A stretch of 64,000 nt of DNA. It comes from Acidobacteriota bacterium. GTDB taxonomy: Bacteria > Acidobacteriota > Vicinamibacteria > Vicinamibacterales > 2-12-FULL-66-21. A program made the position numbers and the translations under genes. The stretch lies in the NCBI GenBank assembly GCA_003223835.1, contig QHWR01000040.1:15134-79133 (forward strand), given 5' to 3'. Positions 1 through 64,000 of this stretch are shown one piece after another. The first letter of the stretch is position 1, and every line of letters starts with the position of its first letter. The notes beneath the pieces are model-generated. The model was given only the letters and a program-made list of their open reading frames with translations, had not been told where the DNA came from and searched no databases.

Positions 1-200
1 CCACCCCCAACGAAATTCACCACTTCGATCTCGTCGCCTTCTTCAATCTTCGTCGTCGCGTACGAGTCCCGTTTGACGATGACGACGTTGCGTTCGACGG
101 CGACGCGCCGGGGATCGATCTCGAGGCGCGCGAGGAGATCCACGATCGTGATGGGGCCGTCGTCGATGACGTACGGCTCGCCGTTGAGCGTGATCGTCAA
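1..200 (-). CDS. thiS: ThiS sulfur-carrier protein (C-terminus at window edge)
   Basis: Absent from the ORF track (TTG start). Reverse translation from TTG 200..198 gives (M)TITLNGEPYVIDDGPITIVDLLARLEIDPRRVAVERNVVIVKRDSYATTKIEEGDEIEVVNFVGG. This is a ThiS/MoaD-type beta-grasp sequence ending in the diagnostic GG exactly at the window edge. It starts 3 nt after the upstream stop. Confidence 0.8.
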   Translation of the reverse strand, partial: MTITLNGEPYVIDDGPITIVDLLARLEIDPRRVAVERNVVIVKRDSYATTKIEEGDEIEVVNFVGG

Positions 201-203
201 AGT

Positions 204-1577
204 CTACCTCAACACTCCCTCGCGGGCGAGCGCCGCCGCGACGCCGAACGGCGCGATCAGCCGGCGCAGCCGTTCGTCCGCCGCGTCGCGCAGGTGGCGC
301 GGCAGCGATGCGGGAACCGCGGGTGCCGGACGCGCAATCGCGGCGGCGATCACGCGCTTGTAATCGTCAATCATCACCGCCGGCGAGTGCTCGCGCTCCC
401 ACCACGCGCGCGCCGCGCACCCGAGCCGCGCGCGCAGCGCCGCGTCCGTCCCGAGCCGCCGCATTGCCAGCCGCAGCGAATGATCTTCGTCCAGGACGTC
501 GATGGAGACGCAGACGGGAAGCCCATCTGGCTTCCACGTCCGCGGATCCAGCGCCGGGACGTGCGCGAGATGGACGAGGTCGCTGATGACCGTCGGACGC
601 GCCGCGGCGAGCGCGCGCAGCCACGGGCCCGACGTCTCGCGCGTCGTGGGCCAGCGCAGGTTGAGGCTGACGTCGCACGCCGCGAGGTGTGCGGTGACGT
701 CCGCGTCGGTCTCGAGATACCCGGTCACCGTGACGCGATCGGCGAGGCCGTGCGCGGCGATCTCCGCGCGCACGTCGTAGTGTTCGACGGGGGCGCCGGC
801 GAGCAGCAGATGCGCCGGCGGCACGTGCGCGATCAATCCGGGCATCGCGGCGAGGATCTGCGAAATCCGCTTCTCGGGAATGAGCCCGCCGATCACGGCA
901 AACACGATCGCGTCGATCGGAATATGGCAGCGCGCGCACACGGATCCGCGGGACCGGCGCTCCTCCTCGGACGTCACGAGTTCACCTTCTCCCAGCCGGA
1001 TGCTGGTGATGGCTTCAGCCGTTTCCGCCCGATCCAACATCTCGCGCAGTTCGCGCGCCGCGCCTTCGCCATGTACCGCGACGAGCCGTGCCGTCGCCGC
1101 GAGCGCGCGCACCATCGGCCACTCGTAATACAGCCGGCTGTCGAACCCGTTGACCGCGAGCTCCGCGAGGTCCGGGTCGTGGTGCGGATGATTCCACGCG
1201 AACTCCGCGCGGTACTCGTCGGCGCGCCTCGTGCGCAGGAGCGCCGCGGCGCGCGCGTGGTGCAGGTGCGTGTCGTGGAGGACGACGAGGCCCGGATAAC
1301 GGTGCGCGTAGGGCCACGCGTAATCGTGATGCGACGAGTTGCCGATCTGATAGACGTTCAGGTCGTACGGCTGCTGCTGGTGCCGCCACACGAACTCGTG
1401 CGCCGAGCGCACGCGCGGATCGGTCGTCGCCCGCGCCACGGGCTCGTCAACGAACACGTCGATGTCGAACGCCGCGCGAAGCTCAACGACAAGCTCGGCG
1501 CTGCGTCCGGCGATGCCGGAGCGCGCCGGCGGGACGGGGCTGAACCAGGCGAGGCGCGGACGCGACTGTGATAGCAT
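204..1577 (-). CDS. Glycosyltransferase, GT-B fold (family 1/4-like)
   Basis: 457-aa ORF. The C-terminal half has a GT1/GT4-like layout (…VFAVIGGLIPEKRISQIL…, …GYLETDADVTAHLAACDVSLNLRWPTTRETSGPWLRALAAARPTVISD…). The family call rests on motif recognition only. Confidence 0.6.
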   Translation of the reverse strand: MLSQSRPRLAWFSPVPPARSGIAGRSAELVVELRAAFDIDVFVDEPVARATTDPRVRSAHEFVWRHQQQPYDLNVYQIGNSSHHDYAWPYAHRYPGLVVLHDTHLHHARAAALLRTRRADEYRAEFAWNHPHHDPDLAELAVNGFDSRLYYEWPMVRALAATARLVAVHGEGAARELREMLDRAETAEAITSIRLGEGELVTSEEERRSRGSVCARCHIPIDAIVFAVIGGLIPEKRISQILAAMPGLIAHVPPAHLLLAGAPVEHYDVRAEIAAHGLADRVTVTGYLETDADVTAHLAACDVSLNLRWPTTRETSGPWLRALAAARPTVISDLVHLAHVPALDPRTWKPDGLPVCVSIDVLDEDHSLRLAMRRLGTDAALRARLGCAARAWWEREHSPAVMIDDYKRVIAAAIARPAPAVPASLPRHLRDAADERLRRLIAPFGVAAALAREGVLR

Positions 1578-1633
1578 TCGGGGGTTGAACGGTTGAGAAA
1601 AGATTCACAAGCAGGATAACCGACCGCACACGC

Positions 1634-1999
1634 ATGCACGGCTGGATTCCTATCCTTATTATGTTGGCGTTCGGCACCGGCTTCGCGGTGGTCAACATCG
1701 GCCTGTCGAAGCTGGTCGGTCCGAAGAAGCCCACCCCCGAAAAGCTCGCGCCGTACGAGTGCGGCATGCCCCCCGTCGGGGACGCCCGCGAACGCCACCC
1801 GGTCAAGTTCTACCTGGTGGCCATGATCTTCCTGCTCTTCGACATCGAGGTCGCGTTCCTCTACCCGTGGGCCATGGCGCTGCGCGAGCTGCGCTGGAAC
1901 GGCTTCATCCAGTTGATCGTGTTCTTCGTCATCCTGCTCGCCGGCTACGTGTACGTCTGGCGCAAAGGGGTCCTGGACTGGGGCCACGAGCACGACTGA
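1634..1999 (+). CDS. nuoA: NADH-quinone oxidoreductase subunit A
   Basis: 121 aa. Contains …YECGMPPVGDARERHPVKFYLVAMIFLLFDIEVAFLYPWA…, the canonical NuoA/ND3 motif. First gene of the nuo cluster. Confidence 0.95.
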   Translation: MHGWIPILIMLAFGTGFAVVNIGLSKLVGPKKPTPEKLAPYECGMPPVGDARERHPVKFYLVAMIFLLFDIEVAFLYPWAMALRELRWNGFIQLIVFFVILLAGYVYVWRKGVLDWGHEHD

Positions 2000-2011
2000 C
2001 GCCGCGCATTT

Positions 2012-2479
2012 ATGGCATCCGATTTCGAAATCCCCGTTCTGACGACGACCGTGGAGAAGGTCGTCCAGTGGGCGCGCCGCTCGTCGATCTGGCCGGTCAC
2101 GTTCGGCCTCGCCTGCTGCGCGATCGAGATGATGGCGATGAGCGCGTCGCGCTACGACATTGCCCGGTTCGGGGCCGAGGTGTTTCGCGGCTCGCCGCGG
2201 CAGTCGGACCTGATGATCGTCGCCGGCCGCCTGTCGCGAAAAATGGCGCCCGTGCTCCGCCGCATCTACGACCAGATGCCGGAACCCAAGTACGTGATCT
2301 CGATGGGCGCCTGCGCGTCGATCGGCGGCGTGTTCGACAACTACGCGCTCGTCCAGGGCGTGGACCAGATCGTCCCCGTCGACGTATTCGTGCCCGGCTG
2401 CCCGCCGCGTCCCGAATCGCTCATCTACGGGATCGTCCAGCTCCAGAAGAAGATCGACCGGTCGAGGATGAATGCTTAG
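2012..2479 (+). CDS. nuoB: NADH-quinone oxidoreductase subunit B
   Basis: 155 aa. Has [10 protein letters not shown]…, SPRQSD…, MGACASIGG… and VPGCPPRPE, the N2 cluster ligands of NuoB/PSST. Confidence 0.95.
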
Positions 2480-2481
2480 TC

Positions 2482-2523
2482 GGCTTTGGGCTTTAGGCTT
2501 GAACCCTCTAGAGTCCAAGGCCT
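2482..2523. repeat. Short heptad repeat (GGCTTNN x3) with a weak inverted partner, nuoB-nuoC spacer
   Basis: ggctttg ggcttta ggcttga accctctagagtcc aaggcc. A small member of the same class of element. Confidence 0.5.
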
Positions 2524-2532
2524 GTTACACGC

Positions 2533-3099
2533 ATGGATTCCACCGCGATAGCTGAGTCGTTACGAGGGACCGTCCCCGACGGCTCCGTCGAGCCGTTTGC
2601 CGCCGCCGACGGCATGCCGACGATCTACGTCGCGCGCGAGCACGTGGTCGCCGTGTGCCGCGAGCTGCGCGATCGTCCGGCCCTGCGGTTCGCGTTCTTC
2701 GCCGACGTGACGGCCGTGGACTGGATGCCAGCCGAGCCGCGCTTCGAGGTCGTGGTGCACCTCGCGTCGTTCGGCGTCGCGGGATTCGGCGAGGCGCCGA
2801 AGCGGCTGCGCGTGAAGGTGCGCGTTCCCGGCGATCGGCCGGTCATGCCGACGCTCTCCCGCGTCTGGCCGGCCGCGAACTGGGGGGAGCGCGAAGTGTT
2901 CGACCTGTTCGGGATCGAGTTCGAGGGGCATCCGGACCTGCGGCGCGTCCTGATGCCGGAGGATTGGGAAGGCTACCCCGCGCGGAAGGACTACCCGGTC
3001 CAGATCACGATGACGCCGAAGGTGTACGAGCCGCTGCAGGTCTCGGCGGAAGAATTCGCGGCCAACGTCAAGGCCGCGCGGATCGCCGAACAGGACTGA
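2533..3099 (+). CDS. nuoC: NADH-quinone oxidoreductase subunit C
   Basis: 188 aa. Contains …WPAANWGEREVFDLFGIEFEGHPDLRRVLMPEDWEGYPARKDYP…, the NuoC/30-kDa signature. Confidence 0.93.
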   Translation: MDSTAIAESLRGTVPDGSVEPFAAADGMPTIYVAREHVVAVCRELRDRPALRFAFFADVTAVDWMPAEPRFEVVVHLASFGVAGFGEAPKRLRVKVRVPGDRPVMPTLSRVWPAANWGEREVFDLFGIEFEGHPDLRRVLMPEDWEGYPARKDYPVQITMTPKVYEPLQVSAEEFAANVKAARIAEQD

Positions 3100-3113
3100 G
3101 GACTCGAGGCCGC

Positions 3114-3689
3114 ATGACGCCGCCGCCGAGAGACGCCGTCGCCGCCGCCGAAGCGGCGTTCGCGGCCGCGGCGGCGCTGCACCAGCGCGTGCGGAGCAAT
3201 CTCGCGCCGGCGGTGGCCGCGGCGCAGGCGATCCGCGAGGCGCTCGAGCACGGCGGCAAGCTGCTCGTCTTCGGCAACGGCGGGAGCGCCGCCGACGCGC
3301 AGCACTTCGCGGCGGAGCTGGTCGGCCGGTTCATGAAGGAGCGCGCCGCGCTCGCCGCGATCGCGCTGACGACCGACACGAGCGTGATGACGAGCGTGGC
3401 GAACGACTACTCGTTCGAGCACGTGTTCGTCCGGCAGATCGAGGCGCTCGGGAGGCCCGGGGACGTCGCGTTCGGCATTTCGACGAGCGGCGAGTCGCGC
3501 AACGTGATCTCGGCGCTCGAGCGCGCGCGCGAGCGCGGGCTGAAGACGATCGCGCTGACGGGGCGCGACGGCGGCCACGCCGGCCGCGCCGCCGACCTGC
3601 ACGTGAACGTGCCGGACCAGAACACGGCCCGCGTGCAGGAAGTGCACCGCACGATTCTGCACGTGATGTGTGAATTGATCGAGACGTAA
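3114..3689 (+). CDS. gmhA: D-sedoheptulose-7-phosphate isomerase (SIS domain) embedded in the nuo operon
   Basis: ATG at 3114, in frame within track ORF 2655..3689. Contains …GGKLLVFGNGGSAADAQHFAAELVGRF… and …ALTTDTSVMTSVANDYSFEHVFVRQIEALGRPGDVAFGISTSGESRNV…, typical of GmhA. Sits between nuoC and nuoD with 14- and 19-nt gaps. Confidence 0.88.
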   Translation: MTPPPRDAVAAAEAAFAAAAALHQRVRSNLAPAVAAAQAIREALEHGGKLLVFGNGGSAADAQHFAAELVGRFMKERAALAAIALTTDTSVMTSVANDYSFEHVFVRQIEALGRPGDVAFGISTSGESRNVISALERARERGLKTIALTGRDGGHAGRAADLHVNVPDQNTARVQEVHRTILHVMCELIET

Positions 3690-3708
3690 CGGCGAGCGAA
3701 GCGAGCCC

Positions 3709-4914
3709 ATGTCCACCGAGCGAGCGAGCGTCCCAACCCGTCGCGAGACGATGACCGTGAACATGGGGCCGCAGCACCCGAGCACGCACGGGGTGCTCCG
3801 GCTCGTGCTCGAGCTGTCGGGCGAGGTGGTCGTCTCCGCCGATTCCACGATCGGATTCCTCCACACCGGCATCGAGAAGACCGCCGAGCAGAAGAAGTGG
3901 CAGCAGGTCATCCCGCTCGTCGAGCGGATGGATTACCTTGGCGCGCAGTCCAACTCGCTCGCCTTCTCGCTCTCCGTCGAGCGGCTGCTCGGCGTCGAGG
4001 CGCAGATGCCGGAGCGCGTCCGGAACATCCGCATCCTGATCGCGGAGCTGCAGCGGATCGCGAGCCACCTCGTCTGGCTCGGGACGCACGCGCTCGAAGT
4101 CGGCGCGGTGTCGGTGATGATGTACTGCTTCCGCGAGCGCGAGCTGTTGATGAACGTCAACGAGATGCTCGCGGGCTTCCGGATGTTTCCGAGCTACATC
4201 CGGATCGGCGGCCTGCGTGAAGACCTGCCGCCCGGGTTCCACGACGCCGTCAACGCGTTCCTCGCGCGGTTCCCGTCGAAGCTGAACGAGTACGAAGACC
4301 TGCTGACGAAGAATCAGATCTGGATCAAACGGACCAGCGGAGTCGGCGCGCTGTCGCGCGAGGACACGATCGCGTACGGCCTCGTCGGGCCGCTCGCGCG
4401 CGCGGCCGGCGTTCCCTACGACGTCCGCAAGGCGTTTCCGTACCTGGGCTACGACACCTACACGTTCGACGTTCCGACCGGCATCAACGGCGACGTCTAC
4501 GACCGGTACTTGGTCCGCATCGAGGAGATGCGGCAGAGCCTCCGGATCGCGGAGCAGGCGATCGCGCGCATCACGCCGCGCGGCCAGTTCGACATCCAGG
4601 ACTACCGGATCGTCCCGCCCCCGAAGGACAAGGTGTACACCGAGATGGAAGCGCTCATTCAGCACTTCCTGGTGTACTCGCAGGGGTTCACCGTGCCGGC
4701 CGGCGAGGCGTACATCCCGGTCGAGGGGCCGCGCGGCGAGCACGGGTTCTACATCGTGTCGGACGGATCGAACCGGCCGTGGCGGATCAAGGCGCGTCCG
4801 CCGGGATTCTATGCCTGTCAGGCGTTGCCGAAGATGATCGAGGGCGGACTCATCGCGGACGTCATCGCCGTCATCGGATCCACGGACGTCGTGATGGGGG
4901 ACGTGGATCGATGA
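3709..4914 (+). CDS. nuoD: NADH-quinone oxidoreductase subunit D
   Basis: 401 aa. Contains MTVNMGPQHPSTHGVLRL…IGFLHTGIEK…, and ends …GSTDVVMGDVDR. Canonical NuoD/49-kDa subunit. Confidence 0.96.
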   Translation: MSTERASVPTRRETMTVNMGPQHPSTHGVLRLVLELSGEVVVSADSTIGFLHTGIEKTAEQKKWQQVIPLVERMDYLGAQSNSLAFSLSVERLLGVEAQMPERVRNIRILIAELQRIASHLVWLGTHALEVGAVSVMMYCFRERELLMNVNEMLAGFRMFPSYIRIGGLREDLPPGFHDAVNAFLARFPSKLNEYEDLLTKNQIWIKRTSGVGALSREDTIAYGLVGPLARAAGVPYDVRKAFPYLGYDTYTFDVPTGINGDVYDRYLVRIEEMRQSLRIAEQAIARITPRGQFDIQDYRIVPPPKDKVYTEMEALIQHFLVYSQGFTVPAGEAYIPVEGPRGEHGFYIVSDGSNRPWRIKARPPGFYACQALPKMIEGGLIADVIAVIGSTDVVMGDVDR

Positions 4915-5513
4915 GCTTCCATCCGTTGATGCCGTACGGCGAGGGCTGGCACAAATCGGACCGGATCGTCGCCGCCGAAGGGCAGCCGTTCGCGTTCACG
5001 CCGGATCGCGTTCGACAGCTCGAGGAGATTTGCGGCAAGTACCCGCCCGATCGCCGGAAATCGGCGGTGCTGGCGGCGCTCTATTTCGTCCAGGAGCAGC
5101 AGGGCTATCTGACGGCGAACGCGATGCGGCACGTCGCGGAATTCCTGCGCATCACGCCCGCCGAGGTCGAAGACGTCGCGACATACTACGTGATGTTCTA
5201 CAGGGCGCCGGTCGGCCGCTACGTGCTGCAGGTCTGCCGCACGCTGTCCTGTGCGCTCGGCGGCGCCGAGCGCGTCGTCGAGGCGCTCAGCGAGAAGCTG
5301 GGGATCAAGGTCGGCGAGACGGACGCGTCCGGCATGTTCACGCTGATGGAGTTCGAGTGCCTCGGCGCGTGCGATCGCGCGCCGGTCGTGATGGTGAACA
5401 ACGAGTACTGGCACGAAAGGCTGACGCCGGAGAATTGTTCGAAGTTCGTGGATGACATCAAAGTTCGCGGTGAGGCGGCGTTGTCGGGGTGTTATCTGAA
5501 GGTCGAAAACTGA
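4911..5513 (+). CDS. nuoE: NADH-quinone oxidoreductase subunit E
   Basis: ATG at 4911 overlaps the nuoD stop (ATGA). Contains …VCRTLSCALGG… and …ECLGACDRAPVVMVN…, the 2Fe-2S ligands of NuoE/24-kDa. Confidence 0.93.
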   Translation: MSFHPLMPYGEGWHKSDRIVAAEGQPFAFTPDRVRQLEEICGKYPPDRRKSAVLAALYFVQEQQGYLTANAMRHVAEFLRITPAEVEDVATYYVMFYRAPVGRYVLQVCRTLSCALGGAERVVEALSEKLGIKVGETDASGMFTLMEFECLGACDRAPVVMVNNEYWHERLTPENCSKFVDDIKVRGEAALSGCYLKVEN

Positions 5514-5518
5514 GCCAC

Positions 5519-6817
5519 ATGGAACCTGTCCTCACCAAATACGTGCGCGAACCCAACAGCTTCGAGCTGGACTTCTTCCTGACGCACGACGGCTATCAGG
5601 GGTTGAAGAAGGCGCTCGCGATGCAGCCGAACGACGTCATCGAAATGGTGAAGGCCTCGGGGCTGCGCGGCCGCGGCGGCGCCGGCTTCCCGACCGGGAT
5701 GAAGTGGCAGTTCGTGGACAAGAAAACCCCGAACCCGCGCTACATCGCCTGCAACGCGGACGAGAGCGAGCCCGGCACGTTCAAGGATCACCTGCTGATG
5801 GAGCGCAACCCGCACCTGATGTTCGAAGGCTGCCTGATCGGCTGCTGGGCGATCGGCGCGAAGGTCGCGTACATCTACATCCGCGGCGAGTTCTATCACG
5901 TCCAGAAAATTCTCGAAGACCAGCTCGCGAAAGCTTACGCGAAGGGCTACGCCGGCAAGAACGTCATGGGCAGCGGGTGGGACTGCGACATCGTGCTCCA
6001 TCGCGGCGCCGGCGCGTACGAGGCCGGCGAGGAGACCGCGCTGATCGAATCGCTCGAAGGGAAGCGCGCGCAGCCGCGGATCAAGCCGCCGTTCCCGGCC
6101 GTCTCGGGCCTCTACAACTGCCCGACCGCGGTCAACAACGTCGAGACGCTGTGCAACCTGCCGTCGATCCTGACGAACGGCGCGGAGTGGTTCGCCAGAC
6201 TCGGCCCGGAGAAAAACGGCGGGCCGAAGCTGTTCTGCATCAGCGGGCACGTGAAGAAGCCCGGCGTCTACGAAGCGTCGATGAATACGACGCTCCAGGA
6301 CCTCATCTTCAATTACGCGGGCGGCATCCGCGACGGCCATCGGCTGAAGGCCGTGATCCCGGGCGGCTCCTCGGTACCGATCCTGATGCCGGATCAACTC
6401 GACGTGCCGGCGAGCTTCGACGCCGTGCAGAAGGCCGGCTCGATGCTCGGGTCCGCCGGGATCATCGCGATGGACGAGACCACGTGCATGGTCTGGGTCG
6501 CGAAGAACCTGATGCACTTCTACGCGCACGAGTCGTGCGGCAAGTGCACGCCGTGCCGCGAAGGCGGCGACTGGCTCTACAAGATCCTCGACCGCATCGA
6601 GCGCGGCGAAGGGGAGGTGCGCGACCTCGATTTGCTGACGAGCGTGTCGAACAACATCGCGGGCAAGACGCTGTGCGCGTTCGGCGACGCCGCAGCGACG
6701 CCGCCGCTGACGACGCTGAAAAACTTCCGCGCCGAGTACGAAGCGCACATCCGCGAGGGCCGGTGCCCGATCCCGGCGGACTGGCGCGCCGGCACGGCGC
6801 TCGCGGCCGCTCACTAG
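5519..6817 (+). CDS. nuoF: NADH-quinone oxidoreductase subunit F
   Basis: Has GLRGRGGAGFPTGMKW (FMN site), …NADESEPGTFKD… and …ESCGKCTPCREG… (4Fe-4S). Start taken at ATG 5519 (MEPVLTKY…); the track ORF begins at an alternative start, 5489. Confidence 0.95.
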   Translation: MEPVLTKYVREPNSFELDFFLTHDGYQGLKKALAMQPNDVIEMVKASGLRGRGGAGFPTGMKWQFVDKKTPNPRYIACNADESEPGTFKDHLLMERNPHLMFEGCLIGCWAIGAKVAYIYIRGEFYHVQKILEDQLAKAYAKGYAGKNVMGSGWDCDIVLHRGAGAYEAGEETALIESLEGKRAQPRIKPPFPAVSGLYNCPTAVNNVETLCNLPSILTNGAEWFARLGPEKNGGPKLFCISGHVKKPGVYEASMNTTLQDLIFNYAGGIRDGHRLKAVIPGGSSVPILMPDQLDVPASFDAVQKAGSMLGSAGIIAMDETTCMVWVAKNLMHFYAHESCGKCTPCREGGDWLYKILDRIERGEGEVRDLDLLTSVSNNIAGKTLCAFGDAAATPPLTTLKNFRAEYEAHIREGRCPIPADWRAGTALAAAH

Positions 6818-6820
6818 GGT

Positions 6821-7843
6821 ATGTCCGCGTACTTCATCGCGCACTTCCTGCTGATCTTCCTCGTCTTCAACATGCTCGTGATGTCGGCCGCGTTCATGGT
6901 GTGGATGGAGCGGAAGGTGTGCGCCTACATCCAGGACCGCGTCGGCCCGAACCGGGTCGGCGTCGAGGGACTGCTCCAGCCCTTCGCCGACGTCCTCAAG
7001 CTCCTGATGAAAGAGGAGCTGCGTCCCAAGGCGGCCGATGCGTTCCTGTTCACGATCGCGCCGATTGTCTCCGCCGCCGCCGCGTTCACCGCCTTCTCCG
7101 TCATCCCCTTCGGCAGCGAGACGACGCTGTTCGGGCTGCTCGATCGGCCGCTGCCGCTCGAGGTGACGGACGTCAACGTCGCCGTGCTGGTGATCTTCGC
7201 GATCACGTCGATGGGCGTGTACGGGATCGTGCTGGCGGGCTGGAGCTCCAACAGCAAGTACTCGCTGCTCGGCGGCCTGCGCTCGTCGGCGCAGATGATC
7301 AGCTACGAGCTGTCGTACGGCCTCGCGCTCGCGGCGGTGATCGTGCTCGGCGGCTCGCTCTCGCTGCGCGAGCTGGTGCTGAACCAGACCGGCTACTGGT
7401 TCCACGTGATCCCGCGCTGGTACATCTTCCTGCAGCCGCTCGGGTTCCTGATTTACCTGACGGCGGGCGTGGCCGAGACGAACCGCGCGCCGTTCGATTT
7501 TCCCGAAGCGGAGCAGGAACTGGTCGCCGGCTATCACACGGAGTACAGCAGCATGAGCTTCGCGATGTTCTTCCTCGCGGAGTACATCAACATGGTGACC
7601 GTGTCGGCGGTCGCGACGAGCCTGTATCTCGGCGGCTGGCTGGGCCCGATCCTGCCGTCATGGCTCGGCTGGCTGTGGTTCCTCCTCAAGGTCCTGCTGC
7701 TGCTCTTCTTCTATGTCTGGATGCGATGGACGCTGCCGCGCTACCGCTACGACCAGTTGATGGAGTTCGGGTGGAAGTGGCTGCTGCCCGCCGCGGTGGT
7801 CAACCTGATCGCGACCGCGGCGCTGGTGCTGTGGATTGGATGA
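6821..7843 (+). CDS. nuoH: NADH-quinone oxidoreductase subunit H
   Basis: 340 aa. Contains …ERKVCAYIQDRVGPNRVG… and …AETNRAPFDFPEAEQELVAGYHTEYS…, the NuoH/ND1 signature. Begins 3 nt after the nuoF stop, where nuoG would normally be. Confidence 0.95.
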   Translation: MSAYFIAHFLLIFLVFNMLVMSAAFMVWMERKVCAYIQDRVGPNRVGVEGLLQPFADVLKLLMKEELRPKAADAFLFTIAPIVSAAAAFTAFSVIPFGSETTLFGLLDRPLPLEVTDVNVAVLVIFAITSMGVYGIVLAGWSSNSKYSLLGGLRSSAQMISYELSYGLALAAVIVLGGSLSLRELVLNQTGYWFHVIPRWYIFLQPLGFLIYLTAGVAETNRAPFDFPEAEQELVAGYHTEYSSMSFAMFFLAEYINMVTVSAVATSLYLGGWLGPILPSWLGWLWFLLKVLLLLFFYVWMRWTLPRYRYDQLMEFGWKWLLPAAVVNLIATAALVLWIG

Positions 7844-7854
7844 TGCAAGATGTT

Positions 7855-7890
7855 GGCTTCGTGAACTTCGCAGCTTCGCGGGCTTCGTGC
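7855..7890. repeat. One-armed 8/9-nt repeat (core CTTCG x4) in the nuoH-nuoJ spacer
   Basis: ggcttcgtg aacttcgca gcttcgcgg gcttcgtgc. Cores at 7857, 7866, 7874 and 7883. Same core as the right arm of the 58881 element. Sits where nuoI would be expected. Confidence 0.6.
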
Positions 7891-7916
7891 CAGCGCCGTC
7901 GGCGCGTGCGTGATTG

Positions 7917-8423
7917 ATGTTCGAGTTCATTGCCTTCTACGCCTTCGCCGCAATCGCCATCATCGCGTCGCTGCTCGTCATCGGGCAGCGCAACCCGATG
8001 TACAGCGTGATCCTGCTGATCGTGTCGTTCGGCGCGCTGGCGGGGCTGTACGTGCTCCTCGACGCGCCGTTCACGGCCGTCACGCAGATCATCATCTACG
8101 CCGGCGCGATCATGGTCCTCTTCCTGTTCGTCGTCATGCTGCTGAACGTCCCGCGCGAAGAGGCGATCGCGTCGCGGCTCGGCGCGCGCGCGAGGCGGAC
8201 CGGCGCCGTCCTCTCGCTCGTGTTCACGCTCGAGATCGTCTGGGCGCTGACGCGCCTCAGCGTGATGCCCGTCTCGAGCGGCGGCGGCGGCTCGATCGGA
8301 TCGGTCGCGCGGATCGGCACGGCGCTCTTCACGACCCACGCGTTCGCGTTCGAGGCGACGTCGCTCCTCATCCTCGTCGCCATGGTCGGCGCCGTCGTCC
8401 TCGCGCGCAAGGAGCACCACTGA
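7917..8423 (+). CDS. nuoJ: NADH-quinone oxidoreductase subunit J
   Basis: MFEFIAFYAFAAIAIIASLLVIGQRNPMYSVILLIVSF…YAGAIMVLFLFVVMLLN, typical of NuoJ/ND6. ATG 7917 chosen; TTG 7914 is also possible. Confidence 0.9.
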   Translation: MFEFIAFYAFAAIAIIASLLVIGQRNPMYSVILLIVSFGALAGLYVLLDAPFTAVTQIIIYAGAIMVLFLFVVMLLNVPREEAIASRLGARARRTGAVLSLVFTLEIVWALTRLSVMPVSSGGGGSIGSVARIGTALFTTHAFAFEATSLLILVAMVGAVVLARKEHH

Positions 8424-8424
8424 C

Positions 8425-8727
8425 GTGATCTCTCTCAACCATTACCTGATTCTCTCGGGGATCCTGTTCGCCATCGGGACCGCGGGGGTGTTCCTTCGCC
8501 GCAACGTGATCACGATCCTGCTGTCGATCGAGATCATGCTGAACGCGGTGAACCTGACGTTCGTCGCGGTGGGGCGCTACCTCAACACGGTTGACGGCCA
8601 GATCATCACGTTCTTCGTGATGACGGTCGCGGCGGCGGAAGCAGCGGTGGGCCTGGCGCTGGTCATCGCACTCTTCCGCCATCGCGAGACGCTGAGCCCC
8701 GATGCATTCACCGCGCTGAAATGGTGA
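8425..8727 (+). CDS. nuoK: NADH-quinone oxidoreductase subunit K
   Basis: 100 aa with a GTG start. …LSGILFAIGTAGVFLRRNVITILLSIEIMLNAVNLTFVA… is typical of NuoK/ND4L. Confidence 0.93.
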   Translation: MISLNHYLILSGILFAIGTAGVFLRRNVITILLSIEIMLNAVNLTFVAVGRYLNTVDGQIITFFVMTVAAAEAAVGLALVIALFRHRETLSPDAFTALKW

Positions 8728-8737
8728 CGCAGCGCCG

Positions 8738-10687
<1,950 letters not shown>

Positions 10688-12281
10688 GTTCCGCTCGCGG
10701 GCGCCGTGCTGGCGCTCCTCGCCGGCGGGCGCGGCGATCGGCCGGACCGCGACCCCCTCGTGCGCGCGATCGCGGTCGTGACGTCGCTCCTCGCCTTCGC
10801 GGCGACGCTGTATCTGTGGTGGCGCTTCGACCCGGCGAGCGCGGACTTCCAGTTCATCGAGCATCGCCCGTGGATTCCGGCGTTCGGGATCGCCTACCAC
10901 CTCGGCATCGACGGCATCAGCCTGTTCCTCATCGTCCTGACCGGCTTCCTCACGCCGCTCGCGCTGCTGTCGTCGTGGCAGTCGGTGCACAAGAACTTCA
11001 AGCTGTTCTCGTTCTTCCTGCTGGCGCTCGAGACGGCGATGCTCGGCGTGTTCGCGTCGCTGGACCTCTTCCTCTTTTATGTGTTCTGGGACGCGATGGA
11101 AGGGCCGACGCCGGTCTCCGCGTTGATCCACGCCGCGACGATGGTGACGGCCGGGGTGTACATGATCGGGCGGAACGCCGTGCTGTTTTCGCGCGCGCCC
11201 GAGACGCTGGCGGTCGTCGCGGCGATCGCTCGACCTCTACGGCCTGCGGCTGCAGCACCCGCTCGACACGTGGTTCTTCCTGGCGTTCACGGTGGCCTTC
11301 GCCATCAAAGTGCCGCTGTTCCCGTTCCACACCTGGCTGCCCGACGCGCACGTCGAGGCGCCGACGGCGGGTTCGGTGATCCTGGCCGGCGTGCTGCTGA
11401 AGATGGGCACGTACGGTCTGCTCCGCTTCTCGTTCCCGCTCTTCCCCGACGCCGCCCACTACTTCGCGCCCGCGCTCGCGGTGCTCGCCGTCGTCGGCAT
11501 CATCTACGGCGCGCTGGTCGCGATGGTGCAGCCGGACTTGAAGAAGCTGGTCGCGTATTCGAGCGTGAGCCACCTGGGGTTCGTGGTGCTCGGGCTCTGC
11601 GCGCTCAACGTCAACGGCGTGCAGGGGGCCGTCTACCAGATGCTCAACCACGGCGTCAGCACGGGCGGATTGTTCATGCTCGTCGGCATGCTGTCGGACC
11701 GGCGCCACACGCGGCTGATCTCCGAGTTCGGCGGCCTCAAGGCGGTGATGCCGCGGCTCGTCGCGGCGTTCCTGCTCGTGACGCTCTCGTCGATCGCGCT
11801 GCCCGGCCTGAACGGATTCGTCGGCGAGTTCCTGATCCTGCTCGGGGCGTTCCGCTGGCATCCGAAGTTTGCCGCGTTTGCCGCGACGGGCGTGATTCTC
11901 TCGGCGGTCTACATGCTCTGGATGTTCCAGCGCGTGAACTACGGCGAGATGACGAACGAGAAGAACGCGCGGCTGCCGGACCTCTCGCCGCGCGAGTGGG
12001 CGCTCATGATTCCGACCGTCGCGATCGCCGTGCTCATGGGCGTCGCGCCGGGCATCTTCCTGCGGCCCATGGAGCCGTCGGTCGCGAAGTCGCTCGACCG
12101 GATCATGAGCGGCCAGCCGACCAGCGTGCGCGCGATCGAAACGCCGCCCGTCAGCCGCCCTCCGTCATCCGTCATCGTTTCTCGGCGCTCGGCGGCTTCC
12201 GCCTTCGCTGAAGCTTCGGCGGACCGCCGTAGCCTTGGCGGAGGCTCGTCGCGCCTCGCTCGGGCCGCAGGCGCGCCATGA
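10688..12281 (+). pseudogene. nuoM: NADH-quinone oxidoreductase subunit M, disrupted (N-terminus fused to nuoL, an internal segment replaced by a nuoL copy, frameshift)
   Basis: - N-terminal part: VPLAGAVLALLAGG…FQFIEHRPWIPAFGIAYHLGIDGISLFLIVLTGFLTPLALLSSW…FYVFWD, in the nuoL frame.
- Middle: 140 nt of nuoL sequence (11089..11228).
- C-terminal part: the NuoM sequence resumes in another frame at 11229 (LDLYGLRLQHPLDTWFFLAFTVAFAIKVPLFPFHTWLPDAHVEAPTAGSVILAGVLLKMGTYG…, track ORF 11292..12281).
- Missing: the expected ~60 aa (…AMLIPMYFLIG…). Confidence 0.85.
11089..11228 (+). repeat. 140-bp exact direct repeat, copy 2 (ectopic, inside nuoM)
   Basis: Identical to 9463..9602. The left junction shares the 10-nt microhomology ggacgcgatg with the expected nuoM sequence (FWDAM…). 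The right junction is at …gcgatcg|ctcgacctc. Confidence 0.95.
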
Positions 12282-13705
12282 TTGACTTCTACGCCGTCAT
12301 TCCGCTCCTCATCGTCGTCCTGGCGGGCGGCGCCGCGATGCTCGCGGAGGCGTTCCGTCAGCCGGGCGAGCGGATGCCGATCGCCGGGCTCGGCGTGATC
12401 GGCCTCGTGGGGGCGGCGGCCGCATCCTGCTTCCTGTGGAACACCGACGCGCAGAGCTACGGCGCGATCCGCGCGGACAACTTCGCGCTGTTCATCAACC
12501 TGATCCTCTGCGGGATCGGGATCCTGACGATGATCTTCTCGAACGACGTCGTGGAGCGCGAGGGCCTGCCGGCGGGCGAGTACTACGCGCTGACGCTCTT
12601 CGCGATCGCGGGCATGATGATGATGGCGGCGGCGACCGACCTGCTCGTCATCTTCATCGCGCTCGAGATCCTGTCGCTGGCGGTGTACGTGCTGACGGGG
12701 CTTCGCCGGTCGAGCGCGGCGGGCGCGGAAGCGGCGTTCAAGTATTTCCTGCTCGGCGCGTTCTCGAGCGCGTTCTTCCTCTACGGCATCGCGTTCGCGT
12801 TCGCGATTTCCGGATCGACCCGGCTCGATGTGATCGGGACGGCGATCGCGTCGGGTCCGGGCGGGACGCTCGCCCTCCTCGCGGTCGGACTCCTGGCGAT
12901 CGGGTTCGCCTTCAAGGTGTCGGCGGTGCCGTTCCACATGTGGACGCCCGACGCCTACGAAGGGGCGCCGACGATTGTCACGGCGTTCATGTCCACGGCG
13001 GTCAAGGCCGCGGCGTTCGGCGCGTTCGTGCGCGTCTTCCTCTCGACGCTCGAACCGCTGCAGGGGCACTGGGTGCCCGTGCTGTCCGTCATTTCCGCGC
13101 TCACGATGATCCTGGGGACGGTCGTCGGGGTCCTTCAGAGCAACATCAAGCGGATGCTCGCGTACTCGAGCATCGCGCACGCCGGTTATCTGCTGCTCGG
13201 CATCGTCGCGGCGAACGCGTCGGGCAAGGCCGCCGTCCTCTTCTATCTCGCGGTGTACGCCATCGCGAACCTCGGCGCGCTCGGCATCGTCGCGCTGCTC
13301 GGCACGGCCGACCACGAACACGATCAGCTTCGCGATTTCGCGGGTCTCTGGCAGTCGCGGCCGGGGCTCGCGGGCCTGATGACGATCTTCCTGCTGTCGC
13401 TCGGCGGCTTTCCGCCCACCGCCGGATTCATCGGCAAGTGGTACATCTTCGCGGCCGCGGTGCAGGAAGGCCACTACTGGCTCGCGATTATCGGGGTCCT
13501 CTCGAGCGTCGTCTCGGTGTTCTTCTATCTCCGGATCGTCGTGATGATGTACATGACGGAAGACGCGGCGGGTCCCGTCCGTCCGCCGATCTCGGCGACC
13601 GCGATGGCCGCTCTCGCCGTCGCGATGATCGTGACGTTCTACCTTGGAATCCTTCCCACGCGGGTGATCGACCTCGCGCTGCAGTCGATCCAGACGATCT
13701 ACTGA
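12278..13705 (+). CDS. nuoN: NADH-quinone oxidoreductase subunit N
   Basis: 475 aa. Contains …LFAIAGMMMMAAATDLLVIFIALEILSLAVYVL… and …FKVSAVPFHMWTPDAYEGAPT…, typical of NuoN/ND2. Has a 4-nt overlap with the nuoM stop. Confidence 0.94.
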   Translation: MIDFYAVIPLLIVVLAGGAAMLAEAFRQPGERMPIAGLGVIGLVGAAAASCFLWNTDAQSYGAIRADNFALFINLILCGIGILTMIFSNDVVEREGLPAGEYYALTLFAIAGMMMMAAATDLLVIFIALEILSLAVYVLTGLRRSSAAGAEAAFKYFLLGAFSSAFFLYGIAFAFAISGSTRLDVIGTAIASGPGGTLALLAVGLLAIGFAFKVSAVPFHMWTPDAYEGAPTIVTAFMSTAVKAAAFGAFVRVFLSTLEPLQGHWVPVLSVISALTMILGTVVGVLQSNIKRMLAYSSIAHAGYLLLGIVAANASGKAAVLFYLAVYAIANLGALGIVALLGTADHEHDQLRDFAGLWQSRPGLAGLMTIFLLSLGGFPPTAGFIGKWYIFAAAVQEGHYWLAIIGVLSSVVSVFFYLRIVVMMYMTEDAAGPVRPPISATAMAALAVAMIVTFYLGILPTRVIDLALQSIQTIY

Positions 13706-13734
13706 GAACTCTCTACCCGATTCGAGTGTGGCAC

Positions 13735-13764
13735 TTCTGCGATCGAGGCAATTCTGCGATCGAG
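13735..13764 (+). promoter_or_regulatory. Two direct copies of the 13-mer TTCTGCGATCGAG, 17 bp apart (candidate regulator site)
   Basis: Copies at 13735..13747 and 13752..13764 are identical. Each contains the CGATCG palindrome. They lie ~45-75 bp upstream of the -35 element at 13807. Confidence 0.4.
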
Positions 13765-13806
13765 AAAACAATTTTGCGTCACGCGACAAAAGTCGCGCGT
13801 TAACTC

Positions 13807-13836
13807 TTGACTGCCGCGGCCCGCGGCAGTTATTGT
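13807..13836 (+). promoter_or_regulatory. Sigma-70-like promoter TTGACT-N18-TATTGT whose spacer is a perfect 21-nt palindrome
   Basis: TTGACT at 13807..13812 and TATTGT at 13831..13836. The palindrome ACTGCCGCGG-C-CCGCGGCAGT at 13810..13830 spans the spacer. A GGAGG RBS (13885..13889) and ATG 13894 follow about 55 nt downstream. Confidence 0.55.
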
Positions 13837-13893
13837 CTCGCTTCCCGAAACTTTCGTTCTCGTTCACAGCCGAACGACACCATCGGAGGTTCG

Positions 13894-16800
13894 ATGCGTG
13901 TGTCCGATTTGGCGCGCGACGGGAGCGACACCGCCACTGCGCGCTCGAGTGTGCGCCACGGGTGTCGATTCCGCGCGCTGCCGCTTTATCTTGTTCTCGC
14001 GCTGACATCGATCGCGGCGTTCAGCGCCAATGCATTTGGCGCCGGCCCGCCGATGTACACAGTCTACGGACCGCGGTCATTCGTGCGCAGCACCGGACAC
14101 TCCTCTCCGGTTTCCGAGACCTTCACCGTTCGGAGTCCCGGTTCCACGAGCACCCTGCGAATCGTGAATCACGGCATCACGAGCGCTCAGGTCGCCGTCA
14201 ACGGGCAGGTCGTGTTCGAGCCGCCGGACTTTCAGGGCAGCGACAAGATCGATCCGCTGCTGATGGAGCGGCCCGTCGTCCTGCGATCCGGCGCCAACCA
14301 GCTGACCGTCGAACTGCAGAGCGGACCCGGAAATCACCTGACGATTGAGGTCGTCACGACCGACGTCATCGCGCCGCGGATCTCCGCGGCGGCGAATCCG
14401 CCGGCGAACACCGCCGGCTGGAACAACGCGGACGTCACCGTCACCTTCACGTGCGCGGACGACGAGTCCGGCATCGCGGCGTGTCCGGCCCCGGTGCTCG
14501 TGAGCACGGAAGGCGCGCAGCAGATCGTGTCGGGCACCGCGGTCGACAAGGCGGGCAACACGGCCGTCGCCAGCCTGACGGTGAACCTGGACAAGACCGC
14601 GCCGGTCGTGACGGCGACCGTGTCGCCGGCGGCGAATGCGAACGGATGGAACAACGGGCCGGTCGTCGTCCATTTCGATTGCGCGGACGGGGGGTCTGGC
14701 GTGCCGGCCTGCCCGGCCGACAGGACGGTCACGAACGACGGCGCCGGCCAGACCGTGAGCGAAACCGCGACGGACAGAGCGGGCAATTCAGCGTCGGTGA
14801 CGAGCGCGGCGTTCAACATCGATCGGACGCTTCCGGCAATCACCGTGGCGTTGACGCCTGCCCCTGGCGGATGGCTGAAGACGCCGGTGACGGCGCATTT
14901 CACGTGCAATGACGCCGGATCCGGCGTCGACACGTGCCCGCCGGATAAAACCGTCGCGTCCGAAGGGGCCAGCCAGACCGTCACCGGGACCGTGACCGAC
15001 AGGGCCGGCAACGTCGCATCGGTGACGAGCGATCCGTTCGACATCGACGTCACACCGCCGGCCGTGACCGTCACGCTCAATCCGCCGCCCAACGCGGCGG
15101 GCTGGAACAACACGGAGGTCACGGCGCATTTCACCTGCGCCGATGCAGGCTCCGGCGTGATCGTGTGTCCGGACGACCAGGTGATTTCCACCGAAGGGGC
15201 CGCGCAGACCGTCACCGGCCGGGCGTTCGACAACGCGGGGAATACCGTGATCGGATCCGCGACGGTCAACATCGACAGGACCGGTCCCGTCCTCACGCTC
15301 TCGTCGCCGACGGATGGCTCGACGCTGTTCACGGCGACGGCGACGGTGACCGGCACGGTCGCCGACACGCTGTCGGGGGTCGCCGCCGTCACCTGCAATG
15401 ACGCGCCGGCGACGATGACGCAGGGTCAGGTGCAGTGCGACGTCACGCTCGAGCGGGGCGCCCACCCGATCCTCGCGACGGCCACCGACGTCGCGGGCAA
15501 CCAGAGTACGGCCCGCCTCGGGTTGAGCTACGTGCGCGTGCCGCAGGTCACGATCTCGGCGCCGTCGAATCTGGGCTACGTGAGCATGAGCCCGACCACC
15601 GTCACCGGTACGGTTGACGATCCGACGGCGACGGTCACGGTCAATTCGATTGCCGCGCCCGTCATGAACGGCGCGTTCAGCATCGTGCTGCCGCTCGCCG
15701 AGGGGCCGAACGTCATCACTGCGAGCGCGAACACGGCGGAAGGGGGCGTCGGCACCGCGAGCGTCACCGTAACCCTCGATACCACGCCGCCGCACGTCAC
15801 GATTACCTCTCCGCCCGATCAGTTTGTGACCACCGAGGCGTCGATCTCGATCGCCGGCAGCGTCAACGACATCGTCGTGGGGACCGTGAACGACCAGCAG
15901 GCGCAGGTGAAGCTGGAGGTGAGCGCCAGAGAGTTCGTCGCGCAGGTCTCCAACCGCACGTTTCTCGCGACCGCGGTCCCGCTCGCGCTCGGACCGAACA
16001 CGATTCTGGCGCGGGCCATCGATCGCGTGGGCAATTCCGCGGACACGCACATCATCGTGACGCGGCGCGCGCCGACGCAGGCGCAGATCAAGCTGCTCTC
16101 AGGCAACAACCAGTCGGGCACGATCGGCGCCACGGTCGCCGCGCCGCTCGTCGTGGCGCTCACCGATGCGGCGGGCAACCCCGTGGCGAACGAGCAGGTC
16201 ATCTTCAAGGTCACGCAGAACGACGGCCTCGTCGCGAGCGGCGGCCCCCCCGCGGCGACGGTGATTGCGACGACCGACGCGCAGGGTCAGGCGCGCGCGC
16301 AGTGGACGCTCGGGCATCGCGCGGGGGCGGGGGGCAACGCCGTCGAAGCGTACTCGGTCGGGTTCGACGGCACGGCGCTCTTCACCGCGACCGGCCAGCA
16401 GGGCGCCGGCAGCCGCTGCCGAAGCCGTTCATCGCGGTCGTCGTCGACGACGGCAACAACCGTCTGTCGCGCGTGCCGGTCACCTTCGCCGTGAAGCAGG
16501 GCGGTGGCAGCTTCGACGGCAATCCGACGGTGACCGTGGAGACCGATTCCGACGGCCGCGCCGCGGCGACGCTCACGCTCGGCGTCCAGGAAGGGAACGC
16601 GAACAACCTCGTCGAGGCGGATTTCGCCTTCAACGAAGGCTTCGCGGCGGCGTTCACCGCCTCGGGCCGCGCGCCCGGGGATCCGACGGCGACGACGATC
16701 TCGGGCGTCGTGCTCGACAACAGCAACGTCCCGATTCCGGGTGTCACCGTCCGCGCGGTGTTGACGAACGTGCTGCACTCCAACCTCACGTCGGTCCAGT

Positions 16801-18212
16801 CCGCAACCGCGGTGCAGACGAACGCGGAAGGACAGTTCTCGATTCCGCAGGCGCCGGTCGGCTTCGTCAAACTGCTCGTCGACGGATCGACGGCGTCGCT
16901 TCCGGGCAAATACCCGTCGCTCGAGTACGACGTCGTGACGGTCGCGGGCCAGAACAACACCGTCGGCCAGCCGATCTACCTGCTTGCGTTGAGCGCCGCG
17001 AACCAGCTCTGCGTGACCGCCACCACGGGCGGCGGGACGCTGACGATTCCGGAGGCGCCGGGCTTCTCGCTGACGTTCGGTCCCGATCAGGTCACCTTCC
17101 CCGGCGGATCGAAGAGCGGCTGCGTCAGCGTCACGGTCGTTCACGGCGACAAGGTGCCGATGGTCCCCGGCTTCGGCCAGCAGCCGCGATTCATCGTGAC
17201 GATTCAGCCGTCGGGCGCGGTCTTCAATCCGCCCGCGCCGATTACGCTGCCCAACGTCGACGGCCTGAGGCCGCGCGAAGTCACCGAGATGTACTCGTTC
17301 GATCACGACATCGGATCGTTTGTCGCGATCGGCACCGGCGTCGTCAGCGACGACGGCTTGTTGATTCGATCGAGTCCGGGCGTCGGCGTCCTCAAGGCGG
17401 GGTGGCACTGCGGAGGCGATCCCAACACGAGCGGAACCGCGGCGACGTGTCCAACCTGCCAGTCGTGTCAGGGCTCCGGCTGCCAGCCCGACGACGGCCA
17501 GTCGTACGACGACGGCAAGTTCTGCACGTCGTGCGACGGCAGATCGCCGGGGGGCGACTGCTGCAAGAACGGCACCCCGACGGCCATCAAGATCGACGAG
17601 CAGGACATCGGGGGCGCCACGCTGCAGGAGTGGGACTTCAGCAAACTGGCCGACATCATCCGGACCGGAACGTCGGTGTTCGAGTACACGCCGGGATGTC
17701 AGATGCCGCCGGTGTCCATCAAGGGCGCGATCAAGCTGACCGGCGTCAAGCAGTGCTGCGAGGAGAAGCAGGACTTCGAAACCGCCTACAAGATGAGCGG
17801 CAGCATCGGCGTCGACGCGATCGGCGTCGAGTGTTCCGTGCCGGGCCTGTCGGTGGACTTCCTCGGCCTGGTCAAGATCGGACTCGTCGCGGGGGTCTCG
17901 CTCGGCGGCGAGTTCTCCGGCAGCGGGATCTCCGGCGGATGCAGCGACTGCAACTGGTCCGTCGACGGAAAGGTTGGCGTGAGCGTCACCGGCAAGGCGG
18001 TGTTCATCACGAAGATCGACCCGAGCGTGATCCGGTTCGAGGGTGGCGTCAAGGGCGACGGCTCCGTATCGGCGTCGTGCAACTGCCAGGGCTGCGGCAA
18101 CCTGAAAGGCTGTCTCGGCCCCGTCTCGGTGTTCGGCACGGTCACGCTCGCGAACTTCATCAGCAAGGGCGGCGAGGTCGTGATTCCGGGCACGCAGATC
18201 TGCACGCATTGA
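13894..18212 (+). pseudogene. Large secreted Ig-like multidomain protein with a Cys-rich C-terminal domain; reading frame breaks near 16405
   Basis: - Start: ATG 13894 after GGAGG, followed by a signal-peptide-like RFRALPLYLVLALTSIAAFSANAFG.
- Repeats: four ~77-aa repeats (approx 14365..15285) with GWNN…V.V.F.C.D..SG…CP…D.AGN.
- Other modules: further Ig-like modules, Big_1/invasin-like modules (LSGNNQSGTIGATVAAPLVVALTDAAGNPV…) and a CarboxypepD_reg-like module.
- Frame change: frame 1 (track 13807..16494) switches to frame 0 (track 16302..18212) at …FTATGQQGAG | QPLPKPFIAVVVDDGNN…. Confidence 0.8.
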
Positions 18213-18226
18213 GGAAGGGAAACGTG

Positions 18227-18811
18227 ATGGGTTGGCCGGCAGGGATCGCGTTGGTGGCGGCGTTGACGGCAGGCGCGGGCGCGCAGGCGCCGAGCCAGGC
18301 GTCGAACACGGTGCGCATCGAGCTGTACCCCGACGCGCAGCCGCGCGCGAACCCCGTGGTGTTGACGTTCACCGGCGAGCAGTACGGCAAGGGCGTGCTC
18401 ATTTCCGCGTCGCCGAGCGGCGGCGGAAAGCCGTCGGACGACGTCGCGTTTCTGAGCACCCTGTTCGCCGCCGACGTCAACGGCACGATCGACGACATCC
18501 TGAAACTGTGGGACGTGCCGGACCGCGACGCGATCCGGCGGACCGCGTCGGATCCGCAGGCGTTCGAGGGGAACCGCAACTTCTATCGCGGCATCACGAC
18601 GTCCATGCTGCTGGCGAAGATGCTGTATGGGCCTTACGAGGTGCTGTTCGTCAAGCACGCGGGGGCGGCCCCCGTCGTCAAGGACTACCCCCTGATCCGG
18701 CGGAACGGGTCCCTGTATCTCACGAACGCGCTGCAGCGCGATCCGCTGTTCGTGTACGTGAGCACGAAGTACGCGCAGACGCTGCAGCAGGCAACGACCG
18801 ATGCGAAGTAA
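18227..18811 (+). CDS. Hypothetical secreted protein (194 aa)
   Basis: ATG 18227 preceded by gaggaaggga. It is in frame with the last 194 codons of track ORF 16265..18811. Has an N-terminal signal-like MGWPAGIALVAALTAGAGAQA. No family recognised. Confidence 0.6.
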   Translation: MGWPAGIALVAALTAGAGAQAPSQASNTVRIELYPDAQPRANPVVLTFTGEQYGKGVLISASPSGGGKPSDDVAFLSTLFAADVNGTIDDILKLWDVPDRDAIRRTASDPQAFEGNRNFYRGITTSMLLAKMLYGPYEVLFVKHAGAAPVVKDYPLIRRNGSLYLTNALQRDPLFVYVSTKYAQTLQQATTDAK

Positions 18812-20468
18812 CGGCTCCCACGTCGGAACCTGCGCGCTGATCCTGGTGTCGGCGCACGTGTGCGCGCTGTACTGCCAGACCCGCGCGACGGATCCGCGCG
18901 CGGCGCAGCCGTCGTCGATCGGCCGCGAAGTCGCGGTGCCGCGGCATCTGCAGGACGGCGAGGAATTCAGCGTTCCCCTCGAGGCGCTGCTCGCGCACGG
19001 GCAGAAGCTGTTCGAGGCGAACTGGACCGACCAGGAGGGGGGTGGCCGGCCGCTGACGAAGGGCACCGGCCGTCCGATCGCCGACCCCACGCGTCCGCTC
19101 ACGGGCACGCGCGCTTTCAACCGCATCTCCGCCCCCGACGCGAACTCGTGCGCCGGCTGTCACAACGCGCCGTACCGCATCTCCGGCGGCGGCGGGGACG
19201 TCGTGACGAACGTCTTCGTCCTCGGCCAGCGCTTCGATTTCATGACGTTCGATCGGGACGACACGCTGCCGACGCGCGGCGCCGTCGACGAAACCGGCAA
19301 GCCGGTCTCGCTGCTCGACGCCGCGGATTCGCGCGCGACGACGGGGATGTTCGGCGCCGGCTATCTCGAGATGCTCGCGCGCCAGATGACCGAGGAGCTG
19401 CAGCGGACGCGCGATACGATCCATCGCGGCGAGACGACGGATCTCGTCGCGAAGGGCATCGCGTTCGGCAAGCTCACGTTGACCGACGCGGGATTGTGGG
19501 ACACCTCCAGGGTCCAGGGGCTCGGGCGCCTCAGCCTGTTGTCCACCGATTCGCACAATCCGCCGACGCTCGTCATCCGTCCGTGGCATCAGGCGAGCAA
19601 CGTCATTTCCCTGCGGGAATTCACGAATACCGCGTACAACCAGCATCACGGCATCCAGTCGACGGAACGGTTCGGCCGCGACACGGATCCGGACGGCGAC
19701 GGCTTCGCCAACGAGCTGACGCGCGCCGACGTCACGGCGGTGACGATGTGGCAGGCGACGCTGCAGGTCCCGGGCCGCGTCATCCCTCGCGATCCCGACG
19801 TCGAAGAGGCGGTGCTCGCGGGCGAGCGTCTCTTCGAACGCATCGGGTGCGCGTCGTGCCACGTCCCGCGCCTGCCGCTCGCGAAGCAGGGCTGGATCTT
19901 CACCGAGCCGAATCCCTTCAATCCGCCAGGCAACCTCCGCAAAGGCGAGACGCGCGATCTGAAGGTCGACTTGTCGAGCGCGCTGCTGCCGGCGCCGCGT
20001 CTGAACCCCGACTCGTCAGGGACGGTGTGGGTCGAGGCGTACACCGATTTCAAGCTGCACGACATCTGCGACGGCGGCGGCCGCGAGCCGCTGGATCAGA
20101 ACCAGTCGCAGTGGTCGAAGAAGCTGATGGACGGCAACTGCCGGTTCCTGACCAAGCGTCTGTGGGGCGCGGCGAACGAAGCGCCGTTCTTCCACCACGG
20201 CCTGTTCACGACGCTGCGGCAGTCGGTGCTGGCGCACGGCGGCGAGGCGCGCGACTCGCGGGTCGCGTTCCAGGCGCTCGCGCCGCCGCAGCGCGACGCC
20301 GTCATCGAATTCCTGAAGACGCTGCAGGTGCTGCCGCCGGGGACGACGGATCGGATCGTCGACGAAACGTTCCACGCGCGGACCTGGCCGCCGCCGCCGA
20401 ACCGATTGACGCAGGGCGAGCCCCGCCTGCAACAGGGGCGGCCCTCGATCCGGGAGCGCCGGCGATGA
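18801..20468 (+). CDS. Di-haem oxidoreductase / putative peroxidase (DUF1111 family), paralog A
   Basis: 555 aa with two CxxCH haem motifs (…DANSCAGCHNAPY… and …RIGCASCHVPRLPL…). Also …FGAGYLEMLARQ… and …PFFHHGLFTTLRQSVLAHGGEA…, typical of the DUF1111 'thiol oxidoreductase' family. Overlaps the upstream gene by 11 nt. Confidence 0.8.
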   Translation: MRSNGSHVGTCALILVSAHVCALYCQTRATDPRAAQPSSIGREVAVPRHLQDGEEFSVPLEALLAHGQKLFEANWTDQEGGGRPLTKGTGRPIADPTRPLTGTRAFNRISAPDANSCAGCHNAPYRISGGGGDVVTNVFVLGQRFDFMTFDRDDTLPTRGAVDETGKPVSLLDAADSRATTGMFGAGYLEMLARQMTEELQRTRDTIHRGETTDLVAKGIAFGKLTLTDAGLWDTSRVQGLGRLSLLSTDSHNPPTLVIRPWHQASNVISLREFTNTAYNQHHGIQSTERFGRDTDPDGDGFANELTRADVTAVTMWQATLQVPGRVIPRDPDVEEAVLAGERLFERIGCASCHVPRLPLAKQGWIFTEPNPFNPPGNLRKGETRDLKVDLSSALLPAPRLNPDSSGTVWVEAYTDFKLHDICDGGGREPLDQNQSQWSKKLMDGNCRFLTKRLWGAANEAPFFHHGLFTTLRQSVLAHGGEARDSRVAFQALAPPQRDAVIEFLKTLQVLPPGTTDRIVDETFHARTWPPPPNRLTQGEPRLQQGRPSIRERRR

Positions 20469-21574
20469 TGCTGCTCCTCTGGACGCTCCTGATCGCGGCG
20501 CAGACGACGTCGGCACCCGGCGCGGCCGCGCGAGCGCCGGCGCCGGCCGATCGCGTCGAGGTCGTGCTGTTCTCCGACTTTCAGTGTCCGTTCTGCGCGC
20601 TGCTCGCGCAGCCGGTCCGCCAACTGGAGACCAAAGGCGTCGAGGGCGTGGACGTCACCGTCCGGTTCAAGAATTTCCCGCTCCCGATCCACCCGCGCGC
20701 GGCGCTCGCGCACCAGGCCGCGCTCGCCGCGATGCGGCAGGGCAAGTTCTGGGAGATGCACGACCTGCTCTTCGCGAACCAGCGCAAGGCGGAGCGCGAT
20801 GACGTGCTGGGATACGCGCGGACGCTGGGGCTCGACCTCGTTCGCTTCCAAAAGGACATCGACAGCGACGAGATCAAGGCGTCGATCGCCGCCGACAAGG
20901 CGGAAGGCGACAGGCGTCGCGTCACGGGAACGCCGACCTACTACATCAACGGCAAGCCGTACGTCGGCGCGCGCTCGTACGAGCAGTTGAAGCAGCTCGT
21001 CGTCGGCGAACAGCGTCGCGCGCGCGCGCTGGCCGACGTGACCGACACGATGGTGAGCCAGGGCGCGTCGGACGCGCCCGTGATCATCGAATTGTTTGCG
21101 GACCTCGAGAGTCCCATCAGTCCGTCGGCGGTGCGCGTGGTCGACGAGGTCATGGCGCGATATCCCGCGGAGGTTCGCGTGCAGTTCCGCAACCTGCCGC
21201 TCGCGTTCCATCCCGGCGCGGCGCTCGCGCACGAAGCGGCGATGACCGCCGCGAAGGCGGGGCGGTTCTGGGACTTCGCGCGCGGCGTGCTCGCGCGGCG
21301 GCAGCCGGCGACGGACCGCGACCTGATCGCGCTCGCCGGCCGCCTCGGCCTCGACGAGGCGGCGTTCGCCGACACGCTGCGCCAGCATCGCTACGCGGCG
21401 CGCGTGGACGCCGACCTCGACGTCGCGCGCACCCGCGGCGTGCGCGGCAGTCCGGCTCTGTTCGTCAACGGCAGGCGGATCGACGGCGTTCCGACGCTGG
21501 CCGTCCTGACCCAATACGTCGAAGCAGAACTCATGGCGAGGCACGTCGGGCGCCTGGAACAACACTCATCGTGA
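20465..21574 (+). CDS. Tandem DsbA-like thioredoxin-fold protein (two domains; the second lacks the CxxC)
   Basis: ATG 20465 overlaps the upstream stop (ATGA).
- Signal: MMLLLWTLLIAAQTTSAPG.
- Domain 1: …VEVVLFSDFQCPFCALLAQP…FKNFPLPIHPRAALAHQAALAAMRQGKFWEMHDLLF…
- Domain 2: …VIIELFADLESPISPSAVRV…FRNLPLAFHPGAALAHEAAMTAAKAGRFWDF… (SPIS in place of CPFC). Confidence 0.8.
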   Translation: MMLLLWTLLIAAQTTSAPGAAARAPAPADRVEVVLFSDFQCPFCALLAQPVRQLETKGVEGVDVTVRFKNFPLPIHPRAALAHQAALAAMRQGKFWEMHDLLFANQRKAERDDVLGYARTLGLDLVRFQKDIDSDEIKASIAADKAEGDRRRVTGTPTYYINGKPYVGARSYEQLKQLVVGEQRRARALADVTDTMVSQGASDAPVIIELFADLESPISPSAVRVVDEVMARYPAEVRVQFRNLPLAFHPGAALAHEAAMTAAKAGRFWDFARGVLARRQPATDRDLIALAGRLGLDEAAFADTLRQHRYAARVDADLDVARTRGVRGSPALFVNGRRIDGVPTLAVLTQYVEAELMARHVGRLEQHSS

Positions 21575-24500
21575 CCACTACCGCCACGCGTTTCGTCCGC
21601 CTGCTCGCGCTCGTCCTGCTGGCCGTGTGTCCGGCACGGGAGACGTTCGCGCAGCTCAACGAGAACTGCACGGTCAGCGTGCTCAACCGGAACGTCCGCG
21701 TCAACCCGGACGGCACGTGGGTCCTGCCCAACGTCCCGGCGAATTTCGGGCCGGTGCGCGCGCGCGCGACGTGCATCATCGACGGCAGGACGATCTCCGG
21801 CGAGTCCGAGCCGTTCCTGGTTCCGCCGAATGGCGCGGTGAACGTGCCGCGAATCGTGTTCGGCGAGCTGACCCCCATCCCCACGACCGTGACGGTCACC
21901 GCGCCGGCGTCCCTCCTGACGGCGCTGGGATCGACGCTGCAGCTCACCGTGACCGCGGCGTACGCCAACAACACCACGCGCGACGTGACGGCCGAGGCGA
22001 CCGGCACGCAGTACACGATCAGCAACTCCGCGATCGCGACCGTCAGCGGCAACGGCCTCGTGACGGCCGTCAAGGCGGGGATCGTGCTCGTCCAGGCCAC
22101 GCACGAAGGCGCGTCGGGCCTGATCTCGATCCGCATCGCGCCGTCCAACGCCGACGCAGACGGCGACGGGATCCCCGACGACGTGGAGGTCGCCCTCGGC
22201 TTGAACCCGCAGGATCCGACCGACGCCGCCGAGGACTTCGATCGTGACGGCCTCACGAACCTGCAGGAGTACCTGCTCGGCACGGACATCCGCAAGGCGG
22301 ACACCGACGGCGACGGCCTCACCGACGGCGACGAAGTCGCGCGCGGGACGAACCCGCTGCTCCGGGACACCGACGGCGACGGCATTTCCGACGGCCTCGA
22401 GGTGCAGACCGGCAGCAACCCGCTCGACGCGAACAGCTACAACCTCGCCGCCGCGCTCACGTCGGTCACCGTCGCGCCGGCGCAGTTCGTCCTGACGTTC
22501 AACACGATCCTCGGCGACGTGACGCTGCAGCTCAAGGTGACCGGGCATTTGAAAGACGGCTCGACGATCGATCTCACCTCGACGCGGCGCGGCACGAACT
22601 ACAACTCGAGCAACCTGAACGTCTGCAACTTCGGCGCGACCGACGGCATGGTCTTCGCCGGCGAAGAAGGCAGCTGCACGATTACCGCGACCGTTGCAAC
22701 CTTCACCGCGTCGTCATCCGGCAACGTCCACAAGTTCTCGCCGAAGCCGTTGTCGTTCGTCGATCTCGGCGGCCCGGGCAACAACATCGACGTGAGCGGC
22801 GACTACGCGTACGTCGCGGTCGGCGCGGCCGGGCTCAAGGTGGTGAACGTCAGCGATCGCAAGACGCCGCAAATCGTCGCGACGCTCAGCCTGCCGGGGA
22901 CCGCGAACGACGTGAAGCTCGCCGGGACCCGCGCGTATGTCGCCGCGGGCGCGGCCGGCCTCCACATCGTCGACGTCAGCAACCCGATTGCCCCCAGACT
23001 GATCGGCACGTTCGACACGGCGGGGAGCGCCAACGACGTGCGGTCGAACGGCAACCTCGCGTTCGTCGCCGATGGATCGGCCGGACTGGCCATCATCGAC
23101 GTCTCGACGCCGGATACGCCGCGGCTGATCGGCGCGCTGAGTGGGATTGGCACGGCCAACGGCGTCGACGTCGTCGGCGGGCTCGCCCTCATCGCCAACG
23201 GATCCATGCTGCGCGTCGTGGACGTGAGCAATCCCGCGAACCCGCGATCGATCGGCACGGTCAACCTGCCCGGCGACGCGCAGGACGTCGTGGCCAGAGG
23301 CACGACCGCGTACGTCGCGGACTACACCGGCAGCCTGCAGGTCGTGGACTTCACGACGCCGACGGCGCCCGTCGTGGTCGGGACGACGACGCAGGCGCTC
23401 GGCGGCATCCTCTACGACGTCGCCGTGTCCGGCAACTTCGTGTTCGGCGCCGACATCTTCTTCGTCAACGGCGTGCCGATCGTCGACGTCACGAATCCGC
23501 ACAGCCCGATCCCGCGGGCGATCCTCGACTTCCGGCAGTTCCGGGACGACAACGGGTCCGGCATCGCGGCGGACGGCAGCTACGTCTACCTGACGACCCT
23601 CGAGGGCCGGCTCTACATCGGCCAATACCGCCTGCTCGAGGATCTCTATGGCGTGGCGCCGACGGTCAGCATCTCGGCGCCGGCGCCGGGCGCGACGTTC
23701 GTCGAAGGGGAAACGATCCCGGTCAGCGTGGTCGCAACCGACGACGTGTCGGTCACGGCCGTCACGCTCGAGGTCGACGGCGCCGCCGCGGCGACCGACA
23801 CGACGGCGCCCTATCAATTCACGGTCACGGCGCCGCACGGCGCGACGGGCGTCACGCTCGGCGCCTCCGCCGTCGATCTCGGGAACAACGTTGGCGTCGC
23901 GGCGGACATCCAGGTCGCCGTGACACCCGATCCGCTGACGACAGCGGCGGGGCGCGTGGTGGACCGGAACGGCACGCCGGTTGGCGGCGCGACCGTGTCG
24001 TGTCTCGCGCACACGGGCGTCACGACACCGGACGGCGCGTTCGCGATCCCCGGACTGCCGACCATTCAGCCGACGGTCCTGTGCACCGCCGATTACGTCG
24101 ATGCGCAGGGGATCACGCAGCACGGCGCGTCGGCGCGCGTGCCGCCGGTCCGCGGCGGGATGACGCAGGTCGGCGACATCCGGCTGCTGGCGGTTCCCGT
24201 GATCGCCTCGATCACGCCGAAGGCGATCGACTCGTTCCGGCCGCCCACCACGCTTCACGTGACGGGCGTGAACCTCACCGGCGCGACGTTCGCGTTCGTG
24301 TCCGACACGACGCCGATCGTGACCGCTGGAACGCCGCAGATCGACGCCGGCGGGACGTCGGCGACGCTGCCGATCAACGTGACGTTCGGCGCGCAGGGCA
24401 CGCTCGTGCTGACGGCGACCAACAGCGTCGGGACGTCCGAGACGTTCGCGACCGCCGGCAATTCGCTCGTGGTGCTCAGCCTGACGCCGGCCGGCGACGC

Positions 24501-27500
24501 CGACAACGACGGCCTGACCAACGAGTACGAACTGGCGATCGGCACGGATCCCACGAGTCCCGACACCGATCACGATGGCATCCCCGACGGATGGGAAGTC
24601 CGGTTCGGCCTCAATCCGCTCGACGCGGCCGACGCGAACCAGGACGCGGACGGCGACGGCGCCACGAATCTGGAGGAGTTCGCCGCCGGCACCAGCCCGG
24701 TCAACCCGCACACCGTGCCGCCGGCGGTAGCGGAAGTGTTCCCGGCGAACGGCGCGACGAATTACCCGACGAACGGCGTGGTGATTGTCCGCTTCGACGA
24801 GCCGCTGCTGACAGCGGTGGCGATCGACGTCGCGAAGCAGGCGCTCGGCGCCGCGTTACCGGCGAGCCAGAGCCAGGTGGACCTCACAGCGGCGGCGCAG
24901 GCGCTGCAGGCGTACCTGCGGACGCACGGTGAAGGGGACACGGTCGTGCCGGGCACCGTCCGCGTGAGGCGGAACGGGATCGACGTGGCCGGCGCCGTCA
25001 CCTTGTCGAACGACAAGTTGTCGATCACGTTCACGCCGTCGCAGGCGCTGCTGGCGTCCTCGCTGTACACCGTGACCGTCGCCGGCGTTCGCGACGCCGC
25101 CGGCAATCCCATGACGCAGGCGTTCGAGAGCGTGTTCACCACCGGCCAGTCGGGGGACACGAGCGCTCCGCGCGTGTTGCTGACCAACCCGTCGAGCGGC
25201 ATGTCGGGCGTGCCGGTCAACGCGCCGGTGACCGTGCAGTTCACCAAACGTCTCGATCCCGCGACGCTGACCGCGCAAAGCTTCGCCGCGTACGACAACT
25301 TCACCGGCCAGCAGGTCGCCGGGATGATCCAGATGGAGCCGAGCGGTCTCGTCGCGTCGTTCGTCCCGCAGACGACGTGGGCGCCGGGCCGATCGTTCAG
25401 CGTCTATCTGAACACCGACATCAAGGACTCGGCCGGCAACCGGCTCCAGTCGTACTCGTTCTCGTTCTCGACGGCGTTCTTCGCCGACGCGCAGGGCCCG
25501 CACATCGTGGGCACCAGTCCCGCGGACGGCGATACGAACGTGCCGTTGAACGTCCCGATCGTCGTGCAGTTCGACGAGGCCGTGAACACGATTCGCGGGG
25601 CGGCGGGCGTCCAGGTGTTCGCGCAGGGCCAGCCCATCCCGGGCTCGATCGCGCTTTCCGACGGCAACCGGCGGATCACGTTCACGCCGGCGTCGGCGCT
25701 GGCGCCGAACACCGCTTACACCATCGTTCCGAGCGCGCAGCTCACGGACATCGCGGGGAACCTCGTTGCCGCGTTCACGAACGCGACGTTCACGACGGGC
25801 GCCGCGGCGGACAACACCACGCCGTCCGTGACGGCGGTGAGTCCCGCGAATGGCGCCGGGGGAGTGCCGACCAATACGGTCGTCCAACTGAGCTTCAACG
25901 AGCCGATCAACCGGCTGACCGTGAACGCCGCGACCTTCGTCGTGTATCCGCAGGCGACCGGCATCCCGGTGGCGGCGACCTATGCGGTCTCCGCGGACGG
26001 TCGAAACGCGACGCTGATTCCGGCCAGCCCGCTCGTCTCGCTGACCGGCTATTACGTCAGCATGAGCGGCATCTCGGATGCCGTCGGTCATGCGACGTCT
26101 ACATTCACGAGCTTTACGACCGGCGCGGCCGCCGACACCGCGCCGCCGACGGTCGTGGCGATCAGCCCGGCCGGCGGCGCGACCAACGTGCCGCTCAACG
26201 CGCGCGTCGTCGTGCGCCTGAGCGAACCGATCAACCCCTCCTCGGCGACGACGGCCGCGGTGAAACTGACCGCGGGGGGCAATGCGGCAGCGGCGACGGT
26301 GGCGCTGAGTGCCGACCGCCTCACGATCACGCTGACGCCGGGGGCGCCGCTCGCCGCCTCGACGCTCTACACGGTCAAGGTCAGCGGGCTCACGAACCTC
26401 GCGGGCCTGGAGGTCGTGGCGGCGACCAGCACGTTCACGACCGGCACCGCCGCCAGCGGTCCGCAGCTCGCGGTCACCTCGTTCACGCCGGCCAACAACA
26501 GCGTGAACGTGCCGGTGGACAGCCCGATCCTCGTGACGTTCAACGCGCCGATCGATCCGACGTCGGTCAACGTCAACTCGGTCTTCGTGTTCGTGTCCGG
26601 AGCGGGAGCGGTCTCCGGCACGTTTGCCGTCCAGGGCAACAGCGTGACCTACACGCCCGTGAGTTCATTCCCCGGCAATACGACCGTGTCGGTGCAGGTG
26701 TCCGGCGTCCTCGACGTCGCCGGCCACGGGAACAACTTCGCGAGCATGTCGTTCCGCACGGTCGCCGCGCCCGACACGACCGCGCCGGCGGTGATCAGCG
26801 TGACGCCCGGGGACGGCGCGATGGGCATCGGGCTCAACGCGCAGGTGGTCGTGACCTTCTCGGAGTCGGTGAACCCGTCGACGGTGAACAACAACACGAT
26901 CGCGCTGTTCGCGAACGGCGGCCGCTTCGGCAACATCGCGGGGATCTCGGCGGACAACCGCACCGTCGTGCTGAACGGTGGAATGTTGCCGGCGTCGAGC
27001 GTCGTCACGGTGGCGCTCACGAGCGCGATACAGGATCTGTCGGGGAACAGGCTCGCCGACTTCACGACGGCGTTCACGACGGCGCCTCCCTTCGACACGG
27101 CACGGCCGTCGGTCGTCAGCCAGCGGCCCGGCAACGGCGCGAGCGGCGTGGCCGCGGGAACCCGCATCGTGCTCTTCCTGAGCGAGCCGCTCGACGCGAC
27201 CACGGTGCCCTCCGCGCTGCACGTGTCGCAGAACGGCGCGTTGGTCGACGGCGTGGTGCAGGTCAGCGGCAACGGCCAGGTGATTCAGTTCTTCCCGGCG
27301 GAGCCGTGGGCGGGCAACGCGCTGGTTCAGGTGTTCCTCGACACGACCGCGCGCGATCTGCAGGGCAACAGCGTCTCGGCGTATCAGGCCTCGTTCCGCA
27401 CCGCCGCGGATCCGCAAACGACGCGTCCGGTGGTGACGGCGGTCAGCCCGGTGTACGGCGCGGGGAATGCGCCGCTCAACACGGTCGTCACGATCGGGTA

Positions 27501-30500
27501 CAGCCTGCCGCTGGATCCCGCGACGGTGACGGCGACTACGGTCACGATGACCGGACCGGCCGGCGCGGTGAACATCGCCGTCACGCTCGACGCGACCGGC
27601 CAGGTCATTCGCCTCGTGCCGGCGGGCCCGCTGGTTGCGAACTCGTACTACTTCTACCAGACGACGGCCGCGATCCGCGGGATCAACGGGCTGGCGCCGC
27701 AGAATCCCGGGTCTTGGTACTTCTATACGGGCGGACCCCTCGACGCGACCGCGCCCGCGGTGCGGTCCATCACGCCGCCGCCCGCGGCCGTCAGCGTCGG
27801 CGACAACGCGCGCATCATCGTGCGTTTCACGGAGCAGGTGAATCCGCTCACCGTCAACGGGACGACGCTTTCGGTCGCTGCGAACGCGTCCGTGCCCACG
27901 TCGGTCACGTTCTCGAACCAGAACATGGACGTGTATCTGGAGCCGTACGCGCCGCTGCCCGACGGGCAGTCGGTAACGGTCGCCATCGCCGGCGTCACCG
28001 ATATCGCCGGCAATCCCGTGACCGCCACGTCGGCGCAATTCACCGTCGGCGCGGGACCTGACGTGAAACCGCCGACGACGCTCGCGGAGAACCCCGTCAA
28101 CGGCCTCACGAACGTGCCGATCAATGCCGTCGTCTCGCTGCTGTTCAACGAGCCGATCGATCCGAGCTCCGTCACGCCGGGCGCGTTCCAGGTCTACGAC
28201 AACGTCGTCGGCCAGGTGAGCGGCAGCTACACGGTGAGCGGCGACGGCCGGCTGGTGACCTTCGTCCAGGCGAAGCCGTTCGGCATCGACCGGTCGCACA
28301 GCGTGTACTTCGCGAACCAGGGGATCACCGATCTCGCGGGCAACCTCGCGAACGGCTCGGGCTTCTCGAACTTCAGCTTCACGACGGGCGTGTCGGCGAA
28401 CGTCACCGGCCCGCAGGTGATCGGGATCAGCCCGGCCGATCAGCTCACGGACGTCTCGCGCAACGCGCAGGTCGTCATCGATTTCGATCGGCCGATCAAC
28501 ACGCTCACGGCGCCGCAGATCGCGCTGTCGGCGGCCGGGTCCCCCGTCGCGACGTTCACGTCGTTCTCGAGCGGCGACCGGCGCGTCACGCTGACGCCCG
28601 TGAATCCGCTCGCGGCGGCGACGGTTCACGCGATCACGATCGGCGCGATTACGGATCTGAGCGGCGCGCCGCTTGCGACGCCCGTCGTCACGCAGTTCAC
28701 CACCGCGCCGGGCGTGGATCTGGTCGGCCCGCAGGTCACGTCGGTGAGCCCTGCGAACGGCGCGACGTCCGTGCCGACGAACACGGTCGTCCAGTTGACC
28801 TTCAGCGAGCGGATGAACCCGCTGACGGTGAACGGGAGCACGTTCCAGGTGTACCCGCAGGCGACGGGATTGCCGGTCGCGGGCGTCTACGTCGTGGCGA
28901 GCGACGGCCGAAGCGCTACCTTCACGCCGAGCGCCGCGCTCTCCGCATCCACGGGCTACTACATCAGCGTCAGCGGGATCGCCGATCTCACCGGCCAGGG
29001 GGCGAACACTTTCACCAGCTTCGCGACGGCCGCGGGACCGCAGATCGCACGTCCGACCGTTGCCGGGATCAGCCCGCCTGACGGCGCCACGAACGTGCCG
29101 TTGAACGGCCGCGTCGTCGTCCGGATGAGCGAGCCGGTGAGCCCGCTCTCGCTCAACGCGGAGGCGCTGACGTTATCGGCCGCCGGCAGCCTCGTGCCGG
29201 CCGCGGTGGCTCTCAGCGGGGATCGCCTCACTCTCACGCTGACGCCGAACGCGCCGCTCACCGCGTCGACGACGCATACGGTCGCCATCGCGCATCTGAC
29301 CAACGTCGTCGGCGCCGAAGTGCTGCCCGTGACGAGCGCCTTCACGACGGGCACGACGACGGCCGGCAGCAATTCGCTGACCGTGTCGTCGATCGCGCCA
29401 GCCAACGGCGCGCAGAACGTGCCCGTGGACAGCACGGTGAGGGTCACGTTCAGCACGGCTGTCGATCCGACCTCCGTCAACGTGAATACGGTGACGATCT
29501 ATCTGTCGGGCGTGACCAATCTGGCGGGTTCGTACGTGGTGCAGGGGGCGACGGTCACATTCACGCCGCTCAATCCGCTGCCCGGGAACACGACGATCTC
29601 GGTGCAGGTCTCCGGCGTCGTCGACTTCGCGGGACACGGGAACAACTACACGAACATCTCGTTCAAGACGGCGGCAGTGCCCGATACGACGGCGCCCACC
29701 GTCGTCAGCATCACCCCGAGCGAGGGCGCGACCGGCGTCGGGCCGAACGCGCAGGTCGTGATCGCGTTCTCGGAGTCGCTGAACGCCGCGACGGTGAGGA
29801 ACAACACCGTGGCGCTGTTCGTGAACGGCGCGCGGTTCGGCAACGTGGTGTCGGTCTCGGCCGACGCCCGCACCGTCGTCCTCGGCGGCGGCACGTGGCC
29901 GGCGTCGAGCCTCGTCACGGTGGCGTTGACGAGCGCGGTGCAGGACGTGTCCGGCAATCCGCTCGCGGACTTCACGAGCACCTTCACGACGGCGCCCGCG
30001 TTCGACACGGCGCGGCCGTCGGTGGTGAGCCAGCGGCCCGCGAACGGCTCGAGCGGCGTCGCTGCGAGCACGGACGTGGTGTTCTTCCTCAGCGAACCGC
30101 TCGATCCGGCGACGGTGCCGGACGCCGTGCACATCTCCGAGAACGGCGTGCTGGTGGACGGCACGGTGCAGGTGAGCGGCAACGGTCAGGTGATTCAGTT
30201 CGCGCCGGCGGAGCCATGGGCGGGCGGCGCGTTGATTCAGGTCTTCCTCGAATCGAGCGCGCGCGATCGCAACGGCAATAGTGTCTTCGCGTATCAGGCG
30301 TCGTTCCGCACGGCGTCCGATCCGCAGACGACGAGGCCGGCCCCGACCGCGGTGAGCCCGGTGTACGGCGCGTCGAACGTGCCGCTCAATACGGCGATCA
30401 CGATCGGCTACAACGTCCCGCTCGATCCGGCGACCGTGACGACGAGCACCGTCACGATGAGCGGCCCCGCCGGCGCGGTCAGCGCGGCCGTCAGCCTCGA

Positions 30501-33500
30501 CGCGACGGGCCAGGTGATCCGTCTCGTGCCGTCGGCGCCGCTGCTGCCGAACAATTACTACTACTACCAGGTGAGCACCGCGATCCGCGGAACGAACGGC
30601 CTGACGCCGCAGAACCAGGGTTCCTGGTACTTCTACACCGCGACGACGAGCGATACGATCGCGCCCGGCGTCCTGTCGGTGACGCCGCCTGCCGCCGCGA
30701 TCAACGTCGGCGACAACGCGCGCATTGTCGTGCGCTTCACCGAGCCGGTGAACACGCTCACGGTGAACGCGGCGACGCTGTCGGTAAGGGGCACGACGCC
30801 GATCGCCGGCGCGCTCAGCTTCGCCAACCAGAATCAGGACGTGTATCTGGAGCCGTTCACGCCGCTGCCCGACGGGCAGGTCCTGACGGTGGCGATCGAC
30901 GGCGTGACCGACGTCGCGGGGAATCCCGTCGCGGCGGTGACGTCGCAGTTCGCCGTCGGCGCCGGACCCGACGTGGCGGTGCCGGTGGTGCTCGCCATCA
31001 ATCCGGTGAACGGCCTCACGAACGTGCCGACGAACGTGGCGGTCTCGCTGCTCCTGAACGAGCCCATCGATCCGAGCTCGGTGACGCGCTCGAGCCTCCA
31101 GATCTACGACAACGTCGTCGGCCAGGTGAACGGCGCCTACACGGTGAGCAGCGACGGCCGCACGGTGACGTTCGTGCCGGGCGCGCCGCTCGGCGTGAGC
31201 CGCTCGCACAGCGTGTACTTCGCCAATCAGGGGATGACCGACCTCGCCGGCAATCTGGTGAACGGGTCGGGCTTCTCGAACTTCAGCTTCACGACGGGCG
31301 CGTCCGCGAACACGACGGCGCCGCAGGTGGTCGGGATCAGCCCGGCGGATCAGCTGACCGACGTCTCGCGCAACGTGCAGGTCGTCGTCGATCTCGATCG
31401 CCCGATCGACACGCTGACGGCGTCGCAGATCACGCTTGCGGCGAGCAGCGGAACGATCCCGGTCATCATGACGTTCGCCAACGGCGACCGCCGGATCACG
31501 CTGACGCCGATCGCGCCGCTGGCGGCCGCGACCGCCTACACCGTCACCGTGGGCGCGATTACGGATCTCAGCGGGATTCCGCTCGCCACGCCGGTGGTCA
31601 GTCATTTCACGACCACGACCGGCGTCGATCTGAACGGACCGCAGGTGAGCGTCGTCAGCCCGATCAACGGTGGAACGGGTGTGCCGACGAACGCGCTGAT
31701 TCAGCTCGGGTTCACCGAGCGCATGAATCCGCTGACCGTCAACGCCGGCACGTTCCGGCTCTATCCGCAGGCGACGGGGATTGTGATTGCCGGATCGTAC
31801 TCGGTCGCCGCCGACGGCCGGAGCGCGACGTTCACGCCGTCCGCGCCGCTGGCGCCGTCGACCGCCTACTACATCGACGTCAACGGCGTCGTGGATCTGA
31901 CCGGACAGGCCGCCTCGACGTTCACGAGCTTCACGACCGGGACAGCCGCGCAGGTCGCGCGGCCGACGGTCGTCACCGTCAGTCCGGCTGACGGCACGTC
32001 GGACGTGCCGCTCAACGCCAAGGTGTCCATGCTCGTGAGCGCGGCGATCAGCCCCGTGACGATCGGGAGCATGGCCGTCACGTTGTCGGCCAACGGCAGC
32101 AGCGTCGCCGGATCGATCTCGCTCAGCGCGGATCGCAGACAACTGACGCTGACGCCCGCCGCCGCGCTGGCGCCGAATACCACTTACACGGTGTTCGTCG
32201 GCGGCTTCGCGGACGTCGCCGGCAACCTCGTGCTGCCGTTCGGCAGCACGTTCACGACCGGGACCGCGGCGACCGACACCGGGCCGCTCGTCGTGAGCGC
32301 CTTCACCCCGGCGAACGGCACCCAGAACGTGCCGGTGAACAGCACCGTCGTCGTCCGGTTCAACAAGGCGGTCAGCCCGGTGACCGTCAACACGAACACG
32401 ATCGTGGTGTCGTACGCCGGCGTCAGCCACGTGGCGGGCGCCTACGCGGTCAGCGGCGGCACGGTGACGTTCACGCCGGCGAGCCCGTTCCCAGGCAATA
32501 CCAGCATCTCGGTGCAGGTGACGGGCGTCCAGGATCTGATCGGCAACGCGAACGGGTTCGCGTCCGCCTCCTTCGTGACGGCCGCCGTGGCGGATACGAC
32601 GCCGCCCGAGGTGGCGAGCGTGACGCCCGCCGACGGATCGGGCGACGTCGGCCTCAACGCGCAGGTCGTCGTGACGTTCTCCGAATCGCTGAATCCCGCG
32701 ACGGTGAGCAACAACACGTTCGCGTTGTTCGCCAACGGCATCCGCATCGGCAACATCGCGTCGGTGTCGGCCGACAACCGGACCGTCGTGCTGAGCGGCG
32801 GCACACTGCCGGCCGCGAGTCTCATCAGCCTCGTCATCACGAGCGCCGTTCGTGACCTCGCCGGGAACGCGCTCGCGGACTTCGTGAGCGGGTTCACCAC
32901 CGAGGATGCGCCCGACACGTCACGGCCGAGCATCGTGAGCCAGCGGCCGGCGAACGGCGCGAGCGGCGTGTCCGCCGCGAGCGGCGTCGTCCTGTTCGTC
33001 AGCGAGCCGCTCAACCCCGCAACCGTCGGGGCGGCGATCCACGTCTCGCAGAACGGCGTGCTCGTCGACGGGACGGCGCAGGTGACCGGCAACGGGCAGG
33101 TGATTCAGTTCCAGCCGGCCGTGGCGTGGGCGCCGAACGCGCTGATCCAGGTGTTCCTCGACGGCAACGCACAGGATCTGCAGGGCAACGCGCTCAACTC
33201 GTACCAAAGCTCGTTCCGGATCGCCGTCGATCCGCAGACCGCCGCGCCGGTCGCGACCGCGGTGAGCCCGGCGTACGGCTCGCAGAACGTGCCGCTGAAT
33301 CCGAGCATCGCCGTCGGTTACAACCAACCGCTCGATCCCGCGACGGTCAATACGTCCACGGTCAGCCTGAACGGCCCCGCGGGCAGGGTCAACGCGTCGG
33401 TCGGCCTCGATTCGACGGGAACGGTGATTCGGATCCTGCCCGTTGACGCGAGCAACAACCGGGTCGATCTGGCGCCCAACGCGTTCTACTACTACCAGAC

Positions 33501-34878
33501 GAACGGGATTCGCGGCACGAACGGCGTCGCCGCGCAGAATTCGGGCTACTGGTACTTCTACACGGGCACCGATCGCGACGCGACGGCGCCGTCCGTGCGC
33601 GCCATCACGCCGCCGGCGGGCTCGACGAACGTCGGCGACAACGCTCGCATCGTCGTCCGCTTCTCCGAGCCGCTGAATCCGTTGACGGTGAACAATGGGA
33701 CGATCGCGGTGACGGGCGCCGCGGCTGTGACGGGCTCCTTCAGTTTCGCCAACCAGAACAAGGATGTGTATCTCGAACCGTACGCGCCGTTGCCGGATAG
33801 CCAGACGCTCACGATCACGATCGCGGGCGTGACCGACGTCAGCGGCAACGCGGTGACCACGACGACCGCTCAGTTCGGCGTGGCGGCGGGCCCGGACGTC
33901 GCGGTGCCGGTCGTCCTGGCGGAAAACCCGGTCGGCGGGCTGACGAACGTGCCGACGAACGCCGTCGTCTCGCTGCTGCTGAACGAGCCGATCGATCCGG
34001 GCTCGGTGACCACCTCCACGATGCAGGTGTACGACAACGTTCTCGGCAAGCAGGTCGCCGGGAGCTACGCCGTCAGCAGCGACGGACGGACGATCAGCTT
34101 CGTGGCCGACTCGCCGCTCGCCGCGAACCACAGCCACAGCGTGTACTTCGCCAATCAGGGGATGACGGATCTGGCGGGCAACCTCGTGAACGGCAGCGGC
34201 TTCTCGAACTTCAGCTTCACCACCGGATCGACGGCGGACCTCACCGGACCGCAGGTCACCGCCATCAGCCCGGCGGATCAATTGACGAACGTGCCGCGCA
34301 ACGGGTCCGTCATGATCGGGTTCGATCGGCCGATCAACACGCTGACGGCATCGCAGATCACGCTTGCCACCGCGGCCGGAACGCCCGTGCCGGTCGCGAG
34401 GACGTTCTCGAACGGCGACGCGCGCGTCACGCTGACGCCGCTCGCGCCGCTGTCCGCCTCGACTTCTTACAGGGTCACGGTAGGCGCCGTCGCGGACCTG
34501 ACCGGCACCGCGCTGGCGACGCCGGTGGAGAGCCGCTTCACCACCGGCACCGGGGCCGATCTGACGCCGCCCGTGGTCACGAGCGTGTCGCCGATCAACG
34601 GCGCGCAAAACGTGCCGACGAACGTCGTCGTCCAGGTCACGTTCAACGAGCGGATGAATCCGCTGACGATCGCGCGCTCGACGTTCCAGGTGATCGATCA
34701 GAGCACCGGCATCGCGATCGCGGGCGACGTCGTCGTGTCGTCCGACGGCTTGACGGCGGCGTTCATTCCGGCGGCGGCGCTGACGCCGTCGGCGGGCTAC
34801 TATGTGCAGGGCTCCGGATGGGCGAACCTGGCGGGCCTGCAGACGAGCGTGTTTACGAGTTTCAGAACGGGTCAATGA
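21571..34878 (+). CDS. Giant (4,435 aa) secreted multidomain Ig-repeat protein: Big_2, TSP3-like Ca-binding repeats, LVIVD propeller repeats, then ~31 SbsA/Big_5-like Ig modules
   Basis: Uninterrupted 13,308-nt ORF. The GTG start overlaps the upstream stop (GTGA). Signal peptide MTTTATRFVRLLALVLLAVCPARETFAQ. Domain calls come from motif reading (see findings). The long antisense ORFs across it are Arg-rich shadows. Confidence 0.92.
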   Translation: MTTTATRFVRLLALVLLAVCPARETFAQLNENCTVSVLNRNVRVNPDGTWVLPNVPANFGPVRARATCIIDGRTISGESEPFLVPPNGAVNVPRIVFGELTPIPTTVTVTAPASLLTALGSTLQLTVTAAYANNTTRDVTAEATGTQYTISNSAIATVSGNGLVTAVKAGIVLVQATHEGASGLISIRIAPSNADADGDGIPDDVEVALGLNPQDPTDAAEDFDRDGLTNLQEYLLGTDIRKADTDGDGLTDGDEVARGTNPLLRDTDGDGISDGLEVQTGSNPLDANSYNLAAALTSVTVAPAQFVLTFNTILGDVTLQLKVTGHLKDGSTIDLTSTRRGTNYNSSNLNVCNFGATDGMVFAGEEGSCTITATVATFTASSSGNVHKFSPKPLSFVDLGGPGNNIDVSGDYAYVAVGAAGLKVVNVSDRKTPQIVATLSLPGTANDVKLAGTRAYVAAGAAGLHIVDVSNPIAPRLIGTFDTAGSANDVRSNGNLAFVADGSAGLAIIDVSTPDTPRLIGALSGIGTANGVDVVGGLALIANGSMLRVVDVSNPANPRSIGTVNLPGDAQDVVARGTTAYVADYTGSLQVVDFTTPTAPVVVGTTTQALGGILYDVAVSGNFVFGADIFFVNGVPIVDVTNPHSPIPRAILDFRQFRDDNGSGIAADGSYVYLTTLEGRLYIGQYRLLEDLYGVAPTVSISAPAPGATFVEGETIPVSVVATDDVSVTAVTLEVDGAAAATDTTAPYQFTVTAPHGATGVTLGASAVDLGNNVGVAADIQVAVTPDPLTTAAGRVVDRNGTPVGGATVSCLAHTGVTTPDGAFAIPGLPTIQPTVLCTADYVDAQGITQHGASARVPPVRGGMTQVGDIRLLAVPVIASITPKAIDSFRPPTTLHVTGVNLTGATFAFVSDTTPIVTAGTPQIDAGGTSATLPINVTFGAQGTLVLTATNSVGTSETFATAGNSLVVLSLTPAGDADNDGLTNEYELAIGTDPTSPDTDHDGIPDGWEVRFGLNPLDAADANQDADGDGATNLEEFAAGTSPVNPHTVPPAVAEVFPANGATNYPTNGVVIVRFDEPLLTAVAIDVAKQALGAALPASQSQVDLTAAAQALQAYLRTHGEGDTVVPGTVRVRRNGIDVAGAVTLSNDKLSITFTPSQALLASSLYTVTVAGVRDAAGNPMTQAFESVFTTGQSGDTSAPRVLLTNPSSGMSGVPVNAPVTVQFTKRLDPATLTAQSFAAYDNFTGQQVAGMIQMEPSGLVASFVPQTTWAPGRSFSVYLNTDIKDSAGNRLQSYSFSFSTAFFADAQGPHIVGTSPADGDTNVPLNVPIVVQFDEAVNTIRGAAGVQVFAQGQPIPGSIALSDGNRRITFTPASALAPNTAYTIVPSAQLTDIAGNLVAAFTNATFTTGAAADNTTPSVTAVSPANGAGGVPTNTVVQLSFNEPINRLTVNAATFVVYPQATGIPVAATYAVSADGRNATLIPASPLVSLTGYYVSMSGISDAVGHATSTFTSFTTGAAADTAPPTVVAISPAGGATNVPLNARVVVRLSEPINPSSATTAAVKLTAGGNAAAATVALSADRLTITLTPGAPLAASTLYTVKVSGLTNLAGLEVVAATSTFTTGTAASGPQLAVTSFTPANNSVNVPVDSPILVTFNAPIDPTSVNVNSVFVFVSGAGAVSGTFAVQGNSVTYTPVSSFPGNTTVSVQVSGVLDVAGHGNNFASMSFRTVAAPDTTAPAVISVTPGDGAMGIGLNAQVVVTFSESVNPSTVNNNTIALFANGGRFGNIAGISADNRTVVLNGGMLPASSVVTVALTSAIQDLSGNRLADFTTAFTTAPPFDTARPSVVSQRPGNGASGVAAGTRIVLFLSEPLDATTVPSALHVSQNGALVDGVVQVSGNGQVIQFFPAEPWAGNALVQVFLDTTARDLQGNSVSAYQASFRTAADPQTTRPVVTAVSPVYGAGNAPLNTVVTIGYSLPLDPATVTATTVTMTGPAGAVNIAVTLDATGQVIRLVPAGPLVANSYYFYQTTAAIRGINGLAPQNPGSWYFYTGGPLDATAPAVRSITPPPAAVSVGDNARIIVRFTEQVNPLTVNGTTLSVAANASVPTSVTFSNQNMDVYLEPYAPLPDGQSVTVAIAGVTDIAGNPVTATSAQFTVGAGPDVKPPTTLAENPVNGLTNVPINAVVSLLFNEPIDPSSVTPGAFQVYDNVVGQVSGSYTVSGDGRLVTFVQAKPFGIDRSHSVYFANQGITDLAGNLANGSGFSNFSFTTGVSANVTGPQVIGISPADQLTDVSRNAQVVIDFDRPINTLTAPQIALSAAGSPVATFTSFSSGDRRVTLTPVNPLAAATVHAITIGAITDLSGAPLATPVVTQFTTAPGVDLVGPQVTSVSPANGATSVPTNTVVQLTFSERMNPLTVNGSTFQVYPQATGLPVAGVYVVASDGRSATFTPSAALSASTGYYISVSGIADLTGQGANTFTSFATAAGPQIARPTVAGISPPDGATNVPLNGRVVVRMSEPVSPLSLNAEALTLSAAGSLVPAAVALSGDRLTLTLTPNAPLTASTTHTVAIAHLTNVVGAEVLPVTSAFTTGTTTAGSNSLTVSSIAPANGAQNVPVDSTVRVTFSTAVDPTSVNVNTVTIYLSGVTNLAGSYVVQGATVTFTPLNPLPGNTTISVQVSGVVDFAGHGNNYTNISFKTAAVPDTTAPTVVSITPSEGATGVGPNAQVVIAFSESLNAATVRNNTVALFVNGARFGNVVSVSADARTVVLGGGTWPASSLVTVALTSAVQDVSGNPLADFTSTFTTAPAFDTARPSVVSQRPANGSSGVAASTDVVFFLSEPLDPATVPDAVHISENGVLVDGTVQVSGNGQVIQFAPAEPWAGGALIQVFLESSARDRNGNSVFAYQASFRTASDPQTTRPAPTAVSPVYGASNVPLNTAITIGYNVPLDPATVTTSTVTMSGPAGAVSAAVSLDATGQVIRLVPSAPLLPNNYYYYQVSTAIRGTNGLTPQNQGSWYFYTATTSDTIAPGVLSVTPPAAAINVGDNARIVVRFTEPVNTLTVNAATLSVRGTTPIAGALSFANQNQDVYLEPFTPLPDGQVLTVAIDGVTDVAGNPVAAVTSQFAVGAGPDVAVPVVLAINPVNGLTNVPTNVAVSLLLNEPIDPSSVTRSSLQIYDNVVGQVNGAYTVSSDGRTVTFVPGAPLGVSRSHSVYFANQGMTDLAGNLVNGSGFSNFSFTTGASANTTAPQVVGISPADQLTDVSRNVQVVVDLDRPIDTLTASQITLAASSGTIPVIMTFANGDRRITLTPIAPLAAATAYTVTVGAITDLSGIPLATPVVSHFTTTTGVDLNGPQVSVVSPINGGTGVPTNALIQLGFTERMNPLTVNAGTFRLYPQATGIVIAGSYSVAADGRSATFTPSAPLAPSTAYYIDVNGVVDLTGQAASTFTSFTTGTAAQVARPTVVTVSPADGTSDVPLNAKVSMLVSAAISPVTIGSMAVTLSANGSSVAGSISLSADRRQLTLTPAAALAPNTTYTVFVGGFADVAGNLVLPFGSTFTTGTAATDTGPLVVSAFTPANGTQNVPVNSTVVVRFNKAVSPVTVNTNTIVVSYAGVSHVAGAYAVSGGTVTFTPASPFPGNTSISVQVTGVQDLIGNANGFASASFVTAAVADTTPPEVASVTPADGSGDVGLNAQVVVTFSESLNPATVSNNTFALFANGIRIGNIASVSADNRTVVLSGGTLPAASLISLVITSAVRDLAGNALADFVSGFTTEDAPDTSRPSIVSQRPANGASGVSAASGVVLFVSEPLNPATVGAAIHVSQNGVLVDGTAQVTGNGQVIQFQPAVAWAPNALIQVFLDGNAQDLQGNALNSYQSSFRIAVDPQTAAPVATAVSPAYGSQNVPLNPSIAVGYNQPLDPATVNTSTVSLNGPAGRVNASVGLDSTGTVIRILPVDASNNRVDLAPNAFYYYQTNGIRGTNGVAAQNSGYWYFYTGTDRDATAPSVRAITPPAGSTNVGDNARIVVRFSEPLNPLTVNNGTIAVTGAAAVTGSFSFANQNKDVYLEPYAPLPDSQTLTITIAGVTDVSGNAVTTTTAQFGVAAGPDVAVPVVLAENPVGGLTNVPTNAVVSLLLNEPIDPGSVTTSTMQVYDNVLGKQVAGSYAVSSDGRTISFVADSPLAANHSHSVYFANQGMTDLAGNLVNGSGFSNFSFTTGSTADLTGPQVTAISPADQLTNVPRNGSVMIGFDRPINTLTASQITLATAAGTPVPVARTFSNGDARVTLTPLAPLSASTSYRVTVGAVADLTGTALATPVESRFTTGTGADLTPPVVTSVSPINGAQNVPTNVVVQVTFNERMNPLTIARSTFQVIDQSTGIAIAGDVVVSSDGLTAAFIPAAALTPSAGYYVQGSGWANLAGLQTSVFTSFRTGQ
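25819..34878 (+). repeat. Intragenic tandem super-repeat: a ~2.9-kb (nine Ig modules) unit, about 3.1 copies
   Basis: Unit starts:
- 25819: TPSVTAVSPANGAGGVPTNTVVQLSFNEPINRLTVNAATFVVYPQATG
- 28726: GPQVTSVSPANGATSVPTNTVVQLTFSERMNPLTVNGSTFQVYPQATG
- 31636: GPQVSVVSPINGGTGVPTNALIQLGFTERMNPLTVNAGTFRLYPQATG
- 34564: TPPVVTSVSPINGAQNVPTNVVVQVTFNERMNPLTIARSTFQV
Spacings are 2907, 2910 and 2928 nt. The copies have diverged (roughly three-quarters aa identity by eye). Confidence 0.85.
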
Positions 34879-36398
34879 GCCGCCGAACGCCGGGCGCGTT
34901 GTGGACTCTCGCGCTCGCCGGTTCCGTGCTGTCGACGTGGGAGACCGCCGCGCAGTCGCGGCGTCCGGCGTCGCGGATCGGCCAGGAAACGGCGGTCGCC
35001 CGGCACCTGCGAGACGGCGAGGAGTTCAGCCTGCCGCTCGCCGCGCTCGTCGATCACGGCCGCATACTCTTCTCGGCGAACTGGACCGCGCAGGACGGCG
35101 GCGGCCGGCCGCTCGCCAAGGGCACCGGAGAAGCGCTGTCGGACCGCGCGCGGCCTCTCGAGGGTACGCGCGCGTTCAACCGGATCTCCGGTCCGGATGC
35201 GAACTCCTGTCAGGGCTGCCACAACGCGCCCTTCGGCATCACGGGCGGCAAGGGCGACGTCGTCACGAACACGTTCGACGCGGCCGAACGGTTCGACTTC
35301 GCGACGTTCGATCGCACCGACAAGCGGAGCACCGTCGGAGCCGTTGACGAACAGGGCCGTCCGGTCTCTCTCCAGACCGTTGGCGGCGAGCGTTCGACGC
35401 CGGCGCTGTTCGGTGCCGGCTACGTCGAGATGCTGGCGCGGCAAATCACCGCCGACCTGCAGCGGACGCGCGACGCGACGCAGCCCGGCCAGACGCGTCC
35501 GCTGCTGTCGAAAAGCATCTCGTTCGGGACGCTCGCGCGTCGCGCCGACGGCGCCTGGGACGTCAGCCGCGTCGAGGGTTTGCCCCGCGCCAGCGTCGTC
35601 ACGTCGCGTCCCGGCGACAAGCCGAGCCTCGTGCTGCGGCCGTGGAACCACGCCGGCACGGCGGTGTCGCTGCGCGAGGTCACCAACACGCAGTTCAATC
35701 TGCACCACGGCATGCAGTCGTCGGAACGGTTCGGCGCCGGCGTCGACGCCGATCGAGACGGCGTCGCCGACGAGCTGACGCGCGCCGACATCACGGCCGT
35801 CAGCGCATTCGAAGCGACGCTGCCCGTGCCGGGCCGCGTGATTCCGAACGATCCGGACGTCGAAAAGGCTGTCTCGATCGGCGAGCGCCTCTTCGCGCAA
35901 ATCCGGTGCAGCGCCTGCCACATGCCATCGCTGCCGCTGGATCATAAAGGATGGATCTATTCGGAGCCGGGGCCGTACAATCCGCCACGCAACCTGCGCC
36001 GCGGGACCGTGCGGGTGCTCGACGTCGATCTGACGAGCGCGCTGCTGCCGCCGCCCCGCTTGACGCCGTCTATCGCGGACCGGGACGTCGTTCAGGTGCC
36101 GGCGTATTCGGATTTCAAGCGCCACGATCTCGGCGACGCCGGCGGTCCGTTTCTCACGGCCCGCCTCTGGGGGATCGCGAACGCGCCGCCGTACTTCCAT
36201 CACGGCCTCTTCACGACGATGCGGCAGGCCGTGCTGGCGCATGGCGGGGAGGCCCTGGAGCAGCGCGAGGCGTTCCGGCAGCTCTCCGCGCCGGATCAGG
36301 ATGCGCTGATCGAATTCCTCAAGACGCTGCAGGTGTTGCCGCCGGGGACCAAAGATCTCGTCGTCGACGAACACTATAAAGCCCGAAGCCAACCATGA
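34875..36398 (+). CDS. Di-haem oxidoreductase / putative peroxidase (DUF1111 family), paralog B
   Basis: ATG 34875 overlaps the giant gene's stop (ATGA). Colinear with paralog A (…DANSCQGCHNAPF…, …QIRCSACHMPSLPL…, …PYFHHGLFTTMRQAVLAHGGEA…). It lacks a ~20-aa Cys-containing stretch that A has (DICDGGGREPLDQNQSQWSKKLMDGNC). Confidence 0.8.
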   Translation: MSRRTPGALWTLALAGSVLSTWETAAQSRRPASRIGQETAVARHLRDGEEFSLPLAALVDHGRILFSANWTAQDGGGRPLAKGTGEALSDRARPLEGTRAFNRISGPDANSCQGCHNAPFGITGGKGDVVTNTFDAAERFDFATFDRTDKRSTVGAVDEQGRPVSLQTVGGERSTPALFGAGYVEMLARQITADLQRTRDATQPGQTRPLLSKSISFGTLARRADGAWDVSRVEGLPRASVVTSRPGDKPSLVLRPWNHAGTAVSLREVTNTQFNLHHGMQSSERFGAGVDADRDGVADELTRADITAVSAFEATLPVPGRVIPNDPDVEKAVSIGERLFAQIRCSACHMPSLPLDHKGWIYSEPGPYNPPRNLRRGTVRVLDVDLTSALLPPPRLTPSIADRDVVQVPAYSDFKRHDLGDAGGPFLTARLWGIANAPPYFHHGLFTTMRQAVLAHGGEALEQREAFRQLSAPDQDALIEFLKTLQVLPPGTKDLVVDEHYKARSQP

Positions 36399-37146
36399 TC
36401 GCCCTTACGCGCAGCGTGCCTCCCAGCATCACCCGCTGCGAGTTGACGCACGTCGCGCGGCAGCCGATCGATTACCACCGCGCGCGCGCGCAGCATGCGG
36501 CGTACGAGCGCGCGCTCGAGACGCTGGGATGTCGCATTCAGCGTCTTCCCGACACGCCCGATCTGCCGGATTCCGTCTTCGTGGAGGACGCCGCCGTCGT
36601 CTTCGACGAGATTGCGGTGCTGACGCGGCCCGGCGCCGCCTCGCGGCGTCCCGAGATCGAATCCGTCGCCGCCGCGCTCGAGCCGCAGCGGAGCCAGGCA
36701 CGCTCGACGGCGGAGACGTGCTCACGGTCGGCAAGACCGTGTACGTCGGGTTGTCGCGCCGCACCAACGCCGACGGCGCGCGGCAGCTCGAACACGCCGT
36801 GGCGCCGTTCGGCTATCGCGTCGTGCGCGCGGCCGTCGACGGATGTCTGCACCTGAAGTCCGCCGTGACGGCGGTGAGCGACGGCGCGGTGTTGCTCAAC
36901 CCCGCGTGGATCGATCCGCGCGTTTTTGCCGCGCACGATCGCATCGACGTCGATCCGTCGGAGGCCGCGGCCGCCAACGTCCTGCGCGTCGGCGATCGCG
37001 TGCTCGTTGCCGCGGCATTTCCACGCACCAACGATCGAGTGGGGCAGCGCGGCGCGCAGATCGCGATCGTCGACGTCTCGGAGGTCGCGAAGGCCGAAGG
37101 CGCGCTGACCTGTTGCAGCATTCTGGTTCGGACGGTTGGATCGTGA
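36395..37146 (+). pseudogene. ddaH: Dimethylarginine dimethylaminohydrolase-like amidinotransferase (DDAH), frame broken near 36690
   Basis: - N-terminal part (track 36395..): MIALTRSVPPSITRCELTHVARQPIDYHRARAQHAAYERALETLGCRI…SVFVEDAAVVFDEIAVLTRPGAASRRPE…ALEPQR.
- C-terminal part, in another frame (track 36529..37146): PGTLDGGDVLTVGKTVYVGLSRRTN…DGCLHLKSAVTAV…AKAEGALTCCSILV (catalytic Cys).
- About 6-8 codons seem to be missing at the junction.
- The ATGA start overlaps the upstream stop. Confidence 0.8.
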
Positions 37147-37286
37147 CGCGTGCCCGCGGCCGTGCGGTCACCGCAACGCACTGGCGGAGCGGGCGATTGC
37201 TTCGGCCAATTCCTTGAATCCGCGGTTCCAATTCATTGGTTCCGCTGTCGGTGTCTTACCTACCACAGCCGTGCTGGATTTCGCTC

Positions 37287-37315
37287 TTGACTGTTCGCGC
37301 GACAGCGTTTACGGT
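37287..37315 (+). promoter_or_regulatory. Sigma-70-like promoter TTGACT-N17-TACGGT
   Basis: TTGACT at 37287..37292 and TACGGT at 37310..37315. The 10-mer CTCTTGACTG (37284..37293) is identical to the -35 region of the 13807 promoter (13804..13813). Confidence 0.45.
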
Positions 37316-37325
37316 CACCCCCGGA

Positions 37326-37418
37326 TGAGAGGCGTGATCGCGGTGGAGGAGGGAGGGCCTCCGCCGCTTCTCGCCGCAACGTCTGCTCGCCTGATCGCAA
37401 TCCCTCTCACTTTTTTTT
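37326..37418 (+). terminator. Structured element ending in U8: an intrinsic terminator, either an attenuator in the TonB-receptor leader or the terminator of the upstream operon
   Basis: The outer helix TGAGAGG (37326..37332) pairs with CCTCTCA (37403..37409). It is followed by C and then T8 (37411..37418). An inner 10-bp hairpin forms between GCGGTGGAGG (37340..37349) and CCTCCGCCGC (37358..37367). Confidence 0.55.
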
Positions 37419-37462
37419 GATTCGTTTCACGGGCTTCTTGGGACACGCAGAAGGAGCGTTTC

Positions 37463-41343
<3,881 letters not shown>

Positions 41344-41346
41344 TCA

Positions 41347-41449
41347 GTCCCTCGTCCCTAGTCCCTCGTCCCGAGTCCCTCGTCCCCAGTCCCTCGTCCC
41401 CAGTCCGGCGTCCTTGGGACCCGAGACGAGGGACTAGGGACTAGGGACT
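41347..41449. repeat. Heptad-armed hairpin: (GTCCCNN) x~10 facing (GGGACNN/TAGGGAC) x~4
   Basis: gtccctc gtcccta gtccctc gtcccga gtccctc gtcccca gtccctc gtcccca gtccggc gtccttg | gggaccc gagac gagggac tagggac tagggac. Fills the whole 90-bp spacer between the convergent TonB receptor and selA. The last four selA codons (AVPSP*) lie in the right arm. Confidence 0.9.
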
Positions 41450-42837
41450 GCCGAGTGTCGCAGCAACTCGCGTAGTTTCGCGTCGTCCTGCGGCAGTACC
41501 GTCCTGAGGTCCAGCACGACCCGATCGTTTTCGATCCTGGCGATGACCGGCGGGTCGAGCGCGCGCAGGCGCTGTTCGATTTGATCCGCGGTCAGGTCGT
41601 CGCGCGTCAACTCCAATAGCCGTGTCGGCAGCGCGGACCCCGGGGCGCTTCCGCCGCCGATCGTGGACTCGCCGTCGACGAGGCGCGTCCGCCACGGCGT
41701 CCCGCGAAGCGCCGACGCGAGCGCCTCGGCACGGCGGCCGATCTCCTCCGCCGTCAGCGCGATCATCCGCACCACCGGTACTTCCTCGCATCCACGCCCG
41801 ATGGCGTGCTGCTCGAGCGTCGCCTCGAGCGCCGCGTACGTCAGCTTGTCCACGCGGAACGCGCGCATCAGCGGGTGCAGGCGGATCCGATCGAGCGGCT
41901 CGCGACGCCCGGCGATGATCCCCGCCTGCGGTCCGCCGAGCAGCTTGTCGCCGCTGAACGTGACGACGTCCGCGCCGGCCTCGACGCTCGCGGACACGAT
42001 CGGCTCGTCTGCGAGCGGCGGAGGCGTGCGGTCGCGCTCCGGCCATCCCAGCCACCCGCTGCCGAGATCTTCGGCGACCGCGACGCCGAACCGGCGCCCG
42101 ATTGCGACGAGGTCCTCCAGCGACGGCCGTTCCGTGAACCCCGAGATCCGGAAGTTCGACGGGTGGACGCGCAGGATGAGCGCCGTGCGGCCGGTGATCG
42201 CCGCGGCGTAGTCCGCCGCGCGCGTCCGATTGGTGGTGCCGATCTCGCGCAGAATCGCGCCGGACTGCGCCATGACGTCGGGGACGCGGAACCCGCCGCC
42301 GATCTCGACCAGCTCGCCGCGCGAGATGATCACTTCCCGTCCCGCCGCGAGGGCCGCCAGCGTCAGCATCGCGGCCGCGGCGTTGTTGTTGACGACGACC
42401 GCGGCTTCGGCGCCGGTGAGCCGCTGGAGCAGGCGCTCGGCATGGGTGTCGCGGCGGCCGCGCGCGCCGGCCTCGAGGTCGTATTCGAGGTTCGTGTACC
42501 CGGCGGCGACGTCCGCGACGCGTGCGGCGGCCGCCGCGGAGAGCGGCGCGCGTCCGAGATTCGTGTGCACGATGACGCCCGTCGCGTTGATCACGCCGAC
42601 GAGCGACGGGCGCATCGCGGCGCGAAGCCGCGATTCCGCGCCGCGCTCGATCTCGAAAACCGCATCGTCCACGGCGATCGCCGCGAGGCCGCCGGAGGCG
42701 AGGCGATCGCGGAGGGCGGCGGTTTCGGCGCGCAGCGCGTCCACGAGCGCCGCGCGGCCGTAGCGCGCCTCGAGCGCGCGCATCGCGTCGCGCTGCCGCA
42801 GCTGTTCGATGGCGGGGATCACACGAAGGTCAGCCAT
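41434..42837 (-). CDS. selA: L-seryl-tRNA(Sec) selenium transferase
   Basis: Start taken at MADLRVIPAIEQLRQRDAM… (ATG 42837). Contains …INATGVIVHTNLGRAPL…, …NNNAAAAMLTLAALA… and …VVTFSGDKLLGGPQAGII… (PLP lysine), the SelA signature. The track's 5' extension to 42924 reads through a repeat element. Confidence 0.9.
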   Translation of the reverse strand: MADLRVIPAIEQLRQRDAMRALEARYGRAALVDALRAETAALRDRLASGGLAAIAVDDAVFEIERGAESRLRAAMRPSLVGVINATGVIVHTNLGRAPLSAAAAARVADVAAGYTNLEYDLEAGARGRRDTHAERLLQRLTGAEAAVVVNNNAAAAMLTLAALAAGREVIISRGELVEIGGGFRVPDVMAQSGAILREIGTTNRTRAADYAAAITGRTALILRVHPSNFRISGFTERPSLEDLVAIGRRFGVAVAEDLGSGWLGWPERDRTPPPLADEPIVSASVEAGADVVTFSGDKLLGGPQAGIIAGRREPLDRIRLHPLMRAFRVDKLTYAALEATLEQHAIGRGCEEVPVVRMIALTAEEIGRRAEALASALRGTPWRTRLVDGESTIGGGSAPGSALPTRLLELTRDDLTADQIEQRLRALDPPVIARIENDRVVLDLRTVLPQDDAKLRELLRHSAVPSP

Positions 42838-42850
42838 GAGAGATGCGCTA

Positions 42851-42939
42851 GAATGACGAATGCCGAATGTCGAATGCCGAACGTGAACCGAGTGCCGATT
42901 CAGATCTCTTTCGGCATTCGGCATTCAGCATTCGGCATT
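42851..42939. repeat. Heptad-armed hairpin: (GAATGNC) x4 facing (GNCATTC) x4
   Basis: Left arm gaatgac gaatgcc gaatgtc gaatgcc (42851..42878). Right arm ggcattc ggcattc agcattc ggcattg (42912..42939). Lies in the divergent spacer between selA and the 42953 gene. Confidence 0.9.
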
Positions 42940-42952
42940 GTCAGAATATCAA

Positions 42953-43396
42953 ATGAGCAGCGACAATCCCCAGGAGGGCGGCGCGCCCGCCGTGCCGGTG
43001 CCGGATTATCGGCCGCTGGAGCGGTTCTGGCCGTACGTCGATCTGCCCGAGCAGCCGAGCGACGAGGAGCTCGCCGCGCTCGACCCGGAGCTCGCGGAAG
43101 CGCTGTTCGGGGCGCCGCGTCTGCCGTTTTCCGTCACGATTGAATTCTCGCCGTTCGACGCGCCGGATTTCGCGCGCGCGATCGAGCTGGCGCGCGGCTC
43201 CCGCGAGTACCGCGAGATCGGCGCCGGCGACCGCCGCCGGCTCCGCGCGCGCTTCTACCCGCAGGACGCCGTCCGCCTGCGCGACTTCTTCGACATCGTC
43301 GGGCGCTTCGACTCGACGGACGTGCTGATCGACGACCGTCCCGTCCCGTACGCGCGCGAACTCTGGCTGCCGCTCATATGGTTTCTGATTCGGTAA
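42953..43396 (+). CDS. Hypothetical protein (147 aa)
   Basis: ATG 42953 (MSSDNPQEGG…). Acidic and Pro-rich N-terminus; no family recognised. Bracketed on both sides by heptad-armed hairpins. Confidence 0.5.
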   Translation: MSSDNPQEGGAPAVPVPDYRPLERFWPYVDLPEQPSDEELAALDPELAEALFGAPRLPFSVTIEFSPFDAPDFARAIELARGSREYREIGAGDRRRLRARFYPQDAVRLRDFFDIVGRFDSTDVLIDDRPVPYARELWLPLIWFLIR

Positions 43397-43467
43397 CAGC
43401 TTCCAGCTGCCAGCTTCCAGCTTCCAGCTCGGAACCATGGAACCGTTGGCCGGGAGCTGGTAGCTGA
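43397..43467. repeat. Heptad-armed hairpin: (CAGCTNC) x5 facing GAGCTGG TAGCTGA
   Basis: Left arm cagcttc cagctgc cagcttc cagcttc cagctcg (43397..43431). Loop ggaaccatggaaccgttggccgg. Right arm gagctgg tagctga (43454..43467). Occupies the whole spacer from the stop at 43396 to ATG 43473. Confidence 0.9.
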
Positions 43468-43472
43468 AGACG

Positions 43473-44063
43473 ATGGCCGATCCCTCCGACCTGCAGAAAG
43501 ATCTCCAGACGCTCGCCGCGGAACTGAAGCGGCTCGAGGCGGAGTACAACATGTTCTTCGCCGGCCGGCTGCCGCGTCCGCCCTGGGAGACACGCGGGCG
43601 CGTGGAGGCGATGTTCAAGCGGTGGGACCGCGGCGTGATCCAGTCCACCGGCGATCGGTTCCGGTTCGAGACGCTGCAGTCGCGGTATCAGGCGTTCGTC
43701 GAGCTGTGGGATCGCGGGCTGAAGGCGCGCGAGGAAGGACGGCCGGGCCCGTTCGCGCAGCCGCCGCCGAAGGAGATCAAGCGCAGGCACAAGGAGCCCG
43801 ACGCCAAGGTGCTGCACGTGACCGCGTTCACCGATCCGATGCGCGAGATGGACAAGCTGCACTCGCTGTACGATTCGCTGATGGACGCGCGGCGCGAGTC
43901 GGGCGAGGACGTCGTCCCGTTCCATCGCTTCGCCGCGCTCGTGAAAGATCAGGTCAGCAAGCTGCGCGAGGAAGGCAGCCCCGAGGTCGCGTTCCGCGTC
44001 GCGAAGAACAAGCACGGCAAGGTGAACTTTACGGTGCGGGCGACGAAGGGCGGGAAAGAGTGA
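43473..44063 (+). CDS. Hypothetical protein (196 aa), coiled-coil-like N-terminus
   Basis: MADPSDLQKDLQTLAAELKRLEAEYNMFFAGRLPRPPWETR…; no family recognised with confidence. Confidence 0.55.
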   Translation: MADPSDLQKDLQTLAAELKRLEAEYNMFFAGRLPRPPWETRGRVEAMFKRWDRGVIQSTGDRFRFETLQSRYQAFVELWDRGLKAREEGRPGPFAQPPPKEIKRRHKEPDAKVLHVTAFTDPMREMDKLHSLYDSLMDARRESGEDVVPFHRFAALVKDQVSKLREEGSPEVAFRVAKNKHGKVNFTVRATKGGKE

Positions 44064-44086
44064 GGGGTGGAGCGCGCAACGACCGG

Positions 44087-44112
44087 AGGCTGGAGGCGGG
44101 CGCCTCCAGCCT
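44087..44112. terminator. Perfect GC-rich hairpin between convergent genes (bidirectional terminator candidate)
   Basis: AGGCTGGAGGCG-GG-CGCCTCCAGCCT, a 12-nt inverted repeat. There is no flanking U-tract, so activity is uncertain. Confidence 0.45.
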
Positions 44113-44127
44113 GCCGATCACGAGAGG

Positions 44128-44334
44128 TCAGCTGACTTTGGTGACGTTGCCGGCCTGCGGGCCCTTCGGACCGTCAACGATCTCGAACTCGACCGCCTGG
44201 CCTTCTTCGAGCGTCCGGAACCCGTTGCCCTGGACCGCCGAGAAGTGGACGAAGACGTCGCTGCCGCCGTCGCGCTCGATGAATCCGTAGCCCTTGGCGT
44301 TGTTGAACCACTTGACCTTGCCTGTGATACGCAT
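44128..44334 (-). CDS. cspA: Cold-shock protein (CspA family)
   Basis: [68 protein letters not shown], with RNP1 (KGYGFI) and RNP2 (VFVHF) motifs. Start taken at the internal Met of track ORF 44128..44433. Confidence 0.95.
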
Positions 44335-44433
44335 CGTACTTTCCCTGCCTTGCAATGACACGGCGATGGTCGCCGCATGACCCCGCCCGCCGGCCCGAAG
44401 AGCCCGATGGGGCCCCGCAAACCGGGCGGACAT

Positions 44434-44458
44434 AAAAAAAGACCGCGAGTGCGCGGCC
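44434..44458 (-). terminator. Hairpin plus U7 inside the cspA 5' leader (attenuator candidate)
   Basis: The minus strand reads GGCCGCG-CACT-CGCGGTC followed by TTTTTTT. It lies ~30-55 nt downstream of the predicted cspA TSS and ~100 nt upstream of the cspA ATG. Confidence 0.45.
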
Positions 44459-44493
44459 TCGGCTTACGACGCTGGCCCGCCAGCGCCGACGGC

Positions 44494-44523
44494 ATACTAC
44501 CGGCGGTCGGAGCGAAATGTCAA
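44494..44523 (-). promoter_or_regulatory. Strong sigma-70-like promoter for cspA: TTGACA-N18-TAGTAT
   Basis: The minus strand reads …ttcTTGACAtttcgctccgaccgccggTAGTATgcc…. The -35 overlaps the divergent purH ATG (44517). This predicts a ~150-nt 5' UTR, as is classical for cspA. Confidence 0.6.
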
Positions 44524-46048
44524 GAAAATCCAGCAATATGCGCGCGATTTTGAGCGTCTCGGACAAGGCGGGGCTCGTCCCGTTCGCGCGTGCCCTCGCC
44601 GCCGCCGGCGTCGCCTTGATCTCGACCGGCGGCACCGCGAAGGCGCTGGCGGACGCCGGCTTGCCGGTGACGAACGTGTCGGACGTCACCGGTTTCCCCG
44701 AGATGATGGACGGCCGCGTCAAGACGCTGCATCCGAAGATCCACGGCGGCATCCTGGCGCGCCGCCATCGGCCCGACGATCTCGCCGCGATCGCGGCTCA
44801 AGGCATCGAGCCGGTGGATCTCGTGGTCGTGAACCTGTATCCGTTCGAGCGGTGCTGCGCGCCGCGGCGAAAAATTTCCGCGACGTCCTCGTCGTCGTGT
44901 ATCCCGCGGACTATCCGCGCGTGCTCGAAGAGCTGGCGCGGCCGGACGGGCCGTCGCTGGCATTCAGGTTCGAGCTGATGAAAAAGGCGTTCGCGCACAC
45001 GGCGCAGTTCGACAAGTTGATTCTCGATACGCTGAACACGATTCGGTGCTCGAACGGCGATTTCTCGCGGGGCGCTCCGCTCGAGAACCGCAGGCAGCTG
45101 CGGTACGGCGAGAACCCGCATCAGCAGGCGATCTGGCTGTGTACGACGGACGCCGCGGCCGAGTGGAAGATCCATCAGGGCAAGGAGCTGTCGTACACGA
45201 ATCTGCTCGACGTCGACGCCGCCGCCCGCATCGCGCTCGAGTTCACGGAGCCGGCGGCGGTTGTCATCAAACACACGAATCCATGCGGGACTGCGACGGG
45301 GTCGTCGATCGCCGACGCGTATGTGCGCGCGCGCGAGGCCGACCCGCTGTCCGCCTTCGGCGGGATCGTCGGGCTGAACCGGCCGGTTGACGAGGAAACG
45401 GCGCGGGCTATTGCGTCGACGTTCATCGAGGCGGTCATCGCCCCCGGAATCGACGAGGCCGCGCGCGGGATTCTCGCGGCCAAGACCAACATGCGCGTCC
45501 TGACGGCGAGCTTCGATCGCCTGCGCGACGACGAGCGATCGGCCAAGGACGGGCGATCGATTCTGGGCGGCTTCCTCGAGCAGGACAGGGATCAGGTCGT
45601 CGAGGCCCGCCTGCCCTGGCCACCGCCGCCGGGTGACGCAACCGCCGCAACGGCGGCGATTCGGGTGGTGACGAAGCGCCAGCCGACGCCGGAGGAGTGG
45701 ACCGCGTTGCGGTTTGCGTGGCGCGTGTGCGCGCACGTCAAATCCAACGCGGTGATCTTCACCGCGGCCGATCGAACGCTGGCGGTGGGCGCCGGTCAGA
45801 TGAGCCGTGTGGACGCGGTCAAGGTCGCGGTGACGAAGGCCGCGGGCCAGAACGTCTCGTTGAAAGGATCAGTCGCGGCGTCGGATGCGTTCTTCCCGTT
45901 CCGCGACGGCCTCGACGCGATCGCGGACGCCGGCGCGACCGCGGTCGTGCAGCCCGGCGGATCCGTGCGCGATCAGGAGGTGATTGCCGCGGCCGACGAG
46001 CGAGGGCTCGCCATGGTGTTCACAGGGCGCCGTCACTTCAGACACTGA
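44517..46048 (+). pseudogene. purH: Bifunctional AICAR transformylase / IMP cyclohydrolase, frame broken near 44851
   Basis: - N-terminal part: [37 protein letters not shown]…[18 protein letters not shown]…VVVNLYPFE (track 44517..).
- C-terminal part, in another frame: (V)[15 protein letters not shown]… to the end (track 44852..46048).
- Missing: the ~22 aa that normally separate NLYPF from LRAAAKN. Confidence 0.88.
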
Positions 46049-47697
46049 TGACGCGACGAGCGACGCTGACGGTCATCCTCGCGCTCGCCTCGATCCTCTT
46101 CTTCGTGGATCTCGGCGGCACCTCGATATGGGACGCGAACGAAGCGTTCTACGTCGAAACGCCGCGCGAGATGCTCGAGGCGCACGACCTCATCAACCCC
46201 ACGTTCGACTACGAGCCGCGCTTCAACAAGCCGGTGCTCAGCTACTGGGTGGTTGCGGCTTTCTACAAGCTGTTCGGCGTCTCCGTCGCCGTGCAGCGAA
46301 TCCCTATCGCCATCGGAGCGTTGATCATCGTCGCCTGCGCGTTCTTCCTCGCGCGTGCCGCCGCCGACGGGGGACTTGGGACGCGGGACGAGGGACGAGG
46401 GACGAGGGACGCGGCGTTGTGGGCCGCCGCCGGCCTCGCCGTTTCCCCCCGGCTGGTGATGTTCGCGCGCCGCATCTTCATCGACATCTGGATCACGGCG
46501 TTCATGTCGCTGACGCTGCTCTTCTTCGCGTTGAGCGAACGTCATCCGGAGAGGCGGCGGTTGTTCCTGATCCTGATGTACGTTGCCGCGGGGCTCGGGA
46601 CGCTGACGAAGGGCCCCGTCGCGATCGTGCTGCCCGCCCTCGCATTCCTCCTGTATCTGATCGTCCATGGGGAACTGCGTCGCCTTCGGTCGATGATGCT
46701 GCCGCTCGGCGTCGTCATCGTCTGCGCCGTCGTGGTGCCGTGGTATCTGGCGGTGTACCACCAGCACGGCTGGCCCTACATCAAGGCATTCTTCATCGGC
46801 GAGAACATCGGGCGCTACACGTCCGGCGTCGGCCTGCAGCAGGAGCGCGGTCTTCTGTTCTATCCGCCGATTATCCTCACCGACTCGTTGCCGCTGTCGT
46901 TTTTTCTGGTCGCCGCGGCGGCGTGGTGGTGGCGCGAGAGCCGGATCCAGACGCTCCTCTGGATCTGGATTGCCGTCATCGTGCTGTTCTTCTCGTTCTC
47001 GGCGAACAAGCAGGATCTGTACATCTACCCGATCGTGCCCGCGGTCGCCGCGCTCGCCGGTGCGTTCCTCTCGCGCGTTGAGGCGGATTCCTCGGGACCG
47101 TTCGCGTGGTGGGCGGCCGTCACGGCCGGCGTCGCCGGGATCTTCCTGGCGGCGGCCGGCGCCGGCGTGCTGTACGTGTTCGAGACGGCGGGCCGGGTGT
47201 ACGCGCTCAACGGCGCGATCGCCATCGGCGTCGTCGGCGTGTGCGGGGGTCTAATCGCGTTTGCGCTCGCCGTCGCGCGGAAGCCGCTGGCGTCGACGTT
47301 CACCCTGCTCATCCTGATGGTCGCGCTCGACTGGACGTTCGTGCTGCGCGTCTTGCCGGACTTCGAGCGCAACAAACCGGTCCCCGGGATCAGCGAGACG
47401 CTTCGCGCGCGCCTGCGTCCGGACGACGTCGTCGCCGTGTTTCACGAGGCGGTGCCGAGCCTCGTCTACTATCTGCGGCGGCACGTGGACATGTACATCG
47501 ACCCGCGCGCGTTCGTCGAGGCGATGTCGCAGCCACGGCGCGTCTACGGCGTGCTGACGCTCAGCGATTACGACGAGCTGCGCCCGCAGATCTCGAGGCC
47601 GACGTGCATCATCGATCGGCGGCCGACCTTCGCCGGAGCTGTTGCTCATTACGAACGATTGTGGCCGACGATAGGTTCGGGGTTCCTGAAACAGTGA
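46048..47697 (+). CDS. Glycosyltransferase family 39 (ArnT/PMT-like, undecaprenyl- or dolichyl-phosphate sugar dependent)
   Basis: ATG 46048 (TGATG overlap with the purH stop). MTRRATLTVILALASILFFVDLGGTSIWDANEAFYVETPREMLE…FNKPVLSYWVVAAFYKLFG…LGTLTKGPVAIVLPAL… is typical of GT39/PMT_2. Polytopic membrane protein. Confidence 0.8.
   Translation: MTRRATLTVILALASILFFVDLGGTSIWDANEAFYVETPREMLEAHDLINPTFDYEPRFNKPVLSYWVVAAFYKLFGVSVAVQRIPIAIGALIIVACAFFLARAAADGGLGTRDEGRGTRDAALWAAAGLAVSPRLVMFARRIFIDIWITAFMSLTLLFFALSERHPERRRLFLILMYVAAGLGTLTKGPVAIVLPALAFLLYLIVHGELRRLRSMMLPLGVVIVCAVVVPWYLAVYHQHGWPYIKAFFIGENIGRYTSGVGLQQERGLLFYPPIILTDSLPLSFFLVAAAAWWWRESRIQTLLWIWIAVIVLFFSFSANKQDLYIYPIVPAVAALAGAFLSRVEADSSGPFAWWAAVTAGVAGIFLAAAGAGVLYVFETAGRVYALNGAIAIGVVGVCGGLIAFALAVARKPLASTFTLLILMVALDWTFVLRVLPDFERNKPVPGISETLRARLRPDDVVAVFHEAVPSLVYYLRRHVDMYIDPRAFVEAMSQPRRVYGVLTLSDYDELRPQISRPTCIIDRRPTFAGAVAHYERLWPTIGSGFLKQ
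46371..46412 (+). repeat. In-frame (GGGACNN) x6 heptad array inside the GT39 coding sequence
   Basis: gggactt gggacgc gggacga gggacga gggacga gggacgc, 42 nt or 14 codons (GLGTRDEGRGTRDA), inserted in a loop after a TM helix. The core is the same as the right arm of the 41347 element. Confidence 0.85.
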
Positions 47698-47704
47698 ACC
47701 AGAC

Positions 47705-47735
47705 CACGAACTCCGAACCGCCGAACGTGGAACCG
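47705..47735. repeat. One-armed 7/8-nt repeat (core CGAAC x4) after the GT39 stop
   Basis: cacgaac tccgaac cgccgaac gtggaac. Cores at 47707, 47714, 47722 and 47729. Confidence 0.5.
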
Positions 47736-47750
47736 ACGCGCTACGCGACC

Positions 47751-48557
47751 ATGGCGTATGGCGAAGGCGCGGCTGTGTACCGGCAGGCCGTGATGCTGCT
47801 CGTATCGTTGCTCGCGCATGCGCCCGCGTCGCGGGAAATCGTCGTCGCGACCGATCGTCCGGAACGGTTCGTCTGGTTCGGGACGCGCATCGAGATCGAG
47901 TATCTTCCGGCGGATCTGCTCGCGCGCTGGCGGGGAACGCCGGCGGTGTCGATGCGCGAGAAGCTCGAGGTCGCGCGGAAGCTGATGCCCGAGCGCGGCG
48001 CGCTGGTGCTGCTCGACGCCGACACGCTCGCGACGTCGGATTTGCGGCCGTTCGTCGAGCGGCTCGGCCGCGGCGCGGTGTTCATGCACGCGTGCGAGTA
48101 CGAGCTGCGGCGGCGGCGCCGTCCCGGCGATCAGCCGTTCCTGCGCGCGCTGCGCGGCGCGACGTTCGCGGGCTGGCAGATGCGGGGGGACGAGCGGATG
48201 TGGAATTCCGGCGTGATCGCGGTGGGCGAACGCGACCGCGCGCTGGTGGACGAGGCGCTGCGGCTGTACGACGCGATGGTGGACGCGGGCGTGCGTCACT
48301 TCGCGCTGGAGCAGTTTGCGGCGGGAACGATCTTCGGGAGGACGGGCCGTCTCGAGGCGGCGCAGCCGTGGTTCGTGCACTACTGGGGGAACAAAGCGGG
48401 GTATGACGCCGAACTCGCGCGGCGTCTGGCCGACGCCTTTCTGCGCGGCGACTCCGTCAAGGAAGCGATCGCGGAGTATCGCGCGCACCCGATCGCGCTG
48501 CCGGCGGAAATGCGCGCGACGCGCTGGCAGAAGCTCCGCGGCTGGCTGCACCGCTGA
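47751..48557 (+). CDS. Hypothetical protein, possible nucleotide-diphospho-sugar transferase (DxD-like LLDADT)
   Basis: 268 aa from ATG 47751, in frame with track ORF 47106..48557. An earlier GTG near 47695 is possible. No confident family; it sits in an LPS-related neighbourhood. Confidence 0.5.
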   Translation: MAYGEGAAVYRQAVMLLVSLLAHAPASREIVVATDRPERFVWFGTRIEIEYLPADLLARWRGTPAVSMREKLEVARKLMPERGALVLLDADTLATSDLRPFVERLGRGAVFMHACEYELRRRRRPGDQPFLRALRGATFAGWQMRGDERMWNSGVIAVGERDRALVDEALRLYDAMVDAGVRHFALEQFAAGTIFGRTGRLEAAQPWFVHYWGNKAGYDAELARRLADAFLRGDSVKEAIAEYRAHPIALPAEMRATRWQKLRGWLHR

Positions 48558-48572
48558 CCGTGGCAGCCACCG

Positions 48573-49550
48573 TTACAGCACGGCGCGCAATTCGTCGGCG
48601 GTGATCGCCGCCGGCCCAAAGCGGCTGACGGCGAGGCCCGCCGCGCGATTCGCCAGCCGTGCGGCATCCGCGAGCGACCCGCCCGCCGCCAGCCCGAGCG
48701 CGATCGCGGCGATGACGGTGTCCCCCGCGCCCGTCACGTCCGACACCTCCAGCGCCTCGGCCGGCAGATCGAACTCGCCGTCCGGCCCGAGCAGCCACAT
48801 CCCGTGCTCCCCCCGCGTGATCAGCACGTTCTCGCAGCGCGCGCGGTCGCGGAAGCGCTGCGCCGCCTCCCGCGCCTCCTCCTCCGACCGGATGCGCATC
48901 AGCGTGACCGCTTCCGCCTCGTGGTGATTCGGCGTCACGAGCGTCGCCCCCGCGTACCGGTCGATGTGCGGCACCTTCGGGTCCACGAGCGACGGCACGC
49001 CGCGCGCGCGCGCCGCCTCGATCGCCGCCGCCGCGACCGCGGCCGTAATCGTGCCTTTCTGATAATCCGAAATCAGCACGACGTCGGTCCGCGCCGCCAG
49101 TTCCCTCACCTTGCGCAGCACCGCATCCTGCAGCGTGCCCCCGATCTCCCGGTCGCTCTCGTAATCGATCCGCGCGACCTGCTGGTTGCGCGTCGTGACG
49201 ACCCGCAGCTTCCGCGTCGTGGACCGCTCCGCATCCGTGACGACGCCCGTCGTGCCGATCGCCATGCGCGCGAGGTCCGCGAGCAGCCGCGCCGCCGAAT
49301 CGTCCGACCCCGCGACCCCGACGACGTCGGCGTGTCCGCCGAGCGCCGCAACGTTGTGCGCCACGTTCGCCGCCCCCCCGAGCCGGTACTCCTCGTGATC
49401 GAACTGCACGACCGGCACCGGCGCTTCGGGCGAAATGCGATCGACGCGCCCGATCAGGAAATGATCGAGCATCAGATCGCCGATGACGAGGACGGATCGC
49501 CCGCGGGCGCGGTCGAGCAGCCGTTGCAGGTCAGACGGCGCGGCGCACAT
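48573..49550 (-). CDS. rfaE1: D-glycero-beta-D-manno-heptose-7-phosphate kinase (RfaE domain I only; PfkB family)
   Basis: MCAAPSDLQRLLDRARGRSVLVIGDLMLDHFLIGRVDRISPEAPVPVVQFDHEEYRLGGAANVAHNVAALGG…DVTGAGDTVIAAIALGLAAGGSL…. The kinase domain of HldE/RfaE is present, with no adenylyltransferase domain attached. Confidence 0.85.
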   Translation of the reverse strand: MCAAPSDLQRLLDRARGRSVLVIGDLMLDHFLIGRVDRISPEAPVPVVQFDHEEYRLGGAANVAHNVAALGGHADVVGVAGSDDSAARLLADLARMAIGTTGVVTDAERSTTRKLRVVTTRNQQVARIDYESDREIGGTLQDAVLRKVRELAARTDVVLISDYQKGTITAAVAAAAIEAARARGVPSLVDPKVPHIDRYAGATLVTPNHHEAEAVTLMRIRSEEEAREAAQRFRDRARCENVLITRGEHGMWLLGPDGEFDLPAEALEVSDVTGAGDTVIAAIALGLAAGGSLADAARLANRAAGLAVSRFGPAAITADELRAVL

Positions 49551-50805
49551 CGGTGACGGCGGCCATGGGTTCGGCGGCGGAGACGAGGGCGGCCGCGCCG
49601 CGCTCGGCCGCATAGGGGAGCGTGACGAGCACGAGGAACAACATCAGGAACTCGGAGTCGCCGAAATTGTATTCGAACTGTCCGGCGGCCAGCATCGCGG
49701 CGATCGCCGCGAGCGCGCCCGCGGCGAGCGAGGCGGTCGCCCCCCGGCGCCGGCGGACGAAGTCGCGCACGAGCCGCACGATGAACCAGAGCCACAGCGC
49801 GAGCGCCGGCAGTCCGCGCTCCGCCGCAATCTGCAGCGGCACATTGTGCAGGTGCGGAGCGAGCTGGTTGACGGCGCGCTTGTCGCGATAGTGCGGGTAC
49901 ACCTGGATCACCATGTCGGGTCCGACCCCGGTGAGCGGATCGTCCTTGATGATCCGCCACCCCGAGCGGATCATCGCGAGGCGGTCCGCGTTCGAGGGAT
50001 CGCTCAAGCTGAACGTCGAATAGAGGCGTTCGGTCAGGTGCGCCGGCGCGATGGCGAGGAACGCGCCGAGCGCGACCGGCAGCAGCGCGAGCAGACGGAA
50101 GTCGCGCAACAGGAACATCAGCCCGATCCCGACGCACGCGCCGACCCAGGCGCTCCGCGTCTGCGTCAGGATCAACGCGACGACGAGCGCCGGCATGACG
50201 ATCGCCGTCCACGCGCGGTTGTGCCGGGAGAACAGCAGCCGCGCCACCGCCGCGCACGCGACGAGCATCAGCAGCCCCGAGTACGTCATGTAGTGGCCGC
50301 CGAGCGACCCGCCGGGCCGCAGGCCCAGCGAATCGTAGTCGAGGATGCCGTATTCGATGATGCCGATCGTCGCGCTGATCGCGCCCATCGTGACGATGAC
50401 GTCGATCGCCAACAGGCTTCGTCGTCCGGGCAGCAACCGGTAGACGAGCGGGACGATGACGAGCAGGACGAGCTGCTTGCTGTCCACGAGGCTGACGCGC
50501 GGATCGACCGAGAAGACGGACGCGACGAGGGTCGCCGCGGCAAACGCGGCGAGCGGCCAGAACATGCCGGGGAAGCGGACGCGCTCGCGGTTCCGGACGA
50601 TCAACGCCAGCCACAAGAGCGTCGTGACGGCGAGGAAGATGTCGGCGATGGCGATCGAGAACTGCAGCGCGGCGGCGAACGCGAGCAGCACGAGGCACGC
50701 GATCCGCTCGAGGACGTCCTCGGGCAGCAGCGGCGCCGTCAGCGCGCCGTCAGCGCCCGTTCCGCCGCGGCGATTACCGTCTCTGAACTGAGCGTCGTCA
50801 GGCAT
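49531..50805 (-). CDS. O-antigen ligase family (Wzy_C / WaaL-like) membrane protein
   Basis: Start at MPDDAQFRDG… (ATG 50805). Multi-TM, with …ILTQTRSAWVGACVGIGLMFL… and …APHLHNVPLQIAAERGLPAL…, typical of O-antigen ligase/polymerase. The upstream 241 codons of the track ORF are an Arg-rich extension overlapping the next gene. Confidence 0.78.
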   Translation of the reverse strand: MPDDAQFRDGNRRGGTGADGALTAPLLPEDVLERIACLVLLAFAAALQFSIAIADIFLAVTTLLWLALIVRNRERVRFPGMFWPLAAFAAATLVASVFSVDPRVSLVDSKQLVLLVIVPLVYRLLPGRRSLLAIDVIVTMGAISATIGIIEYGILDYDSLGLRPGGSLGGHYMTYSGLLMLVACAAVARLLFSRHNRAWTAIVMPALVVALILTQTRSAWVGACVGIGLMFLLRDFRLLALLPVALGAFLAIAPAHLTERLYSTFSLSDPSNADRLAMIRSGWRIIKDDPLTGVGPDMVIQVYPHYRDKRAVNQLAPHLHNVPLQIAAERGLPALALWLWFIVRLVRDFVRRRRGATASLAAGALAAIAAMLAAGQFEYNFGDSEFLMLFLVLVTLPYAAERGAAALVSAAEPMAAVTDVRRAV

Positions 50806-51809
50806 CGGAAGTCCCCCGGCGTGCACACCCGCTGGTCGCACGGGCGGCACGGCAGGGCGGTCAGCTCGACCGACTCGGTCGGCAGCCGCGGGTCGCGCCA
50901 CGGCGCCGACTGGGCCGACAGCGTCGGACCATAGATTCCCACAATCGCGGTCCCCGTCGTCGCCGCGATGTGCAGCGGCCCCGTGTCGCCGCCGACGAAC
51001 AGCCGGCTGCGGCCGATGAGCGCGCGCAGCTCCTGCAGATCGAATTCGCCGAGATCGATGACGCGCGTCGCGTCGCCGCCGAGCGTCGCGCGCGCCGCCG
51101 ACACGATGCGCGCGGCCGCCGCGCGATCCGACGGTCCGGAGCTGACCGTCACGCGGCGCCGCGGGTCGCGGCGGGCGAGCGTCGTCACCAGTTCGACGAA
51201 CGACTCCTCCGGCCATCGCCGGAAACGATTCCCCGCGCTGACGTGGACGACGACCAGCTCGTCGCCGCGTCCGACGCCCGCGCGATCGAGGCGCGCCGCC
51301 ATCCGCGCGTCGGCGTCGCGATCGAGCGGCATCTCGACGGCATCTCGATCCGCCCGCGGCCCCCCCCCCGGCCAGCCGGGCATCGCCTCGACGAGATCCC
51401 ACTGGTTCGCGACCGAATGGCGTGCCCTCAGCTCGCGCGGCCGTTTCACGACGCGCGTGTACATCCACTCGCGGCCGGGGATCGCGTAGCCGATGCGCTC
51501 GCGCGCGCCGCTCGCCCACGTGAGCCACGCGCTCCGCGGGCCTCCGTGGAGATCGAGCGCGACGTCGAACCGTTCGGCGCGCAACCGCCGCGCCAGCGCC
51601 AGGTCGTCGAACAGCCGTCGCGCGCCGCGCGACCGCGGCACGACGATGACCTCGTTCAGATGCGGGTTGTTGATCACCACCGGCGCCGCGTCGCGCTCGA
51701 CGAGAAAGGTGAGACGCGCCCCGGGATACGCCCGCTTCAGCGCGCCGAGGAGCGGCGTCGTGAAGACGACGTCGCCGATCAGCCGCAGCCGGAGCAGGAG
51801 GATCTTCAG
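50739..51809 (-). CDS. Glycosyltransferase family 9 (LPS heptosyltransferase)
   Basis: …KILLLRLRLIGDVVFTTPLLGALKRAYPGARLTFLV… and …LFVGGDTGPLHIAATTGTAIVGIYGPT…, the GT9 signature. The start is uncertain: there is no ATG/GTG at the conserved (M)KILL position. Either CTG at 51809 or upstream GTGs overlapping trm112 could serve. Confidence 0.8.
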   Translation of the reverse strand: MKILLLRLRLIGDVVFTTPLLGALKRAYPGARLTFLVERDAAPVVINNPHLNEVIVVPRSRGARRLFDDLALARRLRAERFDVALDLHGGPRSAWLTWASGARERIGYAIPGREWMYTRVVKRPRELRARHSVANQWDLVEAMPGWPGGGPRADRDAVEMPLDRDADARMAARLDRAGVGRGDELVVVHVSAGNRFRRWPEESFVELVTTLARRDPRRRVTVSSGPSDRAAAARIVSAARATLGGDATRVIDLGEFDLQELRALIGRSRLFVGGDTGPLHIAATTGTAIVGIYGPTLSAQSAPWRDPRLPTESVELTALPCRPCDQRVCTPGDFRCLTTLSSETVIAAAERALTAR

Positions 51810-51976
51810 GGCTCGATGGTCGCTTCGTCGATCAGCATCACCGGGATGTCGTCCTTGATCGGATACACCCGGCGGCACTGCCCGCACTTCAACGCGGTGC
51901 CGTTCTTCACGAGGTCGACCTTCGTCTTGCAGTTGGGACACGCGAGGATCTCGAGCAGCTCCGGATCGATGGCCAT
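51806..51976 (-). CDS. Trm112/YcaR-family small zinc-ribbon protein (56 aa)
   Basis: Absent from the track (<60 aa). The minus strand from ATG 51976 gives MAIDPELLEILACPNCKTKVDLVKNGTALKCGQCRRVYPIKDDIPVMLIDEATIEP*, the UPF0434/Trm112 pattern (CPxC…CxxC…YPI.DGIPVML). Confidence 0.85.
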   Translation of the reverse strand: MAIDPELLEILACPNCKTKVDLVKNGTALKCGQCRRVYPIKDDIPVMLIDEATIEP

Positions 51977-52086
51977 AAGCTCCTGCCGACGCTCTCGTTT
52001 TGTCCGTGTTGATCCCTGTTCTTCCGTGGCCAGTATTCCATAAGTTGCGCCGGATAACCTGCAGCCGTCATTATAGTCAGCGACGC

Positions 52087-53817
52087 ATGTCTGTCGCGCT
52101 GTTGTTCGTCGTTTCGCTGAGTTTTCCCGCCTCCGCCCCGAATCAGGCCGACCAGCCGACCGCGGCGTACTACTTCCTGCTGGGCAGAACGCTCGAAGGC
52201 AAAGGCAAGATCGACGACGCGATCGCCGCGCACCGCCAGGCGATCCAGCTCGATCCGAAGTCCGCCGAGCTGCACGCCGAACTGGCAGGCCTCTTCGCGC
52301 GGCAGGAGCGCGCGCCGGAGGCGTTCGACGAGGCGCGCGCGGCGCTCGACCTCGATCCGCAGAACGTCGAGGCGAATCGCATTCTGGGCACCGTGCTCGC
52401 GGCGTACGCGGACCAGCGGCGCGTGTTGAAGCCGGGCGACGATACGTCGACGTACATGCGGCGCGCGATCGGCGCGCTCGAAATCGCGCGGCGCGACGGC
52501 TCCGTCGATCTCAACACCGACCTCGCGCTCGCGCGTCTGTATCTGCAGGACCATGCCCCCGGGAAGGCCGCGCCGCTCCTCCGCCACATCCTCGACGATC
52601 AACCCGGCTTCGGCGAAGGCTATCTGCTGCTCGCGCAGGCGCAGGAGGAATCCGGTCATCCCGACGACGCGATCAATACGCTGAAAGCCGTCGTCGGCGA
52701 GGAGCCGACGTTCTATCGCGCCGTCGTCCGCCTCGCGGAGCTGTACGACGCGCACCGTCAATGGACGGAGGCGGCCGAGACGTGGTCGCAGGCGCAGAAG
52801 ATCAATCCGCGCAATCCCGACCTCGTGAGCCGCCGCATCACGGCGCTCATCAACAGCGGCAAGGCGGGGGACGCGCGCGCGGAATTGCAGATCGCGCTCA
52901 AGGCGCGGCCCGACGACCCGTCGCTCTTGTATCTCCTCGCGCAGGCGGAGCGCCAGGCGGGGGACTGGGACGCCGCCGAGGCGACGGCGCGTCAGCTCCA
53001 GAAGGCGGAGCCGAACGGCATCCGCGGACTTTACGTGCTGGCGCAGATTCTCGAGACGCGCAACCGTCACCAGGAGGCCGTCGCCCTGCTCCAGCCGGAG
53101 ATCGCGAAGCGCCGCGGCAACGCGGACGCGGGCTCCGGCGTCGCGCTGCTCCTCGGCACCGAGGGGCTCGCGCTGCAGGGACTGAAGAAGCATGACGAGG
53201 CCATCGCCGCGTTCAAGGAGGCGGCGGAGCTTGCGCCGGACGATCCGCTGCGGCAGGTCCTGCTGATCCAGAGCTACACCGAAGCGCGCCGGTTCAAGGA
53301 CGCGATCGCGGCGGCGGCCGCGGCGCAGAAGAGATTTCCTGACGACACGAGCGTCCTGTATCAACTCGGCGCCGCGTACGATCGCGGCGGGCAGCAGGTC
53401 GAAGCCGAGAAAACGTTCCGCGATCTGCTGCGGCACGACCCGCTCGACGCCAACGCGCTGAACTATCTCGGCTACATGTTCGCGGAGCGCGGCCGTGACC
53501 TCGACGAGGCCGTCGCGCTCATTCAGCGCGCGCTGAAAATCGATCCCGCCAACCCGTCCTATCTCGACAGCCTGGGCTGGGCGTACGTGCAGCAGGGGCA
53601 CCTCGATCTCGCCGATCAGCCCCTGACGGCGGCGGCGGATCGGCTGCCGAAGAACTCGGTCGTCCAGGATCATCTGGGCGACCTGCGTCAGAAGCAGCAT
53701 CGGCCCGCCGACGCGATCGCGGCGTGGCAGCGCGCGCTCGCCGGCGACGGCGAGGAGATCGACCGTGGCAAGATCGAGAAGAAGATAAAAGAGGCACAGG
53801 CGCTGCTGAGGAAATGA
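52087..53817 (+). CDS. Tetratricopeptide-repeat (TPR) protein, secreted
   Basis: Start MSVALLFVVSLSFPASAP (ATG 52087). Many TPR units (…AIAAHRQAIQLDPKSAELHAELAGLF…, …ALNYLGYMFAERGRDLDEAVALIQRALKIDPANPSYLDSLGWAY…). Occupies the position of the TPR gene that precedes lolB-ispE in many Gram-negatives. Confidence 0.85.
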   Translation: MSVALLFVVSLSFPASAPNQADQPTAAYYFLLGRTLEGKGKIDDAIAAHRQAIQLDPKSAELHAELAGLFARQERAPEAFDEARAALDLDPQNVEANRILGTVLAAYADQRRVLKPGDDTSTYMRRAIGALEIARRDGSVDLNTDLALARLYLQDHAPGKAAPLLRHILDDQPGFGEGYLLLAQAQEESGHPDDAINTLKAVVGEEPTFYRAVVRLAELYDAHRQWTEAAETWSQAQKINPRNPDLVSRRITALINSGKAGDARAELQIALKARPDDPSLLYLLAQAERQAGDWDAAEATARQLQKAEPNGIRGLYVLAQILETRNRHQEAVALLQPEIAKRRGNADAGSGVALLLGTEGLALQGLKKHDEAIAAFKEAAELAPDDPLRQVLLIQSYTEARRFKDAIAAAAAAQKRFPDDTSVLYQLGAAYDRGGQQVEAEKTFRDLLRHDPLDANALNYLGYMFAERGRDLDEAVALIQRALKIDPANPSYLDSLGWAYVQQGHLDLADQPLTAAADRLPKNSVVQDHLGDLRQKQHRPADAIAAWQRALAGDGEEIDRGKIEKKIKEAQALLRK

Positions 53818-54638
53818 AGGCAGGAGGCACAAGGCAGAAGGCAACCGCATCGGGATGGCTTGCGGCGTTCTGCCTTTTCCCTTTTGCCTTCTGCCTTTTT
53901 GCGTGCACGCCGAAGCCGCCTGCCCTTCCCGCTGGTGCCGCGTCGCCGTTTCCGGAATATCAACAGGCGTGGACCGAGGCGACGCGCGAGTGCGCCGGAG
54001 TCCAGACGTTGACGGCGTCGCTCGCGATGTCGGGGAAGGTCGCGAAGACAACGCTGCGCGGACGAATCGACGCCGGGTTCGCCGCGCCATCGAGCCTCAG
54101 GCTCGAAGCGGTCGCGCCGTTCGGCCGGCCGGTGTTCGTGCTGGTCGCCACCGGCGACGCCGGCACGCTGCTGCTCGAGCGCGACAACCGCGTGCTGCGC
54201 GGCGCGCGTCCGGCGGACATCGTCGAAGCGCTGGCGGGGGTGCCGCTCGGCGCCGCCGACCTCCGGGCGGTCGTGACCGGCTGCGGGCTGTGGGCCGCCG
54301 CGTCGCCGCACGAGGGGCGCCGGTACGCCGACGGATGGGCGGCGGTCGATCTCGATGACGGCACGGCATTCCTGCGGCAGGCGAACGCCCGCTGGCGGAT
54401 CGCCGCCGCTTCGTCGCCCCACATGACGGTGCGATACGATCTCGATCGCGACGGGCGTCCGTCCACGATTCGCATTTTCACCGATGCGTCCACGACCGCG
54501 GCCGACCTCACGCTGCGCGTCTCACAGGTCGACATCAACGTCACCCTCACTCCGCGAACGTTCACCATCGACGTCCCGCGTGACGCAGCGCCGATCACAC
54601 TCGACGAACTCAGGCGCGCCGGCCCGCTGGGACGCTGA
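53814..54638 (+). CDS. Outer-membrane lipoprotein, LolB-like by position (DUF4292/LolB-type)
   Basis: ATG 53814 (ATGA overlap with the TPR stop). N-terminus MKAGGTRQKATASGWLAAFCLFPFAFCLFAC has a lipobox-like LFAC. Followed directly by ispE. The family call rests mainly on synteny. Confidence 0.6.
   Translation: MKAGGTRQKATASGWLAAFCLFPFAFCLFACTPKPPALPAGAASPFPEYQQAWTEATRECAGVQTLTASLAMSGKVAKTTLRGRIDAGFAAPSSLRLEAVAPFGRPVFVLVATGDAGTLLLERDNRVLRGARPADIVEALAGVPLGAADLRAVVTGCGLWAAASPHEGRRYADGWAAVDLDDGTAFLRQANARWRIAAASSPHMTVRYDLDRDGRPSTIRIFTDASTTAADLTLRVSQVDINVTLTPRTFTIDVPRDAAPITLDELRRAGPLGR
53816..53898. repeat. Heptad-armed hairpin (NNAGGCA x4 / TGCCTNN x4) overlapping the lipoprotein signal peptide
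   Basis: Left arm aaggca ggaggca caaggca gaaggca (53816..53843). Right arm tgccttt tcccttt tgccttc tgccttt (53871..53898). The right arm encodes FCLFPFAFCLF. Confidence 0.88.
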
Positions 54639-54642
54639 CGTG

Positions 54643-55548
54643 ATGAAGCGAGCGAAGCGCTTGACCGTTCGCGCCCATGCCAAGGTCAATCTGGATCTGC
54701 GCGTGCTCGGCGTCCGCGAGGACGGGTATCACGAGCTGCTGACCGTGTTCCAGACGATCGAGCTGCACGACACGCTCGTGTGCGCGGAGCAGACGGGACG
54801 CTTCCGGATCACGTCGCGCGCGGCGGACGTCCCGCTCGACGCCGACAATCTGATCTGGAAGGCCGCGTCCGCGTTGTGGAAAGCGCTCGGGCGCGCCGGC
54901 GACGTCCGCGACACCGCCGTCACGCTGCAGAAGAAGATCCCGGTCCAGGCCGGCCTCGGCGGCGGAAGCGCCGACGCCGCGGCGGCGCTTCACGCGCTCG
55001 CGCGGCTCTGGGGCGGCGTGCCGCTCACGCTGCTGCGCGAAGTCGGCGCGACGATCGGCGCCGACGTCCCCTTCTTCCTCTCGGGCGGCACCGCGCTCGG
55101 GCTCGGGCGCGGCGAGGAGGTCTATCCGCTCGTCGATCTGCCGCCGCACTGGATCGTGATCGTGCGGCCGCCCTTCGGCGTCTCCACCGCGGAAGCGTAC
55201 GCGTGGTACGACGAAGATCGCGCGGCAGGGCTGCGCGAAGTGCGGGAGCTTCAGCTGCTGCCGGTGCCCTGGCCCAGCCGCGCGGCGCAGATGATCAACG
55301 ACCTCGAGCCACCCGTCGTGCGGCGTCATCCCGAGATTGCGACGCTGAAGACGCAGTTGCGCGAGGCGGGCGCGGTCGCGGCGGCGATGTCGGGGAGCGG
55401 CTCTGCCGTGTTCGGTTTGTTCCGCGCGCGCCGCGCCGCCGAGGCGCTCGTGCGGCCGCTGTCCCGCAAGGGGTGCCGCGCGCTGCTCACGCGCACGCTG
55501 GCGCGCGCCCAGCACGAGCGCCGCGCGCGTCCCTTTGGCCGCCGTTGA
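54643..55548 (+). CDS. ispE: 4-diphosphocytidyl-2-C-methyl-D-erythritol kinase
   Basis: MKRAKRLTVRAHAKVNLDLRVLGVREDGYHELLTVFQTIELHDTL… and …KKIPVQAGLGGGSADAAAAL… (GHMP kinase motif). Confidence 0.93.
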   Translation: MKRAKRLTVRAHAKVNLDLRVLGVREDGYHELLTVFQTIELHDTLVCAEQTGRFRITSRAADVPLDADNLIWKAASALWKALGRAGDVRDTAVTLQKKIPVQAGLGGGSADAAAALHALARLWGGVPLTLLREVGATIGADVPFFLSGGTALGLGRGEEVYPLVDLPPHWIVIVRPPFGVSTAEAYAWYDEDRAAGLREVRELQLLPVPWPSRAAQMINDLEPPVVRRHPEIATLKTQLREAGAVAAAMSGSGSAVFGLFRARRAAEALVRPLSRKGCRALLTRTLARAQHERRARPFGRR

Positions 55549-55693
55549 GCTGACGTGGTGACGCGGCCGGTTTGCGCGAACTGCCCGGATCCGCTAGACT
55601 TAACCTTTTGCCGACGTGCCGGCGGGCCATGCCCTTGTGATCCATCTCCAGCAACGGCGCGGGTTCTGTCATCCTTAACGAGCGGTCCGGTGG

Positions 55694-55768
55694 TGGGGCG
55701 TGGCCAAGCGGTAAGGCGCGGGACTTTGGATCCCGTATTCGGAGGTTCGAATCCTCCCGCCCCAACCA
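55694..55768 (+). tRNA. tRNA-Gln (anticodon UUG)
   Basis: 75 nt, folded by hand:
- Acceptor stem: TGGGGCG / CGCCCCA
- Anticodon arm: CGGGA-CTTTGGA-TCCCG (UUG)
- T arm: GGAGG-TTCGAAT-CCTCC
- Discriminator A and an encoded CCA
Sits between ispE and prs as in many Gram-negative genomes. Confidence 0.92.
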
Positions 55769-55805
55769 GCATTGGGGTGTCGGTACGCTACTAGAATCGC
55801 TGCCG

Positions 55806-56771
55806 ATGAGTCGCGGACAGCTCAAGCTTTTTTCGGGCAGCGCGCACCGCGCGCTCACGGAGGAAATCGCGGAGTTCCTGCAGGTGCCCGTCGGGCACTC
55901 GCGGCTCCAGCGGTTCCCCGACACGGAGGTCTCGTTCCAGATCGACGAGAACATCCGCGGCACGGACGTGTTCGTGATCCAGCCGACGTGCGCGGACGTC
56001 GATCGCAACCTGGTCGAGCTGTGCGTGATGATCGACGCGTTCAAGCGGTCGTCCGCCTCGCGCATCACGGCGGTGATTCCCTATTACGGCTACGCGCGCC
56101 AGGACCGCAAGGACAAGCCGCGCGTGCCGATTTCGGCGAAGCTGGTCGCGAACCTGCTGAGCGCCGCCGGCACGAACCGCGTGCTGACGATGGATCTGCA
56201 CAAGGCGCAGATCCAGGGGTTCTTCGACATCCCGGTCGATCATCTGTTCGCGGCGCCGGTGATCATCGACTACCTGTCGAGGCTCGCGACGACGCTCGAC
56301 CGCGGGTCGTCGAACATGACGATTGTGTCCCCCGACGCGGGGGGCGCCGAGCGCGCGCGGGCGTACGCGAAGCGGCTCGACGCGGAGCTGGCGATCATCG
56401 ACAAACGCCGCACCGACGACGGCACGGCGGAGGTCATGAACGTCATCGGCGACGTGAACGGCCGCGTGTGTATCCTGCAGGACGACATCATCGACACTGC
56501 GGGAACGATCGTGAAGGCGGCGGGCGCGCTCAAGGAGAGCGGCGCCGAACGCGTGCTCGCGTGCGCGGTGCACGGCGTGTTGAGCGGCCCCGCGATCGAA
56601 CGGCTCGAGGCGGCGCCGATCGATCAGGTCGTGATCACCAACACGATCCCGCTCAACAGCGAGCGGGCGAAGTGCTGCCGGAAGATCAAGCAGCTCTCGG
56701 TCGCGCGTCTGCTGGGACAGGCGATCCGGAGCATTCACGAGGAAACGTCGGTTTCGTCCTTGTTCGTATAG
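55806..56771 (+). CDS. prs: Ribose-phosphate pyrophosphokinase
   Basis: 321 aa. Contains …LKLFSGSAHRALTEEIA…, …VIPYYGYARQDRK… and …ILQDDIIDTAGTIVKAA…, the canonical Prs motifs. Confidence 0.96.
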   Translation: MSRGQLKLFSGSAHRALTEEIAEFLQVPVGHSRLQRFPDTEVSFQIDENIRGTDVFVIQPTCADVDRNLVELCVMIDAFKRSSASRITAVIPYYGYARQDRKDKPRVPISAKLVANLLSAAGTNRVLTMDLHKAQIQGFFDIPVDHLFAAPVIIDYLSRLATTLDRGSSNMTIVSPDAGGAERARAYAKRLDAELAIIDKRRTDDGTAEVMNVIGDVNGRVCILQDDIIDTAGTIVKAAGALKESGAERVLACAVHGVLSGPAIERLEAAPIDQVVITNTIPLNSERAKCCRKIKQLSVARLLGQAIRSIHEETSVSSLFV

Positions 56772-56773
56772 CT

Positions 56774-56801
56774 GGAAGCCGGAAGCTGATATATGGAAGC
56801 C
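56774..56801. repeat. Heptad repeat GGAAGCN (x3 in a 4-heptad register) across the prs-ctc spacer and the ctc start
   Basis: ggaagcc ggaagct gatatat ggaagcc. The reverse complement (CAGCTTCC) is the core of the 43397 element. Confidence 0.55.
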
Positions 56802-57418
56802 ACACTGCAAGCGGGCGGCTGCGTGCCGCGGGCCGGATCCCGGCCGTCCTCTACGGCACGCACAAGGGGAAGGCCACCGAGATCGCGGTCGATCCGAAGG
56901 CGCTCCTGCGCATCCTGCACTCCGACTCCGGGGTCAACACGCTCATCGGGCTGAGCGTCGACGGATCGGCGACGCGCGTGCTCGTCAAGGAGTACCAGCT
57001 CGACCCGATCGATCACAAGCTGCTCCACGCGGACTTCTATCAGGTCGCGATGGACAAGGCGATCACCGTCACCGTGCCGATCGTGCTCAAAGGTGAACCG
57101 AAGGGCGCCAAGCAGCAGGGCGGGATCGTCGACTTCGTCAATCGTGAGATCGAGATCGAGTGTCTGCCCGGCGACATCCCCGAGCACGTCGACGTGGACA
57201 TCAGCGAGCTGATGCTGCACCAGGGCGTGCGCGTGCGCGACCTCGTCCAGGGCGTGAAGTGGACGGCGATCAGCGACCCCGACATGATGATCGTGCACGT
57301 CGTGACGCTGAAGGCGGAGGAGGAGCCGAAGCCGGCCGAGGCCGCCGCCGCCGCGCCGGCCGCGCCCGCCGAGCCCGAGGTGATCAAGAAGGGCAAGACG
57401 GAGAAAGAAGAAGAATAA
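56793..57418 (+). pseudogene. rplY: 50S ribosomal protein L25 / general stress protein Ctc, frame broken near 56812
   Basis: ATG 56793 gives MEATLQA. The L25 sequence then continues in another frame (…RLRAAGRIPAVLYGTHKGKATEIAVDPKALLRILHSDSGVNTLIGLSVDG…, the C-terminal part of track ORF 55772..57418). About 12 residues of the usual …R…GKG.ARRLR… segment are missing. Confidence 0.85.
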
Positions 57419-57426
57419 TTGGTGGA

Positions 57427-57456
57427 TTGGTGAAGTGGTGATCACCAACTCACCAA
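57427..57456. repeat. Near-perfect 30-nt palindrome built from TTGGTGA/TCACCAA repeats
   Basis: ttggtgaagtggtgatcaccaactcaccaa, with a further ttggtgga copy just upstream. Lies between the ctc stop (57418) and the pth ATG (57456). The centre GTGGTGATCACC recurs at 59506..59517. Confidence 0.85.
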
Positions 57457-58055
57457 TGAAGCTCGTTGTCGGCTTGGGCAATCCGGGCAGGAAGTACGAA
57501 GGGACGCGGCACAACGCGGGATTCGCGGTCATCGACGCGCTGGCCGCGCGTCACCACGTCGACTGGGAGGCGGCGCCGCGCGGGATCGAGGCGCTCGTCG
57601 CGCGCTGGCGGACCGCCGACGTCGTCTTCGCCAAGCCGCTGACGTTCATGAACAGCAGCGGCCCGGCGGTCGCCGCGCTGCTGCAGTTCTACAAGGTCGA
57701 CCCGGCGGAGCTGCTCGTCGTCGTCGACGAAGTGAACCTCGAGCTGGGGCGGCTGCGCACGCGCGCGAGCGGATCGGCCGGCGGCCACAACGGCCTGAAG
57801 TCGGTCGTCGCGGCGCTCGGGGGCGACGGGTTCGCGCGGATGCGCGTCGGCGTCGGGCGCGGCGACGCGAGGCGCGACCTCGCGGATCACGTGCTGGCGA
57901 GATTCGAGACGTCGGAGCGCGCGGTCGTCGACGAAACGATCGGGCGCGCCGCCGACGCGGTGGAGCTGTTCATCAACGAGGGCATCGTCCCCATGATGAA
58001 CCGGTACAACAGGAAAGACGACAGCGGGATCGACCCGACAGAATCGTCTCCTTGA
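57456..58055 (+). CDS. pth: Peptidyl-tRNA hydrolase
   Basis: [30 protein letters not shown]…[10 protein letters not shown]… is canonical Pth. Start taken at the internal ATG of track ORF 57435. Confidence 0.95.
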
Positions 58056-58103
58056 GAAAATGGGCCATTTGGCCGGATTTCTCCAAAGTCCAGAAGGAGA
58101 GCC

Positions 58104-58559
58104 ATGAGTCAGACCAGACAGTACGAGCTCGTCTACATCGTCGGCGCGGAGACCGGCGAGCAGGAGATCGCCGACCTGCACACGCAGGTCGAGCAGATCG
58201 TGCAGCGCTTCAACGGCACCCTCGACAAGACCGAGAACTGGGGGCGCCGGAAGCTGGCGTACGAAATCAGTCACCATCGCGAAGGCACCTACGTCGTCGA
58301 GACGATTTCCGGCTCGGGCGAGCTGATGAAGGAAATCGACCGGCGGCTGCGCGTGACCGACACGGTCATCCGGCACCTCATCGTGCGGATCGACGAGGAT
58401 CTGCGCGTCGCGGGGCGGCGGCGCGAGGACCGGCGGTCGTCGCAGGCGCGGCGCCGCGTGGCGCGCGGGTTGCCGCCCGAGCCGGCGGCCGGCGAGCGGC
58501 GCGACCACGGCGATCTGGAAGAAGAGGATCGGGGCGAAGGGGTCGAGGTGCAGCGATGA
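58104..58559 (+). CDS. rpsF: 30S ribosomal protein S6 (with a ~50-aa charged C-terminal extension)
   Basis: [55 protein letters not shown]…, followed by an Arg/Glu-rich tail. Confidence 0.93.
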
Positions 58560-58849
58560 GCGAAGAACGAGGATCGCGGGGACGCGGGGGCAAGTCGGCC
58601 GACAAGGGCAAGGGAGAGCAGCCGCGCCGCGGCGGGTTCTTCCGGCGCCGCCGGGTGTGCAAGTTCTGCGTCGACAAGATCGATTACATCAACTACAAGG
58701 ACGTGCGGCTGCTGATGCCGTTCATCCCGGAGCGCGGCAAGATTCAGCCGCGGCGGATTTCGGGGACCTGCGCGGCGCACCAGCGGAAGCTGCAGACCGC
58801 GATCGCCCGCGCGCGGCAGCTGGCGCTGATTCCGTATGTGACCGATTGA
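58556..58849 (+). CDS. rpsR: 30S ribosomal protein S18
   Basis: ATG 58556 (ATGA overlap with rpsF). Contains …[65 protein letters not shown]…. Confidence 0.94.
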
Positions 58850-58880
58850 AGAGTGGAAGACTAGATGCGCCGACGGCCCC

Positions 58881-58964
58881 GACACGAAGACACGAAGGTA
58901 CGAAGGATACGAAGAAAACACATTTGGCTTCGTGTGCTTCGTTGGCTTCGTGATCTTCGTGATG
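58881..58964. repeat. Repeat-armed hairpin: (NNACGAAG) x4 facing (CTTCGTNN) x4
   Basis: gacacgaa gacacgaa ggtacgaa ggatacgaa gaaaacacatttg gcttcgtgt gcttcgttg gcttcgtgat cttcgtgat. Lies between rpsR and rplI. Confidence 0.9.
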
Positions 58965-58994
58965 AGACCGTGGTCCCGTGACAGGAAAATCATC

Positions 58995-59410
58995 ATGGAA
59001 GTGATTCTTCGAGAACATGTCGAAAAGCTCGGCAAACGCGGCGACGTCGTCAGGGTCGCCGAGGGCTACGCGCGCAACTACCTGCTGCCGCGGAAGCTGG
59101 CGCTTGCCGCGAGCGCAAGGTCGCCGAGGTGCGCGAGGCCGAAGAGAAGTCGCAGGCCGACGCGATCGCGCAGCGGCTGAACGCGCTCGAGATCGAGATC
59201 GGGCGCCGCGTGGGGGAGCACGAGACGCTGTACGGTTCGGTCACCTCCGCCGACATCGCGCACGCGGTGCAGGCGAAAGGGTTCGACGTGGACAAGCGCA
59301 AGATCGTGCTCGCGGAACCGCTCAAGGCGCTGGGCGAAACGATGGTCACCGTGAAAATTCACCGCGACGTGACCGCGCAGGTCAAGGTCAAGGTCGTCCC
59401 GCAGACGTAA
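58995..59410 (+). pseudogene. rplI: 50S ribosomal protein L9, frame broken near 59113
   Basis: [40 protein letters not shown] (frame of track 58932..). Continues in another frame as …[63 protein letters not shown]… (track 59129..59410). About 10 residues of the linker helix are missing. Confidence 0.87.
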
Positions 59411-59443
59411 AGGCCGTCGTGTCCCAGAACGAGCGCTGAATTT

Positions 59444-59517
59444 CACCACAGAGCCAACAGAGAACACAGAGGCCGACTCAGTTTTCTGTGACCTCTGTTT
59501 CCTCTGTGGTGATCACC
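59444..59517. repeat. Repeat-armed hairpin: (NNNACAGAG) x3 facing (CTCTGTNNN) x3, ending in GGTGATCACC
   Basis: caccacagag ccaacagag aacacagag gccgactcagtttt ctgtgac ctctgtttc ctctgtggtgatcacc. Begins 34 nt after the rplI stop. Confidence 0.9.
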
Positions 59518-59536
59518 CACGCTGCATTTTCGGGCA

Positions 59537-59566
59537 TTCGACAGTACACCTCCCCGGTCGTAGAAT
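59537..59566 (+). promoter_or_regulatory. Sigma-70-like promoter TTCGAC-N18-TAGAAT upstream of dnaB
   Basis: TTCGAC at 59537..59542 and TAGAAT at 59561..59566. The ~40-nt leader contains caattcac caattcac gaactgactgattcttcgtg (59575..59611), another short repeat/hairpin. Confidence 0.5.
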
Positions 59567-59608
59567 CTCTCCACCCAATTCACCAATTCACGAACTGACT
59601 GATTCTTC

Positions 59609-60967
59609 GTGCCCGACGTCGCTGTCTCCGACCGTACGCTGCCGCATTCGCTCGACGCGGAGAAGTCCGTGCTCGGCGCGATCCTGATCCACAACGAGGC
59701 GTTCAACCACGCCGCGGAGCTGATCGACTCGCGGGATTTCTTCCGCGACGCGCACCGCCGCATCTTCGAGAAGATGATCGTGCTCAGCGAGCGCGGCGAC
59801 GCGATCGATCTGATCACGCTGAAGGACGAACTGGCGCGGTCGGGCGAGCTGGACGAAGTCGGCGGGCCCGCCTACATCGCGTCGCTCGCCGACGGCGTGC
59901 CGCGCTCCGCCAACATCGAGCACTACGCGCGCATCGTCAAGGAGAAGTCCACCCTCCGGAACCTGATTTACTCCGCCAACAAGATCCTGACGACGGCGTA
60001 CGAGGCGGAGCAGGACGCGGACCTGATCCTGGACGAGGCGGAGAAATCCATCTTCGAGATCGCGGAGGACCGGATCCGCGAGGGGTTCGTGCCGCTGCGC
60101 GACCTCGTGCAGGGCAGCTTCGCCACGATCGAGAAGCTCCAGCAGCACAAGGGGCTGGTCACGGGCGTGCCGACGGGGTTCGCCGATCTCGACGAGATGA
60201 CCTCTGGGCTCCAGCGGTCGGACCTCATCCTCATCGCCGCGCGGCCGTCCATGGGAAAGACCAGCCTCGTGCTCAACATCGCGCAGCACGTCGGCGCGCA
60301 GACGGATATGACCGTCGGCTTCTTCAGCCTGGAGATGGCGAAGGAACAGCTCTTCATGCGGCTGCTGACGTCGGAGGCGCGGATCGACGCGCACCGGTTC
60401 CGCAGCGGCCACCTGAGCGAGAAGGATTACGGCCGCCTGTCCCACGCCCTCGGCACGCTCGCCGAGTCGCGCGTGTTCATCGACGACACGGCGTCGATCG
60501 GCGTGCTGGAAATGCGCGCAAAGGCGCGGCGGCTCAAGGCGGAGCACGGCCTGCACCTGCTGATCGTGGATTACATCCAGTTGATGCAGGGGCGCGGCCG
60601 GTTCGAGAACCGGCAGGCGGAGCTGGCCTCGATCTCGCGCTCGCTCAAGGGGCTCGCCAAGGAGCTGCACGTGCCGATCGTCGCGCTCTCGCAGCTCTCA
60701 CGCGCGCCCGAGACACGATCGGACCACCGGCCGCAGCTCTCCGATCTTCGCGAGTCGGGCGCTCTCGAGCAGGACGCCGACGTCGTCCTCTTCATCTTCC
60801 GCGAGGAGCAGTACCGCGACGACAACGGCCAGCCGAACCAGGCGGCCGAAGGGATCGCGGAGATCATCATCGGCAAGCAACGCAACGGCCCCACCGGTGT
60901 CGTCAAGCTCGCGTTCATCAAAGAGCACACGCGGTTCGAGAACCTCGCCCACGGCGCTGTCCAGTGA
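59609..60967 (+). CDS. dnaB: Replicative DNA helicase
   Basis: 452 aa with a GTG start. Contains …[17 protein letters not shown]…, …[17 protein letters not shown]… (Walker A), …[10 protein letters not shown]… and …[33 protein letters not shown]…. Confidence 0.96.
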
Positions 60968-62160
60968 TCCGGCCGACCGTCGCGCGCGTCGACCTTCAGG
61001 CCATCGAGTCGAATCTGCGCGCGATCGCCGCATTTCTTCTCGGTCCCCGGTCTCCGGTCGCCCCGCCTCCGCCGCCTGGCGGCGACGGCGAGGCCTCGCC
61101 AGAGCCCGCGCCGCATTCAACGCGGGCGGCGGCGGGTCCTCGAATCATCGGTGTCGTCAAGGCGAACGCCTACGGCCACGGCGCTCGGGAAGTCGGCCTC
61201 GCGCTCGAGCGCGCGGGGGCGGCCGTGCTCGCGTGCGCGGATATCGAGGAGGGGATCGCGCTGCGCGACGCCGGCGTCCGCGCCCCGATTCTGGTGTTCG
61301 GCGCGCTCGGCATCAGCGACCTCGACGGCCTCTTCACGCACACGCTGACGCCGACGATTTCCACGCCGTCCGCGGCGGCCGCGTTGCAGCAGGCCGCGGC
61401 ACGCCACGCCACGGTGCTCCGCTGTCATCTCAAGATCGACACGGGCATGAACCGCCTCGGCTTCCGGCACGACAACCTCGCGCGGACGATTCCCGAAGTC
61501 GCGTCCAGCCGCAACCTCGCGATCGACGCCGTCTACACGCACTTCGCGACCGCCGACGATCCCGACGGCGACATGTTCGCGGTCCAGCGCGAGCGCTTCG
61601 AGCGCGCGTGCGCGGAGGTCAGCGCGCTCGGGATTCGACCGGCGTCGCGTCACGCCGCGAACAGCGCCGCCCTCCTGCGCGACGAGCGGGTCTGGTACGA
61701 CTTCGTCCGCCCCGGACTGCTCCTCTACGGCATCGTCCCGCCGCCGCTCGCCTCGACGCTGCGGCTGCGACCCGCCCTGTCACTCCACAGCCGTATCGTC
61801 CATGTGAAAGGGATGCGGCCCGGCGAGGGCACGGGCTACGGGCTCAAGACCGTCGTCGATCGTCCGGCGACGATCGCCGTCGTGCCCGCGGGGTACGCCG
61901 ACGGCCTCGATCGCCGGCTCGCGGGCGCCGGCGCGATGCTGGTTCGCGGCCGCCGCGCCCCCATCGTCGGATCGGTGTGCATGGACATGACGACGATCGA
62001 CGTCACCGGGATGGATGTGTACCCGGGCGACGAGGTGGTGATTGTCGGCGAGCAGGACGGCGCGTCGATCGGCATGCGCGAGATGTCCGCCGCGATCGGC
62101 ACGATCCCGTACGAGCTGCTTTGCCGCGTCGGCACGAGGATTGAAAGGCTCTACGATTGA
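60964..62160 (+). CDS. alr: Alanine racemase (with a ~35-aa Pro/Gly/Ala-rich insertion near the N-terminus)
   Basis: GTG 60964 (GTGA overlap with dnaB). Contains …[14 protein letters not shown]… (PLP lysine), …[13 protein letters not shown]… and …GYADGL…[11 protein letters not shown]…. The insertion is [35 protein letters not shown] at about 61036..61140. Confidence 0.92.
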
Positions 62161-62652
62161 AGATTGGCGATTGGCGATTGGCGATTCACGAATTGACGAT
62201 TACAGGATTGCCGATTCACGGATTGACGAATACCGATTGCCGATTCACGAATTGACGATTACGGGATTGCCGGTTTACGGATTCACGAATACAGATTGCC
62301 GATTCACGAATTGACGATTACAGGATTGCCGGTTTACGGATTGACGAATTGAGGATTGCCGATTGACGGATTGCCGAGTGCGGATTGGCGGTTGCCAATC
62401 GTCAACACGCCAATCGTCAACACGCCAATCGTCAATGCCCCAATCGTCAATATGCCAATCGTCAATACGCCAATCGTCAATGCCCGAATCGTCAATGCCC
62501 GAATCGTCAATGACCCAATCGTCAATGACCCCAATCGTCAATTGCCCAATCGTCGATCCGTCAATCGTTAATCGCCAATCGTCGATCCGTCAATCGTTAA
62601 TCGCTAATCGACAATTCGTGAATCTTCAGTCTCCAATCGCCAATCGCCAATG
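62155..62652. repeat. ~490-bp palindromic tandem-repeat array (15-bp period; core GATTG/CAATC) filling the alr-radA spacer
   Basis: - Left arm (62155..62389): alternating 7/8-mers such as gattggc, gattcac, gaattgac, gattaca, ggattgcc…
- Dyad: gattggc-ggtt-gccaatc at 62383..62400.
- Right arm (62394..62650): CAATCGTCAANNNNN at a strict 15-bp period (starts 62396, 62411, 62426 … 62516).
- Outermost pairing: gattggcgattggcgatt (62162..) is complementary to aatcgccaatcgccaat (62633..).
- Overlaps: covers the alr stop and the radA ATG. Confidence 0.92.
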
Positions 62653-64000
62653 AAAGCGAAGATTGTCTACGTGTGCCAGGAATGCGGCGCGCAGGCGCCG
62701 AAATGGCTCGGACGCTGCGCGGACTGCGGCGCGTGGAACTCCCTCGTCGAGGAACGCCCGGTGCCCGTGGGGGCCGGGGCGGGCGCGGCGGCGGGAGCCG
62801 CGGCGGAGCGGTACGCACTGGCTGCCACATCGGGGCCGCGGCTGTACGCGGAAATTGACACTGTCGTCGCCGAGCGGCTGTCCACCGGCATCGGCGAGTT
62901 CGATCGCGTGCTCGGCGGCGGGGTCGTGCCCGGATCGCTGGTGTTGATCGGCGGCGAGCCCGGCATCGGGAAGTCGACGCTGCTCCTGCAGGCGGCCGCG
63001 CACTTCGCGCACGCGATCGGCCCGGTGCTCTACAGCTCCGGCGAGGAATCCGAGCACCAGATCAAATCGCGCGGCCAGCGGCTCGGCGTCGCCGCCGCTC
63101 CTCTTTATCTGCTCGCCGAAACGTGCCTCGAGCGGATCCTCGAGGAGATCGCGCGGCTGCGCCCCAGGTTCGTGATCGTGGACTCCGTGCAGACGGTGTT
63201 CTCGCTCAAGTTCCAGTCGGCGCCCGGCAGCGTCGGTCAGGTGCGCGAGGCCGCGACGCAGCTGCTCTTCGCGGCGAAGGGGCAGAACATCCCGACCTTC
63301 CTCGTCGGCCACGTCACGAAGGACGGCAGCCTCGCGGGTCCGAAAGTCCTCGAGCACATCGTGGACACGGTCCTCTATTTCGAAGGCGAGAAGCACCACT
63401 CGCACCGCGTCGTCCGCGCGGTCAAGAACCGGTTCGGCGCGATCAGCGAGCTGGGCGTCTTCGAGATGACGGGACAGGGGCTGCGCGCGGTGCCGAATCC
63501 GTCGCAGCTCTTTCTCGCCGAGCGTCCCGCGAACGCGCCTGGCTCCGCGGTGCTCTGCTGCGTCGAGGGATCGCGGCCGCTGCTCGTCGAGGTGCAGGCG
63601 CTCGTGAGCACGAGCAGCTACGGCAACGCGCGCCGGATGGCGAGCGGGCTCGATCAGAATCGGCTGTCGCTGCTGCTCGCCGTCCTCGAGAAGCGCGCGG
63701 GGCTGAACCTGATGGCGGAGGACGTGTTCGTCAACGTCGCCGGCGGCATGTCGATCGAGGAGCCCGCCGCGGACCTTGCGGTCGTCGCCGCCGTCGCGTC
63801 GAGCGTCCGCAACCGCCCGATCAAGCCGGGGACCGCCGTCTTCGGCGAGGTCGGGCTCGCCGGCGAGGTGCGCGGGACGACGCAGGCGTCGCTGAGGGTG
63901 AAAGAGGCGGGGCAGCTCGGGTTCACGCGCGTCGTGATGCCCGAGGCCAACATCGTCCCCGGCGAGGCGCCCGACGGGTGCGAGCTGGTCGGCGTCAGGA
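62650..64000 (+). CDS. radA: DNA repair protein RadA/Sms (3' end beyond the window)
   Basis: Absent from the track because it runs off the end. From ATG 62650: MKAKIVYVCQECGAQAPKWLGRCADCGAWNSL (zinc ribbon), …LIGGEPGIGKSTLLLQ… (Walker A), …HVTKDGSLAGPKVLEHIVDTVLYFEGE… and KNRFG. Confidence 0.94.
   Translation, partial: MKAKIVYVCQECGAQAPKWLGRCADCGAWNSLVEERPVPVGAGAGAAAGAAAERYALAATSGPRLYAEIDTVVAERLSTGIGEFDRVLGGGVVPGSLVLIGGEPGIGKSTLLLQAAAHFAHAIGPVLYSSGEESEHQIKSRGQRLGVAAAPLYLLAETCLERILEEIARLRPRFVIVDSVQTVFSLKFQSAPGSVGQVREAATQLLFAAKGQNIPTFLVGHVTKDGSLAGPKVLEHIVDTVLYFEGEKHHSHRVVRAVKNRFGAISELGVFEMTGQGLRAVPNPSQLFLAERPANAPGSAVLCCVEGSRPLLVEVQALVSTSSYGNARRMASGLDQNRLSLLLAVLEKRAGLNLMAEDVFVNVAGGMSIEEPAADLAVVAAVASSVRNRPIKPGTAVFGEVGLAGEVRGTTQASLRVKEAGQLGFTRVVMPEANIVPGEAPDGCELVGVR

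What the first reader, a model, noticed from the sequence alone, without database searches (positions are those of the whole stretch)
62155..62652. A ~490-bp intergenic 'palindrome of tandem repeats' with a 15-bp period between alr and radA
- The whole alr-radA spacer, including the alr stop and the radA ATG, is a low-GC array.
- The left arm is made of alternating 7- and 8-mers with core GATTG/GATTC. It also contains a ~60-bp higher-order unit seen twice (62235.. and 62295..).
- The right arm is CAATCGTCAANNNNN repeated about 10 times at exactly 15 bp.
- The arms are reverse complements at the core level (GATTGACG vs CGTCAATC).
- The dyad is at 62383..62400, and the outermost 17-18 nt pair perfectly. 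The region could therefore fold into a ~230-bp imperfect hairpin or cruciform in many alternative registers.
- It has no CRISPR-like spacers and no coding capacity I believe in.
- Nothing in standard feature catalogues explains it.
Basis: seen in the sequence. Interest (0 to 1): 0.8.

Follow-up and report, generated by a model that had tools for sequence, protein, structure and literature searches.

The report
Giant heptamer-repeat hairpin inside an operon
The 490 bases between the alanine racemase and radA genes of an uncultured soil acidobacterium form a real, non-coding hairpin of 7-8-base tandem repeats, an oversized example of a repeat type known from cyanobacteria and Xanthomonas; in related genomes the same kind of hairpin often carries a small 'four-helix-bundle' gene in its loop.

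Summary
Window 62155-62652 is two inverted arrays of degenerate 7-8-nt repeats (GATTGNC / CAATCGT) that fill the alr-radA spacer. It folds into one ~200-bp imperfect stem (RNA -222.9 kcal/mol, z -9.9).

It is not unique:
- The window holds seven smaller hairpins of the same build, each with its own heptamer.
- The organism belongs to Vicinamibacterales (Acidobacteriota). Of 55 orthologous alr-radA spacers of 40-700 nt, 48 have period 7/8/14/15/16 and 29 fold with z < -3, but the repeat unit differs between genomes.
- The class is known: cyanobacterial STRR 7-bp-repeat hairpins and Xanthomonas GGGAATC inverted pairs. Its function is unresolved.

What appears to be new is a link to a gene family. 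In several relatives the same spacer carries a PF05635/TIGR02436 four-helix-bundle gene (23S-rRNA-IVS protein, Avd-like) inside the hairpin. All 20 such genes I examined, across five phyla, are bracketed by inverted heptamer arrays.

Best reading: a cargo-less, hyper-expanded STRR-type cassette that grows by replication slippage. It is tolerated inside the dnaB-alr-radA operon because its stem places the alr stop 3 nt from the radA start. Translational coupling or RNase III processing is inferred, not shown. The exact length is unverified because the assembly is from a metagenome.

The parts
60964..62160 (+). alr (alanine racemase) CDS. Its last codons, GAT TGA, form the first repeat unit.
   Evidence: Pfam Ala_racemase_N 2.3e-61 and Ala_racemase_C 6.1e-42; sequence.
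62155..62393 (+). Left arm: degenerate 7-8-mers (GATTGNC, GATTCAC, GAATACN) organised in 15-, 30- and 59-bp higher-order periods.
   Evidence: TRF: period 59, 3.7 copies, 88% matches; period 30, 6.8 copies. GATTGNCGATT matches. 59-mers printed.
62394..62652 (+). Right arm: CAATCGTCAA + N5 at a 15-bp period (nine exact, about 14 in all), then CAATCGC 7-mers that run into the radA ATG.
   Evidence: TRF: period 15, 17.4 copies. Core positions 2-11 are invariant or nearly so, with pairing probability 0.57-0.89. Variable positions 12-15 have pairing probability 0.08-0.56.
62396..62401 (.). Apex (dyad) of the predicted hairpin.
   Evidence: Innermost pair of the MFE structure.
62163..62181 (+). 5' strand of the perfect 19-bp basal helix. 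It begins 3 nt after the alr stop codon.
   Evidence: Exact reverse complement of 62633-62651.
62633..62651 (+). 3' strand of the perfect 19-bp basal helix. It contains the A and U of the radA AUG and the 17 nt upstream, which hold no Shine-Dalgarno-like GGAG.
   Evidence: sequence read directly.
62650..63999 (+). radA CDS (MKAKIVYVCQECG...).
   Evidence: Pfam Zn_ribbon_LapB, ATPase/KaiC, AAA_25, ChlI, Lon_C; 450 codons without a stop.
41344..41450 (.). Same class: (AGTCCCT/CGTCCCT)n ... (GGGACGA/GGGACTA)n hairpin between convergent genes.
   Evidence: RNA fold -66.1 kcal/mol, z -6.8.
42851..42939 (.). Same class: (GAATGNC)n ... (GGCATTC)n hairpin between divergent gene starts.
   Evidence: -52.4 kcal/mol, z -6.6.
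43397..43470 (.). Same class: (CAGCTTC)n hairpin from a stop codon to the next start.
   Evidence: -37.2 kcal/mol, z -3.9.
53816..53899 (.). Same class: (GAAGGCA)n ... (TGCCTTY)n hairpin starting at a stop codon. It is followed by TTTTT, so it looks like a terminator.
   Evidence: -47.2 kcal/mol, z -5.6.
57417..57458 (.). Same class: (ATTGGTG)n hairpin spanning the TAA of the L25 gene to the ATG of pth.
   Evidence: -19.7 kcal/mol, z -4.3. Gene names from L001.
58881..58965 (.). Same class: (ACGAAGR)n ... (CTTCGTG)n hairpin between the S18 and L9 genes.
   Evidence: -48.0 kcal/mol, z -6.9.
59445..59512 (.). Same class: (ACAGAGR)n ... (CTCTGTK)n hairpin between the L9 gene and dnaB.
   Evidence: -39.9 kcal/mol, z -6.4.

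Best explanation
**What it is (shown).** This is a non-coding, STRR-type hairpin cassette. Two inverted arrays of degenerate 7-8-nt tandem repeats fill the spacer between two co-directional genes of the dnaB-alr-radA cluster in a Vicinamibacterales (Acidobacteriota) genome.
- It is the largest of at least eight such hairpins in the window.
- The same spacer in related genomes holds the same architecture built from different heptamers.
- In several lineages the loop of that hairpin carries a PF05635/TIGR02436 four-helix-bundle gene. The window's copy is the cargo-less form.

**How it arises (inferred).**
- Each arm grows and shrinks on its own by replication slippage. The evidence is that the left arm is homogenised in 59-bp units and the right arm in 15-bp units.
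- Complementarity between the arms is kept by selection for pairing, by template switching at the quasi-palindrome, or by both.

**How it works (inferred).**
- It is transcribed with alr and radA.
- The RNA folds into a ~200-bp stem interrupted by a mismatch or bulge every 2-13 bp.
- The stem places the alr UGA 3 nt from a perfect 19-bp helix that contains the radA AUG and its Shine-Dalgarno-less leader.
- The insert is therefore structurally 'looped out' of the operon.
- A ribosome terminating at the alr stop would melt the basal helix and expose the radA start. This would preserve the translational coupling that relatives with 0-30-nt spacers have directly.
- Alternatively or in addition, the long stem is cut by RNase III, as 23S rRNA intervening sequences are.

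I put about 0.85 on the identity and class, and about 0.35 on the coupling/processing mechanism.
For: **Anatomy.**

**Other members in the window.**; folds with z -3.9 to -6.9.

**Taxon and synteny.**

**Orthologous spacers.**
- Hairpins of tandem 7-8-mers with a different unit per genome: L002 CAGCTTC, L140 GGTTTTA, L015 TTGGTGAG, L023 CACGGAGA.
- L004 has a homologous GATTG-type array of 259 nt, z -10.6.
- Of 55 spacers of 40-700 nt, 48 have their best period at 7/8/14/15/16 and 29 have z < -3.
- The dominant stem usually starts 0-10 nt after the stop and ends 0-15 nt before the start.

**Enrichment.**
- 35.3 heptamer/octamer arrays per 100 kb in Vicinamibacterales loci against 9.8 in other phyla.
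- Inverted pairs: 6.8 against 1.3 per 100 kb.
- Period 7 is the commonest period.

**Pairing and conservation.** Conserved core positions of the 15-mer are the paired ones.

**Coupling context.**
- About a third of orthologous spacers are shorter than 40 nt or overlap.
- There is no GGAG in the 20 nt before the radA ATG.

**Four-helix-bundle (IVP) cargo.**
- PF05635 genes lie inside the alr-radA hairpin in L024, L143 and L027, and a relic lies in L095.
- Four further homologues all lie antisense between alr and radA, bracketed by AGAAGNN arrays.
- Others in unrelated contexts are bracketed too.
- The flank inverted-repeat score exceeds all 300 position controls for 11 of 12 genes.
- All 8 plasmid-borne genes in Nostoc, Anabaena, Gloeocapsa, Planktothrix, Chlorohelix, Treponema and Chondrinema have period-7 arrays on both sides in inverted orientation.

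**Literature.** 7-bp-repeat hairpins between cistrons have been proposed to give transcript stability or translational coupling (PMC2670836).
Against: - There is no transcript, structure-probing or translation data. Every functional step is inferred.
- Hairpins of the same build also lie between convergent genes (41344-41450) and divergent genes (42851-42939), where stop-to-start coupling cannot apply.
- Some orthologous spacers carry only direct arrays with no complementary partner: L006 has (GGGGATC)14 plus (CCGGAAG)35, and L005, L084 and L093 are similar. 19 of 55 spacers do not fold better than shuffles at z < -2. Pairing is therefore not obligatory.
- The stem is only 72-85% complementary.
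- The window holds no PF05635 gene. The link between this copy and the cargo-bearing cassettes rests on shared position and shared architecture only.
- Rehm et al. found no regulatory role for the Xanthomonas arrays.
- The window comes from a metagenome assembly, so the copy number may be wrong.
Confidence: 0.6

Rival explanations
1. It is a functionless by-product of mutation. Heptamer microsatellites expand in any tolerated spacer because 7-nt units slip easily at the replicative polymerase. The inverted arrangement comes from slippage seeded in both arms of an older small hairpin, and it has no RNA or protein role.
For: - The repeat unit differs in nearly every genome, and spacer length ranges from 0 to about 535 nt at the same site.
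- The two arms are homogenised independently, in 59-bp and 15-bp units.
- Direct-only arrays exist, for example L006 and L093.
- Heptamers are the most over-represented long SSR in many bacteria, and a slippage explanation has been proposed (Mrazek 2007, as cited in PMC4679880 and PMC4692102).
- No function was found in Xanthomonas.
Against: - Complementarity between the arms is regenerated with new units in many lineages: 29 of 55 spacers have z < -3.
- Arm lengths stay balanced here, 239 nt against 259 nt.
- The invariant positions are the paired ones.
- The stems consistently run from stop to start.
- The tight association with one gene family is not expected from slippage alone.
Confidence: 0.25
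2. It is a protein-binding array. The 10-bp core TTGACGATTG/CAATCGTCAA, repeated every 15 bp in both orientations, would be an iteron-like or regulator-binding platform, as proposed for the paired 7-8-nt repeats of Geobacter metallireducens. The binding protein might be the four-helix-bundle protein or a cold-shock-type protein that binds single strands one heptamer at a time.
For: - In the right arm the 10-nt core is invariant or nearly so while the 5-nt filler varies.
- The Geobacter genome paper annotated such paired repeats as putative global regulator sites.
- CspB binds heptamer repeats one protein per unit (discussed in PMC4679880).
Against: - Each locus and each genome uses a different heptamer. 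No single sequence-specific protein can serve them all.
- Core conservation is equally well explained by pairing.
- No regulator gene is adjacent.
Confidence: 0.07
3. It is a transcription terminator or attenuator between alr and radA, that is, a hairpin-only 'I-shaped' terminator. It would either separate two transcription units or set their ratio.
For: - The nascent-RNA hairpin would be very stable.
- One sister hairpin in the window, 53816-53899, is followed by TTTTT.
- STRR hairpins have been suggested to act as pause or termination sites (PMC2670836).
Against: - No T-run follows the stem on either strand, and the scan finds no terminator-like site.
- No promoter-like site for radA lies downstream or inside the array.
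- The radA AUG lies inside the stem.
- Relatives have overlapping or 0-30-nt spacers, which implies co-transcription.
Confidence: 0.06
4. It is an assembly artefact: a chimeric or over-expanded repeat created by short-read metagenome assembly.
For: - The source is a metagenome scaffold, and L001 even has an N-gap in radA.
- Many metagenome contigs end right after alr or inside such arrays: L090, L096, L083, L092, L113.
Against: - A homologous GATTG-type array lies in an independent MAG, L004.
- Arrays of 170-535 bp lie at the same site on contigs of 0.3-4 Mb (L006, L007, L024, L032, L037).
- The units carry many distinguishing variants rather than being identical.
- A second assembly has the identical sequence, although probably from the same reads.
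Confidence: 0.04
5. It encodes a repetitive small protein: the 96-aa ORF at 62363-62653, whose TGA overlaps the radA ATG.
For: - The ORF exists.
- The 15-bp period keeps the reading frame.
- Its stop overlaps the radA start (ATGA).
Against: - It has no family hit.
- The ATGA overlap follows from the conserved Met-Lys start of RadA.
- Relatives have different units and periods (mostly 7, which is not a multiple of 3), so no protein is conserved.
- GC is about 0.49 in a genome whose genes have GC3 of 0.8-0.95.
Confidence: 0.01

Closest known systems
Cyanobacterial STRR (short tandemly repeated repetitive) heptamer sequences, including the hupS-hupL intercistronic hairpin and the STRR inserts in the RNase P RNA helix
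   Same: - Tandem 7-bp units lie in intergenic or intercistronic spacers and fold into hairpins.
- Proposed roles are transcript stability or translational coupling.
- Function is unproven (PMC2670836; Vioque 1997, cited).
- In my own data, Nostoc, Anabaena and Planktothrix four-helix-bundle genes are flanked by such arrays.
   Different: - It is in a different phylum (Acidobacteriota) with a high-GC genome.
- The unit is locus-specific rather than drawn from a few genome-wide units such as STRR1-3.
- At 490 bp and ~200 bp of stem it is several-fold larger than the described examples.
- The arms have 15- to 59-bp higher-order structure.
Xanthomonas GGGAATC / Nostoc GGGGAYT intergenic heptameric SSRs (Rehm et al. 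2015, PMC4692102)
   Same: - Heptamer arrays with a strong intergenic bias.
- 70-75 convergent inverted pairs per Xanthomonas genome, able to form stem-loops.
- Arrays sit between the same genes in related species but vary in length and sequence.
- They are transcribed, and no function was found.
- One array abuts XCC0516, a PF05635-family protein.
   Different: - Those units are G-rich and form G-quadruplexes, and one unit dominates the genome.
- GATTGNC has no G-tracts.
- The Xanthomonas arrays typically have 4 units.
23S rRNA intervening sequences (IVS) carrying a PF05635 'IVS protein' ORF
   Same: - An insert is looped out by a long stem made from its inverted ends, sometimes with a four-helix-bundle ORF in the loop.
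- The host RNA tolerates the insert because the stem brings the flanks together.
- Relatives of this window carry exactly that ORF family in the same hairpin.
   Different: - Here the host is an mRNA spacer, not an rRNA helix.
- The window copy has no ORF.
- RNase III excision is untested.
- Whether rRNA IVS stems are heptamer arrays was not examined.
Geobacter metallireducens paired tandem 7-8-nt repeats ('putative global regulator binding sites', PMC2700814)
   Same: Three to five tandem 7-9-nt units lie on one strand and the same on the opposite strand at a variable distance, at dozens of sites per genome.
   Different: - In Geobacter a few consensus units recur at many loci and were read as protein-binding sites.
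- Here the unit changes from locus to locus.
REP/BIME elements of enterobacteria
   Same: They are intercistronic or 3'-UTR imperfect palindromes that fold in the mRNA and modulate the stability and expression of flanking cistrons (own knowledge). This is the closest functional analogy.
   Different: - REPs are one conserved 20-40-nt sequence family spread by RAYT transposases.
- They are not tandem heptamers.
- They are not locus-specific.

Membership tests
STRR-type / heptameric-SSR hairpin | Head-to-tail tandem repeats with a unit of about 7 nt | tested here: met
   TRF periods 7, 8, 15, 30 and 59. Unit cores GATTG / CAATC.
STRR-type / heptameric-SSR hairpin | Intergenic or intercistronic location | tested here: met
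   It fills the alr-radA spacer from stop to start.
STRR-type / heptameric-SSR hairpin | Two arrays in inverted orientation able to form a stem-loop | tested here: met
   (z -9.9 as RNA, -9.5 as DNA).
STRR-type / heptameric-SSR hairpin | The same unit(s) recur genome-wide (STRR1-3, GGGAATC) | tested here: inconclusive
   Within the 64 kb each of the eight hairpins has its own unit; only 57417-57458 (ATTGGTG) resembles GATTGGC. The rest of the genome is not available.
Xanthomonas/Nostoc G4-forming heptamer repeats | G-tract in every unit, at least 4 units, G-quadruplex potential | tested here: not met
   The units GATTGNC / CAATCGT have no G3+ tracts.
IVS-like cassette with four-helix-bundle gene | PF05635/TIGR02436 ORF between the inverted arms | tested here: not met
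   No hit in the window by tblastn or by profile search. It is met in orthologous spacers of relatives.
IVS-like cassette with four-helix-bundle gene | Long stem formed by the two ends, bringing the flanks together | tested here: met
   The outer pairs enclose the stop and the start. The 19-bp perfect basal helix lies 3 nt from the UGA and includes the AU of the AUG.
IVS-like cassette with four-helix-bundle gene | Excision or cleavage of the stem by RNase III | not testable with these tools
   Needs RNA end-mapping in rnc+ and rnc- backgrounds.
CRISPR array | Repeats of 23-50 nt separated by unique spacers of similar length; cas genes or a leader nearby | tested here: not met
   A 10-nt core plus 5 related bases. 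The neighbours are dnaB, alr and radA.
Intrinsic (rho-independent) terminator | GC-rich stem followed by a U-tract | tested here: not met
   No terminator-like site on either strand. The stem is followed by ATGAAAGCG.
REP/BIME or MITE | The same sequence at many loci; terminal inverted repeats with target-site duplication, or an associated RAYT transposase | tested here: not met
   The core motifs occur essentially only in this array within the window. A genome-wide test is not possible.
Known RNA families (Rfam 15) | Match at or above the gathering score | tested here: not met
   The only hit is a chance mir-358 match at 18.7 bits against a gathering score of 65.

The most novel reading that the evidence does not exclude
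Free-standing four-helix-bundle genes (PF05635/TIGR02436, the 23S-rRNA-IVS protein / DGR Avd family) may be the cargo of a previously unrecognised, cross-phylum class of hairpin cassettes.
- The stems of these cassettes are tandem-heptamer (STRR) arrays.
- The cassettes settle at stop-to-start junctions inside operons, and by extension in loops of structured RNAs such as 23S rRNA and RNase P RNA.
- Solo heptamer hairpins such as this 490-bp one would be their cargo-less derivatives or their landing pads.

If true, this would give a common origin to cyanobacterial STRRs, Xanthomonas GGGAATC pairs, the Geobacter paired repeats and rRNA intervening sequences. It would also give the orphan four-helix-bundle family a genomic lifestyle.
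Probability: 0.3. Interest if true: 0.8.

Novelty: new variant of a known kind. Interest (0 to 1): 0.55.

Why it matters
By itself the array is an extreme, but not categorically new, example of intergenic heptamer-repeat hairpins. Their function has stayed unknown since STRRs were described in 1990. Three things make this locus useful.

1. **A natural evolutionary series.** The alr-radA junction of Vicinamibacterales occurs in several states: overlapping genes, short hairpins, 200-500-bp hairpins, and hairpins carrying a gene. The architecture is conserved while the sequence is not. That is the kind of evidence needed to separate selection on structure from slippage noise.

2. **A directly testable mechanism.** The stop and the start are juxtaposed by the stem.

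3. **A gene-family association.** All 20 four-helix-bundle genes examined, across five phyla, are bracketed by inverted heptamer arrays. I did not find this in the searchable literature. It may link STRRs, rRNA intervening sequences and the Avd-like protein family.

There is also a practical point. These arrays break short-read assemblies and can be mistaken for CRISPR-like or artefactual repeats.

Tried and rejected
- **Rfam scan of 61900-62900.** Only a chance miRNA-like hit.
- **Sigma-70 promoter and intrinsic terminator scans.** Nothing found.
- **Coding reading.** The 96-aa ORF has no NCBIfam hit and no conservation.
- **RNA.duplexfold energy as a test of complementarity between IVP flanks.** Useless, because GC-rich coding controls give lower energies than AT-richer arrays. 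I replaced it with a local-alignment inverted-repeat score.
- **Metagenome scan with Alr.** The closest relatives are only 75-81% identical, so no strain-level comparison of copy number was possible.
- **Retrieving Xanthomonas XCC0516 (PDB 2GSC) by phmmer against PDB sequences.** Only 2RLD matched, so the Xanthomonas flank could not be read directly. I used the supplementary table of Rehm et al. instead.
- **Literature search for 'Vicinamibacter' plus 'tandem repeat'.** No papers.
- **Literature searches for PF05635 or 'four helix bundle protein' together with repeats.** Nothing on flanking arrays.
- **My GC3-based gene caller.** It is crude, so I used it only for orientation. Gene geometry around each hairpin was read by eye from the sequence.
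- **Origin-of-replication, iteron and LexA-box ideas.** Considered and dropped. There is no DnaA-box or LexA-box similarity, and no rep gene is nearby.
Full report
**1.

The alr stop (TGA, 62158-62160) and the radA start (ATG, 62650-62652) bound a 489-nt spacer made entirely of short repeats.

- GC falls to 0.48-0.51 against 0.66-0.75 in the flanks.
- Tandem Repeats Finder reports the left arm (62155-62393) with periods of 15, 30 and 59 bp. The 59-bp unit has 3.7 copies at 88% matches, so it is present more than twice.
- The right arm (62394-62651) has period 15 with 17.4 copies.
- The core CAATCGTCAA starts at exactly 15-bp steps nine times (62396-62516). It continues with small shifts to 62591 and then decays into CAATCGC heptamers that run into the radA ATG.
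- Both cores are far above chance: 27 matches against 3.2 +/- 1.7, and 37 against 4.0 +/- 1.9.
- The arms are reverse complements at 72-85%, with a perfect 19-nt outer helix, 62163-62181 with 62633-62651.
- As RNA the region folds into a single hairpin of 197 base pairs, with its apex at 62396-62401. The energy is -222.9 kcal/mol against -153.3 +/- 7.0 for dinucleotide shuffles, z -9.9. As DNA it is -129.2 kcal/mol, z -9.5.
- An ENA metagenome scaffold (L001) carries the identical array. It probably comes from the same reads.

**2. It is not a singleton.**

A low-threshold repeat scan of the whole window found seven more intergenic hairpins whose arms are tandem 7-8-mers, each with a different unit:

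| Coordinates | Unit |
|---|---|
| 41344-41450 | AGTCCCT |
| 42851-42939 | GAATGNC |
| 43397-43470 | CAGCTTC |
| 53816-53899 | GAAGGCA |
| 57417-57458 | ATTGGTG |
| 58881-58965 | ACGAAGR |
| 59445-59512 | ACAGAGR |

All fold significantly better than shuffles, z -3.9 to -6.9.

- Five of them, plus the finding itself, lie between co-directional genes of the L25-pth-S6-S18-L9-dnaB-alr-radA cluster or similar tandem gene pairs, typically running from a stop codon to the next start.
- One lies between convergent genes and one between divergent genes.

**3. Organism and orthologous spacers.**

- Alr is 56-75% identical to proteins of Vicinamibacterales/Vicinamibacteria MAGs (Acidobacteriota) and about 35-45% identical to other phyla.
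- alr-radA synteny is conserved throughout the order.
- The spacer ranges from overlapping genes to about 535 nt. About a third are shorter than 40 nt.
- Most longer spacers are again hairpins of tandem 7-8-mers, but with another unit: L002 CAGCTTC, L140 GGTTTTA, L014/L016 GGTAATC, L015 TTGGTGAG, L019/L022 CCCAACT, L023 CACGGAGA, L037 CAGCTCT, L038 GGTCATCT.
- A GATTG-type array homologous to ours occurs in L004 (259 nt, z -10.6), and partly in L084 and L094.
- Of 55 spacers of 40-700 nt, 48 have their strongest period at 7/8/14/15/16, 29 fold with z < -3, and 36 with z < -2.
- The dominant stem usually begins 0-10 nt after the alr stop and ends 0-15 nt before the radA start.
- Some spacers carry direct arrays only. 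L006 has (GGGGATC)14 and (CCGGAAG)35, so pairing is frequent but not obligatory.
- Arrays of 170-535 bp occur on contigs of 0.3-4 Mb (L006, L007, L024, L032, L037). From their size I take these to be long-read assemblies. The class is therefore not a short-read artefact.
- Many short-read contigs break exactly at these arrays.
- Heptamer/octamer arrays are 3.6-fold denser in the Vicinamibacterales loci than in loci of other phyla, and inverted pairs are 5-fold denser. Period 7 is the commonest period.

**4. What is known.**

- Heptamers are the most over-represented long simple-sequence repeats in many bacteria (Mrazek 2007, as cited in PMC4679880 and PMC4692102).
- Xanthomonas campestris and X. 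axonopodis carry about 186 GGGAATC arrays each. 70-75 occur as convergent inverted pairs able to form stem-loops. They sit between the same genes in both species but vary in length. They are transcribed, and no function was found (PMC4692102).
- In filamentous cyanobacteria, 7-bp STRR arrays form hairpins, for example between hupS and hupL. [quoted passage not shown]
- STRRs even lengthen a helix of RNase P RNA (Vioque 1997, cited).
- Geobacter metallireducens has dozens of paired, opposite-strand tandem 7-9-nt repeats, annotated as putative regulator sites (PMC2700814).

The finding therefore belongs to a known, functionally unresolved kind. It differs in four ways: the phylum, the locus-specific unit, the lack of G-tracts, and a size several-fold above the described cases.

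**5. A link that I did not find described.**

- In L024, L143 and L027 the alr-radA hairpin encloses a small gene of Pfam PF05635 / NCBIfam TIGR02436, E 1e-12 to 3e-19. This family is the four-helix-bundle protein, also called the 23S rRNA intervening-sequence protein, and it is the family of the DGR Avd protein.
- L095 has a relic of the family's GANLEE motif inside its hairpin.
- In L092 and L087 the same gene family sits in a heptamer hairpin in the neighbouring dnaB-alr spacer.
- A homologue search returned 86 proteins, many on ~1-kb contigs.
- The four I located (P0046, P0049, P0050, P0059) all lie antisense between alr and radA. They are bracketed by AGAAGNN arrays that reach the stop and the start.
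- Three more distant homologues in unrelated contexts are bracketed likewise.
- A local-alignment score for inverted repeats between the two flanks exceeds all 300 position-matched controls for 11 of 12 genes. The exception is L027, whose arrays lie further out.
- On plasmids the family is dominated by Nostoc and other cyanobacteria.
- All eight plasmid genes I opened have period-7 arrays on both sides in inverted orientation. These are from Nostoc, Anabaena, Gloeocapsa, Planktothrix, Chlorohelix (Chloroflexota), Treponema and Chondrinema (Bacteroidota). Almost no such arrays occur elsewhere in those 3.3-kb loci.
- These genes are wedged between cas2 and cas1, DUF1156 and a HEPN gene, an RND adaptor and permease, and drmD and pglX.
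- In X. campestris a GGGAATC array abuts XCC0516 (supplement of PMC4692102). XCC0516 is a member of this protein family (PMC3936711).
- The window itself has no such gene. Its array is the cargo-less form.

**6. How it most likely works.**

*Shown:*
- The element is non-coding.
- Its two arms are homogenised independently, in 59-bp and 15-bp units, yet stay balanced at 239 nt against 259 nt.
- The invariant positions of the 15-mer are the ones predicted to pair, with probability 0.57-0.89 against 0.08-0.56 for the variable positions.
- The stem encloses both the alr UGA and the radA AUG. The perfect 19-bp helix starts 3 nt after the UGA and contains the AU of the AUG and a leader with no GGAG.

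*Inferred:*
- The arrays grow by replication slippage.
- Complementarity is kept by selection for pairing or by template switching.
- In the operon transcript the stem loops the insert out. A ribosome terminating at alr would melt the basal helix and free the radA start. This would preserve the coupling that relatives with 0-30-nt spacers have directly.
- Alternatively, the stem is an RNase III substrate, as rRNA intervening sequences are.

*Against:*
- The same hairpins occur between convergent and divergent genes.
- Some orthologous spacers have unpaired direct arrays.
- No expression data exist.

The main rival is that the element is a tolerated by-product of heptamer slippage with no function. 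Protein-binding array, terminator, artefact and coding readings are less likely, for the reasons given under the rivals.

**7. Verdict.**

- The feature is real.
- The 'unexplained' label is only partly right, because the feature is an extreme new variant of the STRR/heptameric-SSR hairpin class.
- Exact length and function remain unverified.
- The association with four-helix-bundle genes is the most interesting lead and deserves a systematic census.

Noticed in passing
window 41344-41450, 42851-42939, 43397-43470, 53816-53899, 57417-57458, 58881-58965, 59445-59512: Seven further intergenic hairpins have arms made of tandem 7-8-mers. Each has its own unit, and all fold better than shuffles (z -3.9 to -6.9).
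   Followed up: yes
L024 11149-11684; L143 1436-1959; L027 11122-12648; L092 150-730; L087 2630-3230; L162-L169; L170, L172, L174; L175-L182: PF05635/TIGR02436 four-helix-bundle genes (23S rRNA IVS protein / Avd family) are bracketed by inverted tandem-heptamer arrays in all 20 cases examined, across five phyla. They are often wedged between adjacent genes of an operon: alr/radA, dnaB/alr, cas2/cas1, DUF1156/HEPN, RND adaptor/permease, drmD/pglX.
   Followed up: partly
L179 1310-1990 (Chlorohelix plasmid), L182 1218-2010 (Planktothrix plasmid), L027 12403-12640: The hairpin-containing spacer is directly duplicated on both sides of the four-helix-bundle gene, giving [array...inverted array]-gene-[array...inverted array]. 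The duplicated segment is about 110 nt in L179 and 122 nt in L027. It looks like duplication of the target spacer on insertion.
   Followed up: no
L178 (Gloeocapsa plasmid) and L179 (Chlorohelix plasmid): The same TTTTAGA/TCTAAAA cassette lies in the same DUF1156 / four-helix-bundle / Swt1-HEPN gene order in a cyanobacterium and a Chloroflexota phototroph. This suggests horizontal transfer of the whole operon with its cassette.
   Followed up: no
L180 1125-1934 (Treponema saccharophilum plasmid pTS1): A ~290-bp array of about 41 heptamers (RTGAAAG / GCGGAAAG) lies upstream of a four-helix-bundle gene, with complementary CTCTCCG arrays on both sides. Arrays as large as the window's therefore exist in a cultured organism with a finished sequence.
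   Followed up: no
L006 11116-11631 (Acidobacteriota MAG, 4.07-Mb contig): This alr-radA spacer of 511 nt is made of direct, non-complementary arrays: GGGATTC/GGGACTC units, (GGGGATC)~14, (CCGGAAG/CTGGAAG)~35 and CTGATAG x3. It shows that heptamer expansion does not need a complementary partner.
   Followed up: partly
window 46366-46411: GGGACGA-type heptamers (about 6.6 copies) lie inside what appears to be a long ORF (45697-47697). They are related to the GGGACGA/GGGACTA units of the 41344-41450 hairpin 5 kb away.
   Followed up: no
window 21571-34878: A very long ORF of about 4436 codons with high GC3. It contains a 66-bp tandem repeat at 22299-22424 that encodes Asp/Gly-rich repeats.
   Followed up: no
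L082-L131 (metagenome contigs): Many short-read contigs end within 3-130 nt after alr, some inside a heptamer array (L090 GAATTCA x4, L096 GGGTAATC x3). Many four-helix-bundle homologues sit on ~1-kb contigs. These arrays systematically break assemblies.
   Followed up: partly
L001 7390-7399: The ENA scaffold that carries the identical array has a run of N (a scaffold gap) inside radA, where the window sequence is continuous.
   Followed up: no
L078, L080, L081 (Chloroflexota), L042 (Anaerolineae), L045 (Binatia): These loci outside Acidobacteriota also have high densities of period-7/8 arrays, 3.8-6.2 per 10 kb. L081 has five inverted pairs.
   Followed up: no
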